Below, one piece after another: positions 1 to 64,000 of a stretch of DNA of 64,000 nucleotides. A program made the translations under genes and the position numbers. How positions within the stretch are numbered: the first letter of the stretch is position 1; every line of letters starts with the position of its first letter. Below the pieces are notes generated by a model that had not been told where the DNA came from, made no database searches, and was given only the letters and a program-made list of their open reading frames with translations. The stretch is taken from NCBI GenBank assembly GCA_965230915.1, contig OZ246395.1, positions 12,019 through 76,018 of the forward strand. Reading direction: 5' to 3'. Source of the DNA: an uncultured Candidatus Saccharibacteria bacterium (GTDB lineage Bacteria > Patescibacteriota > WWE3 > 2-01-FULL-39-13).

Positions 1-21
1 CGATTCCGACTCGGGCCTCCA
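1..21 (+). tRNA. 3' end of a tRNA (T-arm TTCGATTCC, acceptor strand, CCA at 19-21), truncated by the window edge
   Basis: Canonical T-loop motif tcgattcc followed by a 7-nt acceptor strand and CCA; the upstream part is outside the window. Confidence 0.4.
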
Positions 22-63
22 TGAATTTAATTCTTCAAGGGATGCTAAAATAAGCAAATATTT

Positions 64-139
64 GGTGAGGTAGCCAAGATGGTCACGGCATCGGTCTGAA
101 AAACCGACCATGTGAGTTCGAGTCTCACCCTCACCACCA
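64..139 (+). tRNA. tRNA-Phe (anticodon GAA)
   Basis: 7-bp acceptor stem GGTGAGG/CCTCACC; anticodon stem TCGGT/ACCGA with loop CTGAAAA (anticodon GAA); T-arm GTGAG-TTCGAGT-CTCAC; discriminator A plus encoded CCA; 76 nt. Confidence 0.82.
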
Positions 140-158
140 TGAGGTAATCCCCCTATAT

Positions 159-764
159 ATGAAAACTAAAATTGACTTATCCCAATACGAAAAAATGTAC
201 GATACCTTTGACAAAGGTCATGATCAAAGACACTTAAACGAAGTGAGAGACTTTGCAATATTACTAGCAGAAAAATATGCTCCAGAAATGAAAGAAGCAG
301 TTTATGTTGGCGCAACTTTACATGACTTAGGTTTATCGATCCAAAGAGAAGGACATGAAGAACTCGGGTATAACATGTTTAAAGATAATGAAGAATTAAA
401 AAACAATTATTCTCAAGAAGAAATCGAAGAAATACTCGATGCTATAAAAGAACACCGTGCTTCAAGCGGAAACCCTAAAACAATCGTCGGCCAAATAGTT
501 AGCGACGCAGATAAAGTCGCAACTGACACAAAACGATCTTTTCAACGTGCTTATGATTGGGGTAAAGAGAATTTACCTACAGTTAACCACCCAGGATTAT
601 TGCTTAGAGCAGCTTCCCATCTAAGGGAAAAATTTGGTCCTGGAGGAACCGGTACAAGACTTTATTTTGATGAGAGTAAAGAAAAGCAAAACAACACTTA
701 TGAGCCAATTTTTCAGGCATTAGATAAATACGATTTTGAAGCAATGGAGAGCTTTTTAAAATAG
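159..764 (+). CDS. HD-domain phosphohydrolase
   Basis: GHDQRHL ... TLHDLG motifs (H..HD metal-binding pattern), about 200 aa. Confidence 0.65.
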   Translation: MKTKIDLSQYEKMYDTFDKGHDQRHLNEVRDFAILLAEKYAPEMKEAVYVGATLHDLGLSIQREGHEELGYNMFKDNEELKNNYSQEEIEEILDAIKEHRASSGNPKTIVGQIVSDADKVATDTKRSFQRAYDWGKENLPTVNHPGLLLRAASHLREKFGPGGTGTRLYFDESKEKQNNTYEPIFQALDKYDFEAMESFLK

Positions 765-765
765 T

Positions 766-1131
766 ATGGAAGGCACAATTAACAAATTTTACGTAGGAAA
801 ATATACCGAAGGTCATGAATCTACTAAAGGCTGGTTCATCGGATCTTATCTCCCGGAAAACCAAGCAAAAACAGACCAAATAGAAATGATTTATAAAGAT
901 CATAATCCTGGCGACGTAGTTGCTCCACATAAACATGAACAAAAAATCGAAGTTGGAATAGTGATTGAAGGAAAAGTAGAAATAACGATAGAAGGTCAAA
1001 AATTTATTGCTCAAAAAGGTGATTTTTACTTCTTAGAGAAAGGTGTTTCCAGCTCATTCAAGTTCTTAGAACCAACAAAATTTATAGCAATACATAGTCC
1101 ATGTGTTCCATCAGATAAAATAGTTCTATAG
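766..1131 (+). CDS. cupin-domain protein
   Basis: HKHEQKIEVGIVIEGKVEITIEGQKF..KGDFYF pattern typical of the cupin beta-barrel; ATGA overlap with the upstream gene. Confidence 0.55.
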   Translation: MEGTINKFYVGKYTEGHESTKGWFIGSYLPENQAKTDQIEMIYKDHNPGDVVAPHKHEQKIEVGIVIEGKVEITIEGQKFIAQKGDFYFLEKGVSSSFKFLEPTKFIAIHSPCVPSDKIVL

Positions 1132-1180
1132 ACCAATTATCCTATAGCCGGTCATCGGTCTTACTTGTTATAATTTCTCA

Positions 1181-1891
1181 ATGGAAATCAGAATTAACAA
1201 ATTTTTATCACAACGCGGCATTGCCTCACGCAGAAAACTAGAAGCCATGCTTTGGGATGGTGAATTTCAAGTAAACGGCGAAAAGGCCGTTCCTGGCCAA
1301 TTGATTGATTCTGAAAAAGACACTGTAACCCATTTGGGACGACCAATCTCTCAGCCAAAAGAATTTGTGTATATAGCTTTAAACAAGCCATTAGACGTTG
1401 TTTCGAGTAACGACGATGAAATGGGTCGTACAACAGTCCTAGATATCGTAAAGTCAAAAGAAAGGCTTTATCCCGTTGGGCGTTTAGACAAAGATTCTAC
1501 CGGACTTATTTTGTTAACAAATGATGGAGATTTAGCTTTAAAGCTGACTCACCCGCGTTATCATTTGCCGAAAACATACGAAGTCGCAACTCAGGAACCT
1601 ATTATGGACTACCAGCTCGAAAAACTAGCAAAAGGAGTAAGAATTATGGGTAAAACTACTCAAAAAGCCGAAGTCGAAAGAACCGGACGCAAATCTTTTA
1701 AAATCACTATTTACGAAGGAATGAACCGCCAAATTAGAAAAATGGCGAATGAAGTTCATCTGACTATAAAAAGTTTGAATCGTGTATCGATTGGATCTAT
1801 AGAACTTAATGATTTGGCTGTTGGCAATTTCAGAAATTTGAAGCCGAAAGAAATTGAAGAATTAAAAGCGGCTCACAGTTCTACCCTATAG
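1181..1891 (+). CDS. rRNA pseudouridine synthase, RsuA/RluB family (S4 domain plus catalytic domain)
   Basis: N-terminal S4-like IRINKFLSQRGIASRR; catalytic motif GRLDKDSTGLILLTNDG with the conserved Asp. Confidence 0.82.
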   Translation: MEIRINKFLSQRGIASRRKLEAMLWDGEFQVNGEKAVPGQLIDSEKDTVTHLGRPISQPKEFVYIALNKPLDVVSSNDDEMGRTTVLDIVKSKERLYPVGRLDKDSTGLILLTNDGDLALKLTHPRYHLPKTYEVATQEPIMDYQLEKLAKGVRIMGKTTQKAEVERTGRKSFKITIYEGMNRQIRKMANEVHLTIKSLNRVSIGSIELNDLAVGNFRNLKPKEIEELKAAHSSTL

Positions 1892-1967
1892 CGTTGAAAT
1901 GCGCCTAAAATCCATTATAATATCACCCATCGGTCTTTCTCAAACACTTTAAATTAAGGATCACACG

Positions 1968-2264
1968 ATGAAGCTTTTCTACGCGTTTGTGGCAGGCTTT
2001 GTTGCTTGTTCCCTGGCAACCTTTGCGATAATTAAAAACGCGCAAAAAATTGGAGTGAGCAGCTTGATTGCTGATCCCAGGAAACTAGGCCTCGTATGGG
2101 TATACGCTGACGAGAAAATTATCATAGGAAAGGAGCTTGGCCCCGACGAAATTGAAGAACTTAAGGGGAAATTTAGGGCGGCGTGGCCCGGACATCGACT
2201 GGGGCCAATTGAAACGGCGCACCCCAAAGCCTTTCTGGAATGGCTTTACACGATAGTAGATTAA
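1968..2264 (+). CDS. small membrane-anchored hypothetical protein
   Basis: N-terminal hydrophobic helix; no recognisable motifs. Confidence 0.35.
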   Translation: MKLFYAFVAGFVACSLATFAIIKNAQKIGVSSLIADPRKLGLVWVYADEKIIIGKELGPDEIEELKGKFRAAWPGHRLGPIETAHPKAFLEWLYTIVD

Positions 2265-2271
2265 GATCGAA

Positions 2272-2313
2272 ACAGCGCGGATTGCTTATAATTCAAAACA
2301 AGCAATCCGCGCT
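2272..2313. terminator. perfect 14-bp inverted repeat (stem-loop) between convergent genes
   Basis: agcgcggattgctt-N12-aagcaatccgcgct; no clear U-tract, so it may be a bidirectional terminator or a protein-binding palindrome. Confidence 0.4.
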
Positions 2314-2320
2314 CAGACTT

Positions 2321-2530
2321 CTAAGAAACTTCTCTCATCAATAAAAATACGTATCCCAAATCATTTGGTACAGCCGCATAAAACGTACTTCTGCCTATTT
2401 CGGCATCAGAAGTAGGATAGAAACTTAAAACTTTCCAACCTTCAGCGCCTAATTTATTCAACGCATCCTGAATTATTTCAGGTGGATTTCTTTTCGAACC
2501 GAATCTTAAAAATTTATACTCGTAAGTCAT
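2321..2530 (-). CDS. small conserved hypothetical protein (DUF4177-like)
   Basis: 69 aa; GAEGWKV...motif resembles DUF4177; weak. Confidence 0.35.
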   Translation of the reverse strand: MTYEYKFLRFGSKRNPPEIIQDALNKLGAEGWKVLSFYPTSDAEIGRSTFYAAVPNDLGYVFLLMREVS

Positions 2531-2680
2531 ATCCCGAATATATTCTTATAGACCCTATCAAACAATAGTTGCAATTGATAAAAAGTTTTGATAAATTTAG
2601 TCCCGATCGCCCACTTATCAAAAATTATTCATTTTACGGTAAAATCCGTGAAATAAAGTGTAATTATTTACTAAAAATTT

Positions 2681-2974
2681 ATGAACATAAAACCACTATC
2701 CGACAAAGTAGTACTTAAGATCAAAGATCCGAAAGAAAGAACTTCCGGCGGGATCTACCTTCCTGAATCTTCACAAGAAGAAACTCATATCGCAGAAGTA
2801 ATCGCCGTAGGCGAAGGCAGATTTGCTGAAAGCGGACAAATTATTAAACCTTCAGTAAAAGTTGGCCAAACCGTTTTAATAAAAGGAAAATGGGCAGGAG
2901 ACAACGTAACCGTCGACGGCCAGGAGTATAAAATAGTTAGCGACAGCGATATTCTCGCTGTTTTGGAGGGTTAA
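2681..2974 (+). CDS. groES: co-chaperonin GroES
   Basis: MNIKPL.DKVV...GGI.LP; 97 aa, immediately upstream of groEL. Confidence 0.95.
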
Positions 2975-2976
2975 AC

Positions 2977-4611
2977 ATGTCTAAAAAAATAATCTACAAC
3001 CAAGAAGCACGAATGAAATTAAAAGCCGGAGTTGACGCACTTGCAGACGCAGTAGGTGCAACAATGGGACCTCTCGGTAAAAATGTTGCCTTAGATAAAG
3101 ATTGGGGCGCTCCAACTGTTACACACGATGGAGTTACCGTCGCAAAAGAAGTCGAGCTAAAAGATAAGTTCGAAAATATGGGAGCCAAACTGGTTTTAGA
3201 AGCAGCGACAAAAACAAACGATGCAGCAGGAGATGGTACAACAACCGCGACTGTTTTGGCACAAGCTTTAGTTGATTCAGGGTTAAGAATTACAGCCGCC
3301 GGTGCAAATCCAATGCTTGTTAAAAAAGGACTAGAAAAAGCCAGCAAAGAAGTTGTTGCTGCAATTCAAGATATGGCAAAGCCAATCAAAACTAAAGAAG
3401 AAAAAGCTCAGGTTGCAACCAACTCAGCCCAAGATTCTGAAATCGGAACAAAAATTGCCGAAGCTATGGATAAAGTTGGCGACGATGGAGTTATAACCGT
3501 CGAAGAAGGCAAAGGTATGGAAATGGAAGTCGAAACTAAAGAAGGTATGAATTTTGATAATGGTTATCTTTCTGCTTACTTTATTACCGAACCAGAAAAA
3601 ATGGTAGCCGAAATCGAAGACCCTTATATTTTGATTACTGACAAAAAAATCGGAAACATTCAGGAACTTGTTCCGATGTTAGAAATGCTCGTTAAGACCA
3701 CACAAAACTTGGTTATTATTGCCGAAGATATCGAAGGCCAGGCATTAGCAACTTTAGTTTTAAACAAAATGCGCGGAGCATTAAAAGTTTTGGCAGTAAA
3801 AGCTCCAGGGTTTGGAGATCGCCGCAAAGCAATGCTCGAAGACATTGCTACAGTAACAGGTGGATCAGTAATCAGCGAAGAGCTTGGTAGAAAACTTGAA
3901 ACAGTAACAATCGAAGATTTAGGTCGCGCCGATAAAGTCATTTCAACAAAAGACGACACAACAATTGTTGGCGGCATGGGTGATAAATCGACAATCGACG
4001 CCCGTATAAATCAAATTCGCCAAGAGCAAGATAAAACTTCAAGCAACTACGATAAAGAAAAATTACAAGAACGATTAGCAAAACTTTCAGGTGGAGTTGC
4101 AATCATTCGTGTTGGCGGAGCAACAGAAGCTGAAATGAAAGAAAAAAAATACCGCGTCGAAGACGCTGTTAACGCTACACAGGCGGCAGTTGCTGAAGGT
4201 ATCGTTCCAGGCGGAGGAATCACATTATTAAAAGCCCGAAAAGTTTTACAGGATCTTGAATATAAAAACCCTGATGAAAATGCCGGAATAAAAGTTTTAT
4301 ATGAAGCATTAGAAAGACCTTTCAGAAAAATTTTGACCAATGCCGGTGCAGAACCAGGCCAATTTATTAAAGAAATTGAAAATAATCTAGACAAAAATAT
4401 CGGCTACAACGTTTTAACCGAAACAATGGGAGATTTAATTGCAGCCGGAGTTATAGACCCGGTTAAAGTTACACGATCTGCTGTCGAAAACGCAGTAAGT
4501 GCAGCCGGAACAATATTAACAACCGATGCATTAATTGCAGATGAACCTGAAGAAAAAGCTCCCGAAGCACCAATGGGTGGAGGAATGGGCGGAATGCCAG
4601 GAATGATGTAA
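2977..4611 (+). CDS. groEL: chaperonin GroEL
   Basis: Full-length 544 aa with canonical motifs and a GGM-repeat C-terminus ([11 protein letters not shown]). Confidence 0.97.
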
Positions 4612-4637
4612 TCTGAGTATCACTAAATGTTTCAAAA

Positions 4638-4666
4638 AGAGGCTCCTTAACGGGAGCCTTTTTTAA
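4638..4666. terminator. Rho-independent terminator (bidirectional) after groEL
   Basis: aggctcc-ttaacg-ggagcct hairpin flanked by an A-run upstream and TTTTTT downstream. Confidence 0.6.
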
Positions 4667-5112
4667 TTACCAACACCGCACCCTATATTCTTGGTTAACG
4701 CACATATAAATAATTGAATCGGTTCTTTGTAATCGGCAAAGCCAGCTAGCCCATCAGTAAGATTAAATGAAAGAAGAGGCGTAAATACTAAAATTAAATA
4801 AATTAATAAAAAAGCAATAATCGCATACATTCCCCATTTGACCGATACACTCCCATGAATATAGATATGTTCTTTCATAGAGTCTGGCCTATATATATTT
4901 AAAAATATGCTGGCAAAAAATAAATTTGTGGCACCAAAAGCGAAAGCGGAACATCCAAGAATAATTAACAGCAAACTATAGAAAGACAGATTATTAAGGG
5001 GCGTGATCCATTCGGTTTCAGTTTGGATAAATTGTAAAACCAAAACTGGTAAATACAACAATAGTGTTCCTATAATTAAGTTTTTTAAACCAACATTAAA
5101 ATATTTAGTCAT
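4663..5112 (-). CDS. polytopic membrane protein, hypothetical
   Basis: 4-5 predicted TM helices; no motifs. Confidence 0.4.
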   Translation of the reverse strand: MTKYFNVGLKNLIIGTLLLYLPVLVLQFIQTETEWITPLNNLSFYSLLLIILGCSAFAFGATNLFFASIFLNIYRPDSMKEHIYIHGSVSVKWGMYAIIAFLLIYLILVFTPLLSFNLTDGLAGFADYKEPIQLFICALTKNIGCGVGN

Positions 5113-5118
5113 GTATAA

Positions 5119-5505
5119 CTAAAGACTCTCAGTTAAATTATAAATAGGAAGTATAACCAATAGAGTTGATATAACCGAATAAATACCTAAACCTAAAATT
5201 GATCCAATAAACAAGATTAAGCCTCTGTTGAATAATTTTTCAGATTTATTATCCTGCCAAAGCCTAACTCCTATATATAAATCAGCGAAGCCAATTAGCA
5301 TAAAGATTGCCGCTACAAAATAGAAAAAAGCAGGAGATGGAGCTTCAGTTCCAAAGTTATTAAATACTTCCTGCTGAGCAGGGACATATTTTACGATTGT
5401 CAATAATTGTGAAAATAAATATCCCATTCCAAATAGGATATTTGCAATACCGAGTAGCTCATTTTTATTTAAAGACTTATTCAACATATAAGCTAATTGT
5501 AACAA
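5119..5505 (-). CDS. polytopic membrane protein, hypothetical
   Basis: Hydrophobic throughout, about 4 TM. Confidence 0.4.
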   Translation of the reverse strand: MLQLAYMLNKSLNKNELLGIANILFGMGYLFSQLLTIVKYVPAQQEVFNNFGTEAPSPAFFYFVAAIFMLIGFADLYIGVRLWQDNKSEKLFNRGLILFIGSILGLGIYSVISTLLVILPIYNLTESL

Positions 5506-5553
5506 CTTCAGTCGCTTTTTTTATTTTTTAAAATTTATTGCTAGACTTTAGTC

Positions 5554-6006
5554 ATGATAAAAGAAATTCTAGTTAGCTATTGGTGGATAATTCTAATAGT
5601 TATAATTGTTGTTTCTGTAATCACAAGAAAACTAATAAAAGCACTCATTTCTCTAATTATTATTGCCGTTATAACCATGGCAATTTTTCTATTTTTCGTT
5701 TTTCCAAAAACAACCCCTATTGGAGACTGTTATATGGCCGATCTTAAAAATACAAATACAATTGGCGAGGCAACAGTAAAGCTTAAAAGCCCAGAAGAAA
5801 GATTACAGTATTTTTGTCCGGCTATGCAGAAAAACTTCAATAGTTTAACCAAATGTATCCAGGACCAAAATGTAAAAAGCGACTTAAGCTATAAATTGTA
5901 TTCTATGTTTTCGAATTCCAATAAAGAAATGACAGAAATAGTTGATACACACAATGCTAAATGCCCGAACAATAAGATCTCTGTTCCATCTTTTGTAGAA
6001 CTTTAA
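5554..6006 (+). CDS. membrane-anchored (2 TM) protein with a Cys-containing extracytoplasmic domain
   Basis: Two N-terminal TM helices, then a hydrophilic domain with 4 Cys; sits directly upstream of the T4SS-like operon. Confidence 0.4.
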   Translation: MIKEILVSYWWIILIVIIVVSVITRKLIKALISLIIIAVITMAIFLFFVFPKTTPIGDCYMADLKNTNTIGEATVKLKSPEERLQYFCPAMQKNFNSLTKCIQDQNVKSDLSYKLYSMFSNSNKEMTEIVDTHNAKCPNNKISVPSFVEL

Positions 6007-6114
6007 TTCTGACAAAACATTGTGCTATCATGATAAACTTAAAGAACAATTCGAGTAACACGAGAATTGTTAGCGACTTAGTAGTCGCGTCCGAAACTTT
6101 AAGAAAAAATTATC

Positions 6115-7359
6115 ATGGATACTTTAAATCAATCTGCCCCAACTCCCAATAATTCTGCCGATAATCAAATTCCAAATAATAATGCACAAAATTCTGAATT
6201 TGCAGAAAAGGGCCCACTATTAAACTCGCGAATGAAGCGAAATATATTAATAGGATGTGGAATAGTTGCCGTATTAATAGCTGCTTTATTTGTAGGAGTT
6301 TTTGCTTACCAGCAAATGAATAAACCTCCTGCAATGATGCCACTTCCACCTGAACCTGTAGTTGAAAACCCTGAACCGGTACGCAGTGATACTCCACGTT
6401 TTGCGTATATTAAAAATGAAAAAAATATTTGGATTAGCAATATAAATGGGGAAGAAAAATTCAGCATTTTGGAACTTCCACTTACGAGTAAAAGTCGAGT
6501 CGTGTCACTAAGCTGGAAAGATAAAGATAATTTAAGCTATGTAACTTGCGATACAAGTACTAGCGTATGCGAAATTTCTACTTATAATTTTGAAACAAAA
6601 TCTATAAAACCTGAAGTTACTTCTACTGGCTCAACCCTTACAAAATTCGCATGGAGCAAAGATGGAAAATATCTAGCATACATAGAAAACCGTGGAAAAA
6701 ATACAAACCTACGCCTAAAACTTGGAACAATCGATAATATCCTAAAAACTTATGTGACCGATACAGAAGATGCGTCTCTTAGCAAATCAGTCGTAGATTT
6801 TAATGACGACAGCCAATATATTTTATATTCTTCTCCTGAACTTATTGTAAACGAGAATAAATCAACCACCCAAACTCAATCGGTCTATATTTATCAACTA
6901 AACGGCGCTCAAATCGATGAAATAAAGAATGTTGATTATCCGTTTTTCATTGATAACGACACAGTCGCATACAAATCAAACAATCGTCTGGTTTATAAAG
7001 ACGTAGGCACAACAGACGAATCAGCAATAACCGATTTTGCCGGATACAACCCAGCGCTTTCTCCGAACGATAATCAAATTGCATATTGGCGCGACGAGGT
7101 TGGCTTTAACAATGTTGTTTTAGGTGTTTATGAATCAGATAAAAATATCCACAGAAATATTTTGAGAGGAGTTATCTTGCCAGTTTGGGTTTCCCCAGAC
7201 AAAATTGTCGGAATAAAGGCCGACAGCTGTATTGGCGAACGATGTCTTTTATATGAATTTCAGACAACCAGTATGGTGATCGTCGATGTTAATAACGGAG
7301 AAGTTTTATCAGTAGACCAAGGAAAATCACTTACAGGAGTTGCCTTTTATGCCGATTAA
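6115..7359 (+). CDS. membrane-anchored protein with N/Q-rich N-terminus and TolB/PD40-like beta-propeller repeats
   Basis: Single TM (ILIGCGIVAVLIAALFVGVFAY); repeated ...DGKYLAY..., ...NDNQIAYWRDE... blades; overlaps the next gene by 20 nt (translational coupling). Confidence 0.5.
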   Translation: MDTLNQSAPTPNNSADNQIPNNNAQNSEFAEKGPLLNSRMKRNILIGCGIVAVLIAALFVGVFAYQQMNKPPAMMPLPPEPVVENPEPVRSDTPRFAYIKNEKNIWISNINGEEKFSILELPLTSKSRVVSLSWKDKDNLSYVTCDTSTSVCEISTYNFETKSIKPEVTSTGSTLTKFAWSKDGKYLAYIENRGKNTNLRLKLGTIDNILKTYVTDTEDASLSKSVVDFNDDSQYILYSSPELIVNENKSTTQTQSVYIYQLNGAQIDEIKNVDYPFFIDNDTVAYKSNNRLVYKDVGTTDESAITDFAGYNPALSPNDNQIAYWRDEVGFNNVVLGVYESDKNIHRNILRGVILPVWVSPDKIVGIKADSCIGERCLLYEFQTTSMVIVDVNNGEVLSVDQGKSLTGVAFYAD

Positions 7360-9217
7360 AGACGAATCACAAACAGCAGGTCGCCAGCATCCAATTCCGC
7401 AAAATGTTATGGATGTTGAATTTAAAGTTGTTGGAGATATTACCCTTCGCCAACTAATGTACCTTTTTGCTGGCGCAATTCTTGCCTATATTGTTTATAA
7501 ATCTGGCGCACCAGCATTCTGGAGGTATTTAATAGTATTCTTAACAGTCACAGGAACAATTGCAATTGCGTTTGTTCCATATGAGGAACGGGGACTAGAT
7601 AAATGGTTCATGAGTTTCATACGAGCCATGACTGCCCCCACTCAAATGGTGTGGCGAAAAACTTATTCTCCTCCCGCATATTTTTTATCTGATTATGCAA
7701 ACATTATTAAGAATGAAATTATCACTTTAACACCAGCAAAAAGTCGCAATAAATTAGATGATTATTTGGGTCAACTATCAGAATCTCAAAATGACCTAGA
7801 TAGAATTGAGGCCGCACGTTTGCAAAGTATTCGAATGGGATTTTCGACACAAGCCGGTGTTAGCGTTGTTACACAACAAGCCGCACCAAGCAGTTTTTCG
7901 CCTTCCTTAGGAGGAGGACCTACAACGGATGTAATTTTTGCCGATGAGCCAACAGCCCCAGGCCGAAGCATGTCTGACACACATGACGGAAATGCTCCGC
8001 ATGCTGAAATACAGCCGGTTCATGAAAAGGCCCCTGAACCACCAGAACAAACAAAACCTACGACAACTGAAAGTCCAAAGCCACAGCCAACACAACCAAA
8101 ACCTGAGACGAAACCAGAGCAAAATCAGGAAAACTTTGGGTCACAAAAATTGCAGCAGGCTCCAAAAAATGTTGAACAAAAGCCAATTACATCTACGCAA
8201 GCTCAACAACCAAAACCGCAGACGAAGCCGGTATCACCTGAACAAAAAGAAGCGTTAAAGGCTATCAAAGAAGATGAAGCTTCATCTAAAAAAGAATTAT
8301 TAGACTCAATCGAATTTAAAAAACCGACGTTGGGAGCACCAGCAGTTGATCGTGCAATAATAAATATTCCGTCGAATCCTAAAGGTGAAATCAAAATTAA
8401 TTTAACAACAAAATTGCCAAAAGTAATTGTGGTTCAAGATTTAAAAGAAATTCAGACAAAAGAATCGTCGCTAGAAAAAAGAGTCGGAGAACTTTTAGAA
8501 GTAGCAACTCAAGTAAGATCTGAAATGCAAGCGGCGGCTGACAAAGAAGCTCATAGAAATAAAAACCAAGGTCGTATCGAATTCTTTAATACAAAATATC
8601 AAGAACTTGAAAAAGAACGCGCAAAAATCACAACACAGCTTGATGAAAGTACAAGTCAGGTTCAACAAATTGGACAATCTGCAGATTCTGACCTAACTAA
8701 ACAGGTTCACGATCTATCGATTAAAAATGAAGAGCTAAAAGCTCAGCTTGCTCAAATTCAAGAAGAAATTAATATTTTAAGAGCAACACCTCAACAAACT
8801 GCTAAACCTGCTGAACCAGTGAAAGCTGCGGCTCAACAACCAAAAAAGCCTGAACCCACACCGGCTCCACCAAGAAATTCTGACCAAGCACAATCGTTAA
8901 ACCAGGTAACCCAATCAGATTACAAACCGGAAGATCCGAATAAAAAGGCTGTAGTTGACGCAAATTTAATCACAGGCACAGTGAAAAATAAAAAGGGCGA
9001 GCTAATTGATAACGCAGTCGTTATAATAAAAGATAAAGACGGTGATGCCATACGTGCTTTAAAGACAAATCAGTTGGGGCAGTTTAAAACACAGACTCCA
9101 ATGCAAAATGGCAAATACACAGTCGAAACAATTAAGGGAGGAATGAAGTTTGATATAATCTCGGTTGAAGCAAAAGGTCAACCAATTAGTCCACTTTCTA
9201 TCATCGCCTTCGAATAA
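7340..9217 (+). CDS. PrgI/VirB3-like membrane protein fused to a Pro/Gln/Lys-rich disordered region, a coiled coil and a C-terminal carboxypeptidase-regulatory-like beta-sandwich domain
   Basis: N-terminus GDITLRQLMYLFAGAILAYIVY plus a second TM helix matches the PrgI (VirB3) family signature; residues about 190-330 are low complexity (PEPPEQTKPTTTESPKPQPTQPKPETKPEQ); 370-470 heptad-rich; the last 100 aa (GTVKNKKGELIDNAVVIIKDKDGD...GKYTVE) resemble a CarboxypepD_reg fold. Confidence 0.55.
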   Translation: MPFMPIKDESQTAGRQHPIPQNVMDVEFKVVGDITLRQLMYLFAGAILAYIVYKSGAPAFWRYLIVFLTVTGTIAIAFVPYEERGLDKWFMSFIRAMTAPTQMVWRKTYSPPAYFLSDYANIIKNEIITLTPAKSRNKLDDYLGQLSESQNDLDRIEAARLQSIRMGFSTQAGVSVVTQQAAPSSFSPSLGGGPTTDVIFADEPTAPGRSMSDTHDGNAPHAEIQPVHEKAPEPPEQTKPTTTESPKPQPTQPKPETKPEQNQENFGSQKLQQAPKNVEQKPITSTQAQQPKPQTKPVSPEQKEALKAIKEDEASSKKELLDSIEFKKPTLGAPAVDRAIINIPSNPKGEIKINLTTKLPKVIVVQDLKEIQTKESSLEKRVGELLEVATQVRSEMQAAADKEAHRNKNQGRIEFFNTKYQELEKERAKITTQLDESTSQVQQIGQSADSDLTKQVHDLSIKNEELKAQLAQIQEEINILRATPQQTAKPAEPVKAAAQQPKKPEPTPAPPRNSDQAQSLNQVTQSDYKPEDPNKKAVVDANLITGTVKNKKGELIDNAVVIIKDKDGDAIRALKTNQLGQFKTQTPMQNGKYTVETIKGGMKFDIISVEAKGQPISPLSIIAFE

Positions 9218-9221
9218 TATT

Positions 9222-9920
9222 ATGGCCAAAAAATATTTAGCAACAACTCAAGAACATTTAGACATCTACGATATTAAAAATGGAATTGTTGTTTTAAAAA
9301 ACGGAAGTGCAGTTTGTATTTTGGAAACTAACGCAATTAACTTCGACCTTTTATCTATGATGGAGCAAGACGCAGCAATTTCTGCATACAGTAATCTTTT
9401 AAATTCATTAACTTTCCCTATTCAGGTTACTATTCGTTCTAAAAAAATGGATATCAGCGATTATTTAGAAAAAGTTAAAGAAGCCGAAAATAAACAGAGT
9501 AATCCCAAAATTAAAGAACAAATAGTTGCTTACAGAAAATTTATTCAAGAAGAACTTGTTACCAAAGAAGAAGTTTTGGATAAAAATTTTTATGTGACGA
9601 TTCCATATAAATTAACAAGCGTAGCAGCAAGTGATCCATTTGGATTCATTACAGATCTAGTCGGATTTCAAGCTAAACAACCAACCCGTGTAAATACAGA
9701 TAAAGTTTTAGAAGAAGCACGCGCAGATTTAGAACCAAAGAAAAACTTTTTGATAAAAGAATTTGCAAGAATTGGTATAAAAGCAACCGCTTTAAATACG
9801 GCAGATTTGATCAAGCTATTCTATGAAATATATAACAGTGAAACATCCCAGTCACAGAGAATTCGAGGAAATGTTGATGATTTTACGTCAGCTTTAGTTG
9901 AACCAAAGTTAAAGATTTAA
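9222..9920 (+). CDS. VirB4-family N-terminal-domain-like protein (separate ORF, same frame as the downstream ATPase)
   Basis: MAKKYLATTQEHLDIYDIKNGIVVLKNGSAVCILE..NFDLLS..EQDAAISAYSNLLNSLTFPIQV resembles the extreme N-terminus of TrsE/VirB4 proteins; the ORF-track start at 9165 overlaps the upstream gene, so the ATG at 9222 is preferred. Confidence 0.45.
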   Translation: MAKKYLATTQEHLDIYDIKNGIVVLKNGSAVCILETNAINFDLLSMMEQDAAISAYSNLLNSLTFPIQVTIRSKKMDISDYLEKVKEAENKQSNPKIKEQIVAYRKFIQEELVTKEEVLDKNFYVTIPYKLTSVAASDPFGFITDLVGFQAKQPTRVNTDKVLEEARADLEPKKNFLIKEFARIGIKATALNTADLIKLFYEIYNSETSQSQRIRGNVDDFTSALVEPKLKI

Positions 9921-9926
9921 AATAAT

Positions 9927-12335
9927 ATGGGACTATTTGGAAAATCAAAACCTAAAGAAGATACTTCAGAAACACTATCTCCAATGACTACAGTGAACAC
10001 TGGAGGGGCATCATCCGAAAGTTCTGTCTCAGCTTTTAGCGGAGTTTCAGAGCCTAAAACAAAATCTGTAAGAGCAGCAAAACCACAAAAACAAAAAGAT
10101 GAAACACCTGAACAAAAATTAGCACGAGGAATTCCATCGGTTCGAGATGTTATTGCTCCAAGTGCAATCGAAGTCGACTATAACTTTTTAAAAGTCGGAG
10201 ACAAATACTTTAGAACACTTTTTATTTCTGGATATCCACGTTTTGTCGGAGCAAACTGGCTTGAACCGATTATTAACTTTGACCACACTTTAACAATTTC
10301 GATGTTTTATTATCCGATAAACGCACGAAACGTTTTGGATGACTTGCGCCGAAAAATTGCAGAAATGGAAGCAACCATTAATATCGCACGTGAAAAAGGT
10401 AAAGTTATCGATCCCGGAGTTCAAGCGGCTTTAGAAGATGCAAAATCTTTACAGGAACAATTGGTAAAAGGTATTGAAAGATTTTTCCATTTTTCTTTTT
10501 ATGTAACTGTTTCGGCAAACACATTGGACGAATTAAATAACATTACATATCAAGTTGAATCTACTTTAGGATCTCTTTCTTTGATTTCGAAAAAAGCTAC
10601 ATTAGAAATGGAAGCCGCATTCCAGACAACAGTTCCTGTTTGTTTAGATAAATTAAAAATTATTCGTAACATGGACACCACTTCTGTTGCGACGACTTTT
10701 CCGTTTACTTCAAGCGAACTTACTTCAAACGAAGGTATTTTATATGGAGTTAACAAACACAACGGTTCATTAATTATTTTTGACCGTTTCTCTTTAGAAA
10801 ATGCGAACTCAGTAATCTTTGCAAAATCTGGTGCTGGTAAATCTTATTTGGTGAAACTCGAAGCTTTACGTTCACTTTTATTTGGAGTTGACCTGATCGT
10901 TATTGACCCCGAAACTGAATATCGAAAACTTTCTGACGCAGTTGGAGGAGAATACATCGACTTTAGTATTAACAGCTCTGCAAAAATTAATCCGTTTGAT
11001 TTGCCTGTTGTTCCTGAAGTTGAAGACCAACTTAGCATGAAGATATTAAGTTTGCACGCTTTATTCAGAATCATGTTGGGAGAACTATCAAGTTCAGAAT
11101 CGGCAGTTTTAGACCGCGCCTTAATCGACACTTACAGACTAAAAGGAATCACTCAAGACCCTAATACACAGCAAGATCGTGAACCTCCATTAATGGAAGA
11201 CCTGTATAAAGTTTTACTTGCGATGGACGAACCCGAGTCAAAATCTCTTGCCGAAAGAATGGAACGTTACATTAAAGGTTCGTTAGCAGGAGTTTTCGAC
11301 CAACGTTCAAATGTTTCTTTAGAAAATTCTTTTACAGTATTTTCTATTAGAAACTTACAAGATGTTTTGCGTCCAATCGCAATGTTCATGATTTTGGACT
11401 TTATTTGGACAAAAGTTAAACACGATTTAAAGAAACGTATATTGCTGTTAGACGAGGCTTGGACTTTGATGCAATATCCAGATTCAGCTGCATTCGTTTA
11501 TTCATTAGCAAAACGTGCAAGAAAATATTACTTGGGACTTACAACAATTACACAAGACGTTAACGACTTCTTAAATACAGATTATGGAAAAGCGGTTGTG
11601 ACCAACTCGTCTATACAAATTCTGTTAAAGCAGCACCCTGCAGCAATCGACAAAATTTCTGAAATTTTCTATTTGTCTCAAGGAGAAAGAAACTTTTTAT
11701 TGGCCGCCGGAATTGGAGAAGGATTATTCTTCGCCGGAACAAATCACGTTGCAATGCAAGTTAAAGCGTCACCACTTGAGCACCAACTGGTTACAACTAA
11801 TCCGAAAGAAGTTAAAGCTGAGCAAGACGAACAAAAGCAAAATAATGCGCCAGTTACACCGAGTATTCCACAAAGAAACGAGCAAGATTTTGAAAGATTA
11901 AAACAGAGATTCGAAACGGTGGATATTAATCAACCAAGAACACAACCTGCACCACAAGGTATGCCTCAGGCACAACCAATACAGCAACCTGGACAAACAC
12001 AAACGCAACAAATGCCAAATCCTTACCAGCAAACAAATCAGGGATATACACAAGCTCCGCAAGTTCAGATGCCGCAAACTAATGCACCTGCGCCAAGTGC
12101 GCCGCAACAAGGTGGACAAATGCCAAACCCATTTGAAAGACAATCTTTTAATGGATATCAAATGCCTGCGAATAATAATACGAACGGGGCACAACAAAAT
12201 AATTGGGCTCCGCAAAATCAACAGCAGCCAAATGCACAGCCACAAAACGGACAACCTAGCCAATCACCTAATCAGGGAACTATTCCGATTAATATGAATG
12301 GTGCTACTCCAACTCCGACTCCGCCTGGGTTTTAA
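9927..12335 (+). CDS. type IV secretion ATPase VirB4/TrsE/PrgJ family, with a long Q/P/N-rich C-terminal tail
   Basis: Walker A AKSGAGKS, Walker B ILLLDEAW, VirB4 N-domain motif (DYNFLKVGDKYFRTLFISGYPRFV); the C-terminal 190 aa are low-complexity (QQPGQTQTQQMPNPYQQTNQGY...). Confidence 0.85.
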   Translation: MGLFGKSKPKEDTSETLSPMTTVNTGGASSESSVSAFSGVSEPKTKSVRAAKPQKQKDETPEQKLARGIPSVRDVIAPSAIEVDYNFLKVGDKYFRTLFISGYPRFVGANWLEPIINFDHTLTISMFYYPINARNVLDDLRRKIAEMEATINIAREKGKVIDPGVQAALEDAKSLQEQLVKGIERFFHFSFYVTVSANTLDELNNITYQVESTLGSLSLISKKATLEMEAAFQTTVPVCLDKLKIIRNMDTTSVATTFPFTSSELTSNEGILYGVNKHNGSLIIFDRFSLENANSVIFAKSGAGKSYLVKLEALRSLLFGVDLIVIDPETEYRKLSDAVGGEYIDFSINSSAKINPFDLPVVPEVEDQLSMKILSLHALFRIMLGELSSSESAVLDRALIDTYRLKGITQDPNTQQDREPPLMEDLYKVLLAMDEPESKSLAERMERYIKGSLAGVFDQRSNVSLENSFTVFSIRNLQDVLRPIAMFMILDFIWTKVKHDLKKRILLLDEAWTLMQYPDSAAFVYSLAKRARKYYLGLTTITQDVNDFLNTDYGKAVVTNSSIQILLKQHPAAIDKISEIFYLSQGERNFLLAAGIGEGLFFAGTNHVAMQVKASPLEHQLVTTNPKEVKAEQDEQKQNNAPVTPSIPQRNEQDFERLKQRFETVDINQPRTQPAPQGMPQAQPIQQPGQTQTQQMPNPYQQTNQGYTQAPQVQMPQTNAPAPSAPQQGGQMPNPFERQSFNGYQMPANNNTNGAQQNNWAPQNQQQPNAQPQNGQPSQSPNQGTIPINMNGATPTPTPPGF

Positions 12336-12510
12336 GAATGAATAAATACGTAAAGATAGGATTAGAAATAGTATTAAACTCGACCTATTAGTGTTATTTT
12401 CTTGACTTCAAATAAAAAATGGAAGCTTTCCTATAAGTTTTTGGCTTACGATGAAAGCTTCCGACACCGATTCAGTAGACCGACTCAAATACGAAGGTGC
12501 AGATAGAGAA

Positions 12511-12849
12511 TTATCGTATCCGAAAAATTCTTACCAAAACAACGGTAGTTACAGGCGTCAATAAATTCCCTATTACTACAAATGGCAATACTAGTACGAA
12601 TAGAACTAACAAAATCCCGCCCGCTTGCCATATCGCGCTAAAGATCGAAAATCCCATGACCAAAACGATCCCAACAATCATGCCGATTCCAACTTGCCAT
12701 CCCGGAACCTGCTCAGGCTGAGGAGCTTCGACTACTGTCACTGGGCTTGGGATTCTGGTTCCCTTAGGCTTGATAAATTGCTTAAGGATCCAATTCAAAA
12801 GATATACTCCAAGAACAAATAACAGCAAGTATGTCCAGATTGCATCCAT
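12511..12849 (-). CDS. small membrane protein, hypothetical
   Basis: 3 hydrophobic helices. Confidence 0.35.
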   Translation of the reverse strand: MDAIWTYLLLFVLGVYLLNWILKQFIKPKGTRIPSPVTVVEAPQPEQVPGWQVGIGMIVGIVLVMGFSIFSAIWQAGGILLVLFVLVLPFVVIGNLLTPVTTVVLVRIFRIR

Positions 12850-12936
12850 AGTAAACCTCTTTCTTGCACGGTGCTATTAAACGCGACGTTTAAAATTGGA
12901 AGAATTATATGTGGGACTGATACAAATAGCAACTAT

Positions 12937-14046
12937 TTACCAGTTAGCTTTCATGGGCATGGCGAGAAAAAAGTAATTGTCTTGGTCTTTAATATTAAAC
13001 AAACCAGGCTTAAGAGGATCAGAAGCCTTAAAAATAATTTCGGCTTCATCGATATTACTTAAAAAGTCTAATAAATATTTTGCGTTAAAAGTTATTTCGA
13101 TATTGTCACCATCTAGCTCACCGTTAATTTTGCTTTGGTTGCTTCCGGTTTCTGACGGTTGAGATTTTGCCTCAATTACATCTTCATTTGCAGAAATTTT
13201 TACGCTGTTTCCGATGTCTCGTGAAAAAATGCTGGCTAACTTTATTGCATTCAAAAGTTCTGTTTTTGAAACGTGAATTTCCGATGTAAATTCTTTTGGC
13301 AAAACTGCTTCGTAATCAGGATATTGTCCTTCGATCATCCTAAGTTGAGCTTCTGAATCTTCTGCGCGAACAACGACTGCATTTTTATCTGTGTTAATTA
13401 TTATTTCTAAACTTTCAGATTTTGGTGCAAAACTTTTTACAATATCGGTAAATGCTTTTGCAGGAATAACACATCGAACTTCGCTAGAAACTTCAGATTC
13501 TAATGCTAATTTATATTCGGCCATTCGATATCCGTCGGTACACGCAATGACTAAAGTCTTGCCTTCTGCTTTTAGAAATACTCCAGTTAAAACAGGTCGT
13601 GATTCATCTGCAGCAGATGCAAATTGAACTTGTGAAATTGCCTTAACAAGTTCTGAAGATTTAATAATTAATTTATCTCCATCTTCTGGTAATTCTAAAT
13701 TTGGAAATTCACTTGCAGGAATTGTTGTTAAATTTGCTTTTGCTTTATCAGTTGTAACTCTTAAGTTTGATCCGTCTAAAGTTAATTCAATTTTCTCATC
13801 GCTTAATTGATTAACAAAATCAATTAATATTTTTGCTGGAACAGTTATTTCGCCAGGCTGATCTACTTTTGCACCAACCCATGATGAAATTGTAATTTGT
13901 AAATCTGATGAAGTAATTTTTACACGACCTTTGTCGGTACGAATTAATAAGTTTGATAAAACGGGAAGTGGACTTCGATTATTTACCGCACGACTAACGA
14001 GTGCCAAACCTTTCTGAAAATTTTCTTGTAATACAGTGAATTGCAT
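12937..14046 (-). CDS. dnaN: DNA polymerase III beta sliding clamp
   Basis: MQFTVLQENFQKGLALVSRAV..PVLSNLLI; 369 aa with three-domain clamp organisation. Confidence 0.9.
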   Translation of the reverse strand: MQFTVLQENFQKGLALVSRAVNNRSPLPVLSNLLIRTDKGRVKITSSDLQITISSWVGAKVDQPGEITVPAKILIDFVNQLSDEKIELTLDGSNLRVTTDKAKANLTTIPASEFPNLELPEDGDKLIIKSSELVKAISQVQFASAADESRPVLTGVFLKAEGKTLVIACTDGYRMAEYKLALESEVSSEVRCVIPAKAFTDIVKSFAPKSESLEIIINTDKNAVVVRAEDSEAQLRMIEGQYPDYEAVLPKEFTSEIHVSKTELLNAIKLASIFSRDIGNSVKISANEDVIEAKSQPSETGSNQSKINGELDGDNIEITFNAKYLLDFLSNIDEAEIIFKASDPLKPGLFNIKDQDNYFFLAMPMKANW

Positions 14047-14096
14047 ATTCTGTTAACTATTTGTAACAGAAAGAGTAGTAAAACGGCAAGCGGGAA

Positions 14097-14582
14097 TTAT
14101 TCGGAAATTTCTTGGTTATCAGGAATAATGATGACTCTACGGTTGTATCCTTCGCCTTCTGATGAAGATGTAACTCCTTCGAGTTCTCCAACTTTATCAT
14201 GGACAATTTTTCTTTCGTAAGAATTCATTGGATACAATGCAACTGATTTCATTAATGATTTTGCTTTTTCAGCAGCATTTTCTGCAAGTTCTGTTAATTT
14301 TCTTTCGCGTTCTAATCTGTAACCAGAAACATCAACTAAAACTCCAACACCTTCTCCGACTTCTTTAAAGAGCATTACATTTAATAGGTGCTGTAACGCA
14401 TTTAAAGTCTCTCCATGGTATCCAATTATTAAATTTGTATCTTGAGTATCTATCTCAACATAAAATCGTTCATTAGTTGTATTTCTTTCTTGTGGAAATT
14501 TAATTTCAGCTTGAACTTCTAATTGAGCGAAAATAGTTTCTAATGTTTCTTTAATTTTTTGTTCAATTTGATTTCTGTCCAT
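14097..14582 (-). CDS. khpB: RNA-binding protein Jag/KhpB (KH plus R3H domains)
   Basis: Conserved position downstream of yidC; the C-terminal R3H-like ...GEGYNRRVIIIPD. Confidence 0.78.
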   Translation of the reverse strand: MDRNQIEQKIKETLETIFAQLEVQAEIKFPQERNTTNERFYVEIDTQDTNLIIGYHGETLNALQHLLNVMLFKEVGEGVGVLVDVSGYRLERERKLTELAENAAEKAKSLMKSVALYPMNSYERKIVHDKVGELEGVTSSSEGEGYNRRVIIIPDNQEISE

Positions 14583-15351
14583 TTGTTAATTCCTTACTAG
14601 CTTTTGGGCGGGATAGATAAGCATACTGTCCAACAGCTATTATGGTCGAAATAAACCAATAAAGCGGAAGACCGGCCGGCAAATTAAATCCAAATACGAC
14701 TGTCATAATTGGCAGCATATAGGTCATTTGCTCCTGCATATTATACATAACATCATCAGACTTGTCAGGTGTATTCTCCGCTATTTTCTCCATTTTCTTA
14801 GTACTTTGCATTGTATATTTGGACATAAAAAATTGAGCAATACCAGCTAATACAGGTAAAACAAACCATGGGTCCGGTTTTGCTAAGTCCCAAAGTAAGA
14901 ATTTAGTATGTAATTGAGCTCCATCTGCAAACTTTAAAAAGTCGAGTGGATACAATAAATGGTTAATATCAGAGATCATTACCCCGCTTCCTTGCAAGAC
15001 ATTCGTGAAGACTCTATATAAAGCAATAACAATAATAATTTGGATAATCTGAGGTAAGCAACCAGCAGCCGGATTAATTCCATGTTCTTTAAATAGCTCC
15101 ATCTGCTTTTGGGCAAATTCTTCACGCTTTGGATATCTCTTTTTTAATTCGTCTATTTGTGGCTGAAGCTCTTTCTGTTTCTTAGACATCTCGAGCATCG
15201 GCTTAGAAAGCGGGTAAGTGACGACTTTAATAAGTACGGTAAGCGCAATAATGGCCAAACCTAGGTTTTCCCACATAAAGTGGTACAAAATTATGAGCCC
15301 ATTTAAAATTGGGATATAAAACAGGGTATTCCAGATATCAGTTAAAAACAT
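14563..15351 (-). CDS. yidC: membrane protein insertase YidC (short form)
   Basis: Polytopic, conserved YidC/Oxa1 core motifs, in the rnpA-yidD-yidC-jag context. Confidence 0.88.
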   Translation of the reverse strand: MFLTDIWNTLFYIPILNGLIILYHFMWENLGLAIIALTVLIKVVTYPLSKPMLEMSKKQKELQPQIDELKKRYPKREEFAQKQMELFKEHGINPAAGCLPQIIQIIIVIALYRVFTNVLQGSGVMISDINHLLYPLDFLKFADGAQLHTKFLLWDLAKPDPWFVLPVLAGIAQFFMSKYTMQSTKKMEKIAENTPDKSDDVMYNMQEQMTYMLPIMTVVFGFNLPAGLPLYWFISTIIAVGQYAYLSRPKASKELTNGQKSN

Positions 15352-15353
15352 GC

Positions 15354-15608
15354 TTAGGTAACGGGATCATATCCGCCTTTTGTAAAAGGGTTACATCGAA
15401 GTATTCTCCAAAGACCTAAAAATCCGCCTTTAAAAATGCCGTATTTATCGATGGCCTGGTATGTATATTCTGAACAATAAGGTTCAAAACGACAGACACG
15501 AACGCCCAAATGGCTAAAGGTGTGACTTTGGTCTAGAGAAATCCACTTTTGATAAAAACGAATTGATCTCAGAATTAATTTCTTCAACACTGACGACGAT
15601 TTTACCAT
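15354..15608 (-). CDS. yidD: membrane protein insertion efficiency factor YidD
   Basis: RFYQKWIS...C.FEPYCSEY signature. Confidence 0.85.
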
Positions 15609-15888
15609 TTTTGTCGAAAAATGTTTTTTTAGGGATAAAAATGAAACTGTATCTTTCCGGGAATTTCTCTAAATTGCCTTTTACTGATCTTGAAATTATT
15701 CGGCGAATTTTATTCTGCTCGACTGCCTTTTTAGTAAGACGATTTGAAGTAATAACAGCAAATTGAGGCGCCACCGCCCTATCTTCTCTATACTTAACTA
15801 TTAAATGGGGAGAGACAAACTCGGTTAAAGACTTTAAAACTCGGGTGAAATTATATCTGGTTTTGAGGCTGAATTTTCGGCTATACAC
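15514..15888 (-). CDS. rnpA: RNase P protein component
   Basis: Basic protein with RLTKK..F..V.R motif; overlaps yidD by about 95 nt in another frame. Confidence 0.78.
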
Positions 15889-15911
15889 AGCTAAATTCTA
15901 CAATAAAACGC

Positions 15912-16070
15912 TTATTTAGATACGCGTCCTCTATTAATAGCGAGTCTTACACGGCCTTTAAGTCTGCGTCTTTTAAGGACATTTCTGCCTGCTTTAGTTC
16001 GCATTCTTTTTAAGAATCCATGTTTTCTGTTTCCTTTCTTTACTTTTGGTTGCCAGGTTCTTTTCGGCAT
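15912..16070 (-). CDS. rpmH: 50S ribosomal protein L34
   Basis: [40 protein letters not shown]; the track ORF (to 16205) is a 5' extension, and the internal ATG at 16068-16070 gives the canonical length. Confidence 0.85.
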
Positions 16071-16127
16071 AGCAAGGCAAATTGTAACATAAGAGGGCAA
16101 TCCACACCATATATTAAGAGCCTGGAT

Positions 16128-16158
16128 TTGTGGATAATTTCGGGTTGACTGTGGATAA
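16128..16158. promoter_or_regulatory. two perfect DnaA boxes (TTATCCACA, reverse orientation) at the dnaA 5' end
   Basis: tgtggataa at 16128-16136 and 16150-16158; they lie upstream of the preferred dnaA ATG at 16181. Confidence 0.55.
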
Positions 16159-16180
16159 ACCTCCTTATACACTGCCAGAT

Positions 16181-17578
16181 ATGGATCAGCTGAAACTAGA
16201 TACAATTTGGAAATCTATAAAAGGAGAATTAGAAGTAGTATCTAATCCTGTTCATTTTAAGGCGAATATCCCCGGTACATATATCAGCAAAATCGACGAA
16301 GAAAATAAAATTATTGAAATTTCAGCTCCCAGCGAATATAAAAAAAACTTTATAGAAGACCGCTTTTACGGCTACTTAAAAGAAATTATTGAAAAAGATC
16401 TAGGCCGAGGATACCGACTAATGTTTACGGTTACCAAGGTTGAAAAAAATGAAACTCCACAAGATCTTGGGCCACTTTTTGACCAAGAGGAAGAGACCAA
16501 AACAGATGAGGCAGATTTTAATAAAAGACTGACAGATGCAGGACTTAGTAATAGATATACAATTGGCCGCTTTATAGTAGGATCGCACAACAAACTTGCC
16601 TATGCAGTATCTACAGCAATAATCGATAATCCAGGCAGAGTTTATAACCCATTCTTTTTATATTCTGGAGTAGGTTTAGGAAAAACCCACTTGGTTCAAG
16701 CCATTGGCTACGAAATTTTACGAAAGCATCCGGACAAAGTCGTCGTTTATAAAACCGGTGAACAATTTTTAAATGAAGTAGTTGAAGCCGTTAGGCGAGG
16801 AGGCGCAGCCAACCAAGATTTTAAGAGAAATGACCTAAAGAAGAAATATCGAAATGCAGATGTCCTCATAATCGACGATATACATGCTATCGCTGGAAAA
16901 ACTTCCACTCAGGAAGAATTTTTTAATACATTTAATACTTTGTACATGGCACAAAAGCAAATTATTTTGACTAGTGACCGAGCTCCACATGAAATAAAAA
17001 CTTTAGAGGAACGATTATCTTCAAGATTTGCCAGCGGAATTATTGCAGATATTCAAAAGCCCGATTTTGAAACAAGAGCAGCAATTTTGAAAGAAAAAAA
17101 TGAGGAACTGAATTTACAGGCTCCAGATCACGTTATCGATTATGTTGCAAATTCCGTAACGACAAGTATTCGGGAACTAGAATCGGCTTTATTACAAACG
17201 GTCACTCACGCCAGAACATTCGGACAAGACCTAACAAAAGAAACTACCACTAATATAATGAACGATATTAATCGGGAAAAACAAAGGCGGGTTACTCCGA
17301 ATACAATAATTAGGGAAACCAGTAAATATTATGGCATTACGGTTAAAGATATTAAAGGTCAGCGCCGGTTAAAAAATCTAGTAATGCCAAGACAGGTTTG
17401 CATGTATCTTCTTCGTGATATGGGAGGTTTAGGGTTCCAATCTATTGGCGAACTTTTAGGTAATCGAGATCACTCAACGGTTGTACATGGAGTTAATAAA
17501 ACTTCTGAATTAATAAAAGAGCCTACCTTTAGTAAAGAGATTGAACAAATTAAAACTAATATATTAGTTGATGCTTAA
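16181..17578 (+). CDS. dnaA: chromosomal replication initiator DnaA
   Basis: AAA+ Walker [10 protein letters not shown], a box VII region, and a C-terminal HTH (domain IV); the track start GTG at 16130 would put the DnaA boxes inside the ORF, so the ATG at 16181 ([12 protein letters not shown]...) is more typical. Confidence 0.93.
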
Positions 17579-18035
17579 TTATAAAAACAAATCTCTTTTT
17601 AAAAACTTCCTTTGTTTTTATGAACTAAATATTTCTATCCACAAGTTATTCTTTTTGTATTTTTAGATACTTAAATAAATATATATAAAGAGAAGCAGTT
17701 ATAGTAGGGACTGTGGATATGGGGATAAAGTCAGATTTTATTAATATAACTGTAAAAATCTGCAAAAAGTTTGTTTATAACTTTTTAATTAGCCATTTAT
17801 CAGCTTTTTAATTAGCTGTCATAAAATTTTCATTAATATTTCATAACTTTCATTTGTTGATCAATTTTCTAAATTCGGGTTTAGTTCTGTTGGCTAAATC
17901 GCCACTTATCAACATGCAATATAGTAAATTACTAAGTTCTCCACATATAATAGCTATAGGGTTGTTGTAAAAATAAGGCCGTGAAATAGGTTTATTTTTA
18001 GGGGTATTTAATAGAAAGTGGTAAAATTTTAGGTA
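17579..18035. other. candidate oriC: 457-bp AT-rich non-coding region downstream of dnaA with several DnaA-box-like 9-mers
   Basis: CTATCCACA (17635-17643), tgtggatat (17712-17720, reverse), TTATCAACA (17906-17914), ggggataaa (reverse TTATCCCCA); AT-rich tracts that could serve as a DNA-unwinding element. Confidence 0.45.
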
Positions 18036-19352
18036 ATGTTAAAAGCAAGAACACTGCCCATCGTCTTAATATTTTCTTTAATCTTTACCCTTGTAATTAT
18101 CTTTGCTTTTACGACTATTCCTTTTTTAAAGAATTTATTGCCATTTAAAACACCAGATGTAAGTGTTCCTTCTTCAGCTCAAAATGTTTCGATAGAGTAT
18201 TGGGGCATGTTTGAATCACCAGATGCGATGAATACTTTGATTGCTAAATATAATGAGACTCACCCAGGAGTAAAAATCACTTATGTTGACCGTAACTTTG
18301 ACGGGGATATGGCAAGATATAAAAGTACTTTATTAACTAGATTAAAAGCCGGAAATGGTCCACAGATCTTTAGAGCTCATTCAACTTGGATGCCTGAATA
18401 TATAAATGAGGTCAGTTTAAATAACCAAAGTGTTAAGTTAGAAGAATTCAGACAGAGATTTTATCCCGTTGCCGAAACACAATGCGTTTTGACTGATGGA
18501 AGAGTCATTTGTATTCCGCTTATGTATGATGGCTTAGCGCTCTTGTATAACAAGGAAATGTTTTCGGCTTTAGGTATCGGTGAGCCAGATACATGGGATG
18601 AAGTTCGGGAAGCGGCCCTTAAATTAACCCAGCGTGGAGCCAATGACACCATTAATGTTTCAGGAGTTACACTTGGGACTTCAAATAATGTCTCATATGC
18701 GAGTGATATTTTAGGTTTAATGTTCTTACAAAGCGGAGTTGCTATACCAGAGGGAATTGATACTGATCGCGCAAAAGAAGCTTTAACTTTTTATACAAGT
18801 TTTGCTAGAGAACATAGAGTTTGGAGTGTTAACTTTTCTGATTCTTTAAATGTATTTGCAAGCGGCCAGGCGGCAATGACATTTGGAACAACCCAGGACA
18901 TAATTAGAGTTCTTGAATTGAATCCCACTATGCAACTTGGAGTTTTGGCTGTTCCACAATTACCTGATATTTCTGGTGGAACAACCTCTGATACATGGGC
19001 ATCATTTTGGGTAGAGTCAGTTTCTGCCGACGCTTCAAAAGAAGAGCAAAAAGCAGCTTGGGATTTCCTAGAATGGATGAGCCAGCCAGACCAGCAAAAA
19101 ATGCTTTATACGGAAACTTCAAAGTACAAGAAATTTGGTTTTGTTCCGGGAAACCGTGAAGCCCAAAATGTAGTCGCAGATAATCCTTATTTGGTGAATA
19201 TGGCCAAACAAGCCGTGTATTCGAGGACATCTATTATTAGCGATAAAGTTGGAAATGATAACTATTCTAAGATATTTAAGGATATGATTACTGATGAAGA
19301 TCTCGAAGAAGCAAAAGCCTCGTATTTAAAATTGACCGGGTCTGGTCAATAA
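18036..19352 (+). CDS. ABC transporter extracellular solute-binding protein (family 1, sugar-type), orphan
   Basis: N-terminal anchor then an SBP_bac_1-like region (KITYVD.....TRL.AGNGPQIF.AHSTWMPEY); no permease or ATPase adjacent. Confidence 0.7.
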   Translation: MLKARTLPIVLIFSLIFTLVIIFAFTTIPFLKNLLPFKTPDVSVPSSAQNVSIEYWGMFESPDAMNTLIAKYNETHPGVKITYVDRNFDGDMARYKSTLLTRLKAGNGPQIFRAHSTWMPEYINEVSLNNQSVKLEEFRQRFYPVAETQCVLTDGRVICIPLMYDGLALLYNKEMFSALGIGEPDTWDEVREAALKLTQRGANDTINVSGVTLGTSNNVSYASDILGLMFLQSGVAIPEGIDTDRAKEALTFYTSFAREHRVWSVNFSDSLNVFASGQAAMTFGTTQDIIRVLELNPTMQLGVLAVPQLPDISGGTTSDTWASFWVESVSADASKEEQKAAWDFLEWMSQPDQQKMLYTETSKYKKFGFVPGNREAQNVVADNPYLVNMAKQAVYSRTSIISDKVGNDNYSKIFKDMITDEDLEEAKASYLKLTGSGQ

Positions 19353-19464
19353 TCCCGCAAAATAGCCTCTTAATTAATGTATAATTTGAGCATATTTAAT
19401 AATGTGTGGAAATTATTAGCGAAGAAGTCTCGCCTAATTATTAATAGCCAGTCTGCCCTACTTT

Positions 19465-21696
19465 ATGGACAAAAATTACGATCATAAAATAAAAGAATCA
19501 GAAATGTACCAAATGTGGGAAGATAAAAAATCTTTTTCTCCTGAGGGTGCTGGAAAGTTGCGCCAGTCGAACGGCCAGCCCTACTCTATTTTGATGCCTC
19601 CACCTAACGCAAACGCTGCTTTGCACTGCGGACATGCAACTTATTCGATACAAGATCTAATGGTTCGATTTAAACGAATGCAGGGCTTTGATGCTTTATA
19701 TTTGCCAGGAACCGACCATGCAGGCTTTGAAACCCAAGTTGTTTACGAACGAAATCTTAAAAAAGAAGGTAAAAGCCGTTTTGATTTTGATCGTGAAACC
19801 TTCTTTAATGATGTTTTAAATTTCGTTAAAGAAAATTCAAATGTCGCTACAAATCAGCTAAAAAAGATTGGTATGTCAGCTGATTGGGACCGAAATACCT
19901 TTATGCTCGATAAGAAAGTTATCGATATCGTATATGACACATTCATGAAATTGGTTAATGATGGTTTGGTTTATCGCGATGGATATATGGTTAATTATTC
20001 GACCTTCCATGGAACTACCTTCTCTGATTTAGAGACCGAATATAAAGATTCGATTTCACCTTTGTACTATGTGAAGTACAAATTGGCTGACGGCGACGGA
20101 TTTTTAACTATTGCCACAGTTCGACCTGAAACAATCTATGCTGATGTTGCGATTGCTGTTAATCCAAAAGACTCTAAATATGAAAAATTCGTCGGAAAGA
20201 AAGTTCTGAATCCATTAAATGGCCGCGAAATGATTGTTATAGCCGATGACTATGTTGATATGGAATTTGGAACCGGAGCTCTAAAAATTACACCGGGACA
20301 TGATTTTAATGATTATCAGATTGGTAAAAAACATAATCTCGAGATTATCTCTTTGATCAATTTAGATGGAAAAATGAATGCCAATGCAGGGGAAGTTGAA
20401 GGTATGTATCCGAAACAGGCTCGCATTAAGACCTCAGAAATCTTAAAAGAAAAAAATGCATTAGAAAAGGTTGATGAGAATTATGCGAACCGCGTTTTGG
20501 TTGATTACAAAGACCAAATGCCGATTGAGCCGATGCTTTTGCCTAATTGGTTTATAAATACCGATAAATTAATGGAGGCTGTTATTAAAGCTGTTGAGGA
20601 CGAAAGAGTTAAATTTAATTTACCGGAATGGAAACGCGATATTTTAAGATGGATTACCGAAAAGAAACCCTGGCCAATTAGTCGCCAAACTGTTTTTGGA
20701 ATAAGAATTCCAGCATGGTATGAGGTTACCAAAGAAGTTAACCCAGATATTCAGGTAACTTTTATTGCTAACGGTGAATATAAAACGGGAAATGTTTATG
20801 AATTGCTTGGTCAGTATTCACTAGACGAAATCAAATCTGGTCTTCAAAAAGTCATTGCCCCTGCAAATTCAAAATTTGTAATTCAGCTCGAAGCACCAGG
20901 TGAAAATTATCTACAAGAAACCGACACATTTGATACTTGGTTTAGTTCTGGTCAGTGGCCAATGACAACGCTGAATTATCCAAATAGCGAAGAATTTAAG
21001 AAGTATTATCCGACTGATCTTTTAGATTCGGGCTACGATATTATGTTCTTTTGGATTGCTCGAATGATTATGTTTGGGCTTTATTTAGCTGAGGAAGTTC
21101 CATTTAAGATGGTTTACTTTCATGGAATGGTTACCGATAAGTCAGGTCAAAAAATGAGTAAGAGCAAAGGAAATGTTATTAATCCGATGGAATTTGTTGA
21201 AAAATACGGGGCTGATGCCTTAAGAATGGGAATAATCGTTGGAGGAAATACCGAGGCACGGTTTACACCACTAGACGAAGACAAAGTTCGTGGATATATG
21301 CACTTTTCAAATAAGATTTGGAATATCGCCCGCTTTATTGAAATGAAAGGTTCTTCGAAAGAGTTGGATTTAAATAATCTGCAGCCTGAAGACAAACAGA
21401 TTTTAGAAGACTTAAACAAACTAACACGCGATGTTACTGAATATTTGGACGGATTAAAATTCAAATTTGCAGGTGAAGCAATCTACGAATTTATCTGGGA
21501 AAAGTTGGCCAACACATATTTAGAAGCAATAAAAGACCGAACCGATGATCAGGCTTTGGCTGTTTTAAACCATGCATTCTTAACTTCGCTAAAGCTGCTG
21601 CATCCGTTTATGCCGTTTATAACTGAAACTGTTTGGCAGGAACTTAAACCTCAAAATGAAGCTGAGATGATTATTGTTTCGAAGTGGCCTAGTTAA
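19465..21696 (+). CDS. valS: valine--tRNA ligase (compact form)
   Basis: PPPNANAALHCGHA (HIGH-type), LPGTDHAGFETQ, KMSKSKGNVI; 743 aa, lacking the C-terminal coiled coil. Confidence 0.82.
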   Translation: MDKNYDHKIKESEMYQMWEDKKSFSPEGAGKLRQSNGQPYSILMPPPNANAALHCGHATYSIQDLMVRFKRMQGFDALYLPGTDHAGFETQVVYERNLKKEGKSRFDFDRETFFNDVLNFVKENSNVATNQLKKIGMSADWDRNTFMLDKKVIDIVYDTFMKLVNDGLVYRDGYMVNYSTFHGTTFSDLETEYKDSISPLYYVKYKLADGDGFLTIATVRPETIYADVAIAVNPKDSKYEKFVGKKVLNPLNGREMIVIADDYVDMEFGTGALKITPGHDFNDYQIGKKHNLEIISLINLDGKMNANAGEVEGMYPKQARIKTSEILKEKNALEKVDENYANRVLVDYKDQMPIEPMLLPNWFINTDKLMEAVIKAVEDERVKFNLPEWKRDILRWITEKKPWPISRQTVFGIRIPAWYEVTKEVNPDIQVTFIANGEYKTGNVYELLGQYSLDEIKSGLQKVIAPANSKFVIQLEAPGENYLQETDTFDTWFSSGQWPMTTLNYPNSEEFKKYYPTDLLDSGYDIMFFWIARMIMFGLYLAEEVPFKMVYFHGMVTDKSGQKMSKSKGNVINPMEFVEKYGADALRMGIIVGGNTEARFTPLDEDKVRGYMHFSNKIWNIARFIEMKGSSKELDLNNLQPEDKQILEDLNKLTRDVTEYLDGLKFKFAGEAIYEFIWEKLANTYLEAIKDRTDDQALAVLNHAFLTSLKLLHPFMPFITETVWQELKPQNEAEMIIVSKWPS

Positions 21697-21702
21697 ATTA
21701 AT

Positions 21703-22290
21703 ATGTTTATCCAATCAGTCCCACAATACGTAGAATGGTTTTTGATTCTATATCCATTTATTTACCTTTGTTGGAGCTTTATTATAAGAAATAAAAAGAC
21801 TTTTTTATTGTACGTAATATTTGATTTAATCGCGATCTTATATCTATGGATTTTATATGGAGTAATAGTAACTAATGATTGGAAAGTCACTTCAGATGGA
21901 ACTTTCCGAGGCGCAATAAATTTATTATCGAATAAGAATTATAAAGACTTCTTTGAAAGATATTTGGAGTTACTCGCTTTTTTCGTTGTATACATAAGTC
22001 TTGGGGTTAGGCTTCTAACAAAAATACTAAAATTTGTTCGAAAAGACCTTTTCAAAATCCTTGTACTTTCCTTTATTTGTATTTTGTTCTTAATTGTATT
22101 TGGGTTTACAACGAGTTCAATCAGGGTGGACTTTGGCTTATGGACAGAGGCGCTTATATTCAGACCTGAGAATTGGGATAGCCTTTTGTATTTTATTGTG
22201 AGTTTCCTATTTTTACCTGAAGCTATTATTTTCTTAATTATGTTGTTTAATCTTCGTAAGTCGAAAAAACAAAAAATAAATGGAAACTAA
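21703..22290 (+). CDS. polytopic membrane protein, hypothetical
   Basis: 5-6 TM helices. Confidence 0.4.
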   Translation: MFIQSVPQYVEWFLILYPFIYLCWSFIIRNKKTFLLYVIFDLIAILYLWILYGVIVTNDWKVTSDGTFRGAINLLSNKNYKDFFERYLELLAFFVVYISLGVRLLTKILKFVRKDLFKILVLSFICILFLIVFGFTTSSIRVDFGLWTEALIFRPENWDSLLYFIVSFLFLPEAIIFLIMLFNLRKSKKQKINGN

Positions 22291-22834
22291 CTTCGCCTCT
22301 CGCGCTGGAGAAAAACTCCAATTCGCACTAGATCAATTTCAAATTTCCGTAAAAGACAAAATTTGTGCTGATTTGGGTTCAAGCACTGGCGGATTCGTCA
22401 GCTGCTTACTTCTAAATGGAGCAGCAAAAGTTTACTCGGTCGATACTTCGTATGGAGAACTCGCCTGGACTCTGCGCAACGACGAACGTGTTGTTGTAAT
22501 GGAACGGGCCAACGCACTTCATGTTGAGTTACCGGAAAAAGTAGATTTTATTTCGATTGATGTCGGGTGGACTCCACAAGCTCTTATACTCCCCCATGCG
22601 CTTTCGCTATTAAAAAACGACTCGTATATTATTTCGTTAATCAAACCACATTACGAGGCGGATAAACGTCTTATACGCAAAGGTAAATTGCCCGACGAAA
22701 ATATTGAAGAGGTTTTGGATCAGATGAAAAATAAATTGGCCGAACTTGATATTAAATTTGAGAAAATTGTTGAATCCCCTATTGTTGGTAAACGTGGTGG
22801 AAATCGAGAGTTTTTAGGACTTATTCGGATTTAG
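22280..22834 (+). CDS. tlyA: TlyA-family rRNA 2'-O-methyltransferase (no S4 domain)
   Basis: SRAGEKLQFAL..F.I.V.DKICADLGSSTGGF ... DERVVVMER matches the TlyA/FtsJ-like SAM-MTase. Confidence 0.8.
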   Translation: METNFASRAGEKLQFALDQFQISVKDKICADLGSSTGGFVSCLLLNGAAKVYSVDTSYGELAWTLRNDERVVVMERANALHVELPEKVDFISIDVGWTPQALILPHALSLLKNDSYIISLIKPHYEADKRLIRKGKLPDENIEEVLDQMKNKLAELDIKFEKIVESPIVGKRGGNREFLGLIRI

Positions 22835-23519
22835 TTTCAGAAGAGTCTTCACCTTCTTTAGCAGATTCTCTTTCGGCAGCTTTTTCTTCTGAAATTACTC
22901 CGACTTCTGATACGTCTCCTGTAGCTTCTTCTGCTGGAGCTTCGATCTGTTGAGCGAAGTCTAATTTAAGGACGATTTCTTCTGGGTCTAAATCAATTTG
23001 GATTTTTTCTTCATCAACTTTGATAGCCTGCTTTAAGGTTAAAACATCTCCAACTTCTTTTAGTTGAAGGGCGTCTACTTCAAAAGCTTTTGGAAGATCT
23101 TTTGGAAGACAGGTTACTTCAATTTCAGAAATAATGGTGATAATGATACCTTCGTTAGATTTAACTTTTGGATGCTCGTCAGCATTAATAACTTCGACCG
23201 GAATAGCAGCTGTAATTTCTTGCTTCATGTCGACTTCGAAGAATGAAACGTGGATTGGTTCCATTGATAATGGGTGAATTTGAACGTCTGAAATAAGAAC
23301 GTTTTTTTCGCCATCGCCGCTTAATTTAAGTGTGACCAGCGATGATTCGCCCGCCTCTGCAAAGACTTTTGAGAAATCAGCCATATTTACAGAAACTGGT
23401 ACAGTTTCTTCTTTTCCTTGTGAAGACTTCTTTGAAAAGATAATCCCTGGGATAACCCCTTCTCTTCTGAGGACTTTTGATTTTTTATTTAATTCTCTTT
23501 CTTTTGCAAGTATTTCCAT
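22821..23519 (-). CDS. rplY: 50S ribosomal protein L25 / general stress protein Ctc, with acidic C-terminal tail
   Basis: L25 N-domain (RREGVIPGIIF... ), Ctc-type second domain, Glu/Ser-rich tail. Confidence 0.85.
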   Translation of the reverse strand: MEILAKERELNKKSKVLRREGVIPGIIFSKKSSQGKEETVPVSVNMADFSKVFAEAGESSLVTLKLSGDGEKNVLISDVQIHPLSMEPIHVSFFEVDMKQEITAAIPVEVINADEHPKVKSNEGIIITIISEIEVTCLPKDLPKAFEVDALQLKEVGDVLTLKQAIKVDEEKIQIDLDPEEIVLKLDFAQQIEAPAEEATGDVSEVGVISEEKAAERESAKEGEDSSETKSE

Positions 23520-23710
23520 AATGATTTGGGCTCGGTTTTAAGCAATTTTTTAAGCTTTTTTATCTCGATATATTCTATATTTACTGATAAACCCTCTTTT
23601 TTTTGGGTTTTAGCTGTCGAATCTATAGATTTTTTGGTTCTATTTGTATTAGTCATAGTGTCTATAGTCGAGAAATTAACTGCCCTAGTGTAACACTAAA
23701 TAATGCTTAT

Positions 23711-26545
23711 TTAAAGAGGAAATTTGAGTTCTTTATCGGTGTCAAACAAGAGGTTGGTGTTCGACTCAGTTTTACCCTCTAGTTTGATGCTAAGAGGAGA
23801 AACCTCTGATCCTGGCTGTTTTTGAAGGGTTATGTCCATATAGTTGTCTTTATAGACTTTTTGAGGGGATCCATATTCGATTCGCAAAACCACGTTCTCT
23901 TTCGTAGGGATATAAAGATCGGTTTCGTACATAACCTTGGTGCCATATTTAGAGACTTTTATTGATCTGGCGATGTTCTTTTCTCCAGTTTCGGCAATAA
24001 TGGTGGCTGTATTTATGAGGGTGTCTCCTGGGGCGATCATTATTATGTGGTCTAAATAGTCAGAATCGCCATTGTTTGTGTACTTAATCTCTATTGTCCT
24101 TATATAGCCGTCATTTTCGGTTGGCAGGACTCCCTCGTAGGTTATTTCTGATGTGATCTTTTCGCTTGGGATATCGGTAAGGTTGTTGTTACCAAAGAAT
24201 AAGAAATCATCGCTATCTGAGCCTTTTAAGGTACCTCCCCAATTGTTTTCTATGATACTGCTATAGACACTTTCATCAGTATGATAAATCATCATATCTC
24301 GAGAATTTAGGGCAGAATAAATCATTGGTTCTAGGGTTTGGAACGAATCAGGATTACTTCTAAAGGTGTCAAAAATATATGAGAAAACGTCTTTTATAAC
24401 GTCAGCCTTTTGGTTTTTGGTTAAGGAACTCGTAAAGTTTTGTTCATTAATTACTTTGTCATTCACTCTTATTTCGCCAAGTGTTTTTATGAAGGTTTTT
24501 AATAAGTTTGTATCTACTGCTATTACTCCATTAATTTTTTCTTTTCCTAGATACGAATAGAGATTTATTGCGGTTTCGGAAGCATTTCTAAAGTCTGGAT
24601 CCCAGGTTACATCTTCCATTCGAAGAAAATCCTGGCTTGTTAAAGCTTGAATTGGCTCTGGAGCTGGAATTTGACCATTTAAGTCTATTTGCTGATGGGC
24701 GTCAGAAGATTTTTCTAACTTTTCGATTGAGAATTTACCGTTTTCAGCTTTTAAAAGCCCGTAAACTTCAACCTGGCCTCCAGACGATCTGGCTATATTT
24801 AGGTTTTGAACTAAAAGCAAATAAATCTGTGGGTTTTTGTATCCTAATAAATCGCCCAGTGCCGGCTCGATAGCGCGAATTTTTTCTAACTTATCTTTAT
24901 TTTTATTTAATGAATTTAAACTTTCGTTTATTAGTCCGCGAATATACGAATTTCTGGTTTCGAGTGTTTCGAAATTATTCTCTATCTTTTCAATTTTTTC
25001 TAAAGATTTATCGATATATTCCGGAGACGCAACGGTACTTGCACCTAAAACATCTGAATCTGAATTTAGCGCGATTTCATGTGAGTCTAAGTTTTTGAAT
25101 GTTGCGTAAAGGTCGACTCCCGATAGGTAATTTATTGCAAGCGAAATTTCTTTTGCGGTTTCTATTGCTAAATGTTGATCTTTATCAGAAATTCCAATTC
25201 GTTCCGCAATAAAGCCAACAGGTGCCGGAATGGTTTCTAGTTTATTAAAGTATGTGCTGGCTTTTTCACTATTGTTATATGCAGATGTTAAGTCGGTTGT
25301 TTGGATATTATTTGAAGCTTTTTTAAGATAAATAACTCCTGCACTAGCGTTATACGCGAACATCAAAGATGGAAGGCTTAGTGCAACTATTAGGCAAGCA
25401 ACTAAAGCCACAATTGCTTTTCGAGGCTTTTTACTTGAGGCTTTTTTAGATTTGACCGATTTAGTTTGTCCGACTTTAACTTCCGGAATTACCTCAACAT
25501 AATCATAATCATTGTCGGAGTCTTCGAGTTCTTTTTCTTCGATAACATCTTCTGATTGCCGGTTTTCTTCATCGTTAAATTCATAGTCGTTATAGTCTTG
25601 GTCTAAATCTCTTTTTCTAGATTCCGGATCGAATGGGTCGTAAGGTTCGGTTGGTTCTTCGTAATCACGATCAAAAGATTTGTATGAAAGCGGTGAGGTG
25701 TCTGTAAATGAATCATCTTTTGCTAGTTCTAAGCTTTCGTCATTTAATTCATCTTCTGCACCATCGACCATCGGGATTCCATTGTAGTCACACAAATCTT
25801 CTATACCTGCTTTAAGCTCAACTTCAGGCCACCAGTTTTCGGGATAATTTATTTCTGCATCTGGCAGTGGAGTCGACAGGTTTTCTTCATGCGTATAACT
25901 TATTTCCAAATCAAAATCTGTGAGTTCTTTTATAAAGTGAGCAAGCTCAATTTCCGTGATTGGATCTTCAGGGTAAAGTGTATAGTGTTTTGATTTTGAA
26001 GATGGATCATTAAGGGTTTTTATAATTTGTTTGAGTCCGCTTTTAAAATCTTTTTGGTGTAAAAGATAGTGTTCGTTTTCATCAGAGTCGACAGTTAAAA
26101 TGTTTGAACCGGAAGTAACCGATGTTATAAATTCTTCTAATTTTTGATCTGTGTTGATTTCGGGACCGTAAATATCTTCGATATGAACAGTTGCAAATTT
26201 GACTCCAACTTTAGTGCAGTAAGATTTAATTAAATCGATCGCTGTAACAATTGTGCTTTCTGGATGGGTTTCTTCCCTTTCGCGGTATACAAAAATATAT
26301 GGAGAATTAACTTTTTTTGCTAAATCAATTAATTCTTTAATTTCAATTGTGTTATGAATTAAATCACTAGATTCATCAAGTAAATTTTCCGCATTGCTTA
26401 CATCTAAAACGGCATGAATATCTTTAGGGTCATCTAATGAATTAATTTTTTGTGTAATGTCGATTGTTAAGAGTCCAGATTCACCAAAAGCAGTGTGTAA
26501 ATAGGTGCTTATTTTATTGTTGCCGTATATTAAGATTGTGTTCAT
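23711..26545 (-). CDS. large bitopic membrane protein: degenerate N-terminal Rossmann/epimerase-like cytoplasmic domain, acidic linker, one TM, and an extracytoplasmic domain of about 550 aa
   Basis: MNTILIYGNNKIS... Rossmann-like without an intact GxxGxxG; acidic D/E/Y-rich segment; TM AIVALVACLIVALSLPSLMFAY; large hydrophilic C-terminal region. Confidence 0.45.
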   Translation of the reverse strand: MNTILIYGNNKISTYLHTAFGESGLLTIDITQKINSLDDPKDIHAVLDVSNAENLLDESSDLIHNTIEIKELIDLAKKVNSPYIFVYREREETHPESTIVTAIDLIKSYCTKVGVKFATVHIEDIYGPEINTDQKLEEFITSVTSGSNILTVDSDENEHYLLHQKDFKSGLKQIIKTLNDPSSKSKHYTLYPEDPITEIELAHFIKELTDFDLEISYTHEENLSTPLPDAEINYPENWWPEVELKAGIEDLCDYNGIPMVDGAEDELNDESLELAKDDSFTDTSPLSYKSFDRDYEEPTEPYDPFDPESRKRDLDQDYNDYEFNDEENRQSEDVIEEKELEDSDNDYDYVEVIPEVKVGQTKSVKSKKASSKKPRKAIVALVACLIVALSLPSLMFAYNASAGVIYLKKASNNIQTTDLTSAYNNSEKASTYFNKLETIPAPVGFIAERIGISDKDQHLAIETAKEISLAINYLSGVDLYATFKNLDSHEIALNSDSDVLGASTVASPEYIDKSLEKIEKIENNFETLETRNSYIRGLINESLNSLNKNKDKLEKIRAIEPALGDLLGYKNPQIYLLLVQNLNIARSSGGQVEVYGLLKAENGKFSIEKLEKSSDAHQQIDLNGQIPAPEPIQALTSQDFLRMEDVTWDPDFRNASETAINLYSYLGKEKINGVIAVDTNLLKTFIKTLGEIRVNDKVINEQNFTSSLTKNQKADVIKDVFSYIFDTFRSNPDSFQTLEPMIYSALNSRDMMIYHTDESVYSSIIENNWGGTLKGSDSDDFLFFGNNNLTDIPSEKITSEITYEGVLPTENDGYIRTIEIKYTNNGDSDYLDHIIMIAPGDTLINTATIIAETGEKNIARSIKVSKYGTKVMYETDLYIPTKENVVLRIEYGSPQKVYKDNYMDITLQKQPGSEVSPLSIKLEGKTESNTNLLFDTDKELKFPL

Positions 26546-26575
26546 CGGGCAGACTTCAAGTCAAAAACAATAGAC

Positions 26576-27247
26576 TTGGTGACAAGCTACAAAGAGTTTA
26601 TCAAATTTGGTGACTCTAATGTTAAAATGACTTCTATGTTAAAACCTATGTTTTTTAGCGGCCACAAGCACACTTTTTATATTAACTTGATTATTTGGTC
26701 TTTGGTTATTTCTTTGGTTGTTTTACTTACCAGTTTTGTGTTTCCAAAATATTACAGAGCATACAATACTTATTACTTTGACGCGCAATATACGACTAAT
26801 GATTCAGTAATTGATTTTTCACCTCAACAATTAGCCGAAAAAACTTCTGAGAATGTTAAAGGAATTATAGAAAGTCCTAATTTTTTAGGTCGAGTTTTAG
26901 AAAATGCCGGTTACGAAAACACTACTAAATCTCGTGAAAAATTGAGCAAGAAGATATCTGTTAAAAAAGTCGGGCCTCAAGTTTTATATGTAGAAATTAA
27001 TGGATACCGCAACTTTGAGACACTAGAAAAAACCATAAGTTCATTAACGCAGGTTTTGGGTACTGAGGTTTCAGCAATAAATAGTAATGGAAATATTATG
27101 GTAGCGTTTAATGAGGTTAATGAAAAGCCAAACGTCGAAGAAGTTCAGATTTACCCGTGGCTAAATGCCGGAATCGCCTTATTGCTTGTAATAATTTTGG
27201 GAGTTTCTTTGAATGAGTTTAAAAAGTATATTGAAAAAGATGGATAA
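26576..27247 (+). CDS. two-TM protein with periplasmic loop (Wzz-like topology), hypothetical
   Basis: TM near the N-terminus and TM at the C-terminus flanking a domain of about 150 aa; ATGGATAA overlap with the downstream RNase H. Confidence 0.35.
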   Translation: MVTSYKEFIKFGDSNVKMTSMLKPMFFSGHKHTFYINLIIWSLVISLVVLLTSFVFPKYYRAYNTYYFDAQYTTNDSVIDFSPQQLAEKTSENVKGIIESPNFLGRVLENAGYENTTKSREKLSKKISVKKVGPQVLYVEINGYRNFETLEKTISSLTQVLGTEVSAINSNGNIMVAFNEVNEKPNVEEVQIYPWLNAGIALLLVIILGVSLNEFKKYIEKDG

Positions 27248-27641
27248 GCTAATAATAAATACAGACGGAGGAGCAAGGGGTAATCCCGGGCCAGCCGCTA
27301 TTGGTATAACTTTAAGATCTGAATCAGGTGAAACAATTTTAAAGTATAAAGAAAAAATTGGTGAAACTACAAACAACGTTGCAGAATACCGCGCCTTAAT
27401 AAAAGGATTAGAATTAGCATTAGAAAACAAGGCAAGCGATGTCGAATGTATTTTAGATAGCGAATTGGTTGTAAAACAAGTGAACGGATTGTACCGCGTA
27501 AAAGAAGAAAGTTTAAAAATCCTTCATTCTGAGGTTAGAAATTTGTTATCAAAATTTAATTCTCACATGGTAAAACATGTTAAGAGAAAGGATAATTCTG
27601 CCGCAGATAAGCTTGTAAACGAAGCTCTCGACAACATTTAA
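27240..27641 (+). CDS. rnhA: ribonuclease H (RNase HI-like)
   Basis: INTDGGARGNPGPAAIG...NNVAEYRALI..L (DEDD-type catalytic residues); start moved to the internal ATG at 27240. Confidence 0.7.
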   Translation: MDKLIINTDGGARGNPGPAAIGITLRSESGETILKYKEKIGETTNNVAEYRALIKGLELALENKASDVECILDSELVVKQVNGLYRVKEESLKILHSEVRNLLSKFNSHMVKHVKRKDNSAADKLVNEALDNI

Positions 27642-27642
27642 T

Positions 27643-28386
27643 ATGGAATCTGCTGCCATAAAAAACGATTTAATAAAAACCCTTAAGCTAATTAAGGCTG
27701 AAGAAATTCCGGTTTTAACCGAAGAAATTACAAGCTATTTTATTGCTTCAGATAAATCATCACAGCTTAATAAACCTTCGGTTCTAACTGCTTTAAATGA
27801 GTTACAACAAGAGAGAAAAGTTTTTTCCGAAGATGAATTTATAAGTTTTTCTGAAAGCTTTAAAGATAAAATAAAAGACAGGTTAGATTTAGAAGAGTCG
27901 ACGAGGGAAAAGTCTAAATATACAAAAAATCTATTTAAATTTTTAGAAAATTTACCATTTGTAAAATTTGTTGCGGCAAGCGGAAGTTCACCTTTTGGCC
28001 GAATTGCTAAAAACGAAAAAATAAAATTAATAGTAGTTGCAGATAAAGAAACCAGGCATTTATCAGAATTCTGTATAAAAAAATATTTACAGCTCAATCG
28101 GGCTTATAAAAACTTTGAAGTCGAAAAAGTTTTTGAAAGCGATAATCTTAAGTGGCATCGACCAGACGCTGAAAGCGCAATAAAACTTTTAAATATGATT
28201 GTGGTTATAAGTAAAAATAAAACCTACGAGAATTTTATGGCAACTAATAATTGGATCTTTGATATTTTTTCTAATTATCCACTAGAAAAAGTAAGCTGGG
28301 GATTCAGGGTTACAAAAAATATTGATATCAAAACTGCACCAATTTTTAAAACTTTAAACAAATTTTTGACGCCAAAAGCATTATAA
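27643..28386 (+). CDS. hypothetical cytoplasmic protein
   Basis: No recognisable motifs; convergent with the giant secreted-protein gene. Confidence 0.35.
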   Translation: MESAAIKNDLIKTLKLIKAEEIPVLTEEITSYFIASDKSSQLNKPSVLTALNELQQERKVFSEDEFISFSESFKDKIKDRLDLEESTREKSKYTKNLFKFLENLPFVKFVAASGSSPFGRIAKNEKIKLIVVADKETRHLSEFCIKKYLQLNRAYKNFEVEKVFESDNLKWHRPDAESAIKLLNMIVVISKNKTYENFMATNNWIFDIFSNYPLEKVSWGFRVTKNIDIKTAPIFKTLNKFLTPKAL

Positions 28387-31300
28387 ATCGTATTTCTCTC
28401 TGTAAGTTTTTTGCAGGTTTTCGACTTCTTCTTTAAATCCTTTTGGCATTTGGTCTATAGGTGTTTCCATCGTAAAGTTTCCTTTAGCAGAATATCTATT
28501 TAGGATTTCTTCGAGATCTGCTGCTATTTCTGCCTGAATAACTTCAGGATCAACTTTTGTCTTAACAGGGGTCATTACGGTTTGGGCGACCATTTGTGTC
28601 GGAGATTTTTCTTTTGTAATTGGTGCTGTGCCTTCGTTATCGCAAGTAGACGAAAGTTGTCCGCCTGTACAATATTGGCGTAATCCCATTTGGAATAATC
28701 CGTAGTCGCAATAACCGATATTTGCTCCCCATCGGCCTTCGGTGAATTCATCAGGTCGGCAGGATCCGTAATATCCTCTTAAAGCTCGCTTAACTGCATC
28801 GAAGTTAGATTCACTAATTGTTCCGTTTCTGTAGTCGACTCCAGCTTTTTGTTTTAGTACACGAGCAGCCAATGTTGGCGCGACTTGAGGATTGCATCGT
28901 CCATCTTTTCGATATTCGCTTTGTGGTGTTCCCGCTGCCCATCTTTGAATGTTCCAATTCTTTTGTTCTGTAGGGTCTGTTATATCGAAGACTGTGTCGT
29001 CAGTAATTTGGAACGGACCAGTTGCAGTTACGCTATTTCGTGAACATGAATTTAAGCTGCCGCCTCCTTCTATATCTAATATAACGGCGATAAGTCTTGC
29101 AGGAACGCCTGAATCTAATCCTACATTTTCGATTTGTTTTAATGTATCTCCACTAATATTGTTGCTACCCGGTGCAGAACTAAAGAAGTTTCCGCCGCCA
29201 CGGAGTGATGATAAGAATGGTTCGCACAACCCAATTGCCCGTGTAGGAAAGTCTGATGGAAGGCTTCCCGCTGCTTCGCTTAAACAATATTGTGCGGCCT
29301 GACTAAAGTGGTCGGTGTATTCGATGTACATACTTCTGGTATCGCTGCCGCTAATACTTAAATCAAGACAATCTTGCGGTCCACCAAGCCCAAATCTTGC
29401 CAACGCATTTGATAACGGGTTACTTCCGCAATTAGGTGTGGTATTGTTTCCACTCGCGTTAGATCCTGAAATACCTCCAAGTGAAAGTTTAAGTTCGAGC
29501 TCGTGTTTGCTAGGCTTTGGATCAAAATAAGAGTCGCTGACTCCCGGTACCTTATATAAACCCTGAAAAACCTGGAAGTCATAATTGCTTCTATTTTGGT
29601 TTAATTTACCCATAAAACGGCTTGGGACATATCCATATAAAAGATATTGGCGTTCACCAAATGTGCATGACCATTTTTCGTCTCCTTCATGATAGACCCC
29701 ATTTATATCTGTATAGCCTTCTTCTTCATCTTTTTCACAGTGATAGTTAAATAATTTGGCACCAGCTGCATAAAGACTTTTTATAAAGTCTGAAAATATA
29801 TTTCCTACAGAAATTGAAATATCCTCTTTATCTTCTATGTCCTTTGCTAATCTGAAAGTTTGATTTCCGGTTTGGCAGAATCCTTTTTCGCAATTTGGAT
29901 CATCTGTGACTTCTAATAAATCTTCGGCATCCATAGTTGCGCATTCTCCACCAGGAGCCCAAGTTTCACATTTTGTACAGTCGATTGGTGGAGGTGGTCT
30001 GTCGTCGACAATCCCACAAGCTCCTTCATTTGGACAGGTACATACTGGTCTTTGTGTACAGTTAGGATTGTCCGAATATGGAGCGCTACTATTTGTAATT
30101 TGGAAATGAACTTTAAGTTCCATTTTGTTTTCAGCAAGCTCACGTGGAGTTACAGGAATTGAACATCCTGGTAAAGTTTCAATCGGGACTCCATATTTTT
30201 CGCCATCATTACCGTTAGGGTTGTAAATTGGAAGACCAGCTGACTTATGTAGGTTCCCTCCATTTGGATTTCCACATGTACTGATTTGTGTTGATTGGCC
30301 GGTTGTTTTGTCGGTTACCCAATATTCAATATAGTAGCCCCAGTCGACAGGTTGAGGACACTCGGGTTGACCGTTCCATACTTTTACTGAAAACTGATTT
30401 TCTGCAGTTTTGTTTTCGATTAATATGTGAGCGCCTTGGCAATATGGCTGAGCTTCTTCATATGGAGGAGCTGCTTGAGCCTGTGCCTGTTTTGGATTTA
30501 CCGGATTTATATTATCGAGCGAATAAGAAGTTCCAATCTCTTCATCAGAATCTGTTGGGGTTTTTAGAACAACATCCGCAATATAACTTTGTGTATTTTT
30601 ATTTTGATCAGCATTTTGTTTTGCTAAAAGTTGTTGCTCTTGAGCATAATAGTCTTCTAATGATGTTGCTAATATAGTGCTTCTTCCGATTGGAACTGTG
30701 TCGCCGGGTTTTTTTACAACTGCAGCACTAAAATCCCATAGAACTTTGTCCATCGCCTGACGATCGGCTGGTTCTAAAAGTTTAATTTTATCTGCTTCAT
30801 TCATTGAAAATTTAATTAGATGTCCCATACCTATACAGGCTTCTGGTGGATCACCCGGACCACATTTTTCACCGCTTTTATCGTTCTTTAAACACTCTTC
30901 ACCTGTAGATGGATCGCAAACAGATGACTGCAAACATCCGATGAACGCCTGATTAAAAGCTAAATTATCAATTGTAGATTTGCGGCCTGGTTTAATTCCA
31001 TCTTGGCTGGGATAAACACGAGCCTGAAATGCTGCATAAGTCTCTGTTGTTCCTTGCTTTTCTGGTTGAGCCTGAATTTCAAGACCTCCTTGATATATAA
31101 ATCCTGGAATATGCGAAGTTATATAAAGAGGCAAAGATCTTGGCGTAATAGTACTGGGTTTATATTGAGCAATAGCCTTATTATTAATAAAGTCATCATT
31201 TGTAGCTGCCAATGAACCGATATATTTTTGCGTCATTGTACTAAAATCGGTGCTCCAATATTTAGTAGGGGCTATAACAATTCTTTCAGTTACAACCGCG

Positions 31301-32226
31301 CTAACAATATCTCCTTCATTTTCTTTTTCATCGGTTGCGCTGGCATAAATTTGCCAAGGACCTTTTCCATCTGGCGATGGGTCTTGATGTCCTATAACTT
31401 GGCCTCTATATAAAGTCTGGTCTGTTTTAATCGGGCCAACGCATTGGCTTTCACCTGTTCCACCGGCGCTTGTTAGCAAAGCACAAACTTTTACGTTGTT
31501 AACTTTTGGAGCCGTTGCAGTAACTTTATTTGTAATACTTGAGCCACGTCCAAATCCGATCCAGCCATAATCTTTTGCATATAAGAATGTTTCACCTTTT
31601 CCATTACCTTCTAGGATTTGAACTTCAACAACATCACTTATCGTTCCGAGTGATCCTCCAACGTTGTAAGTATCGTAGTGGCGATTGAATTTCATCGCGA
31701 ATCCGGTGTAACCGGTAAATGGAGCATTACATCTTGAACAATTTAATCCGTCTTTCTTGAATCCGACAATTGTATGGTCTGACGTCATTACATCGCCTTC
31801 GCACATATTTCTTTTTATCCATTTAGCCGGAGCATAGCTGGCTAAATCGACAGTGTTAGGGTCAACATTTCCTGCAACCATTGTGAAACCTGCATCAAAG
31901 CCTTCGCATTGAACATTTCCGTTTTCGGTTGCCCATGAAGTATCTCTCAAGTGATAAATATAATTTGCGTCATATGCGAATTCTTCATAAACTTCACCGG
32001 TAGCGTTTTTAACTATATAGAAGCCAGGCATTCCCATTACGGTGCTTTGCACGTTATAGAATCTTTCTCCACTGCTGATTAAATTCGCACTGCCCTGACC
32101 AGAAGGGTTAAAGTAATCAAGCATATCAACACAAGTTTGGGCATAGCTTTTTGTAGGGGCAATTAGCGCAGCCGCAAAAATTGCGAGTACGATTATTAAA
32201 TTTTTAGATCTAATAAAATAATTCAT
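28381..32226 (-). CDS. giant (1281 aa) secreted Cys-rich protein with weak C-terminal SLT/lysozyme-like motifs
   Basis: Signal peptide MNYFIRSKNLIIVLAIFAAALIAPTKSYA; more than 50 Cys spread along the chain; a C-terminal segment (about 28700-29080) has E...S..TATGPFQI and GLFQM motifs reminiscent of lytic transglycosylases. Confidence 0.55.
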   Translation of the reverse strand: MNYFIRSKNLIIVLAIFAAALIAPTKSYAQTCVDMLDYFNPSGQGSANLISSGERFYNVQSTVMGMPGFYIVKNATGEVYEEFAYDANYIYHLRDTSWATENGNVQCEGFDAGFTMVAGNVDPNTVDLASYAPAKWIKRNMCEGDVMTSDHTIVGFKKDGLNCSRCNAPFTGYTGFAMKFNRHYDTYNVGGSLGTISDVVEVQILEGNGKGETFLYAKDYGWIGFGRGSSITNKVTATAPKVNNVKVCALLTSAGGTGESQCVGPIKTDQTLYRGQVIGHQDPSPDGKGPWQIYASATDEKENEGDIVSAVVTERIVIAPTKYWSTDFSTMTQKYIGSLAATNDDFINNKAIAQYKPSTITPRSLPLYITSHIPGFIYQGGLEIQAQPEKQGTTETYAAFQARVYPSQDGIKPGRKSTIDNLAFNQAFIGCLQSSVCDPSTGEECLKNDKSGEKCGPGDPPEACIGMGHLIKFSMNEADKIKLLEPADRQAMDKVLWDFSAAVVKKPGDTVPIGRSTILATSLEDYYAQEQQLLAKQNADQNKNTQSYIADVVLKTPTDSDEEIGTSYSLDNINPVNPKQAQAQAAPPYEEAQPYCQGAHILIENKTAENQFSVKVWNGQPECPQPVDWGYYIEYWVTDKTTGQSTQISTCGNPNGGNLHKSAGLPIYNPNGNDGEKYGVPIETLPGCSIPVTPRELAENKMELKVHFQITNSSAPYSDNPNCTQRPVCTCPNEGACGIVDDRPPPPIDCTKCETWAPGGECATMDAEDLLEVTDDPNCEKGFCQTGNQTFRLAKDIEDKEDISISVGNIFSDFIKSLYAAGAKLFNYHCEKDEEEGYTDINGVYHEGDEKWSCTFGERQYLLYGYVPSRFMGKLNQNRSNYDFQVFQGLYKVPGVSDSYFDPKPSKHELELKLSLGGISGSNASGNNTTPNCGSNPLSNALARFGLGGPQDCLDLSISGSDTRSMYIEYTDHFSQAAQYCLSEAAGSLPSDFPTRAIGLCEPFLSSLRGGGNFFSSAPGSNNISGDTLKQIENVGLDSGVPARLIAVILDIEGGGSLNSCSRNSVTATGPFQITDDTVFDITDPTEQKNWNIQRWAAGTPQSEYRKDGRCNPQVAPTLAARVLKQKAGVDYRNGTISESNFDAVKRALRGYYGSCRPDEFTEGRWGANIGYCDYGLFQMGLRQYCTGGQLSSTCDNEGTAPITKEKSPTQMVAQTVMTPVKTKVDPEVIQAEIAADLEEILNRYSAKGNFTMETPIDQMPKGFKEEVENLQKTYREKYDL

Positions 32227-33251
32227 TATCTTTTTATGGCTTCTAACATTAGGTATCCCGTTCCTGATCGGTTTCCTGAGACTCTAACATTTGCTTCTAA
32301 AATGTATACAGGAACAATATAATTATCAACCGCAAGGTAAGCAATGTGACCGCGCACAATATTTATAGATTCAATAGGATCTCCGATCGGATAAGTTCCA
32401 TTAACTAACTTAGCTTTTGTATTTTCGGTTTGAAGATCTCTTCTTATTTCATTTGTATCTAATAGTTCGTAGTCACCGACCGAACTCCCAATAGTTCCTG
32501 ATGCCTCATAATATAATCTTGAGATGTCACCCTTACTATTTAGCCAGATGGTAATTGTATTTGGAACTAAGCTCGATTCCTTATCAATAATAGGGAGGTC
32601 TTTCACCCTGGCTTGATATTTAAGTTGAATTAAATTTGCTCCACGGGCCTGATCTGTTAATTCAGGGTGGTCAGAAGTCGCTATCACATAAGAATTTTCG
32701 AAATATTCATACGTTGTATTTGGTAATTCGAGTTTTCTAATAAAATCTTCGGCACTTTGCTTGTAAAGATCTATATTGGCCGAAACAGCAAAATTTGTAT
32801 TCTCTGATTCTGACTGAACAGCCAAATCGGTATAAGTTAATTCGCCTATTGATGGATAAACAACCAAGTTCTTTTGTCCTTCGCTGGCTAAAATTACCCT
32901 TCTGAGTTCAGCATCATTTGAAGTGGAAACTTTAGTTAACCCCAATTTATTCGGAAGTCCATCTGCAAAATCCTCGGGAAAATTATTAGCAGGATTAAAT
33001 TCATACATTGGTAGACGATCATAGAATGGAGCTGTTAACGAAAAATCAGGTGACACATTAAATTTGGTATTCGGGGTCGTAACAGTTTGAGATGGGTCTG
33101 GCTTTAATTTATCCTCGATTTTAACATCGGCCAATGGATAAGGCGCAGAAGTTTGGTTCAAAATTTCATCGCGTGCAATTTGGTACAACAAATATCCCAT
33201 GATTGCGATGATTATTATAAATGTAATTGTTAGTATTAATTTTCTAGTCAT
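32226..33251 (-). CDS. membrane-anchored extracytoplasmic protein (341 aa), hypothetical
   Basis: N-terminal TM LILTITFIIIIAIMGYLLY; the internal ATG at 33249-33251 abuts the upstream stop at 33253 (coupled); its stop overlaps the downstream start (ATGA at 32226). Confidence 0.45.
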   Translation of the reverse strand: MTRKLILTITFIIIIAIMGYLLYQIARDEILNQTSAPYPLADVKIEDKLKPDPSQTVTTPNTKFNVSPDFSLTAPFYDRLPMYEFNPANNFPEDFADGLPNKLGLTKVSTSNDAELRRVILASEGQKNLVVYPSIGELTYTDLAVQSESENTNFAVSANIDLYKQSAEDFIRKLELPNTTYEYFENSYVIATSDHPELTDQARGANLIQLKYQARVKDLPIIDKESSLVPNTITIWLNSKGDISRLYYEASGTIGSSVGDYELLDTNEIRRDLQTENTKAKLVNGTYPIGDPIESINIVRGHIAYLAVDNYIVPVYILEANVRVSGNRSGTGYLMLEAIKR

Positions 33252-33252
33252 A

Positions 33253-36200
33253 TTATCTCGACATATTACACGAAGCCGACCCCACACATGATTTTGGAAC
33301 GTTCTCCGGAATATATGAGCCAGGTTCTGGCGTGTCACTGTATCTAATTAATCTTAATGGTTTCCCTGGTCCAAGACATTCAACACTTGTGTTTACAAAT
33401 TCGTAGTGTAAGTGAGGTCCTGTTGAATTTCCCGATGTGCCCATTTCTCCAATTATCTGATTGGCTTCTATTTGTTGGCCAGTACTTACGGCTATTGAAG
33501 ACATATGGCCATATATAGTAGCAAAGCCTAATGGAGATATAACTTTTACATAATGGCCATATCCATCTGGATCATCGCCTCTGAAAGCTGTTCCATTATG
33601 GGTAGCTTTTATAGCTTGTCCTATACCCGAGGCCATGTCCAAAGCTTCTGCATTTTTATGGCTGTCATATGTATATGCTGTTTGAGTCAATGTAAAAGGT
33701 TGTGTCGGCCATCCTGCGGGACAAACCGAACAGCCACCTGCTCCAAATTTTGTACTTACCGATGCCTCGCCCTTTTTACCAGGGTCTTCTTCAACTGTTA
33801 CTTCTATATTGTTTAGATAAGTTCCATCCGTTGTTAAAATGTTTTCTAAGATAAATGGGGGAAGAGTTAATATTTGTCCCGGTTGAATTGTTCGTGACGG
33901 CAAATCTCCAAGATTTGGGAGGGCAACTTTTCCATAAGTAGCGTCTGATGTAACTTCAACAATACCTCCTCCGCTTGCGCATGATTTCGAATATAAAAGA
34001 GTATCGGTAAAGCCATCAATATTTAGAGGAATTGGATTTGGTGCATTTGTTGCCTCATCTATTGCCGTATCAGTAATGTTTCTAATTGTGATTGTGTATT
34101 CAATTCCGCTTCCGTTAGAAACCTGTCTGGCTGTTTTTGTAACCTGAAATTTTTTCGAGCTAATAACATCTGAATATGCGCCGCCTCCGGTTGACGGTTC
34201 CATCGGCGCCATCATTGCGATAATTCCTATTACAAAAATCATAGGGATGATAAAGCAAGAACATCCCCCAAGAACAATTCCTAATACAACACGGCTGACT
34301 GTACGAAGTTTCGCCATGAGCATTTCCCACGATGACTTGAATGCAAAAGAGAATTTTCCCTGCAGAATCTTTGATGTAAAATTCCAAACGACATCGCCAA
34401 CAGCAGCTAGTATGTAGCTGATTCCCCCGGTTACAATACCGGCCGAATTTGAAAGTATAAAGCCTAGGCTTTTTAGAACTACAGGACTCAAAAACTTTGT
34501 TAATGTTTTTGCAACAACGCTGGTTGCTATAGTCGGATTCGCGCCAAGGCCAGAGAATTTTGTACCAATACCTGTAAGGAATTTTACAAAGCCCCATTTT
34601 TCAACAGCACCCATTAAAAGTGTCTCGTCGCCAAAGCCGGAATTACGTAAAAGATCTTTGAAAGGTTCGAAGATCTTAACGGCAGTTTTAATTAATGCAT
34701 TATTGCCAGCGTATCCTCCCCAAAGAATTTCGCGGTATAAGAAGGTGTACATCGCATTTGCTGTACGGTTGTATTTATTTAATAAACCTGCAAAAGGTGC
34801 TGTAAATTGTTTTACTTTTCCTTCTTTTACAATTCTCGCTAAGAATTCAAAGCGATCAGCTAAACCTAGTGCAAATGAACCTGGATGATTGTTGGGATCA
34901 GATAAATATTCTAATAAGGCAAAACCTCCGGCATTCGGTGTATTCAAGTTTGTAATGTTTTGGCTAAGTTTTCCAACCTTCTCGGCTGTAGTTAGTCCTA
35001 ATCCTTCTGCCAATATTTCGAAACTTGTTGTAGGTACGTTGCCTGCAACAATCGAATTGCCAGCATTTCTAAGTTCGTCCATGAAGTTTCTTGCACGGTC
35101 GAGGTCGGCCAAAAGGTAGTCTGGGTCAAAATCTGCAATATTTGCAAAACCACAATCTAATAATAATTGGCCACCCGCGCCTGTAGATTTTCCCCATGAC
35201 TTATCTAAAACATCATATAAGCTGTAGTCCCCAAAAAGACCGTTAGATTTTTGTAGGCCGAAGCCGCTGGTAACTGCGGGTGCTCCATCTGGTACGATTT
35301 TTATTGCCGTTTGTGTCCATTGCGCATTGTTTGTTGGCCCTTGTCTCCAGCTTACGTATGTTTCGGCTTCGAATAATTTTTTCGGAGCGAGTCTTGAAAT
35401 TAGTTTTAAATCTTTAAGTTCGCCGGCTTCAAATGCAAGTCCGGTTGCTGTACCAATAAAGCCATTAAGCTTTCTTGTATTTCCAATAATATTAATTTTA
35501 TCGAGGTATTTTACATATTCGCTGACTGTTCCCCATCTAGGGTCTGTGAAGGGTAGGACGTTAAGCATTTTACTCGAAAGCAAAACGACTTCTATGAATT
35601 TTTTGCTTTCAATACTTTCTAATATTTCTTTTGTGGTAGATGCAAAGAACAAATTGTTAGCAATTTTCGATGACCTTGTAGCCGCCATTATTCTATCTCT
35701 TGCGATAGCTCCGGCAGAATTGATTCTTGTTGTTGCAGCCCCTACTTCGGCGTTTAATGTTGTAGGAATTCGAGTATCCGCAAAACTGACAAAAGGAGTG
35801 TCTCCTGGGATAGCGTATAAACTATTGAATTTAGCAAGTTCCGCTTCTCCTACGATTGTTTTTGCCGCATTGCTAATTCCGGCAAGAACTTCTGGCTGGT
35901 GCAATTTCGCCTGCAATTCAGCCTCAAGTGCTCGTTGAGTTTTTAATCTATCTAAATATCCCTTTTTTAAAAGTTGCTTTTCGCTTTCAAGAACAATACG
36001 AGGCCTGGGTGGTTGAGGTGTACCTGGTGGAGAACCTGCTGGTATAGCTGGTCTTGGTGCTGCTAAATTAGGAACGCTAAATAAATTGGCGTCGCTAAGT
36101 TGAGGAACATCTAGCTCGAATGCACTTGCGAATTCTGCACCTGCGGCATCTTTTAATTTTTCCTGATATAGACCTTGGTTTACAAACTCGCTTCTTAAAA

Positions 36201-37233
36201 ATGCTTTTGAAAATTCCTTGTTTTCGCCGGTTAGGTTATCCCAGATAGCATTTTGTTTTGCCGTCGCAGTTGCTGCATCTCCTAAGCCTAGGGCTTTTCT
36301 TAATTTTGCATCGTTGTTAAGGATATCGTTAAATGCATCATTTGCGTTTGTGATTCCATGTAAAGCGGCTTGCTCCTGGAATGTTTGTGAAAATGCTCCT
36401 TTGGATTCATAAATGCCAGGTCTGCCTGTTGCAGGATTTATTCCGCGTCTTTCTTTAACCTTTAATACGTCGTCTAAATTTATTCCAAGTTCACTGGCAA
36501 CAGCCCTGTTATAAGCAGTAATACTGCCTGTGTGATAAATGGAACGTGGGGTTGCACTTTCCATGTACCCTGACAACGCAGTTAGTTGTCCTGATAAATC
36601 TCTGTAGGCTTTATAACTTGCTTCACGGTTCGTACCCTGCTCCCAAACTTGCCTGTCTTCGTATCTGTCAGCTCCAATTGCTTGAACTAGTTTTATTTTT
36701 GATTGTGGACCTCCAATGCCGCCGACATCGACAAGGTCTTCCGTATCAACAACGCTAATTCCCAGGCCTTTAGCCACTCGAGTTCCTAAATTTTGTGGCT
36801 TAAGAACTTCTGACCCTTTAACTGTTGTTAAGTTACCTTTTGTTAATGCTTCAAGTACGTCGCTTCGTCGGTCGCCGGCAAGCTCATCAAGGTTCATGAT
36901 ATCGTTGCGAGTTTGTTGATTTAGCTTTTGTAATGTCTGTAGTGGCTCACTTATGAGTTTCGTTAAATCAACCTTTGTATTAACGCCTTTTACATCTAAT
37001 AATGCTTCCTGGCCCCCGGCAACAAAGGTGCTAATGATTGCTTCATCGACTTCATCTGAAATAGTGGCTCTTACCTGAAGGGTAGTTAAGTTTTGTTTGA
37101 AATCTTTGTCGTAAAAGCCAATTACATCTTTTACAATTCGATCCTTTATAGATCTTGGAACATCAATCGGAGCTCTATAAAATTCTTTTACAAAACTTCT
37201 TAATGTTAAATCGTCATTTTTTGGTGGCGGCAT
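33253..37233 (-). CDS. giant (1326 aa) protein with internal TM cluster and C-terminal M23/LytM metallopeptidase domain
   Basis: No signal peptide; hydrophilic N-terminal region of about 900 aa; 3-4 TM helices near residues 930-1010; C-terminus HNGTAFRGDDPDGYGHY...GTSGNSTGPHLHYEF (HxxxD and HxH zinc ligands). Confidence 0.6.
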   Translation of the reverse strand: MPPPKNDDLTLRSFVKEFYRAPIDVPRSIKDRIVKDVIGFYDKDFKQNLTTLQVRATISDEVDEAIISTFVAGGQEALLDVKGVNTKVDLTKLISEPLQTLQKLNQQTRNDIMNLDELAGDRRSDVLEALTKGNLTTVKGSEVLKPQNLGTRVAKGLGISVVDTEDLVDVGGIGGPQSKIKLVQAIGADRYEDRQVWEQGTNREASYKAYRDLSGQLTALSGYMESATPRSIYHTGSITAYNRAVASELGINLDDVLKVKERRGINPATGRPGIYESKGAFSQTFQEQAALHGITNANDAFNDILNNDAKLRKALGLGDAATATAKQNAIWDNLTGENKEFSKAFLRSEFVNQGLYQEKLKDAAGAEFASAFELDVPQLSDANLFSVPNLAAPRPAIPAGSPPGTPQPPRPRIVLESEKQLLKKGYLDRLKTQRALEAELQAKLHQPEVLAGISNAAKTIVGEAELAKFNSLYAIPGDTPFVSFADTRIPTTLNAEVGAATTRINSAGAIARDRIMAATRSSKIANNLFFASTTKEILESIESKKFIEVVLLSSKMLNVLPFTDPRWGTVSEYVKYLDKINIIGNTRKLNGFIGTATGLAFEAGELKDLKLISRLAPKKLFEAETYVSWRQGPTNNAQWTQTAIKIVPDGAPAVTSGFGLQKSNGLFGDYSLYDVLDKSWGKSTGAGGQLLLDCGFANIADFDPDYLLADLDRARNFMDELRNAGNSIVAGNVPTTSFEILAEGLGLTTAEKVGKLSQNITNLNTPNAGGFALLEYLSDPNNHPGSFALGLADRFEFLARIVKEGKVKQFTAPFAGLLNKYNRTANAMYTFLYREILWGGYAGNNALIKTAVKIFEPFKDLLRNSGFGDETLLMGAVEKWGFVKFLTGIGTKFSGLGANPTIATSVVAKTLTKFLSPVVLKSLGFILSNSAGIVTGGISYILAAVGDVVWNFTSKILQGKFSFAFKSSWEMLMAKLRTVSRVVLGIVLGGCSCFIIPMIFVIGIIAMMAPMEPSTGGGAYSDVISSKKFQVTKTARQVSNGSGIEYTITIRNITDTAIDEATNAPNPIPLNIDGFTDTLLYSKSCASGGGIVEVTSDATYGKVALPNLGDLPSRTIQPGQILTLPPFILENILTTDGTYLNNIEVTVEEDPGKKGEASVSTKFGAGGCSVCPAGWPTQPFTLTQTAYTYDSHKNAEALDMASGIGQAIKATHNGTAFRGDDPDGYGHYVKVISPLGFATIYGHMSSIAVSTGQQIEANQIIGEMGTSGNSTGPHLHYEFVNTSVECLGPGKPLRLIRYSDTPEPGSYIPENVPKSCVGSASCNMSR

Positions 37234-37281
37234 GTGTTATATTAATTGATTAAAGTATACATGTATGATTTAATTATTACG

Positions 37282-38649
37282 ATGAAATTTTACACAAAGG
37301 CGAAACATATAATTGTAACAGCTTTGATATTTTTTACCATTTTTTCATTTGTATTTCCTGTTATTGTTAGCGCGCAATCAGAAGACGATGTTTTTTACCC
37401 CGGGCTAGGCCGTATAGGTGAACAACTTTCAATGAGATATTGGGCGAAAACATTTGTTATGGGGACTGCAGTTGACGTTACTTTAGCAATTGCATGCGGA
37501 GGAGAAAACGATAAAGAAAATACATGGGGAACTCCAAATGGTGCAGAAAATTGTGTCCCTCCGATTGAACGTGTAAGCGCAAGTTTGCAGGGTGACCAAC
37601 CCAGAATGATGGGAGGACTTGCTTCTGTAAGTGCCTTAGCGATGGACTATAGCGTTAACGAGCCAATGATTCCAACAGACATGGCGTTATTTTTAGATGA
37701 TACATTCGATCAAACTCTATTTTCATCACCATCATATGCACAGAACTTACCAGAGAATTTATCTAAACCAGATGAATTTTTTCAATCAGCTACATACACA
37801 CTTTGGAAAAGCGCCAGAAATATAGCACTAGGGCTATTAGGTGTGTTATTAGGAATTGCAGGACTTAGCATTTTATTCAGAAGTAAACTTAGCCCACAGG
37901 TTACAGTTACTGTTGCAAATGTTTTACCTTATTTGCCACTCTCAATTATTGGTATCGTTTTATCGTATCCAATAATTGCAGTTATATTTAATTTATTAGA
38001 GCCATTATTATCAATTGCTTGGGCATTAGGAGCTGGAATTGTTGTAGAGCTATCTGTTGGTGCGGTTGATACATCAAGAGGTGTTTATGCTTTAGTTGGG
38101 CAATCATTTAAAGCTCTTCTAAGCCCTATGACTTGGTTAGGTGTAAGTAATATTGCAACAATTTCTTTTATTTTAGTCTTGATCATGCTTGTCGCATTGG
38201 TCATGGTTTTAATCGCTACCGCCAGATATATCTTTGAATATGCTAAAACAATGGTTCTTTTTGTTTTTTACGTTATAGCTTTTCCATTGCTTTCAGCAAT
38301 CGCAATCTTGCCAGGTAAACAGAATTTATTTTCTGTATTATTCAAGAAAGTTTTGGCCAATTTATTAGCCTTGCCGATAATGACCTTATTTACTCTAATT
38401 GGTCTTGGGTTTATCGCTTCTATACTTCCAGCTGTTCAAAGCGGAGCTTCAACCGGTTTACTTGGGTTAGAATACATTAGTGTTGGAGGAAATATATTTG
38501 CAGCCATTGTTAGATTCGCAATCGGTTGGGGAATAGTATGGAATTCATTTAAAGCTAGAAAAATGTTAGAAGACTTCTTTGGTGCAGGCGGATCATTGGC
38601 ATCAACCTTCCAAGGTGGCGGATCATCAGGCCCTCCAGGAAAGAAATAA
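37282..38649 (+). CDS. polytopic (about 8 TM) membrane protein with signal peptide and extracytoplasmic N-domain, VirB6/TrbL-like candidate
   Basis: Signal MKFYTKAKHIIVTALIFFTIFSFVFPVIVSAQS; extracytoplasmic domain of about 120 aa, then multiple TM; Gly-rich tail. The ORF-track start at 37246 leaves only 12 bp to the divergent gene, so the ATG at 37282 is preferred. Confidence 0.4.
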   Translation: MKFYTKAKHIIVTALIFFTIFSFVFPVIVSAQSEDDVFYPGLGRIGEQLSMRYWAKTFVMGTAVDVTLAIACGGENDKENTWGTPNGAENCVPPIERVSASLQGDQPRMMGGLASVSALAMDYSVNEPMIPTDMALFLDDTFDQTLFSSPSYAQNLPENLSKPDEFFQSATYTLWKSARNIALGLLGVLLGIAGLSILFRSKLSPQVTVTVANVLPYLPLSIIGIVLSYPIIAVIFNLLEPLLSIAWALGAGIVVELSVGAVDTSRGVYALVGQSFKALLSPMTWLGVSNIATISFILVLIMLVALVMVLIATARYIFEYAKTMVLFVFYVIAFPLLSAIAILPGKQNLFSVLFKKVLANLLALPIMTLFTLIGLGFIASILPAVQSGASTGLLGLEYISVGGNIFAAIVRFAIGWGIVWNSFKARKMLEDFFGAGGSLASTFQGGGSSGPPGKK

Positions 38650-38697
38650 CCTATCCTAACCTAAATAATCTTTTTATAAATATAAAGTTGAAGTAAA

Positions 38698-39093
38698 TTA
38701 GAGTGTATCGTTGACGAAAGTGCTTAGTGCGTCTAACCAGAATTGAACATTTCCCAATCCAAAGAATGCTAAGAAAAGGTTTAGTAAAAATCCACCACCA
38801 CCTATTACAACAAAGGCTAACAGCAGAGTATACGGCCACTGATGTGCCAGTTCTTCTAAAACACTAGAGTTTTCTCGGTTCATTGCAGTTTTGTATATCA
38901 AAAACATTGAGATAATTATTGCGACGGCAACCAATATGATTTGGAATGTGGTCCATGCTTTTGGAACAGCACAATTTATGTAGCTTCCAACGTCGAAGTA
39001 ATATCCTGAATCTGCGGGTAAATTCCACCCGTCTGTACCTGTATATGAGGCGCCAGAATCATTAATATATGAAGTGTTATAACAATCCGCCAT
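38698..39093 (-). CDS. VirB2/TrbC-like two-helix membrane protein (paralog 1) with small Cys-containing N-domain
   Basis: TM1 FQIILVAVAIIISMFLIY, loop KTAMNRENSSVLEELAHQWPY, TM2 TLLLAFVVIGGGGFLLNLFLAFFGL. Confidence 0.4.
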   Translation of the reverse strand: MADCYNTSYINDSGASYTGTDGWNLPADSGYYFDVGSYINCAVPKAWTTFQIILVAVAIIISMFLIYKTAMNRENSSVLEELAHQWPYTLLLAFVVIGGGGFLLNLFLAFFGLGNVQFWLDALSTFVNDTL

Positions 39094-39170
39094 AATTTTC
39101 TCTTATAATTTTAACAGATTGCCATTTAATTACTAATAGATTAAGTGTTAAAATAATAACAACTCATAAT

Positions 39171-40268
39171 ATGTACTTAACAATGCGAAAATTACTTGCA
39201 ATTTTTATATTAGCTATATCTCCGCTTTTTATTTTTTCTAACCGAGTATCAGCAAGAACAACACCAGACCCTGGCTACGGTATGGAGGCTCAATATATCG
39301 GTGAACCAGAAGTCACTCCCGAAAAAATTAAATTCAAGTTTATTGTAATGAATACTGGCAAGCTTAAATCTTGGGGCATAGATGTATATGTGGTCGGCTT
39401 TACAAGTAAGGGTTGTACTTATAGTCCTTCGCCCAATTTTAATATTGATGATCCTAATAATTCTTTTGGTTACAGTGGTCACCCTCCTACAGAATTTGAG
39501 GCAGAATGTACGATTACTACAGCTGTAGCTTCTGACCTTGATGGAGATATGTATCTCGATATATATAATGATGGAGAAGCCTGGGGGCCAAATAGTGATG
39601 TGATTATTGGCAGTAAGGCAATACAATATGATTTCGGATTTGGATCGGTAAGTTTCGACGGGTATCCAGAGGCACTAGGTGGAAATGTTTTTAAATTTAA
39701 ATTAACAGCTGGTCCTCGCGCAGTTGGTATAAATACTAATTTAGTTGTATCAAGTCCTTCGATACCTGCTTCATGGAATGGCGGGGGTGTATATAACTGT
39801 CCTGAAGTTAATTTTCCAGCATTAGGTGGAGTGGAAACAAAAGAAATTCAATGCGATTTTAACCAATTATCTCCGGGGAATTATAATATAGCAGCTGTTC
39901 TTGGTAAGCCAAGCGTCAGTGATACTGGAGGTGACACATTTGATACAACCGCGATAACCATTGTTGCCCCAGGGCAGCCACCGGTTCAACCTGGGGGCCC
40001 AGGTGGACCACCCATTGTTCCGCAATATAGTTTATTTGACTTGAATTCGTTCTTTGGACTTTTGCAAAATATAATAATTGCAATCGCTGTTGTTTCAGGT
40101 ATTTTTATTATTCCTTATGCATTTATATTAATGGCTAGTGGAAACCCTGAAAAAATTAAGCAAGGTACGGAATGGTTAAAGTCGATTTTATGGGGGTACT
40201 TGGTTGTCTTCTTAGCTGCAACCTTAATAAGATTTGTCGGAAGCGATATCTTAAGCCTCGGGATTTAA
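39171..40268 (+). CDS. secreted 365-aa protein: N-terminal extracellular domain, Pro/Gly linker, C-terminal VirB2-like hairpin (paralog 2)
   Basis: Signal peptide; beta-rich domain; GQPPVQPGGPGGPPIVPQ linker; C-terminus IIIAIAVVSGIFIIPYAFILMASGNPEKIKQGTEWLKSILWGYLVVFLAATLIRFV aligns with the loop motif of ORF 42329. Confidence 0.45.
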   Translation: MYLTMRKLLAIFILAISPLFIFSNRVSARTTPDPGYGMEAQYIGEPEVTPEKIKFKFIVMNTGKLKSWGIDVYVVGFTSKGCTYSPSPNFNIDDPNNSFGYSGHPPTEFEAECTITTAVASDLDGDMYLDIYNDGEAWGPNSDVIIGSKAIQYDFGFGSVSFDGYPEALGGNVFKFKLTAGPRAVGINTNLVVSSPSIPASWNGGGVYNCPEVNFPALGGVETKEIQCDFNQLSPGNYNIAAVLGKPSVSDTGGDTFDTTAITIVAPGQPPVQPGGPGGPPIVPQYSLFDLNSFFGLLQNIIIAIAVVSGIFIIPYAFILMASGNPEKIKQGTEWLKSILWGYLVVFLAATLIRFVGSDILSLGI

Positions 40269-40384
40269 CTGAATTTACCAAATTATTTTTCCAAAAAGGT
40301 CCTCGGCTATATTGTCTTCGACAGATTATTAGACTGCGAAATTTTTTGTCAAAATAATTTGGTAAATTCACACAGCTGGCTTGC

Positions 40385-42220
40385 CTAATCTTTCACTTCT
40401 ATATTAAATAGGGCGCTTTTTATTTGAAGTGCTCCTGGGGCTCTAAGGTTAAATATAGCTTTAAAATCGTCTCCGCTAACTTTCATTTCTCCTTTATTAG
40501 TTTTAATTTTTACTTCTGAAGTTTCTCCACCTGAAGAATAAGTTACACTTACGTCGCTTACTTTGGTTATGCCTGACTTATCAGCGACATCATCGCGTGA
40601 CCATGTATCGTCGATGTCTTCTCCCCAACAACTTTCTGCATCAACTTGAGATAAGTGCTTTTGGTTATCTTTATCTTCTTTATACAAAGCGACGGCGCCA
40701 ACAATATCTGCAAATTCTTTTTCGGTTAACCATGGATGTTTGCGACCGCATGCTTCGCCGCCTCTAGTTTTGTACCAGCCTTTATAGAACCATGGGGAAC
40801 CACCTTTGCTTTCATAAGCTTCGCTTGTCCAACAATCTCTAGAACCGCATTTTGTATCCCAGCCACCCTTGGTTTTGTGACCTAAACTAGTGTATTGATA
40901 GTTATATCCACCGGATGAAGCGGCATATAGTGCTGAAAATATTTGATCGGTATCATTTCCGATCATTACCATACCTTTTGTTTCTTCAACTGCTTGATGC
41001 CATCGTGCAGCGGAGGATGCGGTGGCCTTTGATGACGACCAAACCTGACAACTTTCCGTGGTGCAAATCCTGCCTCCGCCCCCGCCACTACCATTGCGCC
41101 ATCCGACATATGCCATTGCGTATGTACGTGCAGCTATAGCTTGAGCTTTTAGAGCTTCCATTGGCCAATCGGCCGGCATTTCTGCGAGTCCTTTTAGATA
41201 TTTCCCATCTAGTGACATTTCCCCTTTATCTGTATTAATAGTATCTGGAAGATCCGGCTTGGTAATATCGACATCACCATAATATGCTTTCAAAATATCT
41301 TTGTAGTTTTGGCCAGATTCAGCACGGCCTTTTGCCCCATATTGGCTTAAACCCTGTCTATGTGGAGCTCCAAAAGAGAACCCTGCAAAGGCCGGTGAAA
41401 ATCCGGGATTATAATTAGCTTGTGATGCAGCGTCGCCCGTAGATGGAACATCTCCCACACTAGTAGTAAATGTTCCAGTTTTAGCTTCTAATAGTGATTT
41501 TTGTTTTGCAGATAATTCGTTAAGCTTGCGCTCTAGGCTGGCTTTTTCGTTTGAAACATTCCTAAGTTGTGCCTGTTGAGTCGCCGCCTGGGCTGATAGT
41601 TTTGAAACTAAAGTTTGAACCTCTTTTTTTTGCGTCTCTACCTGTGCTTTTATAGCTTCAACTTCCTTTTTATCACTTTCATATTGGGCAATATTTCCAT
41701 TGAGAGAGCCTATAAATTGTTTTGAGCTGTCGATAAAGCTTAAATGATATGCGGCATCTTCTGCAGCCTTAGAAAGGCTTGAAGTTGAGAAGAGCATCTC
41801 TAATAAGCTTTGCTGGTTCGATATATATAAACTTCTAACTGTTTTATCGCGGATTTTTGTGCTTGAATCTAGCTCAATCTTTTTTAGATCAAGTTTCTTA
41901 TTTAGGTTTGAGATATCATCTGTTAGCCCTTTGATTTGTGAATTTAAAGAATTAATCTGGCTTTGATTAACATTAATCTGGCCAGTTAAGTTCTTTATAG
42001 CTGCAGATATTGAATCGGCTTTCGCTTTTATATCGCTTAATTTGCCTTCTGTTTCTTTGATATCTTTCTCAAGCTCTTCTATTTCGGCATCTTCATCAGC
42101 ATATGAATAGGTGGTAAACTGGCTAGATATAGCCAACACAGATATGAAAGTGTAAAGAGTGAGCAAAAAGATCTTAAGTAATGTCTTTGGGGCTCTATTT
42201 CGATTTGGCAGCATCTCCAT
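40385..42220 (-). CDS. membrane-anchored coiled-coil protein with SpoIID/LytB domain (peptidoglycan-remodelling)
   Basis: N-terminal TM; about 200 aa of heptad-rich coiled coil; SpoIID signature ...ALKAQAIAARTYAMAYVGWRNG...; strong Gly-rich loops. Confidence 0.62.
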   Translation of the reverse strand: MEMLPNRNRAPKTLLKIFLLTLYTFISVLAISSQFTTYSYADEDAEIEELEKDIKETEGKLSDIKAKADSISAAIKNLTGQINVNQSQINSLNSQIKGLTDDISNLNKKLDLKKIELDSSTKIRDKTVRSLYISNQQSLLEMLFSTSSLSKAAEDAAYHLSFIDSSKQFIGSLNGNIAQYESDKKEVEAIKAQVETQKKEVQTLVSKLSAQAATQQAQLRNVSNEKASLERKLNELSAKQKSLLEAKTGTFTTSVGDVPSTGDAASQANYNPGFSPAFAGFSFGAPHRQGLSQYGAKGRAESGQNYKDILKAYYGDVDITKPDLPDTINTDKGEMSLDGKYLKGLAEMPADWPMEALKAQAIAARTYAMAYVGWRNGSGGGGGRICTTESCQVWSSSKATASSAARWHQAVEETKGMVMIGNDTDQIFSALYAASSGGYNYQYTSLGHKTKGGWDTKCGSRDCWTSEAYESKGGSPWFYKGWYKTRGGEACGRKHPWLTEKEFADIVGAVALYKEDKDNQKHLSQVDAESCWGEDIDDTWSRDDVADKSGITKVSDVSVTYSSGGETSEVKIKTNKGEMKVSGDDFKAIFNLRAPGALQIKSALFNIEVKD

Positions 42221-42328
42221 TGAATTATTATAGCATTTAGTTTACAATACTATGATTTTATGGATACAATTGTAGTAAGTTAGTTAGTCAAAATTATTTT
42301 AATTAAAAAACACCAAGGAGGTGTAAGA

Positions 42329-42748
42329 ATGAACAAGGTTAAATATTTAAGCTCTTTAATAGTAGCAGGAGCAACTTTAGCGGCAACTACAGTCGCAGCT
42401 AATGCACAACCATCAGGCGGAATCAGCGCTTCATCATTAAAGGTTACTAGCAGTATCGGAAACATCACAGACATATCTACTGGTGTAACTTTCATTTTGA
42501 ACTTATTCGTATATTTAGGATGGATCGGAGTTATAGTTGGAGTTGGTTTAGCTGTATTTGGTTTGGTATACAAACTTATAAATACTGATAGCGAAGAAGC
42601 AATGAAAACTGTTCAAGGCTACTTGACCAAAGCTGTTTTGATTGTTGTTGCTGGTATTTTATTGATCGGTGCAGGATTTATCGTAAAGACTGTCGCTGGT
42701 TTATTCAATGTAACACCATTAACAGTATCATCGTTTAGTTCTCAATAA
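42329..42748 (+). CDS. VirB2/TrbC pilin-like protein (paralog 3), probably highly expressed
   Basis: Strong SD AAGGAGGTG 7 nt upstream; signal peptide ...TTVAANA; TM1-loop(DSEEAMKTVQGYLTK)-TM2 architecture. Confidence 0.55.
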   Translation: MNKVKYLSSLIVAGATLAATTVAANAQPSGGISASSLKVTSSIGNITDISTGVTFILNLFVYLGWIGVIVGVGLAVFGLVYKLINTDSEEAMKTVQGYLTKAVLIVVAGILLIGAGFIVKTVAGLFNVTPLTVSSFSSQ

Positions 42749-42820
42749 AGATAGCTAAAACCGTGTGCAAGAAGTTGGCGAGCTTTTTTAAAGATTGTCA
42801 TTCTTGCACATTTTTAATAT

Positions 42821-43180
42821 ATGTCTTGTGACTCATTTTTAGATTGTATAAACGATCCAATCGTAGATAACAAATTACCCGCAGAGAATATTGTTGTAGA
42901 TGTCAGCACTACTACTATTTACGTTGTAAACTTATCCTTATTTGCTTTTCAAGTAATATTATTTGTGGCGGTTGTTTATTTTATATTTAAAGGCATTCTT
43001 TCCATAATTCGCGCTGATTCTTCAGAAGCATTCGAAAAATTCCAAGGGGCTATTACTAATGCTGTTTTTGCTGCCGTTGGCTTAGTTCTGCTAGTTGGCT
43101 CAAGATTTATATTCGTGGCTGTTTTGAGAATGGTGGGGATTCCAGATGCGGAAAATCTCTTTATTAACTTACCTTTCTAG
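42821..43180 (+). CDS. VirB2/TrbC-like two-helix protein (paralog 4)
   Basis: Loop DSSEAFEKFQGAITN is homologous to the loop of ORF 42329; flanked by two hydrophobic helices. Confidence 0.45.
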   Translation: MSCDSFLDCINDPIVDNKLPAENIVVDVSTTTIYVVNLSLFAFQVILFVAVVYFIFKGILSIIRADSSEAFEKFQGAITNAVFAAVGLVLLVGSRFIFVAVLRMVGIPDAENLFINLPF

Positions 43181-45421
43181 CCAAGCATTATTTGTATAAA
43201 CAGTATAAAACTGATTATCATCTATTCGTGTCCCATACTTCATAAAAATTTCTTTTGCAATTTTATTGTTTATATCATTTAAACACTGAATTTCCACAAA
43301 CGAAGATACTTTATTAAAAACGAAATATTTGAAGTTATAATTTTCATTCATTTTTAAGAAATCTTCTTCAGAATATTTATCTGTATACATATCAAAGTAA
43401 ACAGCTCTATTAAAGTAATCATCGATGTAATAGCTTATGTTAGAAAAAGATGGAAACGAAGAGAAAAGTATTTTTTCGTTTGATTTATTTAATACATTCG
43501 ATGTGTTTTCCGCTTGTAAATAGATTCCACCATAAACATCTTTAGTCAGTTCTTGTCTTGAGTGTTCTGGGGCAATATAAATCGAGAGAGCTTCGGTTAG
43601 AATAGTTGCATTCATATATACGACCACGCTAAAGGCTATAAAATATTTGAAAATATACCAATAATTATCTTTAGTAAGGTAAATGCTCGAAATTAAGAAA
43701 AATAAAACAAAGGCTAGTGCCGGATACCAAACAATAATCGGAGTCATGTATATAATCGGGATTGCAAATAAAATCGCAATTATAAAAATTATCATTTGTG
43801 AATTAAATTGAAGCTTTGGCTTTTTTGCTAAGAAATAAAATAATGCAATTAGCATCGTTGTTGAAATCCAAATTCCAGGGTCCCCAAGCGAAATTGATAT
43901 AGCAGCATTTTTAGGGAATGCAATTATTAATAAAGCTTTCAAATATTTAAGTGAGTCAGTCGGAAGGCCATAATAAGATTCTTGTTCATATGTAACGATA
44001 TTTTGTAGACACGAACTCAACTGCATTGGCATAAAAGTGTCTTTCGCCATTGGAAATAAACCAAATCCAATATTTTCAAAAAAAGGAATGTTTGATCTGT
44101 AAAACAAAAACCAAATAAGTGGAACTAATAAAGTTATTCCAAAATTAATTACTAACTGTTTTGCGGACTCTAGTAAATTGATTTTGTTTTTATAATTTAT
44201 GAAAATTAAGACTAAAAGATATGATGGAATCAAAAAAACAGATGTTAATTTTATTAGTATACTGTATCCCAAAAAGATTGATCCTAAATATAAAAACTTA
44301 GGATTTATATTTTCCTTATATTTTAAAAGAAGGCTAATAAAAGTAAGCTGAACCAAGGCGAGAACTACATCTATTTTAAATTCTCCTATTAAAATTCTTA
44401 AGAAGGGTGGAAAGAATATTGCTGGAAGCAATGCCCAATATATAACTCTCTTTGGATTAAATAAATTTTTTGCTATTAAATATATCGGGATTACAATGTT
44501 CAACGATAAAATTTTAAATATAAAATTCGCCTGAGCCGATCCAGCTATTTTAAATGCTGGAGCCATTAAAACTTCTGCAATAAAAGGAACAACTTGGAAT
44601 CCATCAGTTCTAGGTAATGCACCGTTGTTTGCAATATCTTGAATGATATTTAAATACATTCTTAGCGCATCAGGCCCGGGGGGAAGTTCCTGTTGTGCGA
44701 ATATTAGTATTGCTGTCAAAAAAAGCAAAGTGATTATTGTAAGGGCAATTTCAATAGGTCTTAAGTCAATGGTTTTGTTCCAGGTTACAATCTTCTGTAG
44801 GCTTTTTAGTGTTAGTGACTTTTTGTAATCATAGATAAAAACCCAAAGTGCCGGCAAAAATATAAGCGAAATACTTATAAAGTTTAGTAGCGAATATCCA
44901 GCAATAAAAAATACAAAGAATCCGACTAGCATCATTCCACTTATAAGAGAATAAAGATATTTCTCGATTCGACTCAAATTAATATATAAATTCTTTAATA
45001 TAGCTTTGGTTAATAATTTCCCATAAGTAAGAATCGTTATTAAGTAAGCTGCTAATAAAATAATCCCAATAGACGATATTTTTATAGATAGCAAAAATGA
45101 TTTTGAGATACTAAAAAATAAATTTATATCTATCTTTTGATTTAGACCATTTGTAAAAAAGGCGAAATTGTATAGAAGTAAAAGAGATATGTAACTAATT
45201 AAGAATGAAATAGCTATTTTAATTGTGGTTATCTTGATAGGTCTTTTTATATTTTTAAATAGACCAAGAATTAATATAATTTCAACCAAAACTGCTGCAG
45301 CGGCAAGAATTAACAGTGGGTTTCTAGATAAGAAAAAAATGAAAGAAATGGCTAGCAGTAATACTATCAAAAGTCTCTGCCACTTTATATTCAGTATGTT
45401 TTTGAAGTCTATAATTTTCAT
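43169..45421 (-). CDS. large polytopic membrane protein (750 aa), possible GT-C glycosyltransferase
   Basis: More than 14 TM helices with a hydrophilic C-terminal domain; weak similarity to PMT/ArnT-like topology. Confidence 0.3.
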   Translation of the reverse strand: MKIIDFKNILNIKWQRLLIVLLLAISFIFFLSRNPLLILAAAAVLVEIILILGLFKNIKRPIKITTIKIAISFLISYISLLLLYNFAFFTNGLNQKIDINLFFSISKSFLLSIKISSIGIILLAAYLITILTYGKLLTKAILKNLYINLSRIEKYLYSLISGMMLVGFFVFFIAGYSLLNFISISLIFLPALWVFIYDYKKSLTLKSLQKIVTWNKTIDLRPIEIALTIITLLFLTAILIFAQQELPPGPDALRMYLNIIQDIANNGALPRTDGFQVVPFIAEVLMAPAFKIAGSAQANFIFKILSLNIVIPIYLIAKNLFNPKRVIYWALLPAIFFPPFLRILIGEFKIDVVLALVQLTFISLLLKYKENINPKFLYLGSIFLGYSILIKLTSVFLIPSYLLVLIFINYKNKINLLESAKQLVINFGITLLVPLIWFLFYRSNIPFFENIGFGLFPMAKDTFMPMQLSSCLQNIVTYEQESYYGLPTDSLKYLKALLIIAFPKNAAISISLGDPGIWISTTMLIALFYFLAKKPKLQFNSQMIIFIIAILFAIPIIYMTPIIVWYPALAFVLFFLISSIYLTKDNYWYIFKYFIAFSVVVYMNATILTEALSIYIAPEHSRQELTKDVYGGIYLQAENTSNVLNKSNEKILFSSFPSFSNISYYIDDYFNRAVYFDMYTDKYSEEDFLKMNENYNFKYFVFNKVSSFVEIQCLNDINNKIAKEIFMKYGTRIDDNQFYTVYTNNAWLER

Positions 45422-45438
45422 TCTAGAGAGATATTTAT

Positions 45439-45891
45439 TTGAAAGCTAAATATCATTATAATATAGATATGCTAAAAGCCATCGCAAGAATTATTGATTT
45501 TGTCACCTGGATTGTTTGTTTTTTGTTAGTCGCGCGTTTTGTAACTCATTTTTTTGGAACCAAATCCGATGCTCCCCTTATCGAGTGGCTTTATGGAACT
45601 ACGACCGATTTAATATCACCTTTCGCTAATTTTTTTGGTGTAGTGACTATTGGGTCAGGTTATAAGATCGATTCACCCGCAATTGTTGCGGTAATTATCT
45701 ATGGAATAGTCGGCTATGGCCTTGTTGCTTTATTAGACTCTATAGCAAATCATTTTGCCTTTAAGCCTAAAATTCATGAAATGGTTTCTCCGAATCCTAC
45801 TGCGCCGAGTGTAATAGAGCAAAAGCCCATAAATGAACCAGTCGACCTAAAAACTGAAGTTCCCTCGATCTCCGGCGGAAAAACTATTTAG
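45439..45891 (+). CDS. small membrane protein, hypothetical
   Basis: Two to three hydrophobic helices. Confidence 0.3.
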   Translation: MKAKYHYNIDMLKAIARIIDFVTWIVCFLLVARFVTHFFGTKSDAPLIEWLYGTTTDLISPFANFFGVVTIGSGYKIDSPAIVAVIIYGIVGYGLVALLDSIANHFAFKPKIHEMVSPNPTAPSVIEQKPINEPVDLKTEVPSISGGKTI

Positions 45892-45900
45892 AGTTAAGAG

Positions 45901-47250
45901 TTAATTTTCAGTTTTAGTAAACGAAGATTTAGTAAGAGGATAATTTATTATTTTTGCATTTTTATTCCCGGGTAATGGGAATGGCTCTCCCTCAAAGTCT
46001 GATATTTTGTAATCCCCAAAAATAAAATCTTCTGGCTTCATAATTATTTTGCCTTTCCACGCCGGGACTTCGTTCCAACCCATTACACCTATTACTTTTA
46101 TATTGTCTTTGCCCAGATAATATTGGTACGGGAATAACCATCCAGCATTTTCTATCAGAACAACTTGATTCTCTCTTAGTAACTGGGCCTTATCAGAGAT
46201 ATTTATTTTTAGATATGAATTCCAATAGCCGAAAGCATAAATATTTATAAGGCTTACAGATATTAGTATCATGCTCAATGTTATTTTATTGTGAATTATC
46301 CTATCTAAATAAACTGCCAATATAATAAAAATAGGTGCAAATGAAAACCAATAATACCTCCAATAGAATATATGACTCTGGAAAGATATTATTGTAAATA
46401 TAATTAGCGATCCCAGAGCAGATAACCACAGTAAACTATAAAAAGTGTTTGGTGTATTTTTTATAGTTTCAATATCCTTTTTCCCATATTTAATTAGGCT
46501 ATATATGAATACAATAGTTATTATTAAATATATTGGGCCTGTCGAATCAAAAAAATCTGAAAGGCGTCCTATATAGAGTTGAATTGGGAGAGCAAAGAGC
46601 GTAAATAAATTAGGATTAGTTGATACCCAGGTATTTATTGAGCCGTCAGAAATCTTTACTAAATAGAATGTTATTAGCCAAGGTATATAGAATATAAAAG
46701 AAATTACATTATAAATTGATAATCTTATCGATAAATCTTTATCTTTAAAAAATAAAACTCCAAAATATAAAAATAGACCTAACACAAAAAATAGTGAGGA
46801 GGTGTTCAAAAACAATAGAACAACATTCGTTAAAATAAACCAAGCCGATCTTTTATTTATTAAAATGAGCGATATCAAAACTAATGCTGCCTGCATTATA
46901 TACATACGACCTTCTGTTGCAAAATAAAGCATTGCCGGAGAAGTAAAAATAAATACAAGAAAAGCATATCTAGTGTACTTTTCTATTTCCATGAATTTTA
47001 GTGCTTTATTAAATAATGGAATAAATAGTAAATATGTAATTAAGCTCGGAATACGTATCGCGAAGGGTGAACTTCCAAATATAATCATCCAGTAATGTAT
47101 AAAATAATAATAAAGTGGAGGGTTAAAGTCAGAAAGTGTCAGAAAAGTTATATCTGAAATACTTTTTTGCGATAAAAATATGGTGAAGGTTTCGTCTAAC
47201 CAAAGTCCGTCCCATAAAGAAGTGAATGTTCCAGCTAAATATTCGATCAT
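45901..47250 (-). CDS. GT-C family glycosyltransferase (ArnT/PMT, GT39/GT83-like)
   Basis: N-terminal loop with the DE motif (WLDETFT), about 11 TM, lipid-carrier-dependent mannosyl/arabinosyl-transferase-like architecture. Confidence 0.42.
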   Translation of the reverse strand: MIEYLAGTFTSLWDGLWLDETFTIFLSQKSISDITFLTLSDFNPPLYYYFIHYWMIIFGSSPFAIRIPSLITYLLFIPLFNKALKFMEIEKYTRYAFLVFIFTSPAMLYFATEGRMYIMQAALVLISLILINKRSAWFILTNVVLLFLNTSSLFFVLGLFLYFGVLFFKDKDLSIRLSIYNVISFIFYIPWLITFYLVKISDGSINTWVSTNPNLFTLFALPIQLYIGRLSDFFDSTGPIYLIITIVFIYSLIKYGKKDIETIKNTPNTFYSLLWLSALGSLIIFTIISFQSHIFYWRYYWFSFAPIFIILAVYLDRIIHNKITLSMILISVSLINIYAFGYWNSYLKINISDKAQLLRENQVVLIENAGWLFPYQYYLGKDNIKVIGVMGWNEVPAWKGKIIMKPEDFIFGDYKISDFEGEPFPLPGNKNAKIINYPLTKSSFTKTEN

Positions 47251-47298
47251 ATGTATAAATAATAAAGTGACTTGTATTAAAGTCCAAGCAATAAGTAT

Positions 47299-47323
47299 TA
47301 AAAAAAGACCTTTTCAGGTCTCT
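47299..47323 (-). terminator. Rho-independent terminator downstream of the tmRNA 3' end
   Basis: Minus-strand reading: agagacct-gaaa-aggtcttt followed by TTTTTT. Confidence 0.5.
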
Positions 47324-47345
47324 TTCAAATTCTCGGAATATTATA

Positions 47346-47718
47346 TGGTGGAGATGGAGGGAATCGAACCCTCGTGCTAATAGATTTTCCGTTCAAAGTA
47401 TTACAAGCTTCGCAGTTTTAAAAATTTATATAAACCTAGTAAAACTGCAAAAGGTGTTTATATAAATGATTCCTTACTTTCGTAAAGCGTGTCTTGCGAC
47501 TTCCAATGTAGGTTGAGCTTAATAGAAAGACATTGGCAAACTTTGATCTATTAAACTGCTGATGGATAATTCCGTTCGTTTAGATTAAGCGTAAGCTATT
47601 TCGTAAACGTCAGCTGTAACGTTGTTATTGACGTTTGATTTTTGATTCAGTTTTAAGACTTATATCAGGTCTGCTTGCTTCAGACGAAGTGTCTGCTAGG
47701 CGATGCCTTGACATCCCC
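47346..47718 (-). ncRNA. ssrA: tmRNA (SsrA), 373 nt
   Basis: 5' GGGGAUG... and 3' ...GGUUCGAUUCCCUCCAUCUCCACCA form a tRNA-Ala-like acceptor stem with the G3-U70 wobble; internal candidate tag frame ending ...ADVYEIAYA-UAA; sits next to smpB. Confidence 0.8.
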
Positions 47719-47773
47719 AAACGTGAGAAATATCTCATTTCTAAGCTAGTTTGTCAAGAGCTATAGGCTTAAA

Positions 47774-48229
47774 TCAGCGCAGTCTCGCGGTTTTCATAGT
47801 GCGCTCAATTTCACGCTTTTCTTGTTTCTCAATAAGATCTTGTCGCTTATCTGATTTCTTTTTTCCGCGGGCAAGACCAACAGAAATTTTTATTAATCCA
47901 CCTTTGGTGTATAAAACTAACGGAATCAAAGTGTAACCTTGTTGGTTAACTTTTCCTTCTAGGGATTTTATTTCTGATTTATGCATTAATAATTTCCTAG
48001 TTCTTGAAGGATCATAGTTCAAAATTATTCCAGCCTTTGCATATAGGGGAATGTTGAGCCCGATTAATGAAACTGAGTCATGTGTAATTTTAATGTGAGC
48101 TCCGGTTAAAGTTCCCTGGCCTTCTTTTAAAGCCTTAACTTCAAACCCTAGCAATTTTATTCCGGCTTCGTAAGTTTCTAATATTTCGTAATCATAATGA
48201 GCTCGACGGTTTTTGATTAAACTTGGCAT
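47774..48229 (-). CDS. smpB: SsrA-binding protein SmpB
   Basis: KNRRAHYDYEILE..EAGI.L.G.EVK signature and a basic C-terminal tail. Confidence 0.9.
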   Translation of the reverse strand: MPSLIKNRRAHYDYEILETYEAGIKLLGFEVKALKEGQGTLTGAHIKITHDSVSLIGLNIPLYAKAGIILNYDPSRTRKLLMHKSEIKSLEGKVNQQGYTLIPLVLYTKGGLIKISVGLARGKKKSDKRQDLIEKQEKREIERTMKTARLR

Positions 48230-48247
48230 ATTCGTTCCCTTTATTAT

Positions 48248-50095
48248 TTATAACGTAATTTCGTGAAGAACTTTGTTCTTTTCGAAAAGTATCTTTCCTT
48301 TTTCATATTTAGGGAAGGTGAAGAATTTTGGATTCTGATTATCCTTTGTTAGATCTATTGTTTGAATATATTCGCCTGTTACTTTGTTAAAAACCTGGAT
48401 CACTTTTGCTCGCTCGCTTATATCAAGTATATAAAGCTTTCCATTTGATGCTTCCATAGAAATTGGGTTTGAGACTCTAGAAAAATCTAATTTGAAATTC
48501 TGATTTCGTCTTTTGCTATCAAATTTAATAATTTCTGAATCGGTAACCACATAAACGCTTCCGTTATCAATTAACATTGATCGGGCGTTTGATAATGTTT
48601 GGTCAGCCGCGAGCCATTCTTTTGCCGTGGTTTTATCAGTCGTAGATGCGTCGATTGGATATGTGTAAATTTTATCTTTTGTTAAAAAGTACAAAGAACT
48701 TGAATATGGATACATATCTATAATACCTGAGACTCCCGGTAAGTAGTCATCAACTTTTTCAGGACTGGTTGGCTTTAAAACATAAAATTTATTGCTGTCT
48801 CCTAAATAACAGTAGTTAAGATCGCACTCTAAGAATTGTGGGAGGGCTGATTCTTCAAAGCTTCCGAATATGCTTTTAGATTCTTTTGTTTTTGGGTCGA
48901 TACTATAAAGTTTTTTGTTTGATGCATCTAGGATTAAGATTTTATCCAATGTTGTACTAATTCCGGTTATAGTTGGAGTTTCGCCTATACTGTTCAGATC
49001 CATAAAAACTGGGTATAGATCAGTATCGCTTTTTAGTTCGGGGGATATTGAAGCTCCCATTACAGATGGGTTTGCAACCACTAGTGAAACTCGGGATTCG
49101 ATATCGTTTGCGATATGTCCTTGTGGCTCGGTAAAAATTTTATAAGCAACTAGTGCGAATACCATCACCATCGCTAATCCTACAGCTGCACGTTTTTTCG
49201 CTTTTTTACTTGTCTTTGAAGCTTTCTTAGGACCCTTAGGCATATTAACTGCCCCAGAAGTAGCAGTTGGGGTGGATAATCCCGAGATTGATGATACTGG
49301 GGCTGTCTTTTTATTTTGATAGAACTTAAATCGGTCGGAAAGTTTTTCATTGTCAGAAAATCTAGATCTAAATTTTAGAAATGACGTTGATATAGCTTCT
49401 TTTAGTCTTGAGTCTGACTGTTTGCTGGAACCACTTGAGTTTTGCTTTTCGATTATAGCTACCTTTATTAAAAGTGCGGCTAATTCATCTTTTTCGGCAT
49501 GCGACGCAATAGTTTGGGAGATATTTCCTAGTGAATTTATAACGTCATTAGCTGGAAAAGTTTGTGCGAATTTATCAGTCCCTATAATAACAACATCCTG
49601 ATCGTCTAATATGCCTGAGTTTGTCCAAAGTTCATTTGTTGCAGGGCTTAAGGAGAGGTTTCTAACACCGGTTCCTCGGACAAGATAAACCGCTGGGGAA
49701 CCCAAGTAGCTTGTATAGAGCACTCTGTTCCATATTAACGCTGTGGCAAAGTTAAGCTTAAAGTTTGCTTCTACTGATCCCAATGAGAGTGACTCGTCTT
49801 TTGACTTTATGGTTAAAACTAGCTTTAAGGCTCTATTTAAGGCTTTTTCTAAAGAATGAAGCGGGGTTTCCTCGGTTAGTCTATAAAAGTTTTCTTGCAC
49901 ACTGTCTAAGAATAAAGAAGCTGTGTCCTTAAGGTTAAAATCTCCATTAGCGCTGATTCTAAGCGTTATAAATAGTCTGCCCCGTTTGGCCAACATTTGT
50001 TCGCTAGGGACATCAAATTCATGCGTAATAACGATGTTTTTGGCCTCAGGGTTATAGTTTGCTCCTATGTTTTGGACTTTTAAAGAGATTTCCAT
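48248..50095 (-). CDS. bitopic membrane protein: cytoplasmic N-domain, one TM, extracytoplasmic beta-propeller-like repeats
   Basis: Lys-rich linker; TM AAVGLAMVMVFALVAYKIF; repeated KLYSID/KFYVLK/KIYTYP/SVYVVTD/KLYILD blades. Confidence 0.4.
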   Translation of the reverse strand: MEISLKVQNIGANYNPEAKNIVITHEFDVPSEQMLAKRGRLFITLRISANGDFNLKDTASLFLDSVQENFYRLTEETPLHSLEKALNRALKLVLTIKSKDESLSLGSVEANFKLNFATALIWNRVLYTSYLGSPAVYLVRGTGVRNLSLSPATNELWTNSGILDDQDVVIIGTDKFAQTFPANDVINSLGNISQTIASHAEKDELAALLIKVAIIEKQNSSGSSKQSDSRLKEAISTSFLKFRSRFSDNEKLSDRFKFYQNKKTAPVSSISGLSTPTATSGAVNMPKGPKKASKTSKKAKKRAAVGLAMVMVFALVAYKIFTEPQGHIANDIESRVSLVVANPSVMGASISPELKSDTDLYPVFMDLNSIGETPTITGISTTLDKILILDASNKKLYSIDPKTKESKSIFGSFEESALPQFLECDLNYCYLGDSNKFYVLKPTSPEKVDDYLPGVSGIIDMYPYSSSLYFLTKDKIYTYPIDASTTDKTTAKEWLAADQTLSNARSMLIDNGSVYVVTDSEIIKFDSKRRNQNFKLDFSRVSNPISMEASNGKLYILDISERAKVIQVFNKVTGEYIQTIDLTKDNQNPKFFTFPKYEKGKILFEKNKVLHEITL

Positions 50096-50149
50096 TGCGT
50101 AAAGATTATACTATAGAACCTCTGGTCAATCTCTCTACCTCGGTATGGG

Positions 50150-50395
50150 TTAGAGGTAGAACAAGGCGAACAAAAGGGTCAGGATTACAATAAATAATTG
50201 CAGGTAGGCTAAGATAACTAGGGACTTGTTTCCTCCACTATGTATCGTTTTTCCCATCATATTTACCTGCTTTATGGACATTATTATTAACACTAGATAG
50301 AAAAATAGAAATGCCAGAAGAACTATTCTTGCAACTGGGTATATATCTAACCCAATGTCTCCAGCTTTTATGAATGTGTTAGTCGGTATGGCCAT
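50150..50395 (-). CDS. small two-TM membrane protein
   Basis: Hydrophobic, 81 aa. Confidence 0.3.
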   Translation of the reverse strand: MAIPTNTFIKAGDIGLDIYPVARIVLLAFLFFYLVLIIMSIKQVNMMGKTIHSGGNKSLVILAYLQLFIVILTLLFALFYL

Positions 50396-50948
50396 GTCTT
50401 ATTTTATAATTTTGGACTAAATCTGTAAGTTTATCGTGAACCATTTCGGGCTTAGGAATAGCTCTGAATTCAAATTCAGTTTTTTCAGCGGCAGTTTGCA
50501 TCATAATATCTCCGTAGTCAAACAGAATTTGCCAGAAATTATGGGTTTCGAACGTTACATCTTCAACTTTGTTAAGAGTTGCTTCGGATACGCGCTTTGA
50601 CCAAAGGCCTCTAAAATCAATGTCGATTACTCGTCTGTCGGTGACTATATAAACGTTGTAGTACCAGATCAAAAAGGATTCAAAAGTAAAAAACATTACT
50701 ATTAGATACCATATTATCAAAAATATAATCTGATACTTTGCTGGAATTACAGCAAAGGGGTCTGCGAAATAAGCTTGTATTAGTGACATTGCAACTATTG
50801 GGGCGATTGCAAATATTAAAGCTGCAATTATCCAGGGGAGGTTAGTTATTGGGTGTCTTCTCATTAAAAAATAAAGGGTCTCGCCCTCTTCTTGAGAATC
50901 AAAAGTAATATTTTCTGGTCGTTCTATAAGTGCGCCAAGGTAACTCAT
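50379..50948 (-). CDS. membrane-flanked bacterial PH-domain protein (bPH_2/YdbS-like)
   Basis: Two TM followed by ...YIVTDRRVIDIDFRGLWSKRVSEATLNKVEDV... typical of bPH_2. Confidence 0.5.
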   Translation of the reverse strand: MSYLGALIERPENITFDSQEEGETLYFLMRRHPITNLPWIIAALIFAIAPIVAMSLIQAYFADPFAVIPAKYQIIFLIIWYLIVMFFTFESFLIWYYNVYIVTDRRVIDIDFRGLWSKRVSEATLNKVEDVTFETHNFWQILFDYGDIMMQTAAEKTEFEFRAIPKPEMVHDKLTDLVQNYKIRHGHTD

Positions 50949-50952
50949 ATTG

Positions 50953-51699
50953 CTAATTATAGCGTAAATCTCGGGCTAATGCGTAGGCTGTTACTTTGTT
51001 GGCATGGAAGTTTTTAAGTAATTTAGCGGATGTATTTAACGTTGCACCTGTTGTGCATACGTCATCAATTAGAAGTATATGTTTATTTCTTATTATTGGG
51101 ATCGACTCTTTTTTTAGATAAATGCTTGGCTTTTGCCTAGCTGAAGCTGAAAGTCTCTTTTGTTGTTTTGAAAAAGGTGCTTTGTAGAGGGCCTTATATA
51201 TTGGGATATTTAATACCACACTAATATATTCCGCTATAACGTCTACAGGCTCAGCTATCCTTGGTTTTAGGTGTTTTGGGCTAGGGGGTATTGGGATTAT
51301 TAGATCTGGTTTTGAATGCATAGTTACGGGTCTTAATAAAACTTTGATTTGTTCCGGCCTGGAGCTTTTTTGCCTTAGGATTCTTTTGGCTATTCCTTGG
51401 TATGAGTAGGTGTATGTAAAATTTGATATGTGCGAATATCTGCGGCAGAATTTATGGGTTTCGCCACTCGAACAAAGGTTTTCGCAAACAATACATAGGG
51501 GAAAATCATTTTCACATTCAGTTAGATGTTGTGCGCACGAAGGGCATATTTCGTAGCCAAATCTTTTGCACCCTATACATACTTTCGGAAATAGAAGGTT
51601 GAGAAAAGATTTCCGTGGGTTATCCACACTGCGAAACTTGCTGCCAGTAAGGGCTTTTGCCGCATTTAGTCCGATAGTTTTTCCGTTAACATGCCCCAT
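50953..51699 (-). CDS. comF: competence protein ComF (phosphoribosyltransferase-like)
   Basis: N-terminal Cys4 zinc finger (CIGC...CPSC) and a C-terminal PRTase motif ILLIDDVCTTGATL. Confidence 0.7.
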   Translation of the reverse strand: MGHVNGKTIGLNAAKALTGSKFRSVDNPRKSFLNLLFPKVCIGCKRFGYEICPSCAQHLTECENDFPLCIVCENLCSSGETHKFCRRYSHISNFTYTYSYQGIAKRILRQKSSRPEQIKVLLRPVTMHSKPDLIIPIPPSPKHLKPRIAEPVDVIAEYISVVLNIPIYKALYKAPFSKQQKRLSASARQKPSIYLKKESIPIIRNKHILLIDDVCTTGATLNTSAKLLKNFHANKVTAYALARDLRYN

Positions 51700-51820
51700 A
51701 GCTAATATATTAATCGTAGTAAATCACAAATCTTTTAAAGGAATTTATCAGCTTAATAACTTAAATTTATCAAATTAGTGATGAAATAAACTTAATATGT
51801 AGTATGATAGGAAGGTATTT

Positions 51821-53710
51821 ATGAAAGACAGAAATAGCGCACAACAAAGCAATAAATCCAATAAAAGTAAAAAAGATTTTCAATTTAAATTTACGATTAA
51901 TCCATTTGTTCTATTAACTATCGCAATAATGATATGGAGTCTTTTGACATGGGTAAATAGCCCGCTAATGACTGAGGTGCCAGAAGAAGTTCCGCTTAAT
52001 ACTATTATAGAAGGCATTAAAAAAGGCGATGTTGAGAAAGTTGTTATTGAAGCCAATACCTTAAGTATAGATATGAAAAATGGCGATAAGGTTAAGGCTA
52101 TGAAAGAATCTAACGTAAGTTTTTATGAATTATTGGCCCTGCAAAATATCGATGCAAATACAGTTCCTGGTGGTATTTATGAAAAACAGGCTGTTCCATG
52201 GGTAGAGATTTTAGGAAATTTAGCTATACCATTATTAGGCTTGGGTGTTTTGATTTGGGTATTTATGAGGGCGACTAAGTCTAATGGCGGGTTATTTAGC
52301 ATAGGCAAATCAAAAGCTCGTCTATTTGAAAAAAACAATCAGAATAAAATTGGTTTTGCTGATGTGGCAGGTGCAAATGAAGTTAAAGGTGAGCTTGTCG
52401 AAGTTGTTGATTTTCTAAAGAATCCGGATAAATATATAAAACTTGGGGCAAGAATTCCTCGTGGGGTTTTATTGATTGGTCCAGCTGGAGTAGGAAAAAC
52501 TTTACTTGCTCGTGCAACCGCGGGCGAAGCCAATGTTCCTTTTTATTCTGTAGCGGGTAGTGAATTTATCGAGATGATTGTCGGAGTTGGTTCTTCCCGT
52601 GTGCGCGATTTATTTGCTATGGCGAAGGAGACCGCGCCATCTTTAATTTTTATTGATGAAATTGATGCGATTGGCCGACATCGTGGAAAATCTATGGCTA
52701 TGAGTAACGACGAGCGCGAACAGACTTTAAATCAGATTCTTGTAGAAATGGACGGGTTCGATAGCCGTACTAGTGTTATTGTGATTGCCGCAACTAACAG
52801 ACCTGATATGTTAGACCCTGCACTTGTCCGTCCTGGCCGTTTTGATAGACATATAAAGTTGGAACTTCCAGATATAAAAGAGCGTGAAGAAATTCTAAAG
52901 ATACATATGAAAGGTAAGCCTTTTTCTGAGGATGTAAGTCTAGAAAGGCTTGCTCGTCAGACTGTCGGGTTTAGTGGCGCTGATATCGAAAACATGCTTA
53001 ACGAAGCGGCAATTTTAGCTGCAAGAAAAAATGCCATAGTTATTACTCCTAAAGATTTAACAGAAGCTTCTACTAAAGTGAAAATGGGTCCTGGAAGAAA
53101 ACTTTTACAGACCGATCAGGAAAGAAGCGTTATTGCTTATCACGAAGCTGGTCACGCATTGGTTGGTTCGTTAAACGAACACGCTGATCCGGTTAATAGA
53201 ATTTCTATTGTTTCTAGAACTACAAGTCTTGGGCACACTGAATTTTTACCTAAGAGTGAAATGTCGAACCAAAGCAAAAATAAATTGCTCGCTTATATTG
53301 AAAGCTTAATGGGAGGGCGTGCAGCCGAGGAGCTAATATTTAATGAAGAAACAGTCGGTGCTGCGGGAGATATTGAGCGCGCAACTTATATTGCTCGCAA
53401 GATGGTTACTGATTTTGGTATGAGTCCTCTTGGCCCGGTAAATCTTGTTAGCGATAATTATGCGATGTATGAAGGCGCTCAGAATAAGGCCTTGGGCTAT
53501 AGTGATAAAGTTGCAGAGCAAATTGATATGGAAGTTCAAAAAATTATTTCTGAACAGTTAGAAAAAGCTAAGAAAACCCTGAAAGACAACAGAAAAATGC
53601 TTGATCGAATTGCAAATGAATTATTAGAACGAGAGACCCTAGAGCAAGATGAATTTGAAGCAATAATGAAAGAAGAAGGCGCAGAAATAAAACCTCACAC
53701 TTACCTATAA
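51821..53710 (+). CDS. ftsH: ATP-dependent zinc metalloprotease FtsH
   Basis: Two N-terminal TM, AAA Walker [19 protein letters not shown] zinc motif. Confidence 0.95.
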
Positions 53711-53765
53711 TAATCCGATTTAGGATCTTGCCCGTATATCCACTAGTAGGTATCTTAGATAAATA

Positions 53766-53780
53766 ACACAATATATTGAG
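53766..53780. promoter_or_regulatory. candidate NrdR box upstream of nrdR-nrdJ
   Basis: aCACAATATATTGag palindrome resembling the NrdR operator consensus (acaCwAtATaTwGtgt), about 35 nt upstream of the nrdR start. Confidence 0.4.
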
Positions 53781-53812
53781 CCGAAGAAAACACGTAGCCC
53801 ATTAGAATAAAC

Positions 53813-54256
53813 ATGCAATGTCCATTCTGTAAGACAAAAGAAACGAAAGTAATTGATAAACGTGATAGTGAAGACGGGACAGTTTCTAGGCGAAGAAGAG
53901 AGTGTACTGAATGTAAAAACCGTTTTACAACTTACGAAAAAATTGAATCTCTTTCAATTAAAGTTGTTAAAAGCGATGGCACTTTACAAGATTATGATCG
54001 TTCTAAATTAATACGTGGAGTTGGTATTTGTGCCCAAAAAAGATTATCACCCGATGAAATTGAAAAGTTTGTAGACGATATTGAAATGGCTATTTTAAAT
54101 AGAAAGTCGACCAAAATATCTTCTAGTGAAATTGGTCGTTTAGTACTTAACAAACTAAAGGAAATCGATAAAGTTGCATATTTAAGGTTCGCGAGTGTGT
54201 TTCTTGAATTCGAAGACGTCAATGAATTCAAGGATGAGCTTAAGAAGCTCGAGTAG
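53813..54256 (+). CDS. nrdR: transcriptional repressor NrdR
   Basis: MQCPFC....V.D.R......RRRRECTECKNRFTTYE zinc ribbon plus an ATP-cone. Confidence 0.9.
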   Translation: MQCPFCKTKETKVIDKRDSEDGTVSRRRRECTECKNRFTTYEKIESLSIKVVKSDGTLQDYDRSKLIRGVGICAQKRLSPDEIEKFVDDIEMAILNRKSTKISSSEIGRLVLNKLKEIDKVAYLRFASVFLEFEDVNEFKDELKKLE

Positions 54257-54279
54257 TATTTTATTTTTTATTCAATCAA

Positions 54280-56847
54280 ATGCCTAAGATGAAAAAGAAA
54301 GTTCTTTCTGTAAAAGAACAAACATACACAAGTTTATCTACTGTTGATGAAATTCAAATGGATAACAACGCAAAAGAAATTTTTATGCGTCGTTATGCAT
54401 TAAAAAATGATGAAGGTAAACCTCGTGAAACGATCGAAGAAGCCTTTATGCGTGTCGCTAGTCACATTGCCGATGGAGAAAAATCCAAGAAATTAAAAGA
54501 CGACTACACTTCTTACTTTTATAAATTAATGGCCGAAAAAAGATTCGTGCCGAATACTCCAACCTGGTCGGGTTCCAAAACTAAATTAGGCCAGCTTGCT
54601 GCATGTTTTGTTCTTCCAATTCTTGATGATATGGGTTCTGCACGTGGAGGAATTTTTGATACGCTAAAAAATGCTGCATTAATTCAACAAACTGGAGGAG
54701 GTAATGGGTTTTCATTTTCAAGATTACGTCCCAAAGGTGATCGTGTTAGCGCGAGTAATGGGGTTGCGAGCGGTCCTGTAAGCTTTTTAGAAGCTTATGA
54801 CAAAGCATTTGGTCAGATTGCACAGGGTGGAACAAGACGTGGTGCAAATATGGCAGTCTTAAGAATAGATCACCCGGATGTTCGTGAATTTATTCGTTCT
54901 AAAGCTGAAGAAGGTAAAATTGCCAACTTTAATATTTCGGTTGGAGTCACAGATAAATTCATGAAAGCTTTGAAGGAAGACGGCGATTTTGAATTGATTA
55001 ATCCAAGAAACGGAGCTGTTGTAGAAACCGTAAAGGCTAAAGAATTATTCGACGAAATTGTTGAATATGCTTATCGAAATGGTGAACCTGGTGTTTTATT
55101 TTTAGACGCCGCAAATAGGCAAAATCCTGTACCAAATCAGTATGAACTTGAAGCTACAAATCCTTGTGGCGAACAGTGGTTAGGACCATACGAAAACTGT
55201 TGTTTAGGTCACGTAAATATAAATGCTTCGGTTATTGATGGAAAAATGGACTGGAATCACCTTCGTGAAACTGTAGTATTAGGAACCCGCTTTTTAGATG
55301 ATGTGGTTACTCAAAATGCATACGTGCCTGCTGTGCCTGAATTAAAAGAAGCTGCACACAAAAATCGACGTATCGGCTTGGGATATATGGGATTAGCAGA
55401 TGCAATGTACAAGTTGGGAATTAGGTATGGAAGCAAAGAAAGTTTGGATTTTGCTTCTCAGGTAACTGAATTTGTCAGATACCATTCAATGTTAACGAGC
55501 GTAGAATTAGCACAAGAAAAAGGAGCTTTTCCTGGAATAAAAGGTAGCATTTACGATCCTGAAGATGTGAAATGGGCTATTCCAACTTCTTTAGTCGAAT
55601 ACAATTTAGATTTAGAAAGACCGAGACTAGATTGGAACAAAGTTTATACAGGTATCAAAAAATTTGGAATTCGAAATTCAACACAGACAACAATTGCTCC
55701 AACTGGAACAACTGCAACTGTTTATGGGTTAGAAGGTTATGGATGCGAGCCGGTGTTTGCTTTGGCTTATTACAGAAATGTCTATCAATCAGCTGGTGGA
55801 GATAAAAATCTTCAATTAACTTATGTTAGCCCTTCATTTGAGAAAGCTTTAAATGATAGTGATCTAGATGAAGCTACAAAGAAACAAATTATCGAAGAAT
55901 CAATTAATCAGGGAACAATTCAACATTTAGATAATGTTCCAGAAAATATTAAAAATACATTTGTTGTGTCTGCTGATATTACTGCCGATGAACATGTTTG
56001 GATGCAAGCGGTTATTCAAAGATTTATTGATAATTCGATTTCTAAGACATGTAACTTCCCTGAAGGTGCAACCAAGGAAGACGTTAAAGAGGCTTATCAG
56101 AAAGCTTGGGATTTAGGATGCAAAGGTTTGACCGTTTATGTAACTGGTTCACGTCAGGAAGTTGTTTTAGAAACTAAAGCTACAAAAGATAAAAAAGCTG
56201 GAAGCGAAGCTGCCGCTGAGGTTGTCGAAGAATTTGAGGCAAAACGGCCAAGACCAAGTGTTGTTGTTGGGCGAACACATGAGATTTCAACTCCATTTGG
56301 AAAAGCTTTTATTACTGTTAACAGAAATGGTGCAACAGGCCGACAACCATTCGAAGTCTTTATAACCATTGGTAAATCAGGAACCGATGCTGCTGGGTAT
56401 GCAGAAGCATTAGGCCGCTTAATCAGCGGATGGTTGAGAAGTTCGAAAGATCCAAATAAAGCTTTAGAAGAAGTAGCTCATCAACTACGTGGAATTGGGG
56501 GCTCGACAAGCATCGGATTTGGAATTGGAAGAGTTAGCAGTATTCCAGATGCAGTAGCTAAAGTTTTGATTAACGAATTGAACTTAAGTCATAAATTAGA
56601 AGGTAATTCAGAGAATATGTTATTAGAAACTGGAGAAGATTATCGTCAGGACAGTTTATTCGAAAAAATTTCTGTTGACGCTACATCTAGCGCTCCAGCA
56701 GAAGCTGCTGTCGGTTCTTCAGCTGTTTCAAAGTCTTTAGGTGCAGTATTTAAGAATGCATCGGTTTGTCCAGAGTGCAATAATTTGACTCTGATCGAAA
56801 CTGAAGGATGCGTAAAGTGCAGTAATTGCGCTTACACTCGTTGCTAA
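54280..56847 (+). CDS. nrdJ: class II (adenosylcobalamin-dependent) ribonucleotide reductase NrdJ with C-terminal Cys4 zinc ribbon
   Basis: RNR barrel motifs (LAACFVLPI.DDM, TGGGNGFSFSRLRPKGD, NPCGEQ), C-terminus CPECNN...CVKCSNC. Confidence 0.85.
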   Translation: MPKMKKKVLSVKEQTYTSLSTVDEIQMDNNAKEIFMRRYALKNDEGKPRETIEEAFMRVASHIADGEKSKKLKDDYTSYFYKLMAEKRFVPNTPTWSGSKTKLGQLAACFVLPILDDMGSARGGIFDTLKNAALIQQTGGGNGFSFSRLRPKGDRVSASNGVASGPVSFLEAYDKAFGQIAQGGTRRGANMAVLRIDHPDVREFIRSKAEEGKIANFNISVGVTDKFMKALKEDGDFELINPRNGAVVETVKAKELFDEIVEYAYRNGEPGVLFLDAANRQNPVPNQYELEATNPCGEQWLGPYENCCLGHVNINASVIDGKMDWNHLRETVVLGTRFLDDVVTQNAYVPAVPELKEAAHKNRRIGLGYMGLADAMYKLGIRYGSKESLDFASQVTEFVRYHSMLTSVELAQEKGAFPGIKGSIYDPEDVKWAIPTSLVEYNLDLERPRLDWNKVYTGIKKFGIRNSTQTTIAPTGTTATVYGLEGYGCEPVFALAYYRNVYQSAGGDKNLQLTYVSPSFEKALNDSDLDEATKKQIIEESINQGTIQHLDNVPENIKNTFVVSADITADEHVWMQAVIQRFIDNSISKTCNFPEGATKEDVKEAYQKAWDLGCKGLTVYVTGSRQEVVLETKATKDKKAGSEAAAEVVEEFEAKRPRPSVVVGRTHEISTPFGKAFITVNRNGATGRQPFEVFITIGKSGTDAAGYAEALGRLISGWLRSSKDPNKALEEVAHQLRGIGGSTSIGFGIGRVSSIPDAVAKVLINELNLSHKLEGNSENMLLETGEDYRQDSLFEKISVDATSSAPAEAAVGSSAVSKSLGAVFKNASVCPECNNLTLIETEGCVKCSNCAYTRC

Positions 56848-56890
56848 TATTACTTGTGAATATTAGTCCTGGGCAGGGACGGTTAACGAA

Positions 56891-56917
56891 GGCGGAGCAT
56901 AGTCTCCGCCTTTTTTA
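56891..56917 (+). terminator. Rho-independent terminator after nrdJ
   Basis: ggcggag-cata-gtctccgcc followed by TTTTTT. Confidence 0.6.
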
Positions 56918-57087
56918 ATTTCGTGAGAAGTTTACAAGCTTCGAAACGAAATGAGATTCGCGTACATTAGTACGTGAAGATTCAATCTTTGTGAACGAAT
57001 TTTAATTTCATTGTTCAAAATATTTAATCTCCTCCAGATAAGCTTTGAAAGTAGTGTAAATATTTCAACCTTAAGGAGGTGAGTATA

Positions 57088-57699
57088 GTGCGAAAAATAT
57101 TTTTGAGTTTAGCTTTGATTTTATTGAGCTCGGCTTCTTTATTTGGAGTTGCATCGGCGGCATTCGAAGAGAAGGTCAGCGTGTTAGGTACTTCGTTTAC
57201 CATTGGAGAAATGAGTGACGTGCCAGCTCCTGTTAATAGCAATACTGCCTTAAAAATCTTAAAGAGCAATTCATCAGGCTCAGATAGCAGTAACTTAGCT
57301 GATACAGTAAATGGGCCAGCATTTAATGATGTGAATCAGACTTGGACGCAAACATTTCCAATTAAATTGTTCAATAAAGGTAGTAAAACCTTAACAATTG
57401 CCAGTGGGGCTAATTACATTTCTGATCCGGATACATTGCGAGACGATTTATTTGTAGAAATCTTAGATTGGAATGATGCTAACAGTAACGGAACAGTAGA
57501 AGAAAGTGAACTCGGCGCATCTCATGGTCACGATACTATTTTAAGAATGAAAAACGATACGTTTAATATGGGAGATATTTCTGCGAACGAAGTTAAAGGA
57601 TATGCTTTACGCTTCGATGGAAGCGGTTTAAGCGAAGCAAATGTTGGAAAGAATGCTGTGTATGATTTTGTATTTACGGCCGTTGAGAAAGCGTTATAG
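57088..57699 (+). CDS. secreted protein with SipW-cognate-type signal peptide (TasA/camelysin-like candidate)
   Basis: Strong SD AAGGAGGTG; signal MRKIFLSLALILLSSASLFGVASAAF followed by EEKVSVLGTSFTIGE, reminiscent of the TasA N-terminus; directly upstream of the sipW-like gene. The track start at 57079 overlaps the SD. Confidence 0.45.
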   Translation: MRKIFLSLALILLSSASLFGVASAAFEEKVSVLGTSFTIGEMSDVPAPVNSNTALKILKSNSSGSDSSNLADTVNGPAFNDVNQTWTQTFPIKLFNKGSKTLTIASGANYISDPDTLRDDLFVEILDWNDANSNGTVEESELGASHGHDTILRMKNDTFNMGDISANEVKGYALRFDGSGLSEANVGKNAVYDFVFTAVEKAL

Positions 57700-57738
57700 T
57701 GGTTATTTCCGGCATCCCTAAAGGATGCCGTTGAAAAA

Positions 57739-58338
57739 ATGAAATACATTTTCAAATTTATTTTATCTATATTGGTGCTTTTTATTGGAGCACTACTTTA
57801 TTTTTCGAGCGGCTCAAATAATTTAGACCAGAAATTTTATGTAGTTTCATCTGATTCAATGAGCCCAAAGCTTAGTAAGGGGGATTTGATAATCGAAAAA
57901 CCTGCCAGTGATTTAGCCGTTGGTGATATTGTGAGCTTTAAGTCTCCAAATGACCAAAATACTTTTATAACACATCGTATTGTTCGGGAATCTTTTGAAG
58001 ATGAACCGTTTTATACAACAAAGGGTGATAACAATTCCGCGGAAGATCCATGGAGAATCTCTTCAGACATGGTTGTAGGAGAAATTTCGTGGTCTTTGCC
58101 GCTAATTGGATATCCGATTTTATTTTTGAAAAGCTCCGTCGTTTATTTATATATTCTTGGCGGGTTTATTTTGCTGATGGGTTTTATTGAAATAAATTCT
58201 TTGAGCGCTGAAATCGCTTACGAGTGGGAAAGAAAAGAAAGTTACCGTTGGTATAGAAAAATCAAAAAATATATTTATAGAATTGATAATTTTATGGGGA
58301 AATTTAATGCTAATAAGATCGAAAACGCTCCGAATTAA
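57739..58338 (+). CDS. sipW: signal peptidase I, SipW/Sec11 (S26B) type
   Basis: N-terminal TM, SDSMSPKLSKGD (catalytic Ser), ...GDNN..D box, C-terminal TM. Confidence 0.7.
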   Translation: MKYIFKFILSILVLFIGALLYFSSGSNNLDQKFYVVSSDSMSPKLSKGDLIIEKPASDLAVGDIVSFKSPNDQNTFITHRIVRESFEDEPFYTTKGDNNSAEDPWRISSDMVVGEISWSLPLIGYPILFLKSSVVYLYILGGFILLMGFIEINSLSAEIAYEWERKESYRWYRKIKKYIYRIDNFMGKFNANKIENAPN

Positions 58339-58430
58339 CGGAGCGTTTAAAAATTTAATCGATTAATAACTTTCCCGCTAGCAGGGAAAGGCAATTGTGT
58401 TTTAAACACAATCACGTAAAAACCTAAGTT

Positions 58431-58703
58431 TTACTTAACAGCATCTTTTAATGGTTTTGCTGTCTTGAATGCAACTGCATTTCTTCCTGGAATGGTGATT
58501 TTTGCACCAGTCTGTGGATTTCTTCCTTCTCTTGCAGCACGTTTTCTAACTTCGAAAGTTCCGAGTCCAGATAACTGAACTTTTTCACCTTTTACTAGTG
58601 TTGAGCTGATATTATCAACCATTGCATCTACGATTCTGCGAACCTGTGCTTTTGGCATATCTAATTCAGTTGAAAGGTTTACTACTAATTCTGCTTTTGT
58701 CAT
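58431..58703 (-). CDS. hup: DNA-binding protein HU
   Basis: MTKAELV...GFG.F.V..R..R.GRNP.TG motif; SD GGGAGGTG; the track ORF with a TTG start at 58751 is a 5' extension. Confidence 0.85.
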   Translation of the reverse strand: MTKAELVVNLSTELDMPKAQVRRIVDAMVDNISSTLVKGEKVQLSGLGTFEVRKRAAREGRNPQTGAKITIPGRNAVAFKTAKPLKDAVK

Positions 58704-58892
58704 TTTAAAATTCACCTCCCTTTTTAATTTAATATCCTTGCGGATATACAAAACTTAAATATTGATACATGGGATTATTCACGCATCAATGTTAGATGTA
58801 ACATAACGCTGAAAGTGTTGAACTGTCAATCTTTTTTGAATACTATATTCTTTTTAGTTGATGTTTCAACGTTTTACATTTGTCGACAAAAA

Positions 58893-58916
58893 AAGCCGCG
58901 ATGTACGCGGCTTTTT
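58893..58916 (-). terminator. bidirectional Rho-independent terminator after rny
   Basis: aagccgcg-atgta-cgcggctt flanked by A-run and T-run. Confidence 0.5.
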
Positions 58917-58935
58917 CGAGGGGCTAATTTATTTT

Positions 58936-60480
58936 CTAAGTTGCAGTTGCGACTGATCTTAGTTCGCGAATCACAACAACTTTTACAGTTCCGGGGAATG
59001 TTTGTTCATTTTCAATTTTTTGTGCGATGTCATGTGAAAGTTTTACGGCTTCAACGTCATTGATATCTTCAGGCTTAACAATTACGCGAACTTCGCGTCC
59101 AGCAGAAATTGCGAATGCTTTATCAACACCTGGGAATGATTTTGCAGCATCTTCTAAAGTATTCATACGTTTTAAGAAGCTTTCATAATCTTCGTAACGT
59201 GCACCAGGACGTGAACCTGAAATAGAGTCGGCAATTTGTACTATAACTCCTTCTATAGAAGAAGGTTTATCGTTATGGTGGTCAGCAACCGCAGCCAAAA
59301 CTGGTTTAGGAATATTAAATTTTCTTAAATATTCAACCCCAAGTTCAATATGGTTCCCTTCTTTATCAGTAATGACTTTTCCAATATCATGCAATAAACA
59401 TGCAAGCTTTGTGATTGCAACATCTGCTCCAATTTCATTAGCAATTTTTACTCCAATTTGAGTTTCTTCTAATGTATGTTGGATCATGTTTTGACCGTAA
59501 GAAGTTCTATATTTGAAAATACCTAATTTTTTAACAAGTTCTTTTGGAAGATTAAATACTCCAACTTTTGCACAGAGTTCTTCTCCTGCCTGTGTAATTA
59601 TTTTGTCTAGGTTTTCTTGTGTTTTCTGAATAACTTCTTCAATTCTGGCTGGATGAATTCTTCCATCTTTAATTAAAGTTTCCATCGATAGGCGGGCGAC
59701 TTCACGTCGAATAGCGTCAAAGCTAGAAATTCTTAATTCGCCACCTTCTTCAAAATCGATATTAACACCTGTTAAGTCTTCGAATGTGCGAATGTTACGA
59801 CCTTCTTTACCGATAATTCTTCCTTTAACTTCTTCATCTGGAAGTTTAACTGTTGAGATTGTGTATTCGGGAACGTAGTCTGTTGAACCATGCTGCATAG
59901 CTTCAACTAGAAGTTCTTTAGCCTTAGTATCAACTTCGAGCTGGATTTTTTCTTCAGATTCTTTGATCTTTCTTGCAACTTCGTTGTTTAAGGTTGCTTC
60001 GAGGTTGTCTAAAATCAGTTTTTTAGCCTCATCTTTTGTTAGAGATGAAATGCTTTCTAATTTATCAACTTGCTCTAGACGGAGTTTTTCAATTTCTTCA
60101 TTTTTCTTTTGCCATTGGCCTTGAAGAGATTTGAGCTGGTTTTCTTTGTTCTCGGACTCTTTTATTTTGTTATTGAGTTCGTCTAGCTTATTTTCAAGCC
60201 TTTTTTGATCTTCAGCGGCTTTGTTTCTGATAGTTTGAGCTTCTTCGTCTGCTCGTTCTTTGATTTTTAGAGCTTCATCTTTTGCATCTAAAACAATCTG
60301 CTTAGCCTTATTTTCAGCTTCTTTAACTAATTGCTCTACTTGTGGGGGTGCTGTGACTATAGGAGTTTCTGCAGTCGCAGTTCTTTTAGGGTTAGCCTGG
60401 GTTTTGGTTATCAAGAAATACACCAAAGCGGCGCTACCAAAAGTGCTTATTAATACGATTATGAGCGTATCTATTGGCAT
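58936..60480 (-). CDS. rny: ribonuclease Y
   Basis: N-terminal TM, coiled coil, KH domain (GRIIGKEGRNIR), HD domain (LLHDIGK). Confidence 0.9.
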   Translation of the reverse strand: MPIDTLIIVLISTFGSAALVYFLITKTQANPKRTATAETPIVTAPPQVEQLVKEAENKAKQIVLDAKDEALKIKERADEEAQTIRNKAAEDQKRLENKLDELNNKIKESENKENQLKSLQGQWQKKNEEIEKLRLEQVDKLESISSLTKDEAKKLILDNLEATLNNEVARKIKESEEKIQLEVDTKAKELLVEAMQHGSTDYVPEYTISTVKLPDEEVKGRIIGKEGRNIRTFEDLTGVNIDFEEGGELRISSFDAIRREVARLSMETLIKDGRIHPARIEEVIQKTQENLDKIITQAGEELCAKVGVFNLPKELVKKLGIFKYRTSYGQNMIQHTLEETQIGVKIANEIGADVAITKLACLLHDIGKVITDKEGNHIELGVEYLRKFNIPKPVLAAVADHHNDKPSSIEGVIVQIADSISGSRPGARYEDYESFLKRMNTLEDAAKSFPGVDKAFAISAGREVRVIVKPEDINDVEAVKLSHDIAQKIENEQTFPGTVKVVVIRELRSVATAT

Positions 60481-60729
60481 TTTTATTTACAGAAGGTTGT
60501 CGGGTTTAGTCTAGGCTATAGAAAAGGTATCAATCTTAAGTTTTTAGCTATTTAATTGATTTGTTAATAATTTTGTCTTAATAACCATTTTTCTTTGATC
60601 CTTTTAATAAGTTGTTCTATGGCCGGTTTCCAGGCGGCTTCCAGGTCTAGTTCTAGGCTAAAATCGAGGCTTCTGGCCTTTATATCTAACTAATTAATAT
60701 TCAAGAAACATTCGATACTAACCGATATT

Positions 60730-61422
60730 TTAGAAAGGGTTGAGTAGGCTGTCAACAACACTCTGGGTTACTTCCCAAGAATAACCCTTACCAGCAAGGT
60801 AACGAGCTAATTTAATTTTGAGTTCTTTTGGGTCAGAAATGCGGTTTTGTAGAAGCCTTAGCTTCTTTTCGGCAACAGCATGTGCCCTTGATTCTTCAGA
60901 CTCTGAGCTTAGATTTCCTAATATATCGGAAATTAAAGGTTGTGGAATTCCCTTTGACTGTAGTTCTGCTCGAATTGCATTTTTGCTTTTGGCATTTTTT
61001 GTGGAGGTTCTTTGGGTTACCAGCCAATTTGCGAATTCTTCATCGTTTATATAATTAAGGTTTTTTAAGGTGGAGATAATCTCATCAAGTAATTTAGATG
61101 TATCGAGGTTCTTATATTCGGCGGTTTCTTTGACTTGTGCGTAAAGCTTCTTTTTTAGATATTGGTGAATTTCGCGTTCGCTATGCGGACGACTACCTAA
61201 AAATCTTAAAACTGCGCTATTTAATTTACCTTTAAGGCTTTTGTATAAGAGATCTGTTAACTTGGGTTGGTCGAGAATATCCGCAACAGCAAGCCGGGAC
61301 TCGAGCAAGTCGTTCCCGGATATGCTGCAGAGAAATTTATTATCAACAAAAATCTGATATAGATCTTTGTTATTAGTCGAGAGTGATATCTTCGTTACTT
61401 GCACTTGATTTGCCAGAGGCAC
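60730..61422 (-). CDS. recX: RecA regulator RecX
   Basis: Three-helix-repeat protein immediately downstream of recA; the start may be later than the track start (50-nt overlap with recA). Confidence 0.72.
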
Positions 61423-62449
61423 TCTTAAATGACTTGTCTTTTAGGTTGGCGTAAATCTGAGTTTCAATCTCTTTCGAAACTTTAGGGTTTTCTTCCAAAT
61501 ATTTTTTGGTGTTTTCGCGGCCTTGTCCGATGTTTTCACCTTTATATTTAAACCATGCGCCCGATGCTTCGATTAGTCCTTGGTCGATTGCTGCATCTAG
61601 TATGCTTCCTGAGATACTTATTCCTTTTCCGAAGATAAGGTCGAATTCAGCAACTTTAAATGGTGGTGCAACCTTGTTTTTTACGATTTTAACTTTGGTT
61701 CTGCTACCGATTGTTTCACCTTTATCGGTAATCGCTAAAGTTTTACGAATATCCATGCGGACTGATGCATAGAATTTTAGCGAGCGTCCACCAGTTGTTG
61801 TTTCTGGGTTTCCGAACATGACACCAATTTTTTCACGAAGTTGATTAATAAAGATGACAGTTACATTTGTTCTGCTTGTGACCCCCGTGATTTTTCTAAG
61901 GGCTTGGCTCATAAGTCTTGCTTGTAGTCCCATATGTGAGTCGCCCATTTCGCCTTCGATTTCGGCGCGCGGGGTTAAAGCAGCGACAGAGTCGATAACT
62001 ACAACATCTAAGGCTCCGCTACGGATAAGTGTTTCTGTAATTTCTAAAGCTTGTTCTCCATTATCAGGTTGAGAAATATACATTTCTTCGACATTAACAC
62101 CTAAGTCTTTTGCATATCCAGGGTCGAATGCATGTTCTGCGTCAATAAATGCAGCTTTACCTCCCATTTTTTGCGCTTGAGAAACAATGCTAAGCGCCAA
62201 TGTTGTTTTACCGCTTGATTCAGGACCGTATATTTCTATGATACGTCCACGTGGAACTCCGCCAACTCCTAACGCAATATCTAAAGTGAGTGATCCAGTT
62301 GGAATAACCTTGATATCTTCGGCGGGATTATCTCCCATCTTCATAATCGAACCTTTTCCATATGTTTTTTCTATCTGACTTATTGCAGATTTAAGTGCGT
62401 CTAACTTGTTGTCTTGTTTTACTGGTGTTTCAGTTTTTGTTTTAGGCAT
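61373..62449 (-). CDS. recA: recombinase RecA
   Basis: [12 protein letters not shown] Walker A, L1/L2 loops. Confidence 0.97.
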
Positions 62450-62642
62450 AGTTTTTTAAATATAACTCATAAACATTAAATAAACATAAACTTTTTATTT
62501 TCAAATTGGAACCGAAAATTAAACGGAACATTGTTCGGGTTAGTTTCGGTATAATTATTAAAAATTATCACAATAAAAAAGTTTGCACAACCCAAACTTT
62601 TAAACAGTTGCATTTTGTTTTTACGGCTATATAGTAATTAGT

Positions 62643-62906
62643 ATGATTACAATAATAGATTACTACGCAGACTGGTGCGGACCATGTCAAATAATTAGTC
62701 CAACTCTTGAAAAACTTGAACAAGAGTATGCTGGAAAATTAAAGGTAGAAAAGGTTGATGTAGATGCTCAGCCAGATCTTGCGCAACAACAAGGAGTTAT
62801 GAGTATTCCAACTTTAGCTCTTATAAAAGATGGAAAAGAAGTAGACCGTAAAATCGGATTAGTTACCGAGCCGGTTTTAAAGAGCTGGATCGACGCAAAT
62901 CTTTAA
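62643..62906 (+). CDS. trxA: thioredoxin (short form)
   Basis: WCGPC active site; 87 aa. Confidence 0.85.
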   Translation: MITIIDYYADWCGPCQIISPTLEKLEQEYAGKLKVEKVDVDAQPDLAQQQGVMSIPTLALIKDGKEVDRKIGLVTEPVLKSWIDANL

Positions 62907-62911
62907 TTAAT

Positions 62912-63919
62912 ATGAATATCGCAATAAATGGATTTGGCCGAATTGGTCGTGCAACTTTTAAACTTTTGCTCGACAAAAAAGCAGCAGGAGAAGACATTAA
63001 TATTGTTGCAATTAATGATTTAGGTTCCATCGAATCATTAGCTTACTTATTAAAATACGACACAGTATATGGTCGATACGAAAAAATGGTTGAACATAAA
63101 GAAGGTTTATTAATTGTTGATGGGGTTGAATACAAAATGCTTGCGATTAAAGAGCCACTTCAACTTCCATGGAAAGATCTAAATGTAGATATCGTTATTG
63201 AGTGCACCGGAATATTTACCGAATCAGAAAAGGCACAACAACACATTACCGCCGGAGCAAAGAAATTGGTTCTATCGGCTCCTGCAAAAGATGATGGATT
63301 CGTTACAAGAGTATTTGGATCAGATGTTATGGATCAAGGAGCAACTCTAGTTTCAAATGCTTCATGTACAACAAACAACATAACTCCTGTTATTAGAATT
63401 TTGAACGATGCATTTGGAGTAGAAAAAGCTGTTTTAACAACTGTTCATGCATATACTGCTTCTCAGTCAATTGTTGACGGGCCAAGCAAAAAAGATTTAC
63501 GCGAAGGACGAGCTGCTGCAATGAGTATTATTCCGTCATCAACCGGAGCTGCAAAAGCTACGGGTAAGGCAATGCCTACAATGAATGGTATTTTTGATGG
63601 AATTTCTTTGAGAGTGCCTGTAGTTTGCGGATCAATTTCTGACATTACAGCTGTTCTTAAAAAAGACGTAACAGCAGAAGAAGTTAATGCTGCATTAAAA
63701 GCTGCCTCAGAACGCGAAGACATGAAGCATATTGTTATGTATACAGAAGAGCCTTTAGTTTCACGAGATATTATAAAGACATCATATTCAGCAATAGTAG
63801 ACGGAGAAATGACCCGCGTAGTAGGTGGAAATTTAGTAAAAGTTTTGGCCTGGTACGATAACGAATGGGGATATTCAAATAGACTTGTCGAAATGGCTAT
63901 ATATATGTGTAAGAGCTAA
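62912..63919 (+). CDS. gap: glyceraldehyde-3-phosphate dehydrogenase
   Basis: NGFGRIGR NAD-binding, ASCTTN catalytic Cys. Confidence 0.93.
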   Translation: MNIAINGFGRIGRATFKLLLDKKAAGEDINIVAINDLGSIESLAYLLKYDTVYGRYEKMVEHKEGLLIVDGVEYKMLAIKEPLQLPWKDLNVDIVIECTGIFTESEKAQQHITAGAKKLVLSAPAKDDGFVTRVFGSDVMDQGATLVSNASCTTNNITPVIRILNDAFGVEKAVLTTVHAYTASQSIVDGPSKKDLREGRAAAMSIIPSSTGAAKATGKAMPTMNGIFDGISLRVPVVCGSISDITAVLKKDVTAEEVNAALKAASEREDMKHIVMYTEEPLVSRDIIKTSYSAIVDGEMTRVVGGNLVKVLAWYDNEWGYSNRLVEMAIYMCKS

Positions 63920-63921
63920 TT

Positions 63922-64000
63922 ATGGCTAAACGCTATTTAGTAACACCACGAGAGCAAAGATGCATCGGATGTAGACTCTGCGTTTTAGCAGCAGCTAGAT
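63922..64000 (+). CDS. partial ORF (5' end) with CxxCxxC 4Fe-4S-type motif
   Basis: MAKRYLVTPREQRCIGCRLC...; truncated by the window edge. Confidence 0.3.
   Translation, partial: MAKRYLVTPREQRCIGCRLCVLAAAR

What the first reader, a model, noticed from the sequence alone, without database searches (positions are those of the whole stretch)
6115..12335. Tightly coupled four-gene type IV secretion-like operon (TM/beta-propeller, VirB3-like fusion, split VirB4)
Four consecutive plus-strand genes overlap or abut: 7340 overlaps 6115..7359 by 20 nt, 9222 starts 5 nt after 9217, and 9927 starts 7 nt after 9920. The content is a PrgI/VirB3-like membrane protein and a VirB4/TrsE ATPase, which are the two most conserved components of Gram-positive-type (MPF-FATA) T4SS. 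A TM-anchored PD40-like beta-propeller protein and a Cys-containing two-TM protein lie upstream. No VirD4 coupling protein or relaxase is visible nearby, which suggests a non-conjugative role, for example pilus, DNA uptake or host interaction in an episymbiont.
Basis: partly seen in the sequence, partly recalled or inferred. Interest (0 to 1): 0.7.

Follow-up and report, generated by a model that had tools for sequence, protein, structure and literature searches.

The report
Patescibacteria chromosomal type IV secretion core
This is the membrane-anchor and motor operon of the chromosomal type IV secretion system that ultra-small Patescibacteria (here a WWE3 bacterium) keep beside their replication origin; the system was described in 2023-2025, so this is a real but largely ordinary example with a few lineage-specific extras.

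Summary
One detail changes: the second gene most likely starts at ATG 7349, so it overlaps the first by 11 nt, not 20.

HMM searches support the gene calls:
- 7349-9217 is a PrgI/VirB3-like protein with a long extension.
- 9222-9920 is TrsD-like and stands in for the N-terminal part of VirB4.
- 9927-12335 is a VirB4 ATPase of the CD1110 family.

The host is a candidate division WWE3 bacterium (Patescibacteria). The operon lies between groESL and dnaN/dnaA. No integrase, relaxase or coupling protein was found in the 64 kb window.

This arrangement is the published Patescibacteria T4SS (Wang 2023; Quiñonero-Coronel 2025): VirB3, TrsD and VirB4 next to dnaA/dnaN, without a relaxase.

What this analysis adds:
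- The PrgI-TrsD-VirB4 triplet is present in every one of 80 related loci that holds enough upstream sequence.
- The TolB-like propeller gene occurs only in a small WWE3 subclade.
- The upstream Cys-rich two-TM gene is not conserved.
- The rest of the machine lies 25 kb away, at 28-43 kb: a candidate VirB6-like membrane protein, a giant M23 hydrolase and VirB2-like pilins.

The most likely role is a host-contact pilus or secretion machine, not conjugation. That role is inferred, not shown.

The parts
6115..7359 (+). Membrane-anchored TolB-like beta-propeller protein of 414 aa. It is a lineage-specific gene translationally coupled to the VirB3-like gene.
   Evidence: PD40 PF07676 scores 26.7 bits against a cutoff of 20.9. 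The AF2 model has pLDDT 83: disordered residues 1-37, TM helix 38-68, Pro-rich linker, propeller 95-414. The top Foldseek PDB hits are TolB at E 7e-12. Four Cys are invariant. Only 38 homologues were found in 5.8 billion proteins. In all 7 contexts examined it lies between groEL and the PrgI-fusion gene.
7349..9217 (+). Extended VirB3/PrgI-like protein: two-TM hairpin plus conserved juxtamembrane region (about residues 1-170), P/Q/K/E-rich linker, coiled coil, and a C-terminal CarboxypepD_reg-like beta-sandwich. The ORF list gives TTG 7340 as the start.
   Evidence: PrgI PF12666 E 2.9e-9; CarboxypepD_reg at 28.2 bits is below threshold here but recurs in orthologues. The N- and C-terminal pieces each match separately in nearly all of the 80 loci. 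2,021 cluster representatives match at E<=1e-3. The K+R distribution favours an N-in/C-in topology.
9222..9920 (+). TrsD/TraD-like protein of 232 aa, equivalent to the N-terminal domain of an unsplit VirB4.
   Evidence: NCBIfam TrsD NF041427 E 2.6e-7. It also matches positions 11-128 of the CD1110 VirB4 model and positions 114-233 of the Mbov_0397 model. Orthologues carry PF26593 TraC-like. It is present in 81 of 81 loci.
9927..12335 (+). VirB4 ATPase lacking its own N-terminal domain, with a 172 aa Q/P/N-rich C-terminal tail.
   Evidence: NF045971 scores 387.5 bits against a cutoff of 325, matching model positions 175-734. PF19044 E 1.7e-26. PDB 4AG5 E 2.5e-50. Walker A is AKSGAGKS at 299-306 and Walker B is ILLLDE at 505-510; the tail is 23% Q, 17% P and 12% N.
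37246..38649 (+). Polytopic membrane protein of 462-467 aa with a signal peptide and about 6-7 TM helices. It is a candidate VirB6 equivalent, displaced 25 kb from the triplet in this genome.
   Evidence: Its homologues sit directly upstream of the PrgI-fusion gene in L003, L005 and others, and the family occurs in 32 loci. A homologue lies in the Pontibacillus T4SS cluster (E 2e-15). Pfam TrbL matches only 2 of 23 family members weakly. The top Foldseek PDB hits of a low-confidence model are TrwI/VirB6, with probability 0.93 but E 0.38. hhalign against PrgH and Tn916 Orf15 was negative.
33253..37233 (-). Giant envelope protein of 1326 aa with a C-terminal M23 peptidoglycan endopeptidase domain. 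It is a VirB1/PrgK-type wall-opening candidate.
   Evidence: Peptidase_M23 E 8.4e-21. Family members lie next to the T4SS triplet in 21 loci and in the Pontibacillus cluster (E 1e-26).
32226..33338 (-). Single-TM protein of about 340-370 aa that follows the M23 gene. By position it is equivalent to PrgL/VirB8; no homology has been shown.
   Evidence: Homologues follow the M23 gene downstream of VirB4 in 13 loci. No Pfam, NCBIfam or PDB hit was found, and hhalign against PrgL and Tn916 Orf13 was negative.
28381..32226 (-). Secreted or anchored protein of 1281 aa, last gene of the minus-strand M23 operon. Its membership in the system is uncertain.
   Evidence: It abuts the 370 aa gene, has an N-terminal hydrophobic segment, has no family hit, and has no homologue in the 80 loci.
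39171..40268 (+). VirB2-like T4SS pilin domain (C-terminal two TM helices) fused to a secreted N-terminal domain of about 260 aa.
   Evidence: T4SS_pilin PF18895 scores 30.1 bits against a cutoff of 26.6. Mbov_0395 pilin-like model E 0.0017. The pilin family has 54 ORFs in 16 related loci, mostly in arrays beside the T4SS.
42329..42748 (+). Probable VirB2-like pilin paralogue of 139 aa, with a signal peptide and two TM helices.
   Evidence: Topology. It is a paralogue of 42821-43180 (E 2e-11). TrbC and T4SS_pilin match only at E 1.6-3.1.
42821..43180 (+). Probable VirB2-like pilin paralogue of 119 aa.
   Evidence: T4SS_pilin PF18895 E 0.0039, 17.7 bits, below threshold. Two-TM topology.
12937..17578 (.). 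Context: dnaN (12937-14046, -), jag, yidC and rnpA on the minus strand, then dnaA (16130-17578, +). This is the replication-origin neighbourhood.
   Evidence: Pfam hits. Cumulative GC skew reaches its minimum at 14-16 kb. The same neighbourhood is seen in related loci.

Best explanation
The operon encodes the cytoplasmic-membrane motor module of the chromosomal Patescibacteria-type T4SS, a derivative of the monoderm MPF-FATA conjugation machinery. The host is a candidate division WWE3 bacterium.

Proposed mechanism:
- The VirB3/PrgI-like two-TM hairpin anchors the ATPase at the membrane.
- The ATPase is built from two polypeptides. TrsD supplies the VirB4 N-terminal domain, and the 802 aa protein supplies the middle and RecA-like domains with intact Walker motifs.
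- The three genes are read as one translationally coupled unit.
- The motor works with parts encoded 25 kb away: a candidate VirB6-like channel protein, a giant M23 wall hydrolase and VirB2-like pilins.
- It most likely extracts pilins from the membrane and assembles a pilus or conduit used in contact with the host bacterium, not in conjugation.
- In this WWE3 subclade an extracytoplasmic, membrane-tethered TolB-like propeller is co-expressed as a lineage-specific accessory.

Shown here: gene identities, the two-piece VirB4, conserved synteny, the oriC-adjacent housekeeping context, and the absence of relaxase, T4CP and integrase from the window. Inferred: the topology of the VirB3 extension (cytoplasmic), the roles of the candidate VirB6-like and VirB8-position proteins, the pilus/host-interaction function, and any role for the propeller.
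For: - HMM and PDB hits for PrgI, TrsD and VirB4, with intact Walker A and B motifs.
- All of the best 120 VirB4 homologues share 58-100% identity, and every source name attached to them is WWE3, Patescibacteria or unclassified 'bacterium'. The best plasmid VirB4 reaches only 38.5% identity.
- The triplet is invariant in 80 WWE3 and Microgenomatia loci, usually 2-7 kb from dnaN.
- In relatives, the candidate VirB6-like gene, the M23 gene and the pilin arrays lie beside the triplet. The window's second locus is conserved in a relative whose candidate VirB6-like protein is 74% identical.
- One pilin passes the Pfam threshold.
- Gene order is colinear with pCF10 PrgH-PrgI-PrgJ-PrgK-PrgL.
- Literature: the T4SS and its pilin array are essential for epibiotic growth of S. 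epibionticum, no relaxase or coupling protein is recognisable in that cluster, and ComEC-independent essentiality argues against a DNA-uptake role (PMC10633639; PMC12857230). TrsD, VirB3 and VirB4 near dnaA/dnaN without a relaxase is the pattern across Patescibacteria (PMC12102498).
Against: - There is no functional data for any WWE3 organism.
- VirB6 and VirB8 assignments rest on position and topology only. The sequence and profile tests were negative or sub-threshold, and the VirB6 fold hit comes from a model with pLDDT 48.7 at E 0.38.
- Two of the three pilin candidates are below threshold.
- T4CP and relaxase could lie elsewhere on the 945 kb chromosome. A relative has a T4CP-like gene near groESL, and T4CP homologues are common in Patescibacteria (PMC12102498).
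- The propeller's linkage could simply reflect inherited synteny in a small clade.
Confidence: 0.8

Rival explanations
1. It is the transfer module of an integrative conjugative element or a remnant of one, and it moves DNA between cells with a relaxase and coupling protein encoded elsewhere.
For: - VirB4, PrgI and TrsD are conjugation-derived families.
- The closest characterised systems (pCF10, Tn916, pGO1) are conjugative.
- A T4CP-like gene lies near the locus in one relative.
Against: - The flanks are groESL, dnaN, yidC, rnpA and dnaA, and they are syntenic across class-level divergence.
- G+C across the operon (0.36-0.38) matches the window.
- No integrase, relaxase or T4CP was found in 64 kb.
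- Only 109 relaxases were found in 3,035 Patescibacteria genomes (PMC12102498).
Confidence: 0.07
2. It is a DNA-uptake machine, analogous to the Helicobacter ComB or archaeal Ced systems, that imports host DNA as a source of nucleotides.
For: - VirB4 gives weak hits to CedB and CedD (E 3.6e-12 and 1.7e-4).
- These organisms cannot make nucleotides de novo (PMC10633639).
- ABY1-class T4SS loci co-localise with comF, recG and radA (PMC12102498).
Against: - The CedB score is 45.7 bits against a cutoff of 700, which is generic VirB4-superfamily similarity.
- In S. epibionticum, competence needs ComEC and T4P, and the ΔcomEC mutant is viable while the T4SS is essential (PMC12857230, citing Wang 2023).
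- No competence genes lie beside the triplet; comFC-like (50953-51699) and recA (61373-62449) genes lie elsewhere in the window, 40-50 kb away.
Confidence: 0.08
3. The four genes are not one functional unit. The propeller gene is an unrelated envelope protein that merely sits upstream, and only the last three genes belong to the T4SS.
For: - The propeller is absent from 76 of the 80 related loci. In those the upstream gene is a candidate VirB6-like protein, an epimerase-DUF4012 protein, a ProRS-like protein or a regulator.
- Short gaps are common in this genome.
Against: - In all 7 contexts, across 35-100% identity, the propeller gene abuts or overlaps the PrgI-fusion gene, with gaps of -50 to +2 nt.
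- The family seems not to occur anywhere else: only 38 homologues were found.
Confidence: 0.4

Closest known systems
Patescibacteria-clade chromosomal T4SS (Southlakia epibionticum SEML1_0006-0019, Wang et al. 2023, PMC10633639; survey by Quiñonero-Coronel et al. 2025, PMC12102498)
   Same: - VirB3/PrgI, TrsD and VirB4 are adjacent.
- The locus is chromosomal and lies next to dnaA/dnaN.
- No relaxase or T4CP lies nearby.
- VirB2-like pilins and a peptidoglycan hydrolase are associated.
- The host is a monoderm with a reduced genome.
   Different: - Here the system is split into two loci 25 kb apart.
- A membrane-anchored TolB-like propeller gene is coupled upstream. The main text of the survey mentions no propeller, PD40, CarboxypepD_reg or WWE3.
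- VirB3 carries a C-terminal extension of about 450 aa.
- One pilin is fused to a secreted domain of about 260 aa.
- Essentiality has been shown only in Saccharibacteria.
pGO1/pSK41 TrsC-TrsD-TrsE module (MPF-FATA subclass, Staphylococcus)
   Same: It is the only characterised conjugation subclass with a separate TrsD protein resembling the VirB4 N-terminus next to VirB4 (PMC12102498).
   Different: It is plasmid-borne and conjugative, with a relaxase and T4CP, and has no pilins. The TrsD hit here (30.7 bits) is far below the curated cutoff of 200 bits.
pCF10 PrgH-PrgI-PrgJ-PrgK-PrgL and Tn916 Orf17-Orf13 (Enterococcus)
   Same: The gene order is colinear: membrane protein, VirB3, VirB4, wall hydrolase, single-TM protein. 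VirB4 aligns to PrgJ residues 212-772 at 27% identity, E 4e-44.
   Different: - PrgJ is a single polypeptide and PrgI is only 117 aa.
- The hydrolase domains differ (lysozyme/CHAP versus M23).
- A relaxase, a T4CP and adhesins are present.
- No similarity to PrgH, PrgL, Orf15 or Orf13 was detectable.
Pontibacillus sp. ALD_SL1 898 kb non-mobilizable replicon, T4SS-like cluster (NZ_CP062975.1, 351.8-361.4 kb)
   Same: It has the same set and order of genes: two pilin-like proteins, a protein homologous to the candidate VirB6-like family, PrgI, a TrsD-like protein, VirB4 (38.5% identity) and an M23 hydrolase. The family HMMs match at E 7e-23 to 4e-6.
   Different: The host is a Bacillota species. 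PrgI is short (116 aa, no extension), the protein homologous to the candidate VirB6-like family is 779 aa, and there is no propeller. The cluster is uncharacterised and lies beside flagellar genes.
TolB (Tol-Pal system) as the fold relative of the 6115-7359 product
   Same: It shares the PD40-type beta-propeller fold (Foldseek E 7e-12, TM about 0.45).
   Different: It is not a TolB orthologue: TIGR02800 scores 21.8 bits against a cutoff of 343. It has an N-terminal TM anchor instead of a signal peptide, the host is a monoderm, and no Tol-Pal partners were found among the scanned ORFs of the window.

Membership tests
Patescibacteria-clade T4SS (PMC12102498) | VirB4 of MPF-FATA type that clusters with Patescibacteria VirB4s | tested here: met
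   NF045971 scores 387.5 bits against a cutoff of 325. The top 120 homologues share 58-100% identity and every source name given is CPR or unclassified 'bacterium'; the best plasmid VirB4 is 38.5% identical. No phylogenetic tree was built, so clade placement rests on this identity proxy.
Patescibacteria-clade T4SS (PMC12102498) | TrsD homologue encoded next to virB4 | tested here: met
   NF041427 E 2.6e-7 (30.7 bits, below the curated cutoff of 200 bits). It also hits the N-terminal positions of two VirB4 models. PF26593 TraC-like is recorded on orthologues. The gene lies directly upstream, with a 6 nt spacer.
Patescibacteria-clade T4SS (PMC12102498) | VirB3/PrgI homologue associated with virB4 | tested here: met
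   PF12666 scores 37.8 bits against a cutoff of 27, over residues 18-103.
Patescibacteria-clade T4SS (PMC12102498) | Chromosomal location near dnaA/dnaN, not on a mobile element | tested here: met
   dnaN lies 0.6 kb downstream and dnaA 3.8 kb downstream; groESL lies upstream. The arrangement is syntenic in relatives.
Patescibacteria-clade T4SS (PMC12102498) | VirB2-like pilin genes | tested here: met
   PF18895 scores 30.1 bits against a cutoff of 26.6 for 39171-40268. Two further candidates are below threshold. All lie 27-31 kb from virB4, not beside it.
Patescibacteria-clade T4SS (PMC12102498) | No relaxase associated with the system | tested here: inconclusive
   None was found in the 64 kb window. 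The other 880 kb or so of the chromosome could not be read with these tools.
Conjugative MPF-FATA T4SS (pCF10, Tn916, pGO1 types) | Relaxase and type IV coupling protein encoded with the MPF genes | tested here: not met
   No T4SS-DNA_transf, TrwB, TraG-D_C or relaxase Pfam hit in any scanned ORF of the window. Compare pCF10, where both lie within 12 kb of prgJ.
Conjugative MPF-FATA T4SS (pCF10, Tn916, pGO1 types) | Carried on a plasmid or ICE (integrase, replication or partition genes, atypical composition) | tested here: not met
   The flanks are housekeeping genes, G+C is even, and no integrase was found.
VirB6/TrbL/PrgH family (for 37246-38649) | Significant match to a VirB6-family profile or structure | tested here: inconclusive
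   The window protein has no Pfam or NCBIfam hit. TrbL matches 2 of 23 homologues, best E 0.013. A PDB profile search found nothing. hhalign against PrgH and Orf15 gave probabilities of 5% or less. The top 4 Foldseek PDB hits are TrwI/VirB6, but at E 0.38 and from a model with pLDDT 48.7. Position and topology fit.
VirB8/PrgL/TcpC family (for 32226-33338) | NTF2-like domain after an N-terminal TM helix, or a profile match | tested here: inconclusive
   The N-terminal TM helix is present. There is no Pfam, NCBIfam or PDB hit. hhalign against PrgL and Tn916 Orf13 was negative.
TolB (Tol-Pal) | Equivalog-level match to TIGR02800, with a periplasmic N-terminal alpha/beta domain | tested here: not met
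   21.8 bits against a cutoff of 343. The model shows a TM helix, a linker and a propeller only. The resemblance is at the fold level only.
Ced DNA-import system (CedB) | Equivalog-level match to CedB NF041017 | tested here: not met
   45.7 bits against a cutoff of 700.

The most novel reading that the evidence does not exclude
Two features that the main text of the T4SS survey (PMC12102498) does not mention, and that two further literature searches did not surface, may be real structural elements of a non-conjugative T4SS.

1. VirB3 here, and in thousands of WWE3 and Microgenomatia relatives, carries a conserved extension that is probably cytoplasmic: a linker, a coiled coil and an Ig-like beta-sandwich. 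It might form a new cytoplasmic ring or a substrate-docking platform in place of the missing coupling protein.
2. One WWE3 subclade has recruited a membrane-tethered, disulfide-bonded TolB-like propeller as an extracellular T4SS accessory, for example to bind the host envelope or its own wall.
Probability: 0.3. Interest if true: 0.5.

Novelty: new member of a known kind. Interest (0 to 1): 0.3.

Why it matters
The Patescibacteria T4SS is the first T4SS shown to be essential to the bacterium that carries it, and its substrate is unknown. This locus adds little to that question on its own. It does give a clean example from WWE3, a class with no cultured representative.

It shows three things:
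- Only the VirB3-TrsD-VirB4 triplet is fixed, while the other parts move around the chromosome.
- VirB3 is routinely extended by a conserved C-terminal domain in these classes.
- Accessory envelope proteins such as the propeller are swapped in at the clade level.

The Pontibacillus cluster, which has the same gene order and also has pilins, is a possible culturable Bacillota model for this machine.

Tried and rejected
- VirB6 identity of 37246-38649. I tried a Pfam scan of the protein and of 23 homologues, NCBIfam, a PDB profile search, and hhalign against pCF10 PrgH and Tn916 Orf15. I also ran family HMMs against known Enterococcus components. All were negative or sub-threshold.
- The database search for that protein returned only 5 homologues. 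The AF2 model was therefore poor (pLDDT 48.7), and its VirB6 fold hits are only suggestive. The afdb50 fold library was unavailable.
- VirB8 identity of 32226-33338. The PDB profile search and hhalign against PrgL and Orf13 were all negative.
- Direct TrsD to PrgJ N-terminus BLAST gave nothing significant. The link rests on the NCBIfam models instead.
- The Cys-rich protein at 5554-6006, and the small membrane ORFs at 4663-5112, 5119-5505 and 12511-12849, were considered as components. They were rejected because no homologue occurs in any of the 80 related loci and no family hit was found.
- The ICE reading was rejected on context.
- The promoter and terminator scan gave no more promoter-like sites than shuffled sequence, so it was not used.

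Full report
OBSERVATION

The four plus-strand ORFs exist as described: 6115-7359 (414 aa), 7340-9217 (625 aa from a TTG), 9222-9920 (232 aa from the ATG) and 9927-12335 (802 aa). The spacers at the last two junctions are 4 and 6 nt.

At the first junction an AGGAG at 7335-7339 lies 9 nt before ATG 7349, and orthologues align from residue 4. The second gene therefore most likely starts at 7349 and overlaps the first by 11 nt, not 20.

Tight spacing is not special in this genome: 46% of same-strand neighbour pairs in the window are 10 nt or less apart. The operon reading rests on conservation of the arrangement, described below.

GENE IDENTITIES

- The 7349-9217 product has an N-terminal PrgI domain (PF12666, E 2.9e-9, above threshold) and a C-terminal CarboxypepD_reg-like beta-sandwich. 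The latter scores 28.2 bits, just below threshold here, but recurs in orthologues.
- The 802 aa protein is a VirB4 of the CD1110 family. It scores 387.5 bits against a cutoff of 325 and matches model positions 175-734. It matches the solved VirB4 C-terminal domain 4AG5 at E 2.5e-50. Walker A (AKSGAGKS) and Walker B (ILLLDE) are intact.
- The 232 aa protein hits TrsD/TraD (E 2.6e-7) and positions 11-128 of the same CD1110 model. Together the two genes cover an unsplit VirB4.
- This is not a recent break. Separate TrsD and VirB4 genes occur in all 81 loci examined. The literature reports 1,664 TrsD genes beside virB4 in Patescibacteria (PMC12102498).
- The 414 aa protein passes the PD40 threshold. 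It models confidently (pLDDT 83) as a disordered N-terminal tail, one TM helix, a Pro-rich linker and a beta-propeller. Its best structural matches are TolB at E 7e-12. It is not a TolB orthologue: it scores 21.8 bits against a cutoff of 343. Four invariant cysteines fit an extracytoplasmic location.

ORGANISM AND CONTEXT

The VirB4 is identical to a protein on a 945,287 bp NCBI contig. Where the sources name its nearest relatives, they are candidate division WWE3 and other Patescibacteria.

The operon lies between groES-groEL (2681-4611) and dnaN, jag, yidC and rnpA on the minus strand. dnaA is at 16130-17578, and cumulative GC skew reaches its minimum at 14-16 kb. This is the origin region of the chromosome. 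G+C is even across it. Pfam scans of the ORFs of 100 aa or more, covering every ORF of at least 230 aa in the 64 kb, found no integrase, relaxase or coupling protein.

COMPARATIVE ANATOMY

A scan of species-representative genomes returned 80 loci from WWE3 and Microgenomatia.

- The PrgI N-terminal piece, the C-terminal beta-sandwich piece, TrsD and VirB4 were each found, in that order, in essentially every locus that has enough upstream sequence. All 78 PrgI-family ORFs carry both ends.
- Protein lengths run from 316 to 903 aa because the middle region varies.
- An exhaustive search finds 2,021 50%-identity cluster representatives of this extended VirB3 family.
- K+R counts average 0.22 in the inter-TM loop, against 1.5 in the N-terminal flank and 2.3 in the C-terminal flank. 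This favours an N-in/C-in hairpin, as expected for VirB3. The extension is therefore probably cytoplasmic and lies beside TrsD and VirB4. This is an inference.

The gene upstream of the triplet is not fixed:
- an epimerase-DUF4012 protein of about 1040 aa in 19 loci;
- a polytopic membrane protein of about 460 aa in 9 loci;
- a ProRS-like protein in 5 loci;
- an AAA+/OmpR-type regulator in 4 loci;
- the propeller only in the window and three close relatives.

The propeller family has just 38 members among 5.8 billion proteins. In three further contexts, at 35-37% identity, it again lies between groEL and the PrgI-fusion gene, with gaps of +1, +1 and -17 nt. It is thus a clade-specific addition that is always co-located with the T4SS. 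Because the whole neighbourhood is syntenic in that clade, co-location alone does not prove a shared function. The Cys-containing two-TM gene at 5554-6006 has no counterpart in any related locus.

THE REST OF THE MACHINE

In L003, L005 and similar loci the triplet is preceded by a polytopic membrane protein. Upstream of that lie a divergently transcribed giant M23-type protein with a small single-TM protein, and then an array of T4SS_pilin genes.

The window has homologues of all of these, but 25 kb away:
- 37246-38649, the membrane protein;
- 33253-37233, a 1326 aa protein with Peptidase_M23 at E 8.4e-21;
- 32226-33338, the single-TM protein;
- 39171-40268, a T4SS_pilin domain above threshold, fused to a secreted domain;
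- 42329-42748 and 42821-43180, two small two-TM paralogues with sub-threshold pilin hits.

The same second-locus layout recurs in a relative whose membrane protein is 74% identical.

In Microgenomatia the order is PrgI-fusion, TrsD, VirB4, M23, single-TM protein. That order is colinear with pCF10 PrgI-PrgJ-PrgK-PrgL, with PrgH upstream. By position, the membrane protein corresponds to VirB6/PrgH and the single-TM protein to VirB8/PrgL.

Homology could not be shown. Profile, PDB and hhalign tests were negative or sub-threshold. The only positive hint is that a low-confidence model (pLDDT 48.7) has TrwI/VirB6 of R388 as its top four PDB matches, with probability up to 0.93 but E 0.38.

COMPARISON WITH WHAT IS KNOWN

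This is the Patescibacteria T4SS.

- Wang et al. 2023 (PMC10633639) found an unusual Gram-positive-like T4SS with a pilin array, and without a recognisable relaxase or coupling protein, to be essential for epibiotic growth of Southlakia epibionticum.
- Quiñonero-Coronel et al. 2025 (PMC12102498) showed that most Patescibacteria carry a monophyletic, MPF-FATA-derived VirB4. TrsD, VirB3, VirB6 and VirB2-like genes lie nearby, often next to dnaA/dnaN and usually without a relaxase.
[quoted passage not shown] It also notes that the ΔcomEC mutant is viable, which argues against essential DNA uptake.

The main text of the survey does not mention WWE3, a propeller, PD40 or a CarboxypepD_reg extension of VirB3. 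Those details may be new, but they are modest.

A BACILLOTA COUNTERPART

The best plasmid-database VirB4 matches (38.5% identity) include a Pontibacillus 898 kb non-mobilizable replicon. Its cluster has two pilin-like genes, a 779 aa homologue of the candidate VirB6-like family, a short PrgI, a TrsD-like gene, VirB4 and an M23 hydrolase, in the same order as the Patescibacteria loci.

MECHANISM

- Shown: gene identities, the two-piece ATPase with intact motifs, the conserved coupled triplet, the associated envelope genes, and the non-mobile context.
- Inferred from established T4SS biology: VirB3 anchors VirB4 at the membrane, and VirB4 energises machine assembly and pilus biogenesis (as summarised in PMC12102498). 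The motor therefore most likely drives assembly of a VirB2-type pilus or channel through a wall opened by the M23 enzyme, and this structure is used at the host interface.
- Unknown: whether it exports proteins, imports molecules or only adheres.

VERDICT

I rate it a new member of a known kind, with interest of about 0.3.

Noticed in passing
L090 (NZ_CP062975.1 351.8-361.4 kb; locus coordinates 5483-15036): A Pontibacillus (Bacillota) 898 kb non-mobilizable replicon carries the same gene set and order as the Patescibacteria T4SS: two pilin-like genes, a homologue of the candidate VirB6-like family, a short PrgI, a TrsD-like gene, VirB4 and an M23 hydrolase. It lies beside flagellar genes. It could be a culturable model, or an outgroup, for a pilin-bearing monoderm T4SS.
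   Followed up: partly
window 11817-12335 (VirB4 residues 631-802): VirB4 ends in a 172 aa low-complexity tail that is 23% Q, 17% P and 12% N. The tail's length varies widely among homologues (560-905 aa proteins), and its function is unknown.
   Followed up: partly
L088 1-1117 (-): A related WWE3 contig encodes a VirD4-like coupling protein (PF02534; the product is 720 aa) about 6 kb upstream of the propeller gene and 3.3 kb from groES. So T4CP genes do occur near this locus in the clade, although none lies in this window.
   Followed up: no
window 6073-6088: A perfect 6 bp palindrome with a 4 nt loop (GCGACT-TAGT-AGTCGC) lies in the 108 nt gap upstream of the propeller gene. No T-run follows it. 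It could be an operator or an RNA hairpin.
   Followed up: no
window 2681-12335 versus 14000-16100: groESL and the T4SS operon lie on the + strand to the left of the apparent origin (the skew minimum at 14-16 kb, between rnpA and dnaA). They are therefore transcribed towards oriC, head-on to the leftward replication fork and convergent with dnaN.
   Followed up: no
L051 5661-6971, L059 6005-7261, L065, L083: In several Microgenomatia loci the gene upstream of the PrgI fusion is a protein of about 420 aa with an N-terminal ATPase-like region and a C-terminal OmpR-type winged helix. It is a candidate dedicated regulator of the T4SS in that class.
   Followed up: no
window 28381-32226 (-) and 48248-50095 (-): Two large predicted envelope proteins (1281 aa and 615 aa) have no Pfam match, and the 1281 aa one has no NCBIfam match either. 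The 1281 aa gene ends the M23 operon and has no homologue in the 80 related loci.
   Followed up: partly
window 47346-48229 (-): A tmRNA gene (tag peptide ERNYPSAV, Rfam 87 bits) lies next to smpB.
   Followed up: no
window 40385-42220 (-): A 611 aa protein with a coiled coil and a SpoIID domain sits between the pilin genes. The same placement is seen in a close relative and near the pilin array of L075. It may be a second wall-remodelling enzyme tied to the system.
   Followed up: partly

Follow-up and report, generated by a model that had tools for sequence, protein, structure and literature searches.

A long-form PrgI/VirB3 protein with a C-terminal beta-sandwich in a chromosomal type IV secretion locus of a WWE3-like Patescibacterium

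Within the window, the 64,000-nt stretch of DNA analysed here, a single uninterrupted open reading frame (7340–9217, + strand) joins a PrgI-like membrane hairpin to a long tail and a terminal beta-sandwich, as an earlier note on this DNA had claimed. This long-form PrgI/VirB3 is an undescribed variant that is typical of its clade. We interpret it as the VirB3/PrgI subunit of a chromosomal, origin-proximal type IV secretion system (T4SS) of the monoderm (MPF-FATA-like) type in a WWE3-like Patescibacterium, equipped with a clade-specific arm that would lie in the cytoplasm, a reading to which we assign a probability of roughly 0.58. VirB3 is regarded as a minimal 10–15 kDa anchor, and this protein, with 622 aa in a family whose median is 552 aa, falls outside the size expected of PrgI proteins (10–15 kDa, ~100–120 aa). 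The architecture is not described in the literature we searched, where PrgI homologues of Patescibacteria are counted or listed with no mention of an extension, so the earlier claim of novelty holds for that literature.

The gene and its neighbours are arranged as follows.

6115–7359, + strand: bitopic PD40/TolB-like propeller protein (PD40 26.7 bits, cut-off 20.9)
7336–7339, + strand: Shine-Dalgarno-like GGAG, read from the sequence, 9 nt upstream of ATG 7349
7349–9217, + strand: long-form PrgI/VirB3 gene, 622 aa plus stop (open reading frame, identical database protein)
9222–9920, + strand: TrsD/TraC-like gene, 232 aa (NCBIfam TrsD and VirB4 N-terminal matches)
9927–12335, + strand: VirB4 ATPase, 802 aa, with disordered N- and C-terminal tails (NCBIfam, Pfam)

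The start codon is likely the ATG at 7349 rather than the TTG at 7340, because the GGAG precedes it, all homologues start with MPIK, and P0001, a database protein identical to this one, has 622 aa; the gene call in a second assembly (L001) likewise gives 622 aa. The protein ends in ...SIIAFE, without an anchor.

The PrgI/VirB3 module and its operon

The N-terminal part of the protein comprises four features.

7349–7681, + strand: canonical PrgI/VirB3 module, aa 1–111 (Pfam PF12666, BLASTP, conservation)
7445–7501, + strand: TM helix 1, aa 33–51 (hydropathy; AF2 helix 33–51, pLDDT ~95)
7514–7582, + strand: TM helix 2, aa 56–78 (hydropathy maximum 1.91; AF2 helix 56–75, pLDDT ~95)
7682–7858, + strand: conserved helical 'neck', aa 112–170 (conservation, AF2 helices)

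The module is built from an N-tail (HP[VI]PQNVMDVEFKVVGDxTxRQ), a TM hairpin whose two helices are separated by a loop of ~10 aa, and a WRKxYxP tail. The Pfam model PrgI (PF12666) matches aa 15–100 over model positions 1–89 of 91 (E 2.9e-9, 37.8 bits against a curated cut-off of 27 bits) and is precomputed on nearly all homologues, and BLASTP aligns aa 12–111 with the entire 116-aa PrgI of Bacillus mycoides p139 at 31% identity (E 1e-10). In the family alignment, column conservation is 0.54–0.84 across the module, with the two tails flanking the hairpin forming the best-conserved segments. The proposed PrgI identity of the N terminus, with its two-TM hairpin, therefore stands: the profile match lies above its cut-off, and the hairpin is seen in both hydropathy and AF2 and is kept in homologues. 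Canonical PrgI proteins have 116–117 aa (PMC12857230), in agreement with the ~100–120 aa given earlier as their usual size. They lack the neck, a clade-specific segment (PPAYFLSDYAxIIKNEIITLTPAKSRNKLDEYLG) for which AF2 predicts helices at 110–127, 130–142 and 149–169, and for which conservation reaches 0.72–0.85 at aa 101–140.

The assignment to PrgI/VirB3 rests on the Pfam match above its cut-off, on the 31% identity to a whole plasmid PrgI, and on operon order. The order PrgI–TrsD–VirB4 is invariant in 69–73 of 80 related loci, is likewise found on the Bacillus plasmid and has been published for Patescibacteria (PMC12102498), and the operon adjoins dnaN/dnaA in WWE3, Gottesmanbacteria and other Patescibacteria. 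Starting 5 nt downstream of the long PrgI gene, the TrsD/TraC-like gene encodes what is, by its sequence, a free-standing VirB4 N-domain-like partner: PF26593 (TraC-like) is annotated on it in L001–L003, and the window protein matches the product of the gene following PrgI on the Bacillus plasmid (E 4e-10). VirB4 is identified by NCBIfam conju_CD1110 (387.5 bits against a cut-off of 325) and a Pfam P-loop_TraG match, and ends in a Q/P/N-rich tail of 190 aa. Neither TrsD nor VirB4 of the window operon contains a TM segment. The T4SS locus of Patescibacteria is reported to have no coupling protein or relaxase (PMC12102498), and the T4SS locus of the window likewise has no gene for either. Upstream, the propeller protein has one TM segment (aa 43–65) and a Pro-rich linker, and its stop overlaps the PrgI start, an overlap consistent with translational coupling. 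The propeller gene occupies the same position in the P0012 genomes but is present in only 11 of 80 loci, and its product is a possible accessory component of the secretion system.

A variable tail between conserved ends

Beyond the neck, five further features complete the protein.

7859–8236, + strand: disordered linker 1, P/Q/T/S/K-rich and variable, aa 171–296 (AF2, composition)
8237–8419, + strand: helix aa 297–322, then conserved linear motif aa ~323–357 (AF2, conservation)
8420–8785, + strand: heptad-periodic helices aa 358–395, 401–441 and 447–479 (AF2 pLDDT ~90, a/d bias)
8786–8953, + strand: disordered linker 2, P/Q/K-rich and variable, aa 480–535 (AF2, conservation)
8954–9214, + strand: seven-stranded transthyretin/CnaB-like beta-sandwich, aa 536–622 (AF2, Foldseek, local HMM)

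This order of linker, heptad helices and beta-sandwich is the one proposed earlier, and AF2 and sequence analysis agree with it. Some of its dimensions need correction: the long extension is real but amounts to ~510 aa rather than 400, and the disorder claimed at ~7900–8330 is present, with AF2 pLDDT <50 over aa 168–292, but it is the first of two disordered linkers instead of the only one. Linker 1 contains 22 P, 16 Q, 14 T, 11 S and 10 K among its 126 residues, its conservation is 0.08–0.25, and its length is highly variable in the alignment. Linker 2 has pLDDT <50 over aa 483–534 and conservation of 0.18–0.24. Between them, the linear motif (IDRxxxxxP..KGEIxIxTxxKLPxxIVxxDIK) has low pLDDT at aa 324–353 yet retains column conservation of 0.37–0.55, and a related motif, GEIxLP[IV]RGE, occurs in the wider family. 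The a/d bias of the three heptad helices was reached by just 0–33 of 2,000 shuffles, which confirms the periodicity; the 'laminin-like' character ascribed to this segment comes down to generic coiled-coil similarity, and the stretch quoted for it, EELKAQLAQIQEEINILR, maps to aa 461–478. These helices, ~120 aa in all, are modelled with confidence and probably oligomerise or bundle; the region is not present in the shortest family members. An exported SpoIID protein elsewhere in the window also has a coiled coil.

The terminal fold had been called CarboxypepD_reg-like, and its structure bears this out at a size of ~87 aa rather than the ~100 aa first estimated. Modelled alone, the C-domain forms seven strands (pLDDT 93, pTM 0.81), and Foldseek against the PDB returns matches of probability 1.00 and TM 0.62–0.72 (4v4c_B, top at 0.72; 3mn8, 2nsm, 5aq0, 8bdw), and the structures matched include carboxypeptidase D/N transthyretin-like (TTL) domains, CnaB2, pilins, SpaA/BcpA and SdrD/UafA B-repeats. 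CarboxypepD_reg (PF13620) scores 28.3 bits in this protein, below the cut-off of 32.3, and 33.2 bits, above it, in the homologue P0089; it is precomputed on most homologues, and the family profile matches the SdrD B-repeat (E 6e-5).

We observed that the long form is conserved and not a one-off. A query with the N-module (aa 1–175) retrieves 1,764 clusters at 50% identity, 1,116 of them at E<=1e-10, and nearly all of the best 150 of the 1,764 are 400–900 aa long; total span runs from 323 to 717 aa among genomes, while the longest members of the protein set reach 900 aa. A local HMM detected the C-domain in 168 of 180 members, each time as one copy that ends at the C terminus, and the domain shares one reading frame with the N-module in 71 of 73 genome loci; the seven loci without it are cut at contig ends or frameshifted. 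The spacer between the ends ranges from ~70 to >400 aa (>5-fold), with the coiled coil dispensable in short forms.

The side of the membrane and the role of the arm

As the protein has exactly two TM helices, its N and C termini must share one side of the membrane; 178 of 180 homologues have no third hydrophobic segment, and the other two gave marginal matches. Among 165 family members, mean K+R counts are 3.6 in the N-tail, 1.3 in the loop and 4.8 in the C-tail, and the positive-inside bias, taken as tails minus loop, reaches 4 or more in 165/165, with the N-tail never below the loop. By net charge the inter-TM loop is the most positive segment, at +1.35 against −0.94 for the N-flank, and it is almost devoid of acidic residues. 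The N-tail and the WRKxYxP tail after TM2 are common to the long PrgI and the 116-aa canonical form. In R388, alpha2 and alpha3 of VirB3 cross the membrane and VirB3 is wrapped around the N-domain of the cytoplasmic VirB4 (PMC9259494), and a review places both VirB3 termini in the cytoplasm (PMC12857230). Given the two TM helices, tails like those with which canonical PrgI binds VirB4, and the K+R bias, we predict N-in/C-in as the most likely orientation, with the arm in the cytoplasm around the ATPase. Being free of TM segments, TrsD and VirB4 need a membrane anchor, which supports inward-facing tails.

The tail had originally been seen as a stalk that crosses the envelope and exposes a binding domain on the cell surface. 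For this, the hairpin would have to be N-out/C-out (or TM1 merely interfacial), with the tail spanning the wall and the beta-sandwich at the surface, where it might serve to bind ligands of the host or cell wall or to support the VirB2-like pilus, in the manner of VirB10, VirB8 or TraM-like envelope-spanning subunits or of CnaB stalks. The structural neighbours of the C-domain are indeed mostly extracytoplasmic stalk or adhesin modules (CnaB2, SdrD/UafA B-repeats, pilins, SlaB, carboxypeptidase TTL), but a profile search found no sortase motif, LysM, SLH or other wall-binding motif in the long PrgI. The succession of TM, Pro-rich linker, coiled coil and globular domain is typical of extracytoplasmic T4SS, T2SS and T4P subunits, and wall-spanning proteins of monoderms often have P/T/K/Q-rich linkers and coiled coils, with a coiled coil also present in the exported SpoIID protein of the window; Pro/Gln-rich disorder is, however, no sign of wall-spanning here, because the cytoplasmic VirB4 carries its own 190-aa Q/P/N tail, and a spacer varying >5-fold with a dispensable coiled coil is odd for a calibrated envelope spacer and fits a flexible tether better. 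The net charge of +1.35 on the loop ahead of TM2 could allow TM2, following K/R, to act as a signal anchor; yet the conserved 35-aa N-tail with ~4 K/R would then need translocation without a signal peptide, and just a 10-aa loop would be left in the cytoplasm for TrsD and VirB4, contradicting the role of canonical-type tails. The adjoining propeller protein is clearly extracytoplasmic and apparently coupled in translation to the PrgI gene, and the scarcity of VirB8-like subunits in Patescibacteria (PMC12102498) leaves a structural gap outside the membrane. With same-side termini, tails of the VirB4-binding type, and a K+R distribution that favours N-in/C-in in all 165 members, we do not favour the stalk and hold it to be rather doubtful. 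Should the topology prediction be wrong, the protein would be an envelope-spanning element in a system seemingly without VirB8 and VirB10.

Under the preferred cytoplasmic reading, aa 1–111 are a complete canonical PrgI whose hairpin sits in the membrane and whose conserved tails, by analogy with R388 VirB3–VirB4 binding, may anchor the soluble TrsD/VirB4 ATPase module there. The remaining ~510 residues would form an arm on the cytoplasmic side, passing from the neck through a disordered tether, the linear motif, ~120 aa of heptad helices and a second tether to the invariant terminal transthyretin-like beta-sandwich. If the stoichiometry is that of R388, where each central VirB4 is paired with one VirB3 and a machine holds six, the ATPase would be surrounded by six of these flexible arms. 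The arm would most likely be a tethered protein–protein docking module, which may bring in substrates or adaptors, or help to assemble the base of a machine whose locus encodes neither a coupling protein nor VirB11.

A bolder version, which we consider unlikely, makes the arm either a six-fold cytoplasmic 'fishing-line' receptor that replaces the missing coupling protein and VirB11, or a tethered ruler or plug that runs through the channel. In the receptor version, substrates or adaptors would be caught by the beta-sandwich and linear motif, perhaps with the help of the Q/P/N tail of VirB4, and passed to the ATPase; either form, if true, would be a new principle of T4SS substrate selection or gating. 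Taken by itself, the idea that the tail begins in the cytoplasm and then enters the T4SS channel, either threaded through it or secreted by it, to serve as a tethered plug, a ruler or the first substrate appears very improbable to us. Rulers of the FliK/YscP type combine extended, variable regions with a globular domain at the C terminus, and the two long disordered segments here differ greatly in length between lineages, but profile and Foldseek searches gave no match to known ruler domains. Threading would reconcile a cytoplasmic origin with an 'extracellular-type' fold and would suit a locus without coupling protein or relaxase (PMC12102498; window); against this, a stable beta-sandwich (pLDDT 93) and bundled helices would have to unfold, and one channel cannot hold the six arms of a machine. 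Finally, that the long frame is no real protein and reflects mis-assembly, frameshift fusion or a decaying gene, as the split frames in 2 of 73 loci and a stand-alone 97-aa C-domain call (P0051) might suggest, is effectively refuted by family-wide sequence conservation: the splits are explained by a frameshift within the C-domain, an N-run and a truncated call, the other 71 loci hold one frame, an identical protein occurs in an independent assembly (L001), and >1,000 clusters conserve both ends, which implies purifying selection.

Comparison with known systems

Patescibacteria rely on an unusual chromosomal T4SS without a dedicated coupling protein or relaxase, and the one genetically tractable species cannot grow as an epibiont without T4SS components, the PrgI-family gene among them. 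A conserved 200–800-aa tethered domain on VirB3, present in >1,000 clusters from WWE3, Microgenomatia-type and other lineages, would be a new machine part that might serve the ATPase as a receptor or scaffold, and shows how HMM-based censuses of T4SS parts can overlook large lineage-specific additions.

The closest relatives are pCF10 PrgI and the Bacillota plasmid PrgI family (VirB3-like, PF12666), which are homologous throughout the N-tail motif, the two-TM hairpin and the WRKxY tail, and whose gene likewise lies directly upstream of a TrsD-like gene and virB4. Canonical PrgI, with its 116–117 aa, stops 5 aa past WRKxYxP, whereas the long PrgI runs on for ~510 aa. TrwM/VirB3 of R388, known from cryo-EM, has the same proposed role and topology, with two TM helices and tails around the VirB4 N-domain (PMC9259494); neither sequence nor Foldseek matches the two directly, and the link runs through the PrgI/VirB3 family assignment. 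R388 is furthermore a diderm system with VirB7/9/10, in which the N-domain is still part of VirB4 rather than a separate TrsD.

Among Patescibacteria, the PrgI-family gene SEML1_0010 (300 aa) of Southlakia epibionticum (Saccharimonadia), which is essential in that species, similarly lies near the origin and upstream of a TrsD-like gene and virB4. Its product is longer than canonical PrgI and has a helical extension, but is half the length of the long PrgI, and its structure-based annotation reports no beta-sandwich; we liken the two from the published description. A precedent for a cytoplasmic C-terminal extension of VirB3 is provided by VirB3–VirB4 fusions (e.g. Campylobacter plasmids), as cited in PMC12102498. 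These fusions add the ATPase, whereas the long PrgI adds a tether and a beta-sandwich, with VirB4 and TrsD encoded by separate genes.

VirB10 and TraM (VirB8-like) share a superficially similar order of membrane anchor, Pro-rich region, coiled coil and C-terminal globular domain. Such subunits are bitopic and N-in, with one TM helix and the C terminus outside. We rejected a VirB10/VirB8-like identity for the long PrgI, which has two TM helices, no TrbI or VirB8 Pfam match, and a transthyretin-like rather than NTF2-like fold. CnaB, SdrD-B and carboxypeptidase-D TTL domains share the seven-stranded sandwich (TM 0.6–0.72) and the T[ND]xxGxF turn motif of the C-domain. An MSCRAMM/CnaB-stalk adhesin was rejected as well, there being no signal peptide, no wall anchor and only a single C-domain: CnaB/SdrD-B-type domains are secreted, often as LPXTG-anchored tandem-repeat stalks, whereas the long PrgI is a two-TM protein without signal peptide or anchor that carries one terminal copy.

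Long-form PrgI is a five-part PrgI/VirB3 homologue

Long-form PrgI, a 622-aa protein of the PrgI/VirB3 family, occupies a reading frame that is open throughout window positions 7340–9217 (+) in the longest-ORF reading. Translation likely starts at the ATG at 7349, which has a GGAG 9 nt upstream, rather than at the TTG at 7340, the first position given in the earlier note; every homologue has MPIK at its N-terminus, and an identical protein in the database also measures 622 aa. In a Pfam scan, aa 15–100 match PrgI (PF12666) with 37.8 bits against a curated cut-off of 27, and aa 12–111 align with the entire 116-aa PrgI of a Bacillus mycoides plasmid at 31% identity (E 1e-10), upholding the homology first proposed for this N-terminus. 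The canonical 116-aa protein ends 5 residues past a WRKxYxP motif common to both, whereas long-form PrgI continues for ~510 aa, not 400 aa as first estimated. Size apart, long-form PrgI fits the PrgI/VirB3 family on every testable criterion. The same scan finds CarboxypepD_reg at aa 541–599 with 28.3 bits, below its cut-off of 32.3, and hydropathy gives exactly two TM-grade segments. An AlphaFold2 (AF2) model of the full-length protein, with 35 homologues in the alignment, completes a five-part anatomy.

Features of long-form PrgI (AF2 model, except the motif)
aa 33–51 and 56–75: helices of the TM hairpin, confident (pLDDT ~95)
as far as aa 169: more helices
aa 168–292: first disordered linker
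aa 297–322: single helix
aa 323–357 (window 8315–8419, +): short conserved motif IDR..P..KGEIxIxT..KLP..IV..DIK, from the alignment
aa 324–353: conserved yet low-confidence stretch
aa 358–395, 401–441 and 447–479: three long helices (pLDDT ~90)
aa 483–534: second disordered linker
aa 541–621: beta-sandwich (pLDDT 95–97)

Pfam, hydropathy, AF2 and Foldseek between them recovered every element listed in the earlier note (hairpin, low-complexity region, heptad segment and C-terminal fold), with the disorder falling into two linkers. Heptad periodicity is significant in the three long helices, where the bias is matched by only 0–33 of 2,000 shuffles; the laminin-like character once attributed to this segment was rejected as generic coiled-coil similarity. 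The motif at aa 323–357, which sits inside the region of low AF2 confidence and takes the form GEIxLP[IV]RGE in distant relatives, looks like a linear binding motif.

Modelled by itself, the C-domain (the terminal beta-sandwich, aa ~536–622) has seven strands (pLDDT 93, pTM 0.81) and superposes in Foldseek on transthyretin-like and CnaB-type sandwiches. The best superposition is with the pyrogallol transhydroxylase beta subunit (TM 0.72), and other matches include the TTL domains of carboxypeptidases D and N, CnaB2, the SpaA/BcpA pilins, UafA, SdrD and SlaB; the full-length model again recovered the beta-sandwich alone. A family sequence profile run against the PDB matched an SdrD B-repeat (E 6e-5) and otherwise coiled-coil noise, reaching no solved VirB3, and a word-index database search with the single C-domain sequence gave one match only. 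These models place the C-domain as a predicted structural member of the transthyretin-like/CnaB class. It differs from MSCRAMM stalks in that signal peptide, anchor and tandem repeats are all absent, and no C-domain was found in other, possibly secreted, proteins of the window or of 80 related loci.

The architecture is conserved across a large family

A search with the full protein returned 50 relatives of 357–738 aa, nearly all with PF12666 and PF13620, and both Pfam domains are already precomputed on relatives in databases. An exhaustive search of 1.84 billion cluster representatives with aa 1–175 yielded 1,764 clusters at E<=1e-3 (1,116 at E<=1e-10); the PrgI module is N-terminal throughout the best 150 of the 1,764, and these proteins are mostly 400–900 aa long. 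The 180 members collected have a median length of 552 aa, with just 7 below 250 aa, so the architecture that the earlier note had judged unusual is indeed so, but belongs to a large family rather than a one-off. With a local HMM, 168 of the 180 show the C-domain, each with one copy that stops ~1 residue short of the C-terminus. In reference genomes, one ORF holds both N-module and C-domain in 71 of 73 loci, the two exceptions being a frameshift and an N-run; the 7 remaining loci of the 80, without a C-domain, are interrupted by a contig end or a frameshift. These loci were also searched for naturally split genes, which might have shown an export signal on the tail, but every split proved artefactual.

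Column identity is 0.54–0.85 over aa 1–140 and 0.59–0.77 over aa 541–620, with hypervariable linkers and a moderately conserved centre in between. In genomes the total span runs from 323 to 717 aa; the protein set extends to 900 aa, and its longest members (890–900 aa) have the same two Pfam domains, longer linkers and no extra domains. In the shortest forms the PrgI module leads through a ~70-aa linker directly to the sandwich, without a coiled coil, which leaves hairpin module, tether and terminal sandwich as the invariant core.

The PrgI-TrsD-VirB4 operon abuts the replication origin

Genes around long-form PrgI
6115–7359 (+): bitopic PD40/TolB-like propeller protein, upstream, sharing its last 11 nt with the start of PrgI
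9222–9920 (+): TrsD/TraC-like gene, 232 aa, downstream
9927–12335 (+): VirB4 ATPase, 802 aa (conju_CD1110, 387.5 bits)
12937–17578: replication-origin set dnaN, jag/khpB-like and yidC, then dnaA on the opposite strand, directly after virB4

TrsD is a free-standing counterpart of the VirB4 N-terminal domain. It starts at the ATG at 9222, 5 nt past the PrgI stop, although the longest ORF (9165–9920, +) opens with a TTG at 9165. A reading of ORFs 9165–9917 and 9927–12335 as a broken VirB4 was rejected because a separate TrsD is the rule in Patescibacteria and also occurs on the Bacillus plasmid. VirB4 has ~60 disordered aa at its N-terminus and a Q/P/N-rich, prion-like, low-complexity C-terminal tail of ~190 aa (~11770–12332, +); in related genomes it measures only 645–648 aa.

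Since dnaN, jag, yidC and dnaA directly follow virB4, the operon lies next to the replication origin. The gene order is kept in 69–73 of the 80 loci (labelled candidate division WWE3, 'Saccharibacteria' MAGs, Gottesmanbacteria and unclassified Patescibacteria), and in 47 of these dnaN lies downstream and divergent. The propeller protein (cytoplasmic tail, TM at aa 43–65, Pro-rich linker, beta-propeller, 5 Cys) is kept in closer relatives only, upstream in 11 of the 80 loci, and is possibly a lineage-specific extracellular T4SS accessory. A second T4SS-related cluster lies at ~33250–43180, and two further large proteins precede it.

Other features of the window
23711–26545 (-): 944-aa protein, sole family match DUF4012 (80 bits)
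28381–32226 (-): 1,281-aa protein without a Pfam match, beginning with a signal-like segment and containing 37 cysteines (2.9%); a probable secreted surface protein, large and rich in disulfides
33253–37233 (-): second cluster, 1,326-aa protein ending in an M23 peptidase
38698–39093 (-) and 42329–42748: second cluster, small pilin-like two-TM ORFs
39171–40268: second cluster, 365-aa protein with a C-terminal T4SS_pilin match (PF18895)
40385–42220 (-): second cluster, SpoIID lytic enzyme with coiled coil
42821–43180: second cluster, weak T4SS_pilin (PF18895) match

Location and possible role of the arm

We place the arm, the ~510 aa that follow the canonical PrgI module, in the cytoplasm with a probability of about 0.6. 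A further hydrophobic segment is absent in 178 of 180 homologues, and two TM helices alone put the N- and C-termini on one side of the membrane. According to a 2025 review (PMC12857230), VirB3 proteins extend a short way into the cytoplasm at either end, and PrgI has been modelled in a 1:1 complex with PrgJ/VirB4. The two tails are the sole non-membrane parts of the 116-aa PrgI and are the same tails that are best conserved in long-form PrgI; neither TrsD nor VirB4 has a TM segment. Across 165 family members, mean K+R counts are 3.6 in the N-tail, 1.3 in the inter-TM loop and 4.8 in the post-TM2 tail; every one of the 165 has a tails-minus-loop bias of 4 or more, and N-tail positives never fall below those of the loop. 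The charge rule is ambiguous when limited to 15-residue flanks, but the whole-tail count is decisive in direction, and by the positive-inside rule it predicts an N-in/C-in protein whose arm begins in the cytoplasm.

Same-side termini, charge bias and conserved tails thus disfavour the envelope-spanning, surface-displaying stalk of the earlier note. We consider an extracellular arm less likely, even though the inter-TM loop carries the most positive net charge and the nearest relatives of the C-domain fold are mostly surface stalk modules. The order of anchor, Pro-rich region, coiled coil and globular domain also recalls VirB10/VirB8-type subunits, from which long-form PrgI differs in its two TM helices and its fold. 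Two supposed compositional hints carry no weight: Pro/Gln-rich disorder does not hint at the outside, since the cytoplasmic VirB4 of the operon has its own Q/P/N tail, and the near-exclusion of Cys from the extension (2 in 66,391 residues, 180 members) was rejected as a compartment marker because exported proteins of this genome are richer in Cys than cytoplasmic ones, which if anything speaks against export. The small probability left over is shared by a tail threaded as ruler or plug and by an artefact.

By analogy with VirB3 structures, the hairpin of a cytoplasmic-armed PrgI would anchor TrsD/VirB4, in six copies per machine. The anatomy suggests that the arm may act as a flexible tether bearing a helical segment, probably oligomerising, the conserved linear motif and a terminal, putatively protein-binding sandwich; most plausibly, substrates, adaptors or assembly factors would dock on it at the machine's base. 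The T4SS locus contains no coupling protein, VirB11 or relaxase. The finding would gain interest if the arm turned out to be the substrate receptor that the machine lacks, or if the predicted topology proved wrong.

PrgI, TrsD and VirB4 have been catalogued in Patescibacteria and their proximity to the origin remarked on (PMC12102498), and the arrangement described here is that published one; the publications examined mention neither a tethered beta-sandwich nor the length of Patescibacteria PrgI homologues. The Bacillus mycoides plasmid has the same gene order, with homologous genes after PrgI, but its PrgI is 116 aa long. Elaborations of VirB3 are already known, namely VirB3-VirB4 fusions and the 300-aa PrgI-family protein of Southlakia epibionticum, an organism in which the T4SS is essential and this gene (SEML1_0010) with it (PMC10633639).

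Follow-up and report, generated by a model that had tools for sequence, protein, structure and literature searches.

The window analyzed here, a 64,000-nucleotide stretch of a contig from an uncultured Candidatus Saccharibacteria bacterium placed in WWE3, carries three consecutive genes that encode, in order, a PrgI/VirB3-like membrane protein, a TrsD-like protein, and a VirB4-like ATPase (Table 1). The first of the trio is called as a 622-aa gene in public assemblies, and Pfam recognizes the PrgI family (PF12666) at residues 18-103 of its product (E 2.9e-9) and CarboxypepD_reg at residues 544-602. The same gene order is found on Firmicutes plasmids and in Amesbacteria loci. In the window, the distance from the TrsD-VirB4 pair to the replication origin is roughly 4 kb. 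The plus strand there has dnaA, with two TGTGGATAA boxes ahead of it; dnaN, jag, and yidC, together with ORFs that we read by eye as rnpA and rpmH, are on the minus strand.

Table 1. Features at the TrsD-VirB4 locus (positions are those of the window)
Feature	Position	Strand	Evidence
PrgI-family (VirB3-like) membrane protein, long C-terminal extension with CarboxypepD_reg-like domain	7349..9217	+	Pfam
TrsD-like / Pfam 'TraC-like' (PF26593) gene, 232 aa + stop	9222..9920	+	NCBIfam, hhalign, Foldseek, homologues
TAA stop of TrsD-like gene	9918..9920	+	Direct reading
AATAAT, 6-nt intergenic spacer	9921..9926	+	Direct reading
VirB4-like conjugal-transfer-type ATPase (TrsE / CD1110 type), 802 aa + stop	9927..12335	+	NCBIfam, Pfam, TrsE match
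N-terminal peptide MGLFGKSKPKE and Ser/Thr/Lys-rich low-complexity leader, about 75 aa	9927..10151	+	
Conserved VirB4 core, residues 76-637: distal N-domain and P-loop ATPase domain	10152..11837	+	
Gln/Pro/Asn-rich low-complexity C-terminal tail of ATPase	11838..12332	+	Translation

The second and third genes are separated by a stop codon and six nucleotides, all of which can be read directly from the window. Their start codons, ATG 9222 and ATG 9927, are 705 nt (235 x 3) apart and therefore in one frame, and a translation of 9222-12335 meets a single stop, the TAA. This agrees with the original prediction, apart from the length of the upstream product, which is 232 aa rather than the 233 given there. 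Neighboring genes have a one-in-three chance of being in the same frame, so this finding alone is not evidence of anything. Assembly error, one of the explanations offered for the arrangement, is excluded because a 33-nt segment spanning the junction reads the same in three contigs, each assembled independently from a different sequencing run. We found no Shine-Dalgarno sequence before ATG 9927, a result that is uninformative in a genome that rarely uses one (an SD-like motif precedes 4 of the 31 long ORFs of the window).

The 232-aa product does resemble the extreme N-terminus of VirB4, as had been proposed from the sequence: it is a free-standing protein homologous to that subdomain. Residues 18-136 weakly match positions 11-128 of the NCBIfam profile for the CD1110 family of VirB4 proteins, there is a further weak match to positions 114-233 of the Mbov_0397 VirB4 profile, and the TrsD/TraD profile NF041427 is matched weakly as well (E 2.6e-7; 30.7 bits against a curated cut-off of 200). 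When the TrsD protein of pSK41 was compared by hhalign with an alignment of 24 homologues of the window protein, the probability was 95.2% (E 2.9e-8) over 175 columns. A precomputed match to the Pfam family 'TraC-like' (PF26593) is on record for a protein identical to the 232-aa product; our own Pfam scan, run with a set that does not contain PF26593, gave no match even at E 10. A PDB sequence search with the TrsD profile produced a chance match alone (E 0.57), so the link to VirB4 had to be sought by fold comparison. With an AF2 model of moderate confidence (pLDDT 70.5), the 14 best Foldseek matches in the PDB were all TrwK/VirB4 chains of plasmid R388. These matches are modest (probability 0.94-1.0, TM 0.33-0.45, E about 1e-3), and those ranking after them had probabilities below 0.3; the predicted structure thus has a modest resemblance to the fold of the VirB4 N-terminal subdomain. 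In size and position, at 232 aa and 6 nt from its neighbor, the protein falls in a class of small stand-alone proteins, about 200-230 aa in length, encoded directly 5′ of a VirB4-like ATPase. We collected 660 homologues; the best 120 of these come from WWE3 and other Patescibacteria, carry PF26593, and are 176-250 aa long (all but one 224-250), and the stop of the TrsD-like gene in the window falls at their conserved C-terminus.

The downstream product is a VirB4-like ATPase that scores 387.5 bits (E 1.3e-115) against the CD1110 profile NF045971, above the cut-off of 325. Pfam P-loop_TraG, AAA_10, and DUF87 match it as well, and it is 27% identical to TrsE of pSK41 (E 1e-44); the translation, aligned with TrsE, places the Walker A motif (AKSGAGKS) at residues 299-306 and the Walker B motif (LLLDEAW) at residues 506-512. 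Residues 60-610 correspond to positions 175-734 of the 752 in the NF045971 profile, leaving the front of the profile uncovered, and the match to Mbov_0397 begins at about position 278. The ATPase had been credited with a VirB4 N-domain motif of its own. It does match VirB4 from about position 175 on, but this region complements the upstream module and does not duplicate it. Nor is the Ser/Thr/Lys-rich leader unusual, as had been thought: low-complexity sequence occupies about 60-75 aa before the ATPase homology begins (the earlier figure was 70), and with leaders of 10-67 aa across the family loci, that of the window is long, within the range, and typical of the family. The same is true of the C-terminal tail, which, counted from residue 625, is 177 aa long and 68% Q/P/N/S/T/G; family tails have a median length of 129 aa and reach 317 aa at most.

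Taken together, the two window products are complementary parts of a full VirB4, the one matching positions 11-128 of the CD1110 profile and the other positions 175-734. Natural single-chain versions of the pair exist. They were found by an exhaustive profile search with TrsD, which returned many longer proteins beginning with a TrsD domain. Ten long homologues (300-715 aa among those from a representative search) were examined, and nine proved to be TrsD followed by low-complexity or disordered tails; the sole true TrsD-VirB4 fusion, P0228 (787 aa), covers positions 3-735 of the CD1110 profile in one stretch. A search with P0228 returned about 45 clusters of fused proteins of 738-897 aa, including proteins of Candidatus Amesbacteria, as well as closely related split ATPases of 573-667 aa. 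In a 794-aa Amesbacteria fusion, TrsD residues 8-210 are joined directly to ATPase residues 31-602, and the TrsD tail, the ATPase N-terminal peptide, and the leader are all absent. The window proteins align to residues 10-205 (TrsD-like) and 219-781 (ATPase core, 64% identity) of the fused protein, and the modelled fusion aligns structurally with R388 TrwK/VirB4 along its full length (TM 0.67, about 850 columns, E 2e-25). TrsD and the ATPase therefore amount to one VirB4.

Among genomes with closely matching gene order, some have the split version and others the fused one. At two loci (L087 and L088), the PrgI gene is followed by the 794-aa fused gene, an arrangement seen in at least 24 contigs, and at two others (L089 and L090) by genes for a 217-aa TrsD and a 641-aa ATPase. 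The Amesbacteria split pair is out of frame, its genes 13 nt apart. Relative to the window, the fused forms occur only in a distant lineage (42% and 64% identity to the window proteins), and the close relatives are all split at the same point.

How the two genes meet in related genomes was established from 80 Patescibacteria loci, of which 79 could be measured (the DNA fetched for L005 does not include the downstream gene); the window brings the number of junctions to 80. At every one of the 80, the TrsD gene ends in a stop codon, which is TAA at 64, and the next gene opens with its own ATG or GTG after a spacer that ranges from -4 to +65 nt and is most often 1 nt. The pair is split at all 79 related loci that have the downstream gene. 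Relative to TrsD, the ATPase is in the +1 frame at 33 junctions, in the +2 frame at 31, and in the same frame at 16, the rarest state in the gene family; two stops intervene at 3 of these 16. The nearest relative, at 89% identity (L002), reads TAAAATG at the junction and is out of frame. We attach no meaning to the apparent depletion of same-frame junctions (binomial p of 0.012), which was calculated on loci that are phylogenetically related and in which spacers of 1-2 nt dominate. Beyond Patescibacteria, two Firmicutes plasmids, pBMB68 and a Halobacillus plasmid, have a TrsD-type gene directly 5′ of the ATPase, and there the pairs are in frame. According to the original prediction, separate genes with a spacer and no frame conservation in related genomes would make the same-frame arrangement coincidental, and this is the pattern that the comparison returned. 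Because the frame is not conserved, we take its sharing in the window to be coincidental, no more than chance would produce. The ATPase starts themselves are alike: a motif, M-x-L-(N/P)-x-F-x-x-F-K-K-K, recurs at them across the 80 loci. As judged from sequence, then, the ATPase of the window is independently started, with a conserved ATG and N-terminal motif of its own.

These findings lead us to conclude that the locus very probably consists of two separate, independently initiated genes of a chromosomal type IV secretion system (T4SS) of Patescibacteria (CPR), that TrsD most likely completes the VirB4 motor, and that the common frame is a coincidence. A genuine two-protein arrangement was among the possibilities originally raised, and it is borne out by the conservation of the split across loci. 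The others, a gene recently broken or a stop codon that is read through, are not supported. Programmed readthrough of the TAA at 9918, which would add a long TrsD-VirB4 fusion to the two separate proteins, is very unlikely, even though the ORFs share a frame and the TAA is the only in-frame stop that separates them, and even though the single-chain TrsD-VirB4 proteins of other Patescibacteria indicate that such a fusion would probably fold. The frame is shared at too few loci, two stops intervene at some of them, and the frames differ in the closest relative; the codon in question is the standard stop of the genome (TAA ends 25 of the 31 long ORFs of the window), and no readthrough-stimulating RNA structure was found around it (fold of 9890-10010, z-score -0.28). 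Moreover, the downstream gene has its own conserved start, and where nature has fused the two proteins the tail and leader have been deleted rather than read through. What this window has in common with known cases of programmed readthrough or recoding is an in-frame ORF after a single stop and nothing else; unlike them, it has neither a conserved frame nor a leaky stop context nor a 3′ RNA structure, and its downstream start is independent. That a small fraction of ribosomes might nonetheless pass the TAA, giving a single-chain TrsD-linker-VirB4 similar to the Amesbacteria proteins that could join the motor, seems to us equally improbable.

Two ORFs in one frame with one stop codon between them would also be expected if an originally single VirB4 gene had recently acquired a nonsense mutation or had been misread in sequencing or assembly, and fused forms do exist elsewhere. 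We consider this scarcely credible when the stop coincides with a C-terminus that is conserved among hundreds of homologues, related loci are without exception split, the junction is reproduced in different sequencing runs, and a conserved start motif follows the stop. A pseudogene or recent disruption was considered and rejected: close relatives have no intact single gene, and the position of the stop is conserved. A different alternative accepts two genes and questions the function of the first: TrsD could be an independent accessory factor, a regulator or an assembly chaperone for example, that is derived from the N-terminus of VirB4 but has no structural part in completing the ATPase. The TrsD homologues of Gracilibacteria, which mostly do not adjoin virB4 (Quinonero-Coronel et al. 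2025, PMC12102498), and the many TrsD homologues with long disordered C-terminal extensions of their own are in keeping with such a role. We nevertheless think it unlikely, since the profile segment missing from the ATPase is exactly the one that TrsD supplies, since the two are seamlessly joined in natural fusions, whose model corresponds to a full-length VirB4, and since the genes keep their adjacency and order all the way from Firmicutes plasmids to Patescibacteria.

If the locus does encode a VirB4 motor in two pieces, with TrsD as the detached extreme N-terminal subdomain of VirB4, translation would stop at TAA 9918 and restart at ATG 9927. A spacer of 6 nt is in keeping with translational coupling in an operon packed this tightly, and coupling of this kind probably operates at the junction. 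TrsD most likely binds both the ATPase core and the VirB3-like membrane protein non-covalently, and the complete VirB4 motor rebuilt in this way would energize the secretion machine. Docking of TrsD on the ATPase N-domain and on the VirB3-like protein may be aided by the conserved peptide at the N-terminus of the ATPase. Split forms may have gained this peptide (M-x-L-x-x-F-x-K-K-K), which may replace the covalent link.

Much of this has precedent. Quinonero-Coronel et al. (2025, PMC12102498) report 2,272 TrsD homologues in Patescibacteria, more than for any other T4SS component found there, and virB4 is the neighbor of 1,664 of these. The same report describes the remote homology of TrsD to the VirB4 N-terminus and notes that the T4SS cluster is often near dnaA, dnaN, rnpA, and rpmH. 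The pairing, the site near dnaA, and the homology were therefore already known. With the same gene pair, a PrgI/VirB3 gene before it, and the same site beside dnaA, dnaN, rnpA, and rpmH, the window is one more instance of the published arrangement and differs from it in nothing of substance. TrsD-VirB4 fusions go unmentioned in that report, where 'fusion' refers to VirB3-VirB4 only, and a milder point of novelty here is that TrsD and VirB4 may have been fused or split repeatedly within Patescibacteria.

Both window proteins are also homologous to TrsD and TrsE of pSK41 and pGO1 (TraD and TraE of pIP501; MPF-FATA class). The staphylococcal plasmid TrsD, at 227 aa, is likewise encoded directly 5′ of a DUF87/VirB4-like ATPase, although the sequences are very distant, as the low NF041427 score attests. 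The pSK41 genes trsD and trsE are adjacent, separated by a 14-nt spacer and in different frames, in contrast to the 6 nt and shared frame of the window; a further difference is that these are plasmid systems for conjugation, which include a relaxase and a coupling protein. Single-chain VirB4 proteins (those of the CD1110 type in Firmicutes, TrwK of R388, and the Amesbacteria-type fusions) contain the same domains as the window pair in the same order; in the window that chain is interrupted once the first subdomain is complete, and three elements of the ATPase are missing from the fusions: the conserved N-terminal peptide, the disordered leader, and the Q/P/N-rich tail.

The feature is genuine, unremarkable, and known from earlier work, and it is of little consequence for discovery. 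For annotation, appropriate names for the pair are 'TrsD-like VirB4 N-terminal module' and 'VirB4-like ATPase', with no pseudogene or recoding flag. Epibiotic growth requires the Patescibacteria T4SS in the one cultivated system tested, and a TrsD homologue is essential in Ca. Southlakia epibionticum (Quinonero-Coronel et al. 2025, PMC12102498). For this reason, the existence of split and fused variants, and of a conserved N-terminal peptide on the ATPase, may help structural work on how the motor is assembled.

Among the 80 TrsD-ATPase junctions compared (79 loci of related Patescibacteria and the window), approximately 50 TrsD genes, as seen in the stop regions of loci L011 to L080, share the C-terminal ending I-[ILVF]-E-E-stop. 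The DNA for this ending reads GAGGA(A/G)TAA and at the same time gives the ATPase gene a Shine-Dalgarno-like site. In the window's own clade TrsD ends in PK(I/L)x, without the Shine-Dalgarno-like GAGGA(A/G)TAA site. Across the whole window, a Shine-Dalgarno-like motif lies upstream of only 4 of the 31 long ORFs, and TAA is the stop codon of 25. Many TrsD homologues carry C-terminal extensions of 50-480 aa that are rich in Gln, Pro, Ser, Thr and Asn, and four of these extended proteins have similar C-terminal motifs: LPPI(A/S)EI(T/E) in P0253, P0223 and P0215, and MPPLPEI in P0163.

The PrgI (VirB3-like) protein of the window has a CarboxypepD_reg-like domain close to its C-terminus; in the Amesbacteria loci PrgI and this domain are encoded by one gene in L090 and by two in L089. 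Farther along, the window has what looks like a replication-origin region (12937-17578), in which dnaN is apart from dnaA and on the opposite strand.

Features in and around the PrgI gene and the apparent origin region, with RNA genes (window positions)
Feature	Position	Strand	Remarks
tRNA-Phe gene	64-139		
TolB/PD40-like beta-propeller protein gene	6115-7359		immediately upstream of PrgI gene, overlapping it
PrgI (VirB3-like) protein	7349-9217		622 aa, unusually long
rpmH, rnpA (putative)	within 12937-17578	minus	ORFs identified by eye
small ORF	within 12937-17578	minus	between putative rpmH/rnpA and yidC
yidC, jag, dnaN	within 12937-17578	minus	Pfam matches
dnaA	within 12937-17578	plus	
DnaA boxes (n=2)	about 16128-16165		TGTGGATAA
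tmRNA gene (predicted)	47346-47718	minus	ARAGORN; tag peptide ERNYPSAV

Syntenic Amesbacteria-type genomes have TrsD-VirB4 either fused or split. Loci L087 and L088 (4001-6385) encode one fused protein of 794 aa, whereas L089 and L090 (3334-5926) encode a split pair of 217 and 641 aa. Approximately 45 clusters of fused TrsD-VirB4 proteins were found, and the text of a 2025 paper on Patescibacteria type IV secretion (T4SS; PMC12102498) makes no mention of fusions of this type. Some Patescibacteria VirB4 homologues of 1158-1215 aa (P0307, P0308, P0311, P0317, P0318 and others) contain intein and LAGLIDADG homing-endonuclease domains (PF14890, PF14528).

A short motif, M-x-L-N/P-x-F-x-x-F-K-K-K, recurs at the start of the split ATPases, both in the window (9927-9960) and in L001 to L080, and is absent from the natural TrsD-VirB4 fusions. 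This N-terminal motif may be a docking peptide.

Follow-up and report, generated by a model that had tools for sequence, protein, structure and literature searches.

T4SSs encoded close to the replication origin have been described in the Patescibacteria, with essential peptidase and lysozyme genes and arrays of pilin genes (PMC10633639, PMC12102498, PMC12857230), and in the one species tested the system is essential for epibiotic growth (PMC10633639). The ori-proximal SEML1_0007 cluster of Southlakia epibionticum ML1 codes for PrgI, VirB4, a VirB6-like protein and an array of VirB2-like pilins, and downstream of virB4 are the essential genes for an 1113-aa protein with a C-terminal DD-peptidase (SEML1_0007) and for a lysozyme/CHAP protein; the published structural neighbours of SEML1_0007 are A0A0G4B0T2 and A0A2N1SWK8 (PMC10633639). 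In some Patescibacteria, VirB1 homologues with an additional Peptidase_M23 or LysM domain are encoded near virB4, and Quinonero-Coronel et al. (2025) state that other hydrolases may replace VirB1 (PMC12102498). In the pCF10 system, the VirB1-like PrgK binds PrgL, and its LytM domain is degenerate (PMC11323569).

Here we describe three minus-strand genes, designated A, B and C, in a stretch of 64,000 nucleotides (the window, which is the whole of the DNA analysed). We consider the triplet to be, with a probability of roughly 0.6, the component of a Patescibacteria-type T4SS (monoderm and pilus-bearing) that processes the wall and is exposed at the surface.

Organization of the triplet

The three genes are tightly coupled, and the features of the locus are listed in Table 1. 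The TAA stop codon of gene A is separated by a single base from the ATG of gene B, and genes B and C share one base in the sequence TAATG; the preliminary description of three coupled genes is therefore sound, although the ATGA overlap that it placed at 32226 is not what the junction reads. About 6.5% of random codons are stops at the composition of the window (38% GC), so that open reading frames of ~1300 codons are far beyond chance, and products identical to the 341-aa and the 1281- and 1326-aa proteins are already recorded on an NCBI contig. A search for tandem repeats found none, and scans for promoters and terminators gave the same signal as shuffled sequence.

Table 1. Features of the A-B-C triplet and its surroundings, in window coordinates; aa positions refer to the protein named.
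Feature	Coordinates	Strand	Basis or remarks
Gene A, 1326 aa	33253..37233	-	ORF; no signal peptide, hydrophobic membrane region, Ig-like beta-sandwich, C-terminal M23
Gene A N-terminal region, largely helical and presumed cytoplasmic, aa 1 to ~920	34474..37233	-	
Gene A hydrophobic region, aa 923-1017	34183..34467	-	Kyte-Doolittle scans, protein and 25-member family
Gene A Ig-like beta-sandwich, aa ~1025-1165, presumed extracytoplasmic	33739..34161	-	
Gene A Peptidase_M23 domain, aa 1196-1281	33391..33648	-	Pfam 74.4 bits; PDB matches
Gene B, 341 aa, N-terminal TM anchor (aa ~5-27) and ~310-aa ectodomain	32226..33251	-	ORF, hydropathy
Gene C, 1281 aa, Sec signal peptide, modular secreted protein	28381..32226	-	ORF, signal-like N-terminus, Cys count
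Gene C N-terminal head domain, aa ~30-250, swappable	31477..32139	-	
Gene C tail motif, aa ~1034-1080, GVPARLIAVILDIEGGG...TGPFQIT	28987..29127	-	Resembles the catalytic Glu and GLMQ motif of SLT
Polytopic membrane protein, 467 aa as listed, divergent	37246..38649	+	Hydropathy
Small two-TM protein, 131 aa, possibly pilin-like	38698..39093	-	L002 homologue matches local pilin HMM, 1e-5
365-aa protein, C-terminal T4SS_pilin (VirB2-like) domain	39171..40268	+	PF18895, 30.1 bits (cut-off 26.6)
Coiled-coil SpoIID-domain protein (peptidoglycan-remodelling family)	40385..42220	-	PF08486, E = 7e-20
Pair of small pilin paralogues (139 and 119 aa)	42329..43180	+	Mutual similarity; weak PF18895 match for the 119-aa protein
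Core T4SS genes: PrgI (VirB3-like) fusion, TrsD-like 251-aa protein, VirB4-like ATPase	7340..12335	+	
dnaN	12937-14046		Just downstream of core T4SS genes
dnaA	16130-17578		Just downstream of core T4SS genes

Neighbouring genes and related loci

The core T4SS genes are recognisable by a PrgI match (PF12666, 37.8 bits), TrsD/VirB4 N-terminal matches with E = 2e-7 to 2e-8 (TrsD family NF041427 at E = 2e-7, under its cut-off), and a match of the ATPase to the VirB4 CD1110 family (NF045971, 387.5 bits with a cut-off of 325), together with TraG P-loop and AAA_10 domains. The GC-skew minimum of the window is at 14–16 kb. The triplet is 21 kb from virB4 with housekeeping genes between, and L25, LeuRS, FtsJ and RNase H genes are among its flanks.

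The divergently transcribed neighbour of gene A codes for a protein with an N-terminal TM segment, a loop of ~150 aa, and then at least five TM segments, a VirB6-like topology. This family has no VirB6/TrbL match in Pfam (the matches of four members are unrelated and non-significant), and the protein has no NCBIfam or PDB profile match and an hhalign probability of 0.2% against PrgH. Beyond it, the 131-aa protein has no Pfam family above threshold, and the 365-aa protein also has a weak NCBIfam match to a pilin-like conjugal transfer protein. The 139- and 119-aa paralogues score 1e-33 to 1e-42 against a local pilin HMM, scores that are partly circular because both are among its seven source sequences.

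The A-B-C order is kept in five independent contigs (the window, L001, L002, L012 and a JGI contig) with 43–65% identity. T4SS_pilin genes and the same polytopic protein are present at every related locus with enough flanking DNA, and gene A adjoins both in the window, L002, L005, L013 and L014; the polytopic family is conserved beside pilin or giant genes in L002, L003, L004, L005 and L007, and the SpoIID neighbour is also found in L002 and L005. In L005, L013 and L014, a distant relative of gene A, matched by the family HMM in its N-terminal, TM and M23 regions, is followed by a TM-anchored protein of ~345 aa and is convergent with a giant gene bearing the gene C head; the latter follows pilin genes, three of them identified by Pfam T4SS_pilin and a fourth by the local HMM, and SpoIID and polytopic family genes are also beside these giant genes. 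Arrays of 2–11 pilin genes directly precede giants with the gene C head in L003, L004, L007 and L016, with the polytopic family adjoining in the first three and L016 being too short to show it. The triplet is rare; it is not spread through free-living bacteria, and it has pilin genes alongside. Since the M23 match to gene A also exceeds its threshold, neither outcome that the preliminary description would have taken as a refutation (a failed M23 call, or triplets widespread in free-living bacteria with no T4SS or pilin neighbours) was seen.

Gene A, a giant M23 protein

Gene A has no hydrophobic segment at its N-terminus, in agreement with the absence of a signal peptide reported earlier. The cluster of TM helices attributed to it is correct insofar as a hydrophobic region is present, but this comprises only one strong segment (aa 975–1017) and one weak segment (aa 923–950), with a Lys/Arg-rich loop between them, and the arrangement is family-wide. 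If both segments were to span the membrane once, the M23 domain would be left inside the cell.

The C-terminal domain is a bona fide M23 domain as first proposed, with a match to PF01551 at E = 8e-21, 74.4 bits being well over the gathering cut-off of 28.7, and with matches to PDB M23 chains at E-values down to 1e-17. It is C-terminal in 23 of the 25 family members and is flanked by six cysteines that are conserved across the family. Residues D1199, H1243 and H1274-x-H1276 are kept in 23–24 of 25 members, and the His position of the M23 HxxxD motif is Ala or Val throughout; a conserved His1192 lies three residues upstream of the replaced His in the motif SHxxxEAxD. Because of this replacement, and because the LytM domain of PrgK is degenerate, peptidase activity of gene A is not assured.

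The family is narrow, with 29 representatives among 1.84 billion cluster representatives, nearly all of them of 1170–1475 aa; residue conservation and hydropathy counts given here refer to a 25-member set. A word-indexed homologue search missed most of the family, whether the query was the single protein or the 25-sequence alignment, and pattern scans with gene A across genome and metagenome collections gave no match. AlphaFold predicts a compact multi-domain fold for aa 1–1190 (pLDDT 74.6, pTM 0.71), and the N-terminal ~1000 residues have no match in Pfam, NCBIfam, PHROGs, PDB or viral structures. This region thus combines a fairly confident model with the lack of a solved or viral structural relative.

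Gene B, an anchored protein

The anchored nature of the 341-aa protein is confirmed by a single hydrophobic segment at aa 1–27, the remainder being hydrophilic, which gives it a bitopic topology as in VirB8-like proteins and PrgL. A longer ORF with a GTG start at 33338 is also present, but homologues begin at the same MTRK, supporting the ATG start of the 341-aa form. In L001, L002, L012 and the JGI contig these homologues are found at the corresponding place, with 46–50% identity. The ectodomain is devoid of cysteines. No family or PDB match was found in Pfam, NCBIfam, PHROGs, or PDB sequences and profiles, the best PDB profile match being a non-significant one to an NTF2-like domain (BRE5, E = 0.6). 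With hhalign, gene B has a probability below 1% against PrgL and PrgD, and no similarity to its positional analogues in L003, L004 and L005.

Gene C, a cysteine-rich secreted protein

Gene C has a signal-peptide-like N-terminus ending SYA/Q, as had been recognised, and contains 37 cysteines, not the more than 50 initially counted; ~31 of these are unchanged across four homologues. Its closest relatives, P0007 and P0008, share 64–65% identity over aa 261–1281 and lack the gene C head, with a different domain of ~316 aa in its place. The head itself is common to P0009, P0010, P0011, L005 and L007, and distant giants that carry it have different C-terminal domains; it is also present in a 355-aa protein of a Thermoflexales MAG that has no pilin neighbours, which counts against assigning the triplet to a T4SS. 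Neither the gene C head (PDB and Pfam) nor the N-terminal domain of P0008 (PDB) has a match.

The tail of gene C had been described as weakly SLT-like, a likeness that appears to be at the motif level only. Compared by hhalign with E. coli Slt70, EmtA, MltC and MltD, it aligns over 44 columns (P = 0.0028, probability 10.9%), with E1053 falling at the catalytic Glu and GPFQIT opposite GLMQI, and the motif is invariant in four homologues. The tail has no match in Pfam (isolated tail, E<=10), NCBIfam, PHROGs, PDB sequences or PDB profiles, and an AlphaFold model built from three sequences is unusable (pLDDT 43).

Two other motif readings were rejected for want of profile support: a double-psi barrel of RlpA/3D-like type at the C-terminal ends of the distant giants, and a 'NEP' glycosidase resembling GH-A in the head of P0007 and P0008.

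Proposed function of the triplet

Wherever flanking DNA is available, the conserved operon adjoins T4SS pilin genes, and the triplet is therefore probably the wall-cutting and surface part of a T4SS; the genomic context thus lends support to the earlier suggestion of a T4SS-associated cell-wall lytic module. The remaining components (PrgI/VirB3-like, TrsD-like, VirB4, VirB2-like pilins and VirB6-like) would be supplied by genes scattered around the origin of the same small chromosome. We infer that gene A resides in the cell membrane with its helical N-terminal ~900–980 residues in the cytoplasm, since it has no signal peptide and a Lys/Arg-rich loop precedes the strong TM segment. The Ig-like and M23 domains would face outwards, stabilised by the conserved cysteines. 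By local cleavage of peptide cross-links in the peptidoglycan, the M23 domain would make room in the wall for the channel and pilus; it may attack the host wall as well. In Gram-positive T4SSs such a role belongs to VirB1-type hydrolases, PrgK among them, and SEML1_0007/0006 are assumed to fill it in Southlakia. Gene B, whose translation is coupled to that of gene A, would be a bitopic partner that probably places or regulates the hydrolase, as judged only from its position and the analogy with PrgL, which follows PrgK and binds it. Gene C would be exported by Sec as a disulfide-rich modular surface protein, whose exchangeable head probably binds a ligand on the host surface and whose conserved tail may be a domain that, like lysozyme, cleaves glycans.

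Several further observations weigh against membership of the triplet in a T4SS, namely its distance from virB4, the lack of similarity to PrgK (apart from the weak LytM overlap), PrgL, PrgD and PrgH, the altered HxxxD motif, the two hydrophobic segments of gene A that could leave the M23 domain inside the cell, the polytopic neighbour without a VirB6/TrbL profile match, and the unproven hydrolase tail of gene C.

An unlikely alternative is that the triplet serves housekeeping wall remodelling during the cell's own growth or division, with gene A as an M23 endopeptidase or activator like ShyA, DipM or EnvC working with SpoIID, and that its proximity to pilin genes merely reflects an ori-proximal position in a tiny genome. 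In NCBIfam the M23 domain indeed matches best to proteins of the ShyC/ShyA/DipM/MepM/EnvC type, albeit always under their cut-offs, the SpoIID gene is a conserved neighbour, the flanking genes noted above are housekeeping genes, and the altered HxxxD motif recalls degenerate LytM activators. However, the association with pilin arrays and the polytopic family outlasts both rearranged gene order and extensive divergence in sequence (L005, L003, L004 and L007), which disfavours chance proximity; moreover, the narrowness of the family is unlike a core division function, and a swappable head on a secreted protein of 1281 aa would be out of keeping with a division hydrolase.

It is distinctly improbable that the proteins are instead offensive effectors acting independently of T4SS assembly, with gene C (possibly gene A too) being a polymorphic toxin or lysin released against the host wall, gene B an immunity or chaperone-like protein, and the head setting host range. 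The swapping of N-terminal domains between close relatives and the differing C-terminal domains of the distant head-sharing giants would fit such a role, as would a Sec-exported, disulfide-rich gene C and a gene A that lacks a signal peptide in the manner of T4SS substrates; but no toxin or immunity family was found in Pfam, NCBIfam or PHROGs, gene B, a large membrane-anchored protein whose homologues keep 46–50% identity, is unlike typical small immunity proteins, and the strong hydrophobic segment of gene A suggests residence in the producer's own membrane.

A long shot is that gene A is itself a translocated conduit rather than a resident hydrolase, passing out of the cytoplasm by way of the T4SS and pilus in view of its lack of a signal peptide, with its conserved hydrophobic segments inserting into the host membrane, its M23 domain acting on the host wall, and the gene C head selecting the host. 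The pb2 protein of phage T5 provides comparable membrane insertion and wall cutting for a phage tail, and if true, genes A and C would be the long-sought device that opens a channel from ultrasmall epibionts into the host.

A prophage or tail remnant would make gene A a tape-measure-like protein ending in an M23 lysin, and genes B and C components of a tail or baseplate. This reading is suggested only by architecture (an extended helical region at the N-terminus, hydrophobic segments, and M23 at the C-terminus) and by PHROG tape-measure families matching the M23 domain, but is effectively refuted in that all PHROG matches to gene A fall within aa 1160–1300, the gene A model has no match in BFVD at E<=1e-3 (tape-measure entries having probabilities <0.1), a tblastn search of phages, with the gene C tail as the only query, found nothing, the 33 ORFs scanned with Pfam (of 66 ORFs of >=100 aa in the window) include no phage structural or integrase families, and the chromosomal position is conserved in relatives.

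As the probable wall-cutting and surface part of a Patescibacteria T4SS, the three proteins are candidates for its wall-breaching and host-contact steps, and the swappable head of gene C points to a host-specificity determinant. With families as narrow as these (29 gene A representatives), the results concern the form that the machine takes in one lineage and not a general principle.

Comparison with known systems

The order of features in gene A is also that of phage T5 pb2-type tape measure proteins, in which a long helical stretch and hydrophobic segments that insert into membranes precede a C-terminal M23 muralytic domain. There is no likeness in sequence or structure outside of M23, and the model of gene A shows a compact multi-domain fold rather than an extended coiled coil, with no phage context.

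PrgK of pCF10 is similar to gene A in being a large membrane-anchored wall hydrolase with a LytM/M23-type domain, and its gene is immediately upstream of that for PrgL, a bitopic, VirB8-like protein thought to target PrgK to the T4SS (PMC11323569). PrgK has an N-terminal anchor without a large cytoplasmic region, its SLT domain does the cutting while LytM is degenerate, and pCF10 is without pilins. The PrgK-type likeness proposed at the outset does not extend to detectable homology with PrgK, PrgL or PrgH: the gene A family aligns with PrgK at an hhalign probability of 2.9%, over 75 columns in the M23/LytM region only, gene C does so at <1%, and genes A, B and C have no profile similarity to PrgK, PrgL and PrgD beyond this weak LytM overlap, although the comparison with PrgK is a weak test because the template is a single sequence.

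The patescibacterial VirB1 homologues were found with VirB1/TrsG/CD419 profiles, whereas gene A has no such region, and neither 1300-aa proteins with a domainless N-terminal region of ~1000 aa nor an A-B-C triplet are among those described (PMC12102498).

By its published description, SEML1_0007 is like gene A a giant whose sole recognisable domain is a C-terminal peptidoglycan peptidase; one best structural neighbour is a CPR 'Peptidase M23 domain-containing protein', and its gene is followed by that of a wall glycosidase protein, SEML1_0006, and is essential for epibiotic growth. The two loci differ in that the SEML1_0007 peptidase has a Hedgehog/DD-peptidase (M15-like) fold whereas that of gene A is M23, and that the SEML1_0007/0006 genes are directly downstream of virB4, unlike the triplet. 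SEML1_0006 has 643 aa with clear lysozyme and CHAP domains, in contrast to gene C, which is twice as long and without a recognisable domain, and there is no anchored protein between the two Southlakia proteins where the triplet has gene B. The arrangement of PrgI, TrsD-like, VirB4 and pilin genes near dnaA and dnaN in the window is one published for Patescibacteria (PMC12102498). The preliminary description of an undescribed system of a new kind was thus overstated, an ori-proximal Patescibacteria T4SS with a wall peptidase having been published; the T4SS itself is known, and the novelty of this locus is its particular set of protein families.

Genome organization of the A-B-C operon

The three minus-strand ORFs proposed in the preliminary description are all present, exactly at the coordinates in the table below. 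With a window G+C content of ~38%, arithmetic from composition gives a stop in ~1 of 15 random codons, and ORFs of ~1300 codons therefore cannot be chance; the exact products of genes A, B and C are also all recorded from one NCBI contig (945,287 bp). The tight coupling that had been described is apparent at both junctions, with the gene A stop codon (TAA) separated by one base from the gene B ATG, and the gene B stop and gene C ATG sharing one base, although this overlap reads TAATG and not ATGA. Gene B codes for a protein with one hydrophobic anchor, at its N-terminus, and the gene C product has the signal-peptide-like N-terminus expected from the preliminary description but contains 37 cysteines rather than more than 50. 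In place of a cluster of transmembrane (TM) helices, the gene A product has one strong hydrophobic stretch (residues 975–1017) and one weak one (923–950).

Table. Coordinates of the A-B-C operon and other features of the window
Feature	Position	Strand	Description
Core T4SS genes	7340–12335	+	PrgI fusion, TrsD-like protein, VirB4
dnaN	12937–14046	-	Beside core T4SS genes
dnaA	16130–17578	+	Beside core T4SS genes
DUF4012 protein	23711–26545	-	944 aa; flanks gene C
Wzz/CpsC-like protein	26576–27247	+	Two TM segments; flanks gene C
RNase H	27213–27641	+	Flanks gene C
247-aa protein	27643–28386	+	Flanks gene C
Gene C	28381–32226	-	ORF, 1281 aa
Gene B	32226–33251	-	ORF, 341 aa counted from ATG
Gene A	33253–37233	-	ORF, 1326 aa
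467-aa polytopic membrane protein	37246–38649	+	N-terminal TM, ~150-aa loop, at least 5 TM segments; divergent from gene A
Small two-TM protein	38698–39093	-	Beyond 467-aa protein; counted among pilin paralogues
T4SS_pilin-domain protein	39171–40268	+	365 aa; above threshold; ~270-aa N-terminal extension with 4 cysteines
SpoIID-domain coiled-coil protein	40385–42220	-	
Small pilin paralogue	42329–42748	+	
Small pilin paralogue	42821–43180	+	
tmRNA	47346–47718	-	87 bits
smpB	47774–48229	-	

Gene A

Gene A codes for a bona fide M23 peptidase domain near its C-terminus, as had been claimed (Pfam Peptidase_M23 at residues 1196–1281; E = 8e-21, 74.4 bits, cut-off 28.7), and this domain has many M23 relatives among solved structures in the PDB. 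A word-indexed search returned a single full-length relative (44% identity). When a profile of residues 1–1160, which excludes M23, was run exhaustively with HMMER against 1.84 billion cluster representatives, 29 family proteins were identified (E<=0.001), nearly all of them 1170–1475 aa long. The family is small and its architecture fixed, with a C-terminal M23 domain recognized by Pfam in 23 of 25 aligned members; outside of M23, Pfam recognizes nothing in these 25 except for a weak DUF7927 match in one. Within the domain, D1199, H1243 and H1274-x-H1276 are nearly invariant, and the histidine of the canonical HxxxD is replaced by alanine or valine throughout the family, with a conserved histidine three residues upstream (SHxxxEAxD). 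Six conserved cysteines flank the domain, as is expected for a location outside the cytoplasm.

An AlphaFold model of residues 1–1190, built with the 29-sequence alignment, is usable (pLDDT 74.6, pTM 0.71) and predicts a multi-domain, mostly helical N-terminal region, followed by a membrane region, also helical, and then a beta-sandwich (~1025–1165). There is no Foldseek match at E<=0.001 to the PDB or to viral models, and the first ~1000 residues are thus without a solved or viral structural relative. Further giant M23 proteins are present in related genomes (L003:22560–24029 and P0005; 1561 and 1610 aa), that of locus L003 lying ~8.5 kb downstream of its cluster of pilin and giant genes. Outside M23, neither P0005 nor the L003 giant (over the 490 N-terminal residues covered by the locus) showed similarity to gene A, which suggests that a large N-terminal region and a C-terminal wall peptidase may have been combined on more than one occasion.

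Gene C

The gene C product is modular. Residues 261–1281 are common to its closest relatives, P0007 and P0008, which have another N-terminal domain of ~316 aa instead of the gene C head (residues ~30–250); ~31 cysteines are invariant in the core. We note that the alternative head (residues 1–316) contains a GPNEPDLE motif, with no profile support for any reading of it. The gene C head recurs, once internally, in far more distant giants (P0009, P0010, P0011, and proteins of loci L005 and L007), and P0009, P0010, P0011 and L005:9944–13513 have in common a C-terminal domain absent from gene C, and the relatives exchange both ends. This domain (TGKAMYYG...GYVALLRxGD...GPFLVxDVAA...VDVDY) looks like an RlpA/3D-type barrel, without profile support.

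The SLT-like tail claimed for gene C is unproven. Searches of Pfam, NCBIfam and PHROGs, and of the PDB by sequence and by profile, gave no match in the protein. When the tails of four gene C homologues were compared by hhalign with the aligned catalytic domains of E. coli Slt70, EmtA, MltC and MltD, 44 columns aligned (P = 0.0028, but a probability of only 10.9%), pairing Glu1053 (LDIEGGG) with the catalytic glutamate of the SLT 'ES' motif, and GPFQIT with GLMQI. An AlphaFold model of residues 940–1281, built from three sequences, was discarded (pLDDT 43). We therefore treat the tail as a lead and not as a domain call.

Genomic neighborhood and related loci

The 467-aa neighbor of gene A is matched by nothing in Pfam, NCBIfam or the PDB and shows no profile similarity to VirB6 families; its topology is VirB6-like, and it is a candidate divergent VirB6. 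The VirB2-like pilin paralogues of the window are single and scattered rather than in one array. The SpoIID protein, a conserved neighbor found beside pilin genes in L002 and L005 as well as in the window, may also belong to the A-B-C module, as another component that remodels the wall. Among the core T4SS genes, the PrgI fusion (625 aa) includes a coiled coil and has an end resembling CarboxypepD_reg, the TrsD-like protein is 251 aa long, and VirB4 belongs to the CD1110 family (above the NCBIfam cut-off). The cumulative GC skew minimum at 14–16 kb is consistent with oriC at dnaN/dnaA. The genes flanking gene C are syntenic in L002 and a JGI contig, and nothing points to their belonging to the A-B-C module. 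The tmRNA gene is directly downstream of smpB, an ordinary arrangement.

Four further sequences have the A-B-C order: a Logan contig of 8.7 kb (L001), a 98-kb contig (L002; 43%, 49% and 64% identity for A, B and C, respectively), the JGI contig, and a Hainich groundwater fragment (L012). With HMMs of our own, we located genes A and B, the core and the head of gene C, the pilins and the 467-aa family in all of the related loci. The 467-aa family is adjacent in L002, L003, L004, L005/L013/L014 and L007, and arrays of 2–11 pilin genes directly precede the head-bearing giant in L003, L004, L005/L013/L014, L007 and L016. L005 has the complete set in rearranged form: SpoIID, four pilin genes (three matched by Pfam T4SS_pilin, one by our own HMM), the head-domain giant, a distant gene A relative that converges on it and is matched by HMM in its N-terminal, TM and M23 regions, a TM-anchored 345-aa protein, and the polytopic family. 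That the linkage persists through rearrangement and divergence is the main evidence that A-B-C work with pilin/T4SS genes, and the T4SS association suggested for the triplet is supported by this genomic context. Housekeeping wall remodelling is possible and would accommodate both the SpoIID neighbor and best M23 matches of the Shy/DipM/EnvC type, but leaves unexplained the persistent pilin linkage and the narrowness of the gene A family.

The sole exception to the pilin linkage is a 355-aa head-only protein in a Thermoflexales MAG (L006/L015) without pilins, suggesting that the head is a general binding module rather than a pilus-docking piece. The N-terminal part of this protein (L006, JAUQXC010000140.1) looks like beta/gamma-crystallin-type repeats. 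L007 (DATKWK010000020.1, 5.9 kb), labelled Candidatus Bathyarchaeia, carries five T4SS pilin-like genes, a 760-aa head-bearing protein and the polytopic family, and is therefore probably a mis-binned Patescibacteria-type contig.

Proposed role of the operon

Gene structure, domain content and conserved linkage are observed, and the mechanism that we propose from them is inferred. Most likely, the operon would supply the wall-processing and surface part of the T4SS. The gene A product would reside in the membrane, its large N-terminal region placed inside because there is no signal peptide and the loop preceding the strong TM stretch contains five Lys/Arg, and its Ig-like and M23 domains outside, where M23 would open peptide cross-links to make way for the channel and pilus and might do so in the host wall as well. 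Gene B, co-translated with gene A, would provide a bitopic partner positionally analogous to PrgL. The gene C product would be a Sec-exported, disulfide-rich surface protein, with a swappable head that probably recognizes a ligand on the host and a tail that may cleave glycan strands. A further, improbable reading is that the gene A product is itself translocated and forms a conduit in the host envelope. Weak points of the T4SS mechanism are the 21 kb between the operon and virB4, the absent Prg/VirB6 profile similarity, the altered zinc-ligand motif, and the ambiguous number of membrane spans. An offensive lysin or effector set would fit the domain swapping, but no signature of a toxin or of an immunity protein was found. 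We reject a phage tape-measure origin, as similarity is confined to M23 with no viral structural match; of the 33 window ORFs scanned with Pfam, roughly half of all ORFs that reach 100 aa, none matched a phage structural or integrase family.

Comparison with published systems

The Patescibacteria T4SS is related to monoderm conjugation machinery, often adjoins dnaA/dnaN, and its components include TrsD, PrgI, VirB6-like proteins and arrays of VirB2-like pilins; few VirB1 homologues are found, some of them with M23 or LysM domains in addition, and their role is possibly taken by other hydrolases (Quinonero-Coronel et al., PMC12102498). A recent review considers these systems unique among monoderms in their essentiality and possible pili (PMC12857230). 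In S. epibionticum the cluster SEML1_0006–0019 is essential; SEML1_0006 has two lysozyme-like domains and a cysteine peptidase, and SEML1_0007 (1113 aa), with a C-terminal DD-peptidase as its sole assigned domain, has a CPR 'Peptidase M23 domain-containing protein' among its best structural neighbors (Wang et al., PMC10633639). PrgK of pCF10 has a LytM-SLT-CHAP organization with a degenerate LytM, and binds PrgL, which is encoded next (PMC11323569). Gene B occupies a like position after a putative wall hydrolase gene. No profile similarity was detected between genes A, B or C and pCF10 PrgK (beyond a weak LytM overlap), PrgL or PrgD, or between the 467-aa family and PrgH. The preliminary description is largely right, but an undescribed system is too strong a reading: the operon is one lineage's variant of the wall-hydrolase and surface module in a T4SS already known from Patescibacteria, and its building blocks are protein families as yet without description.
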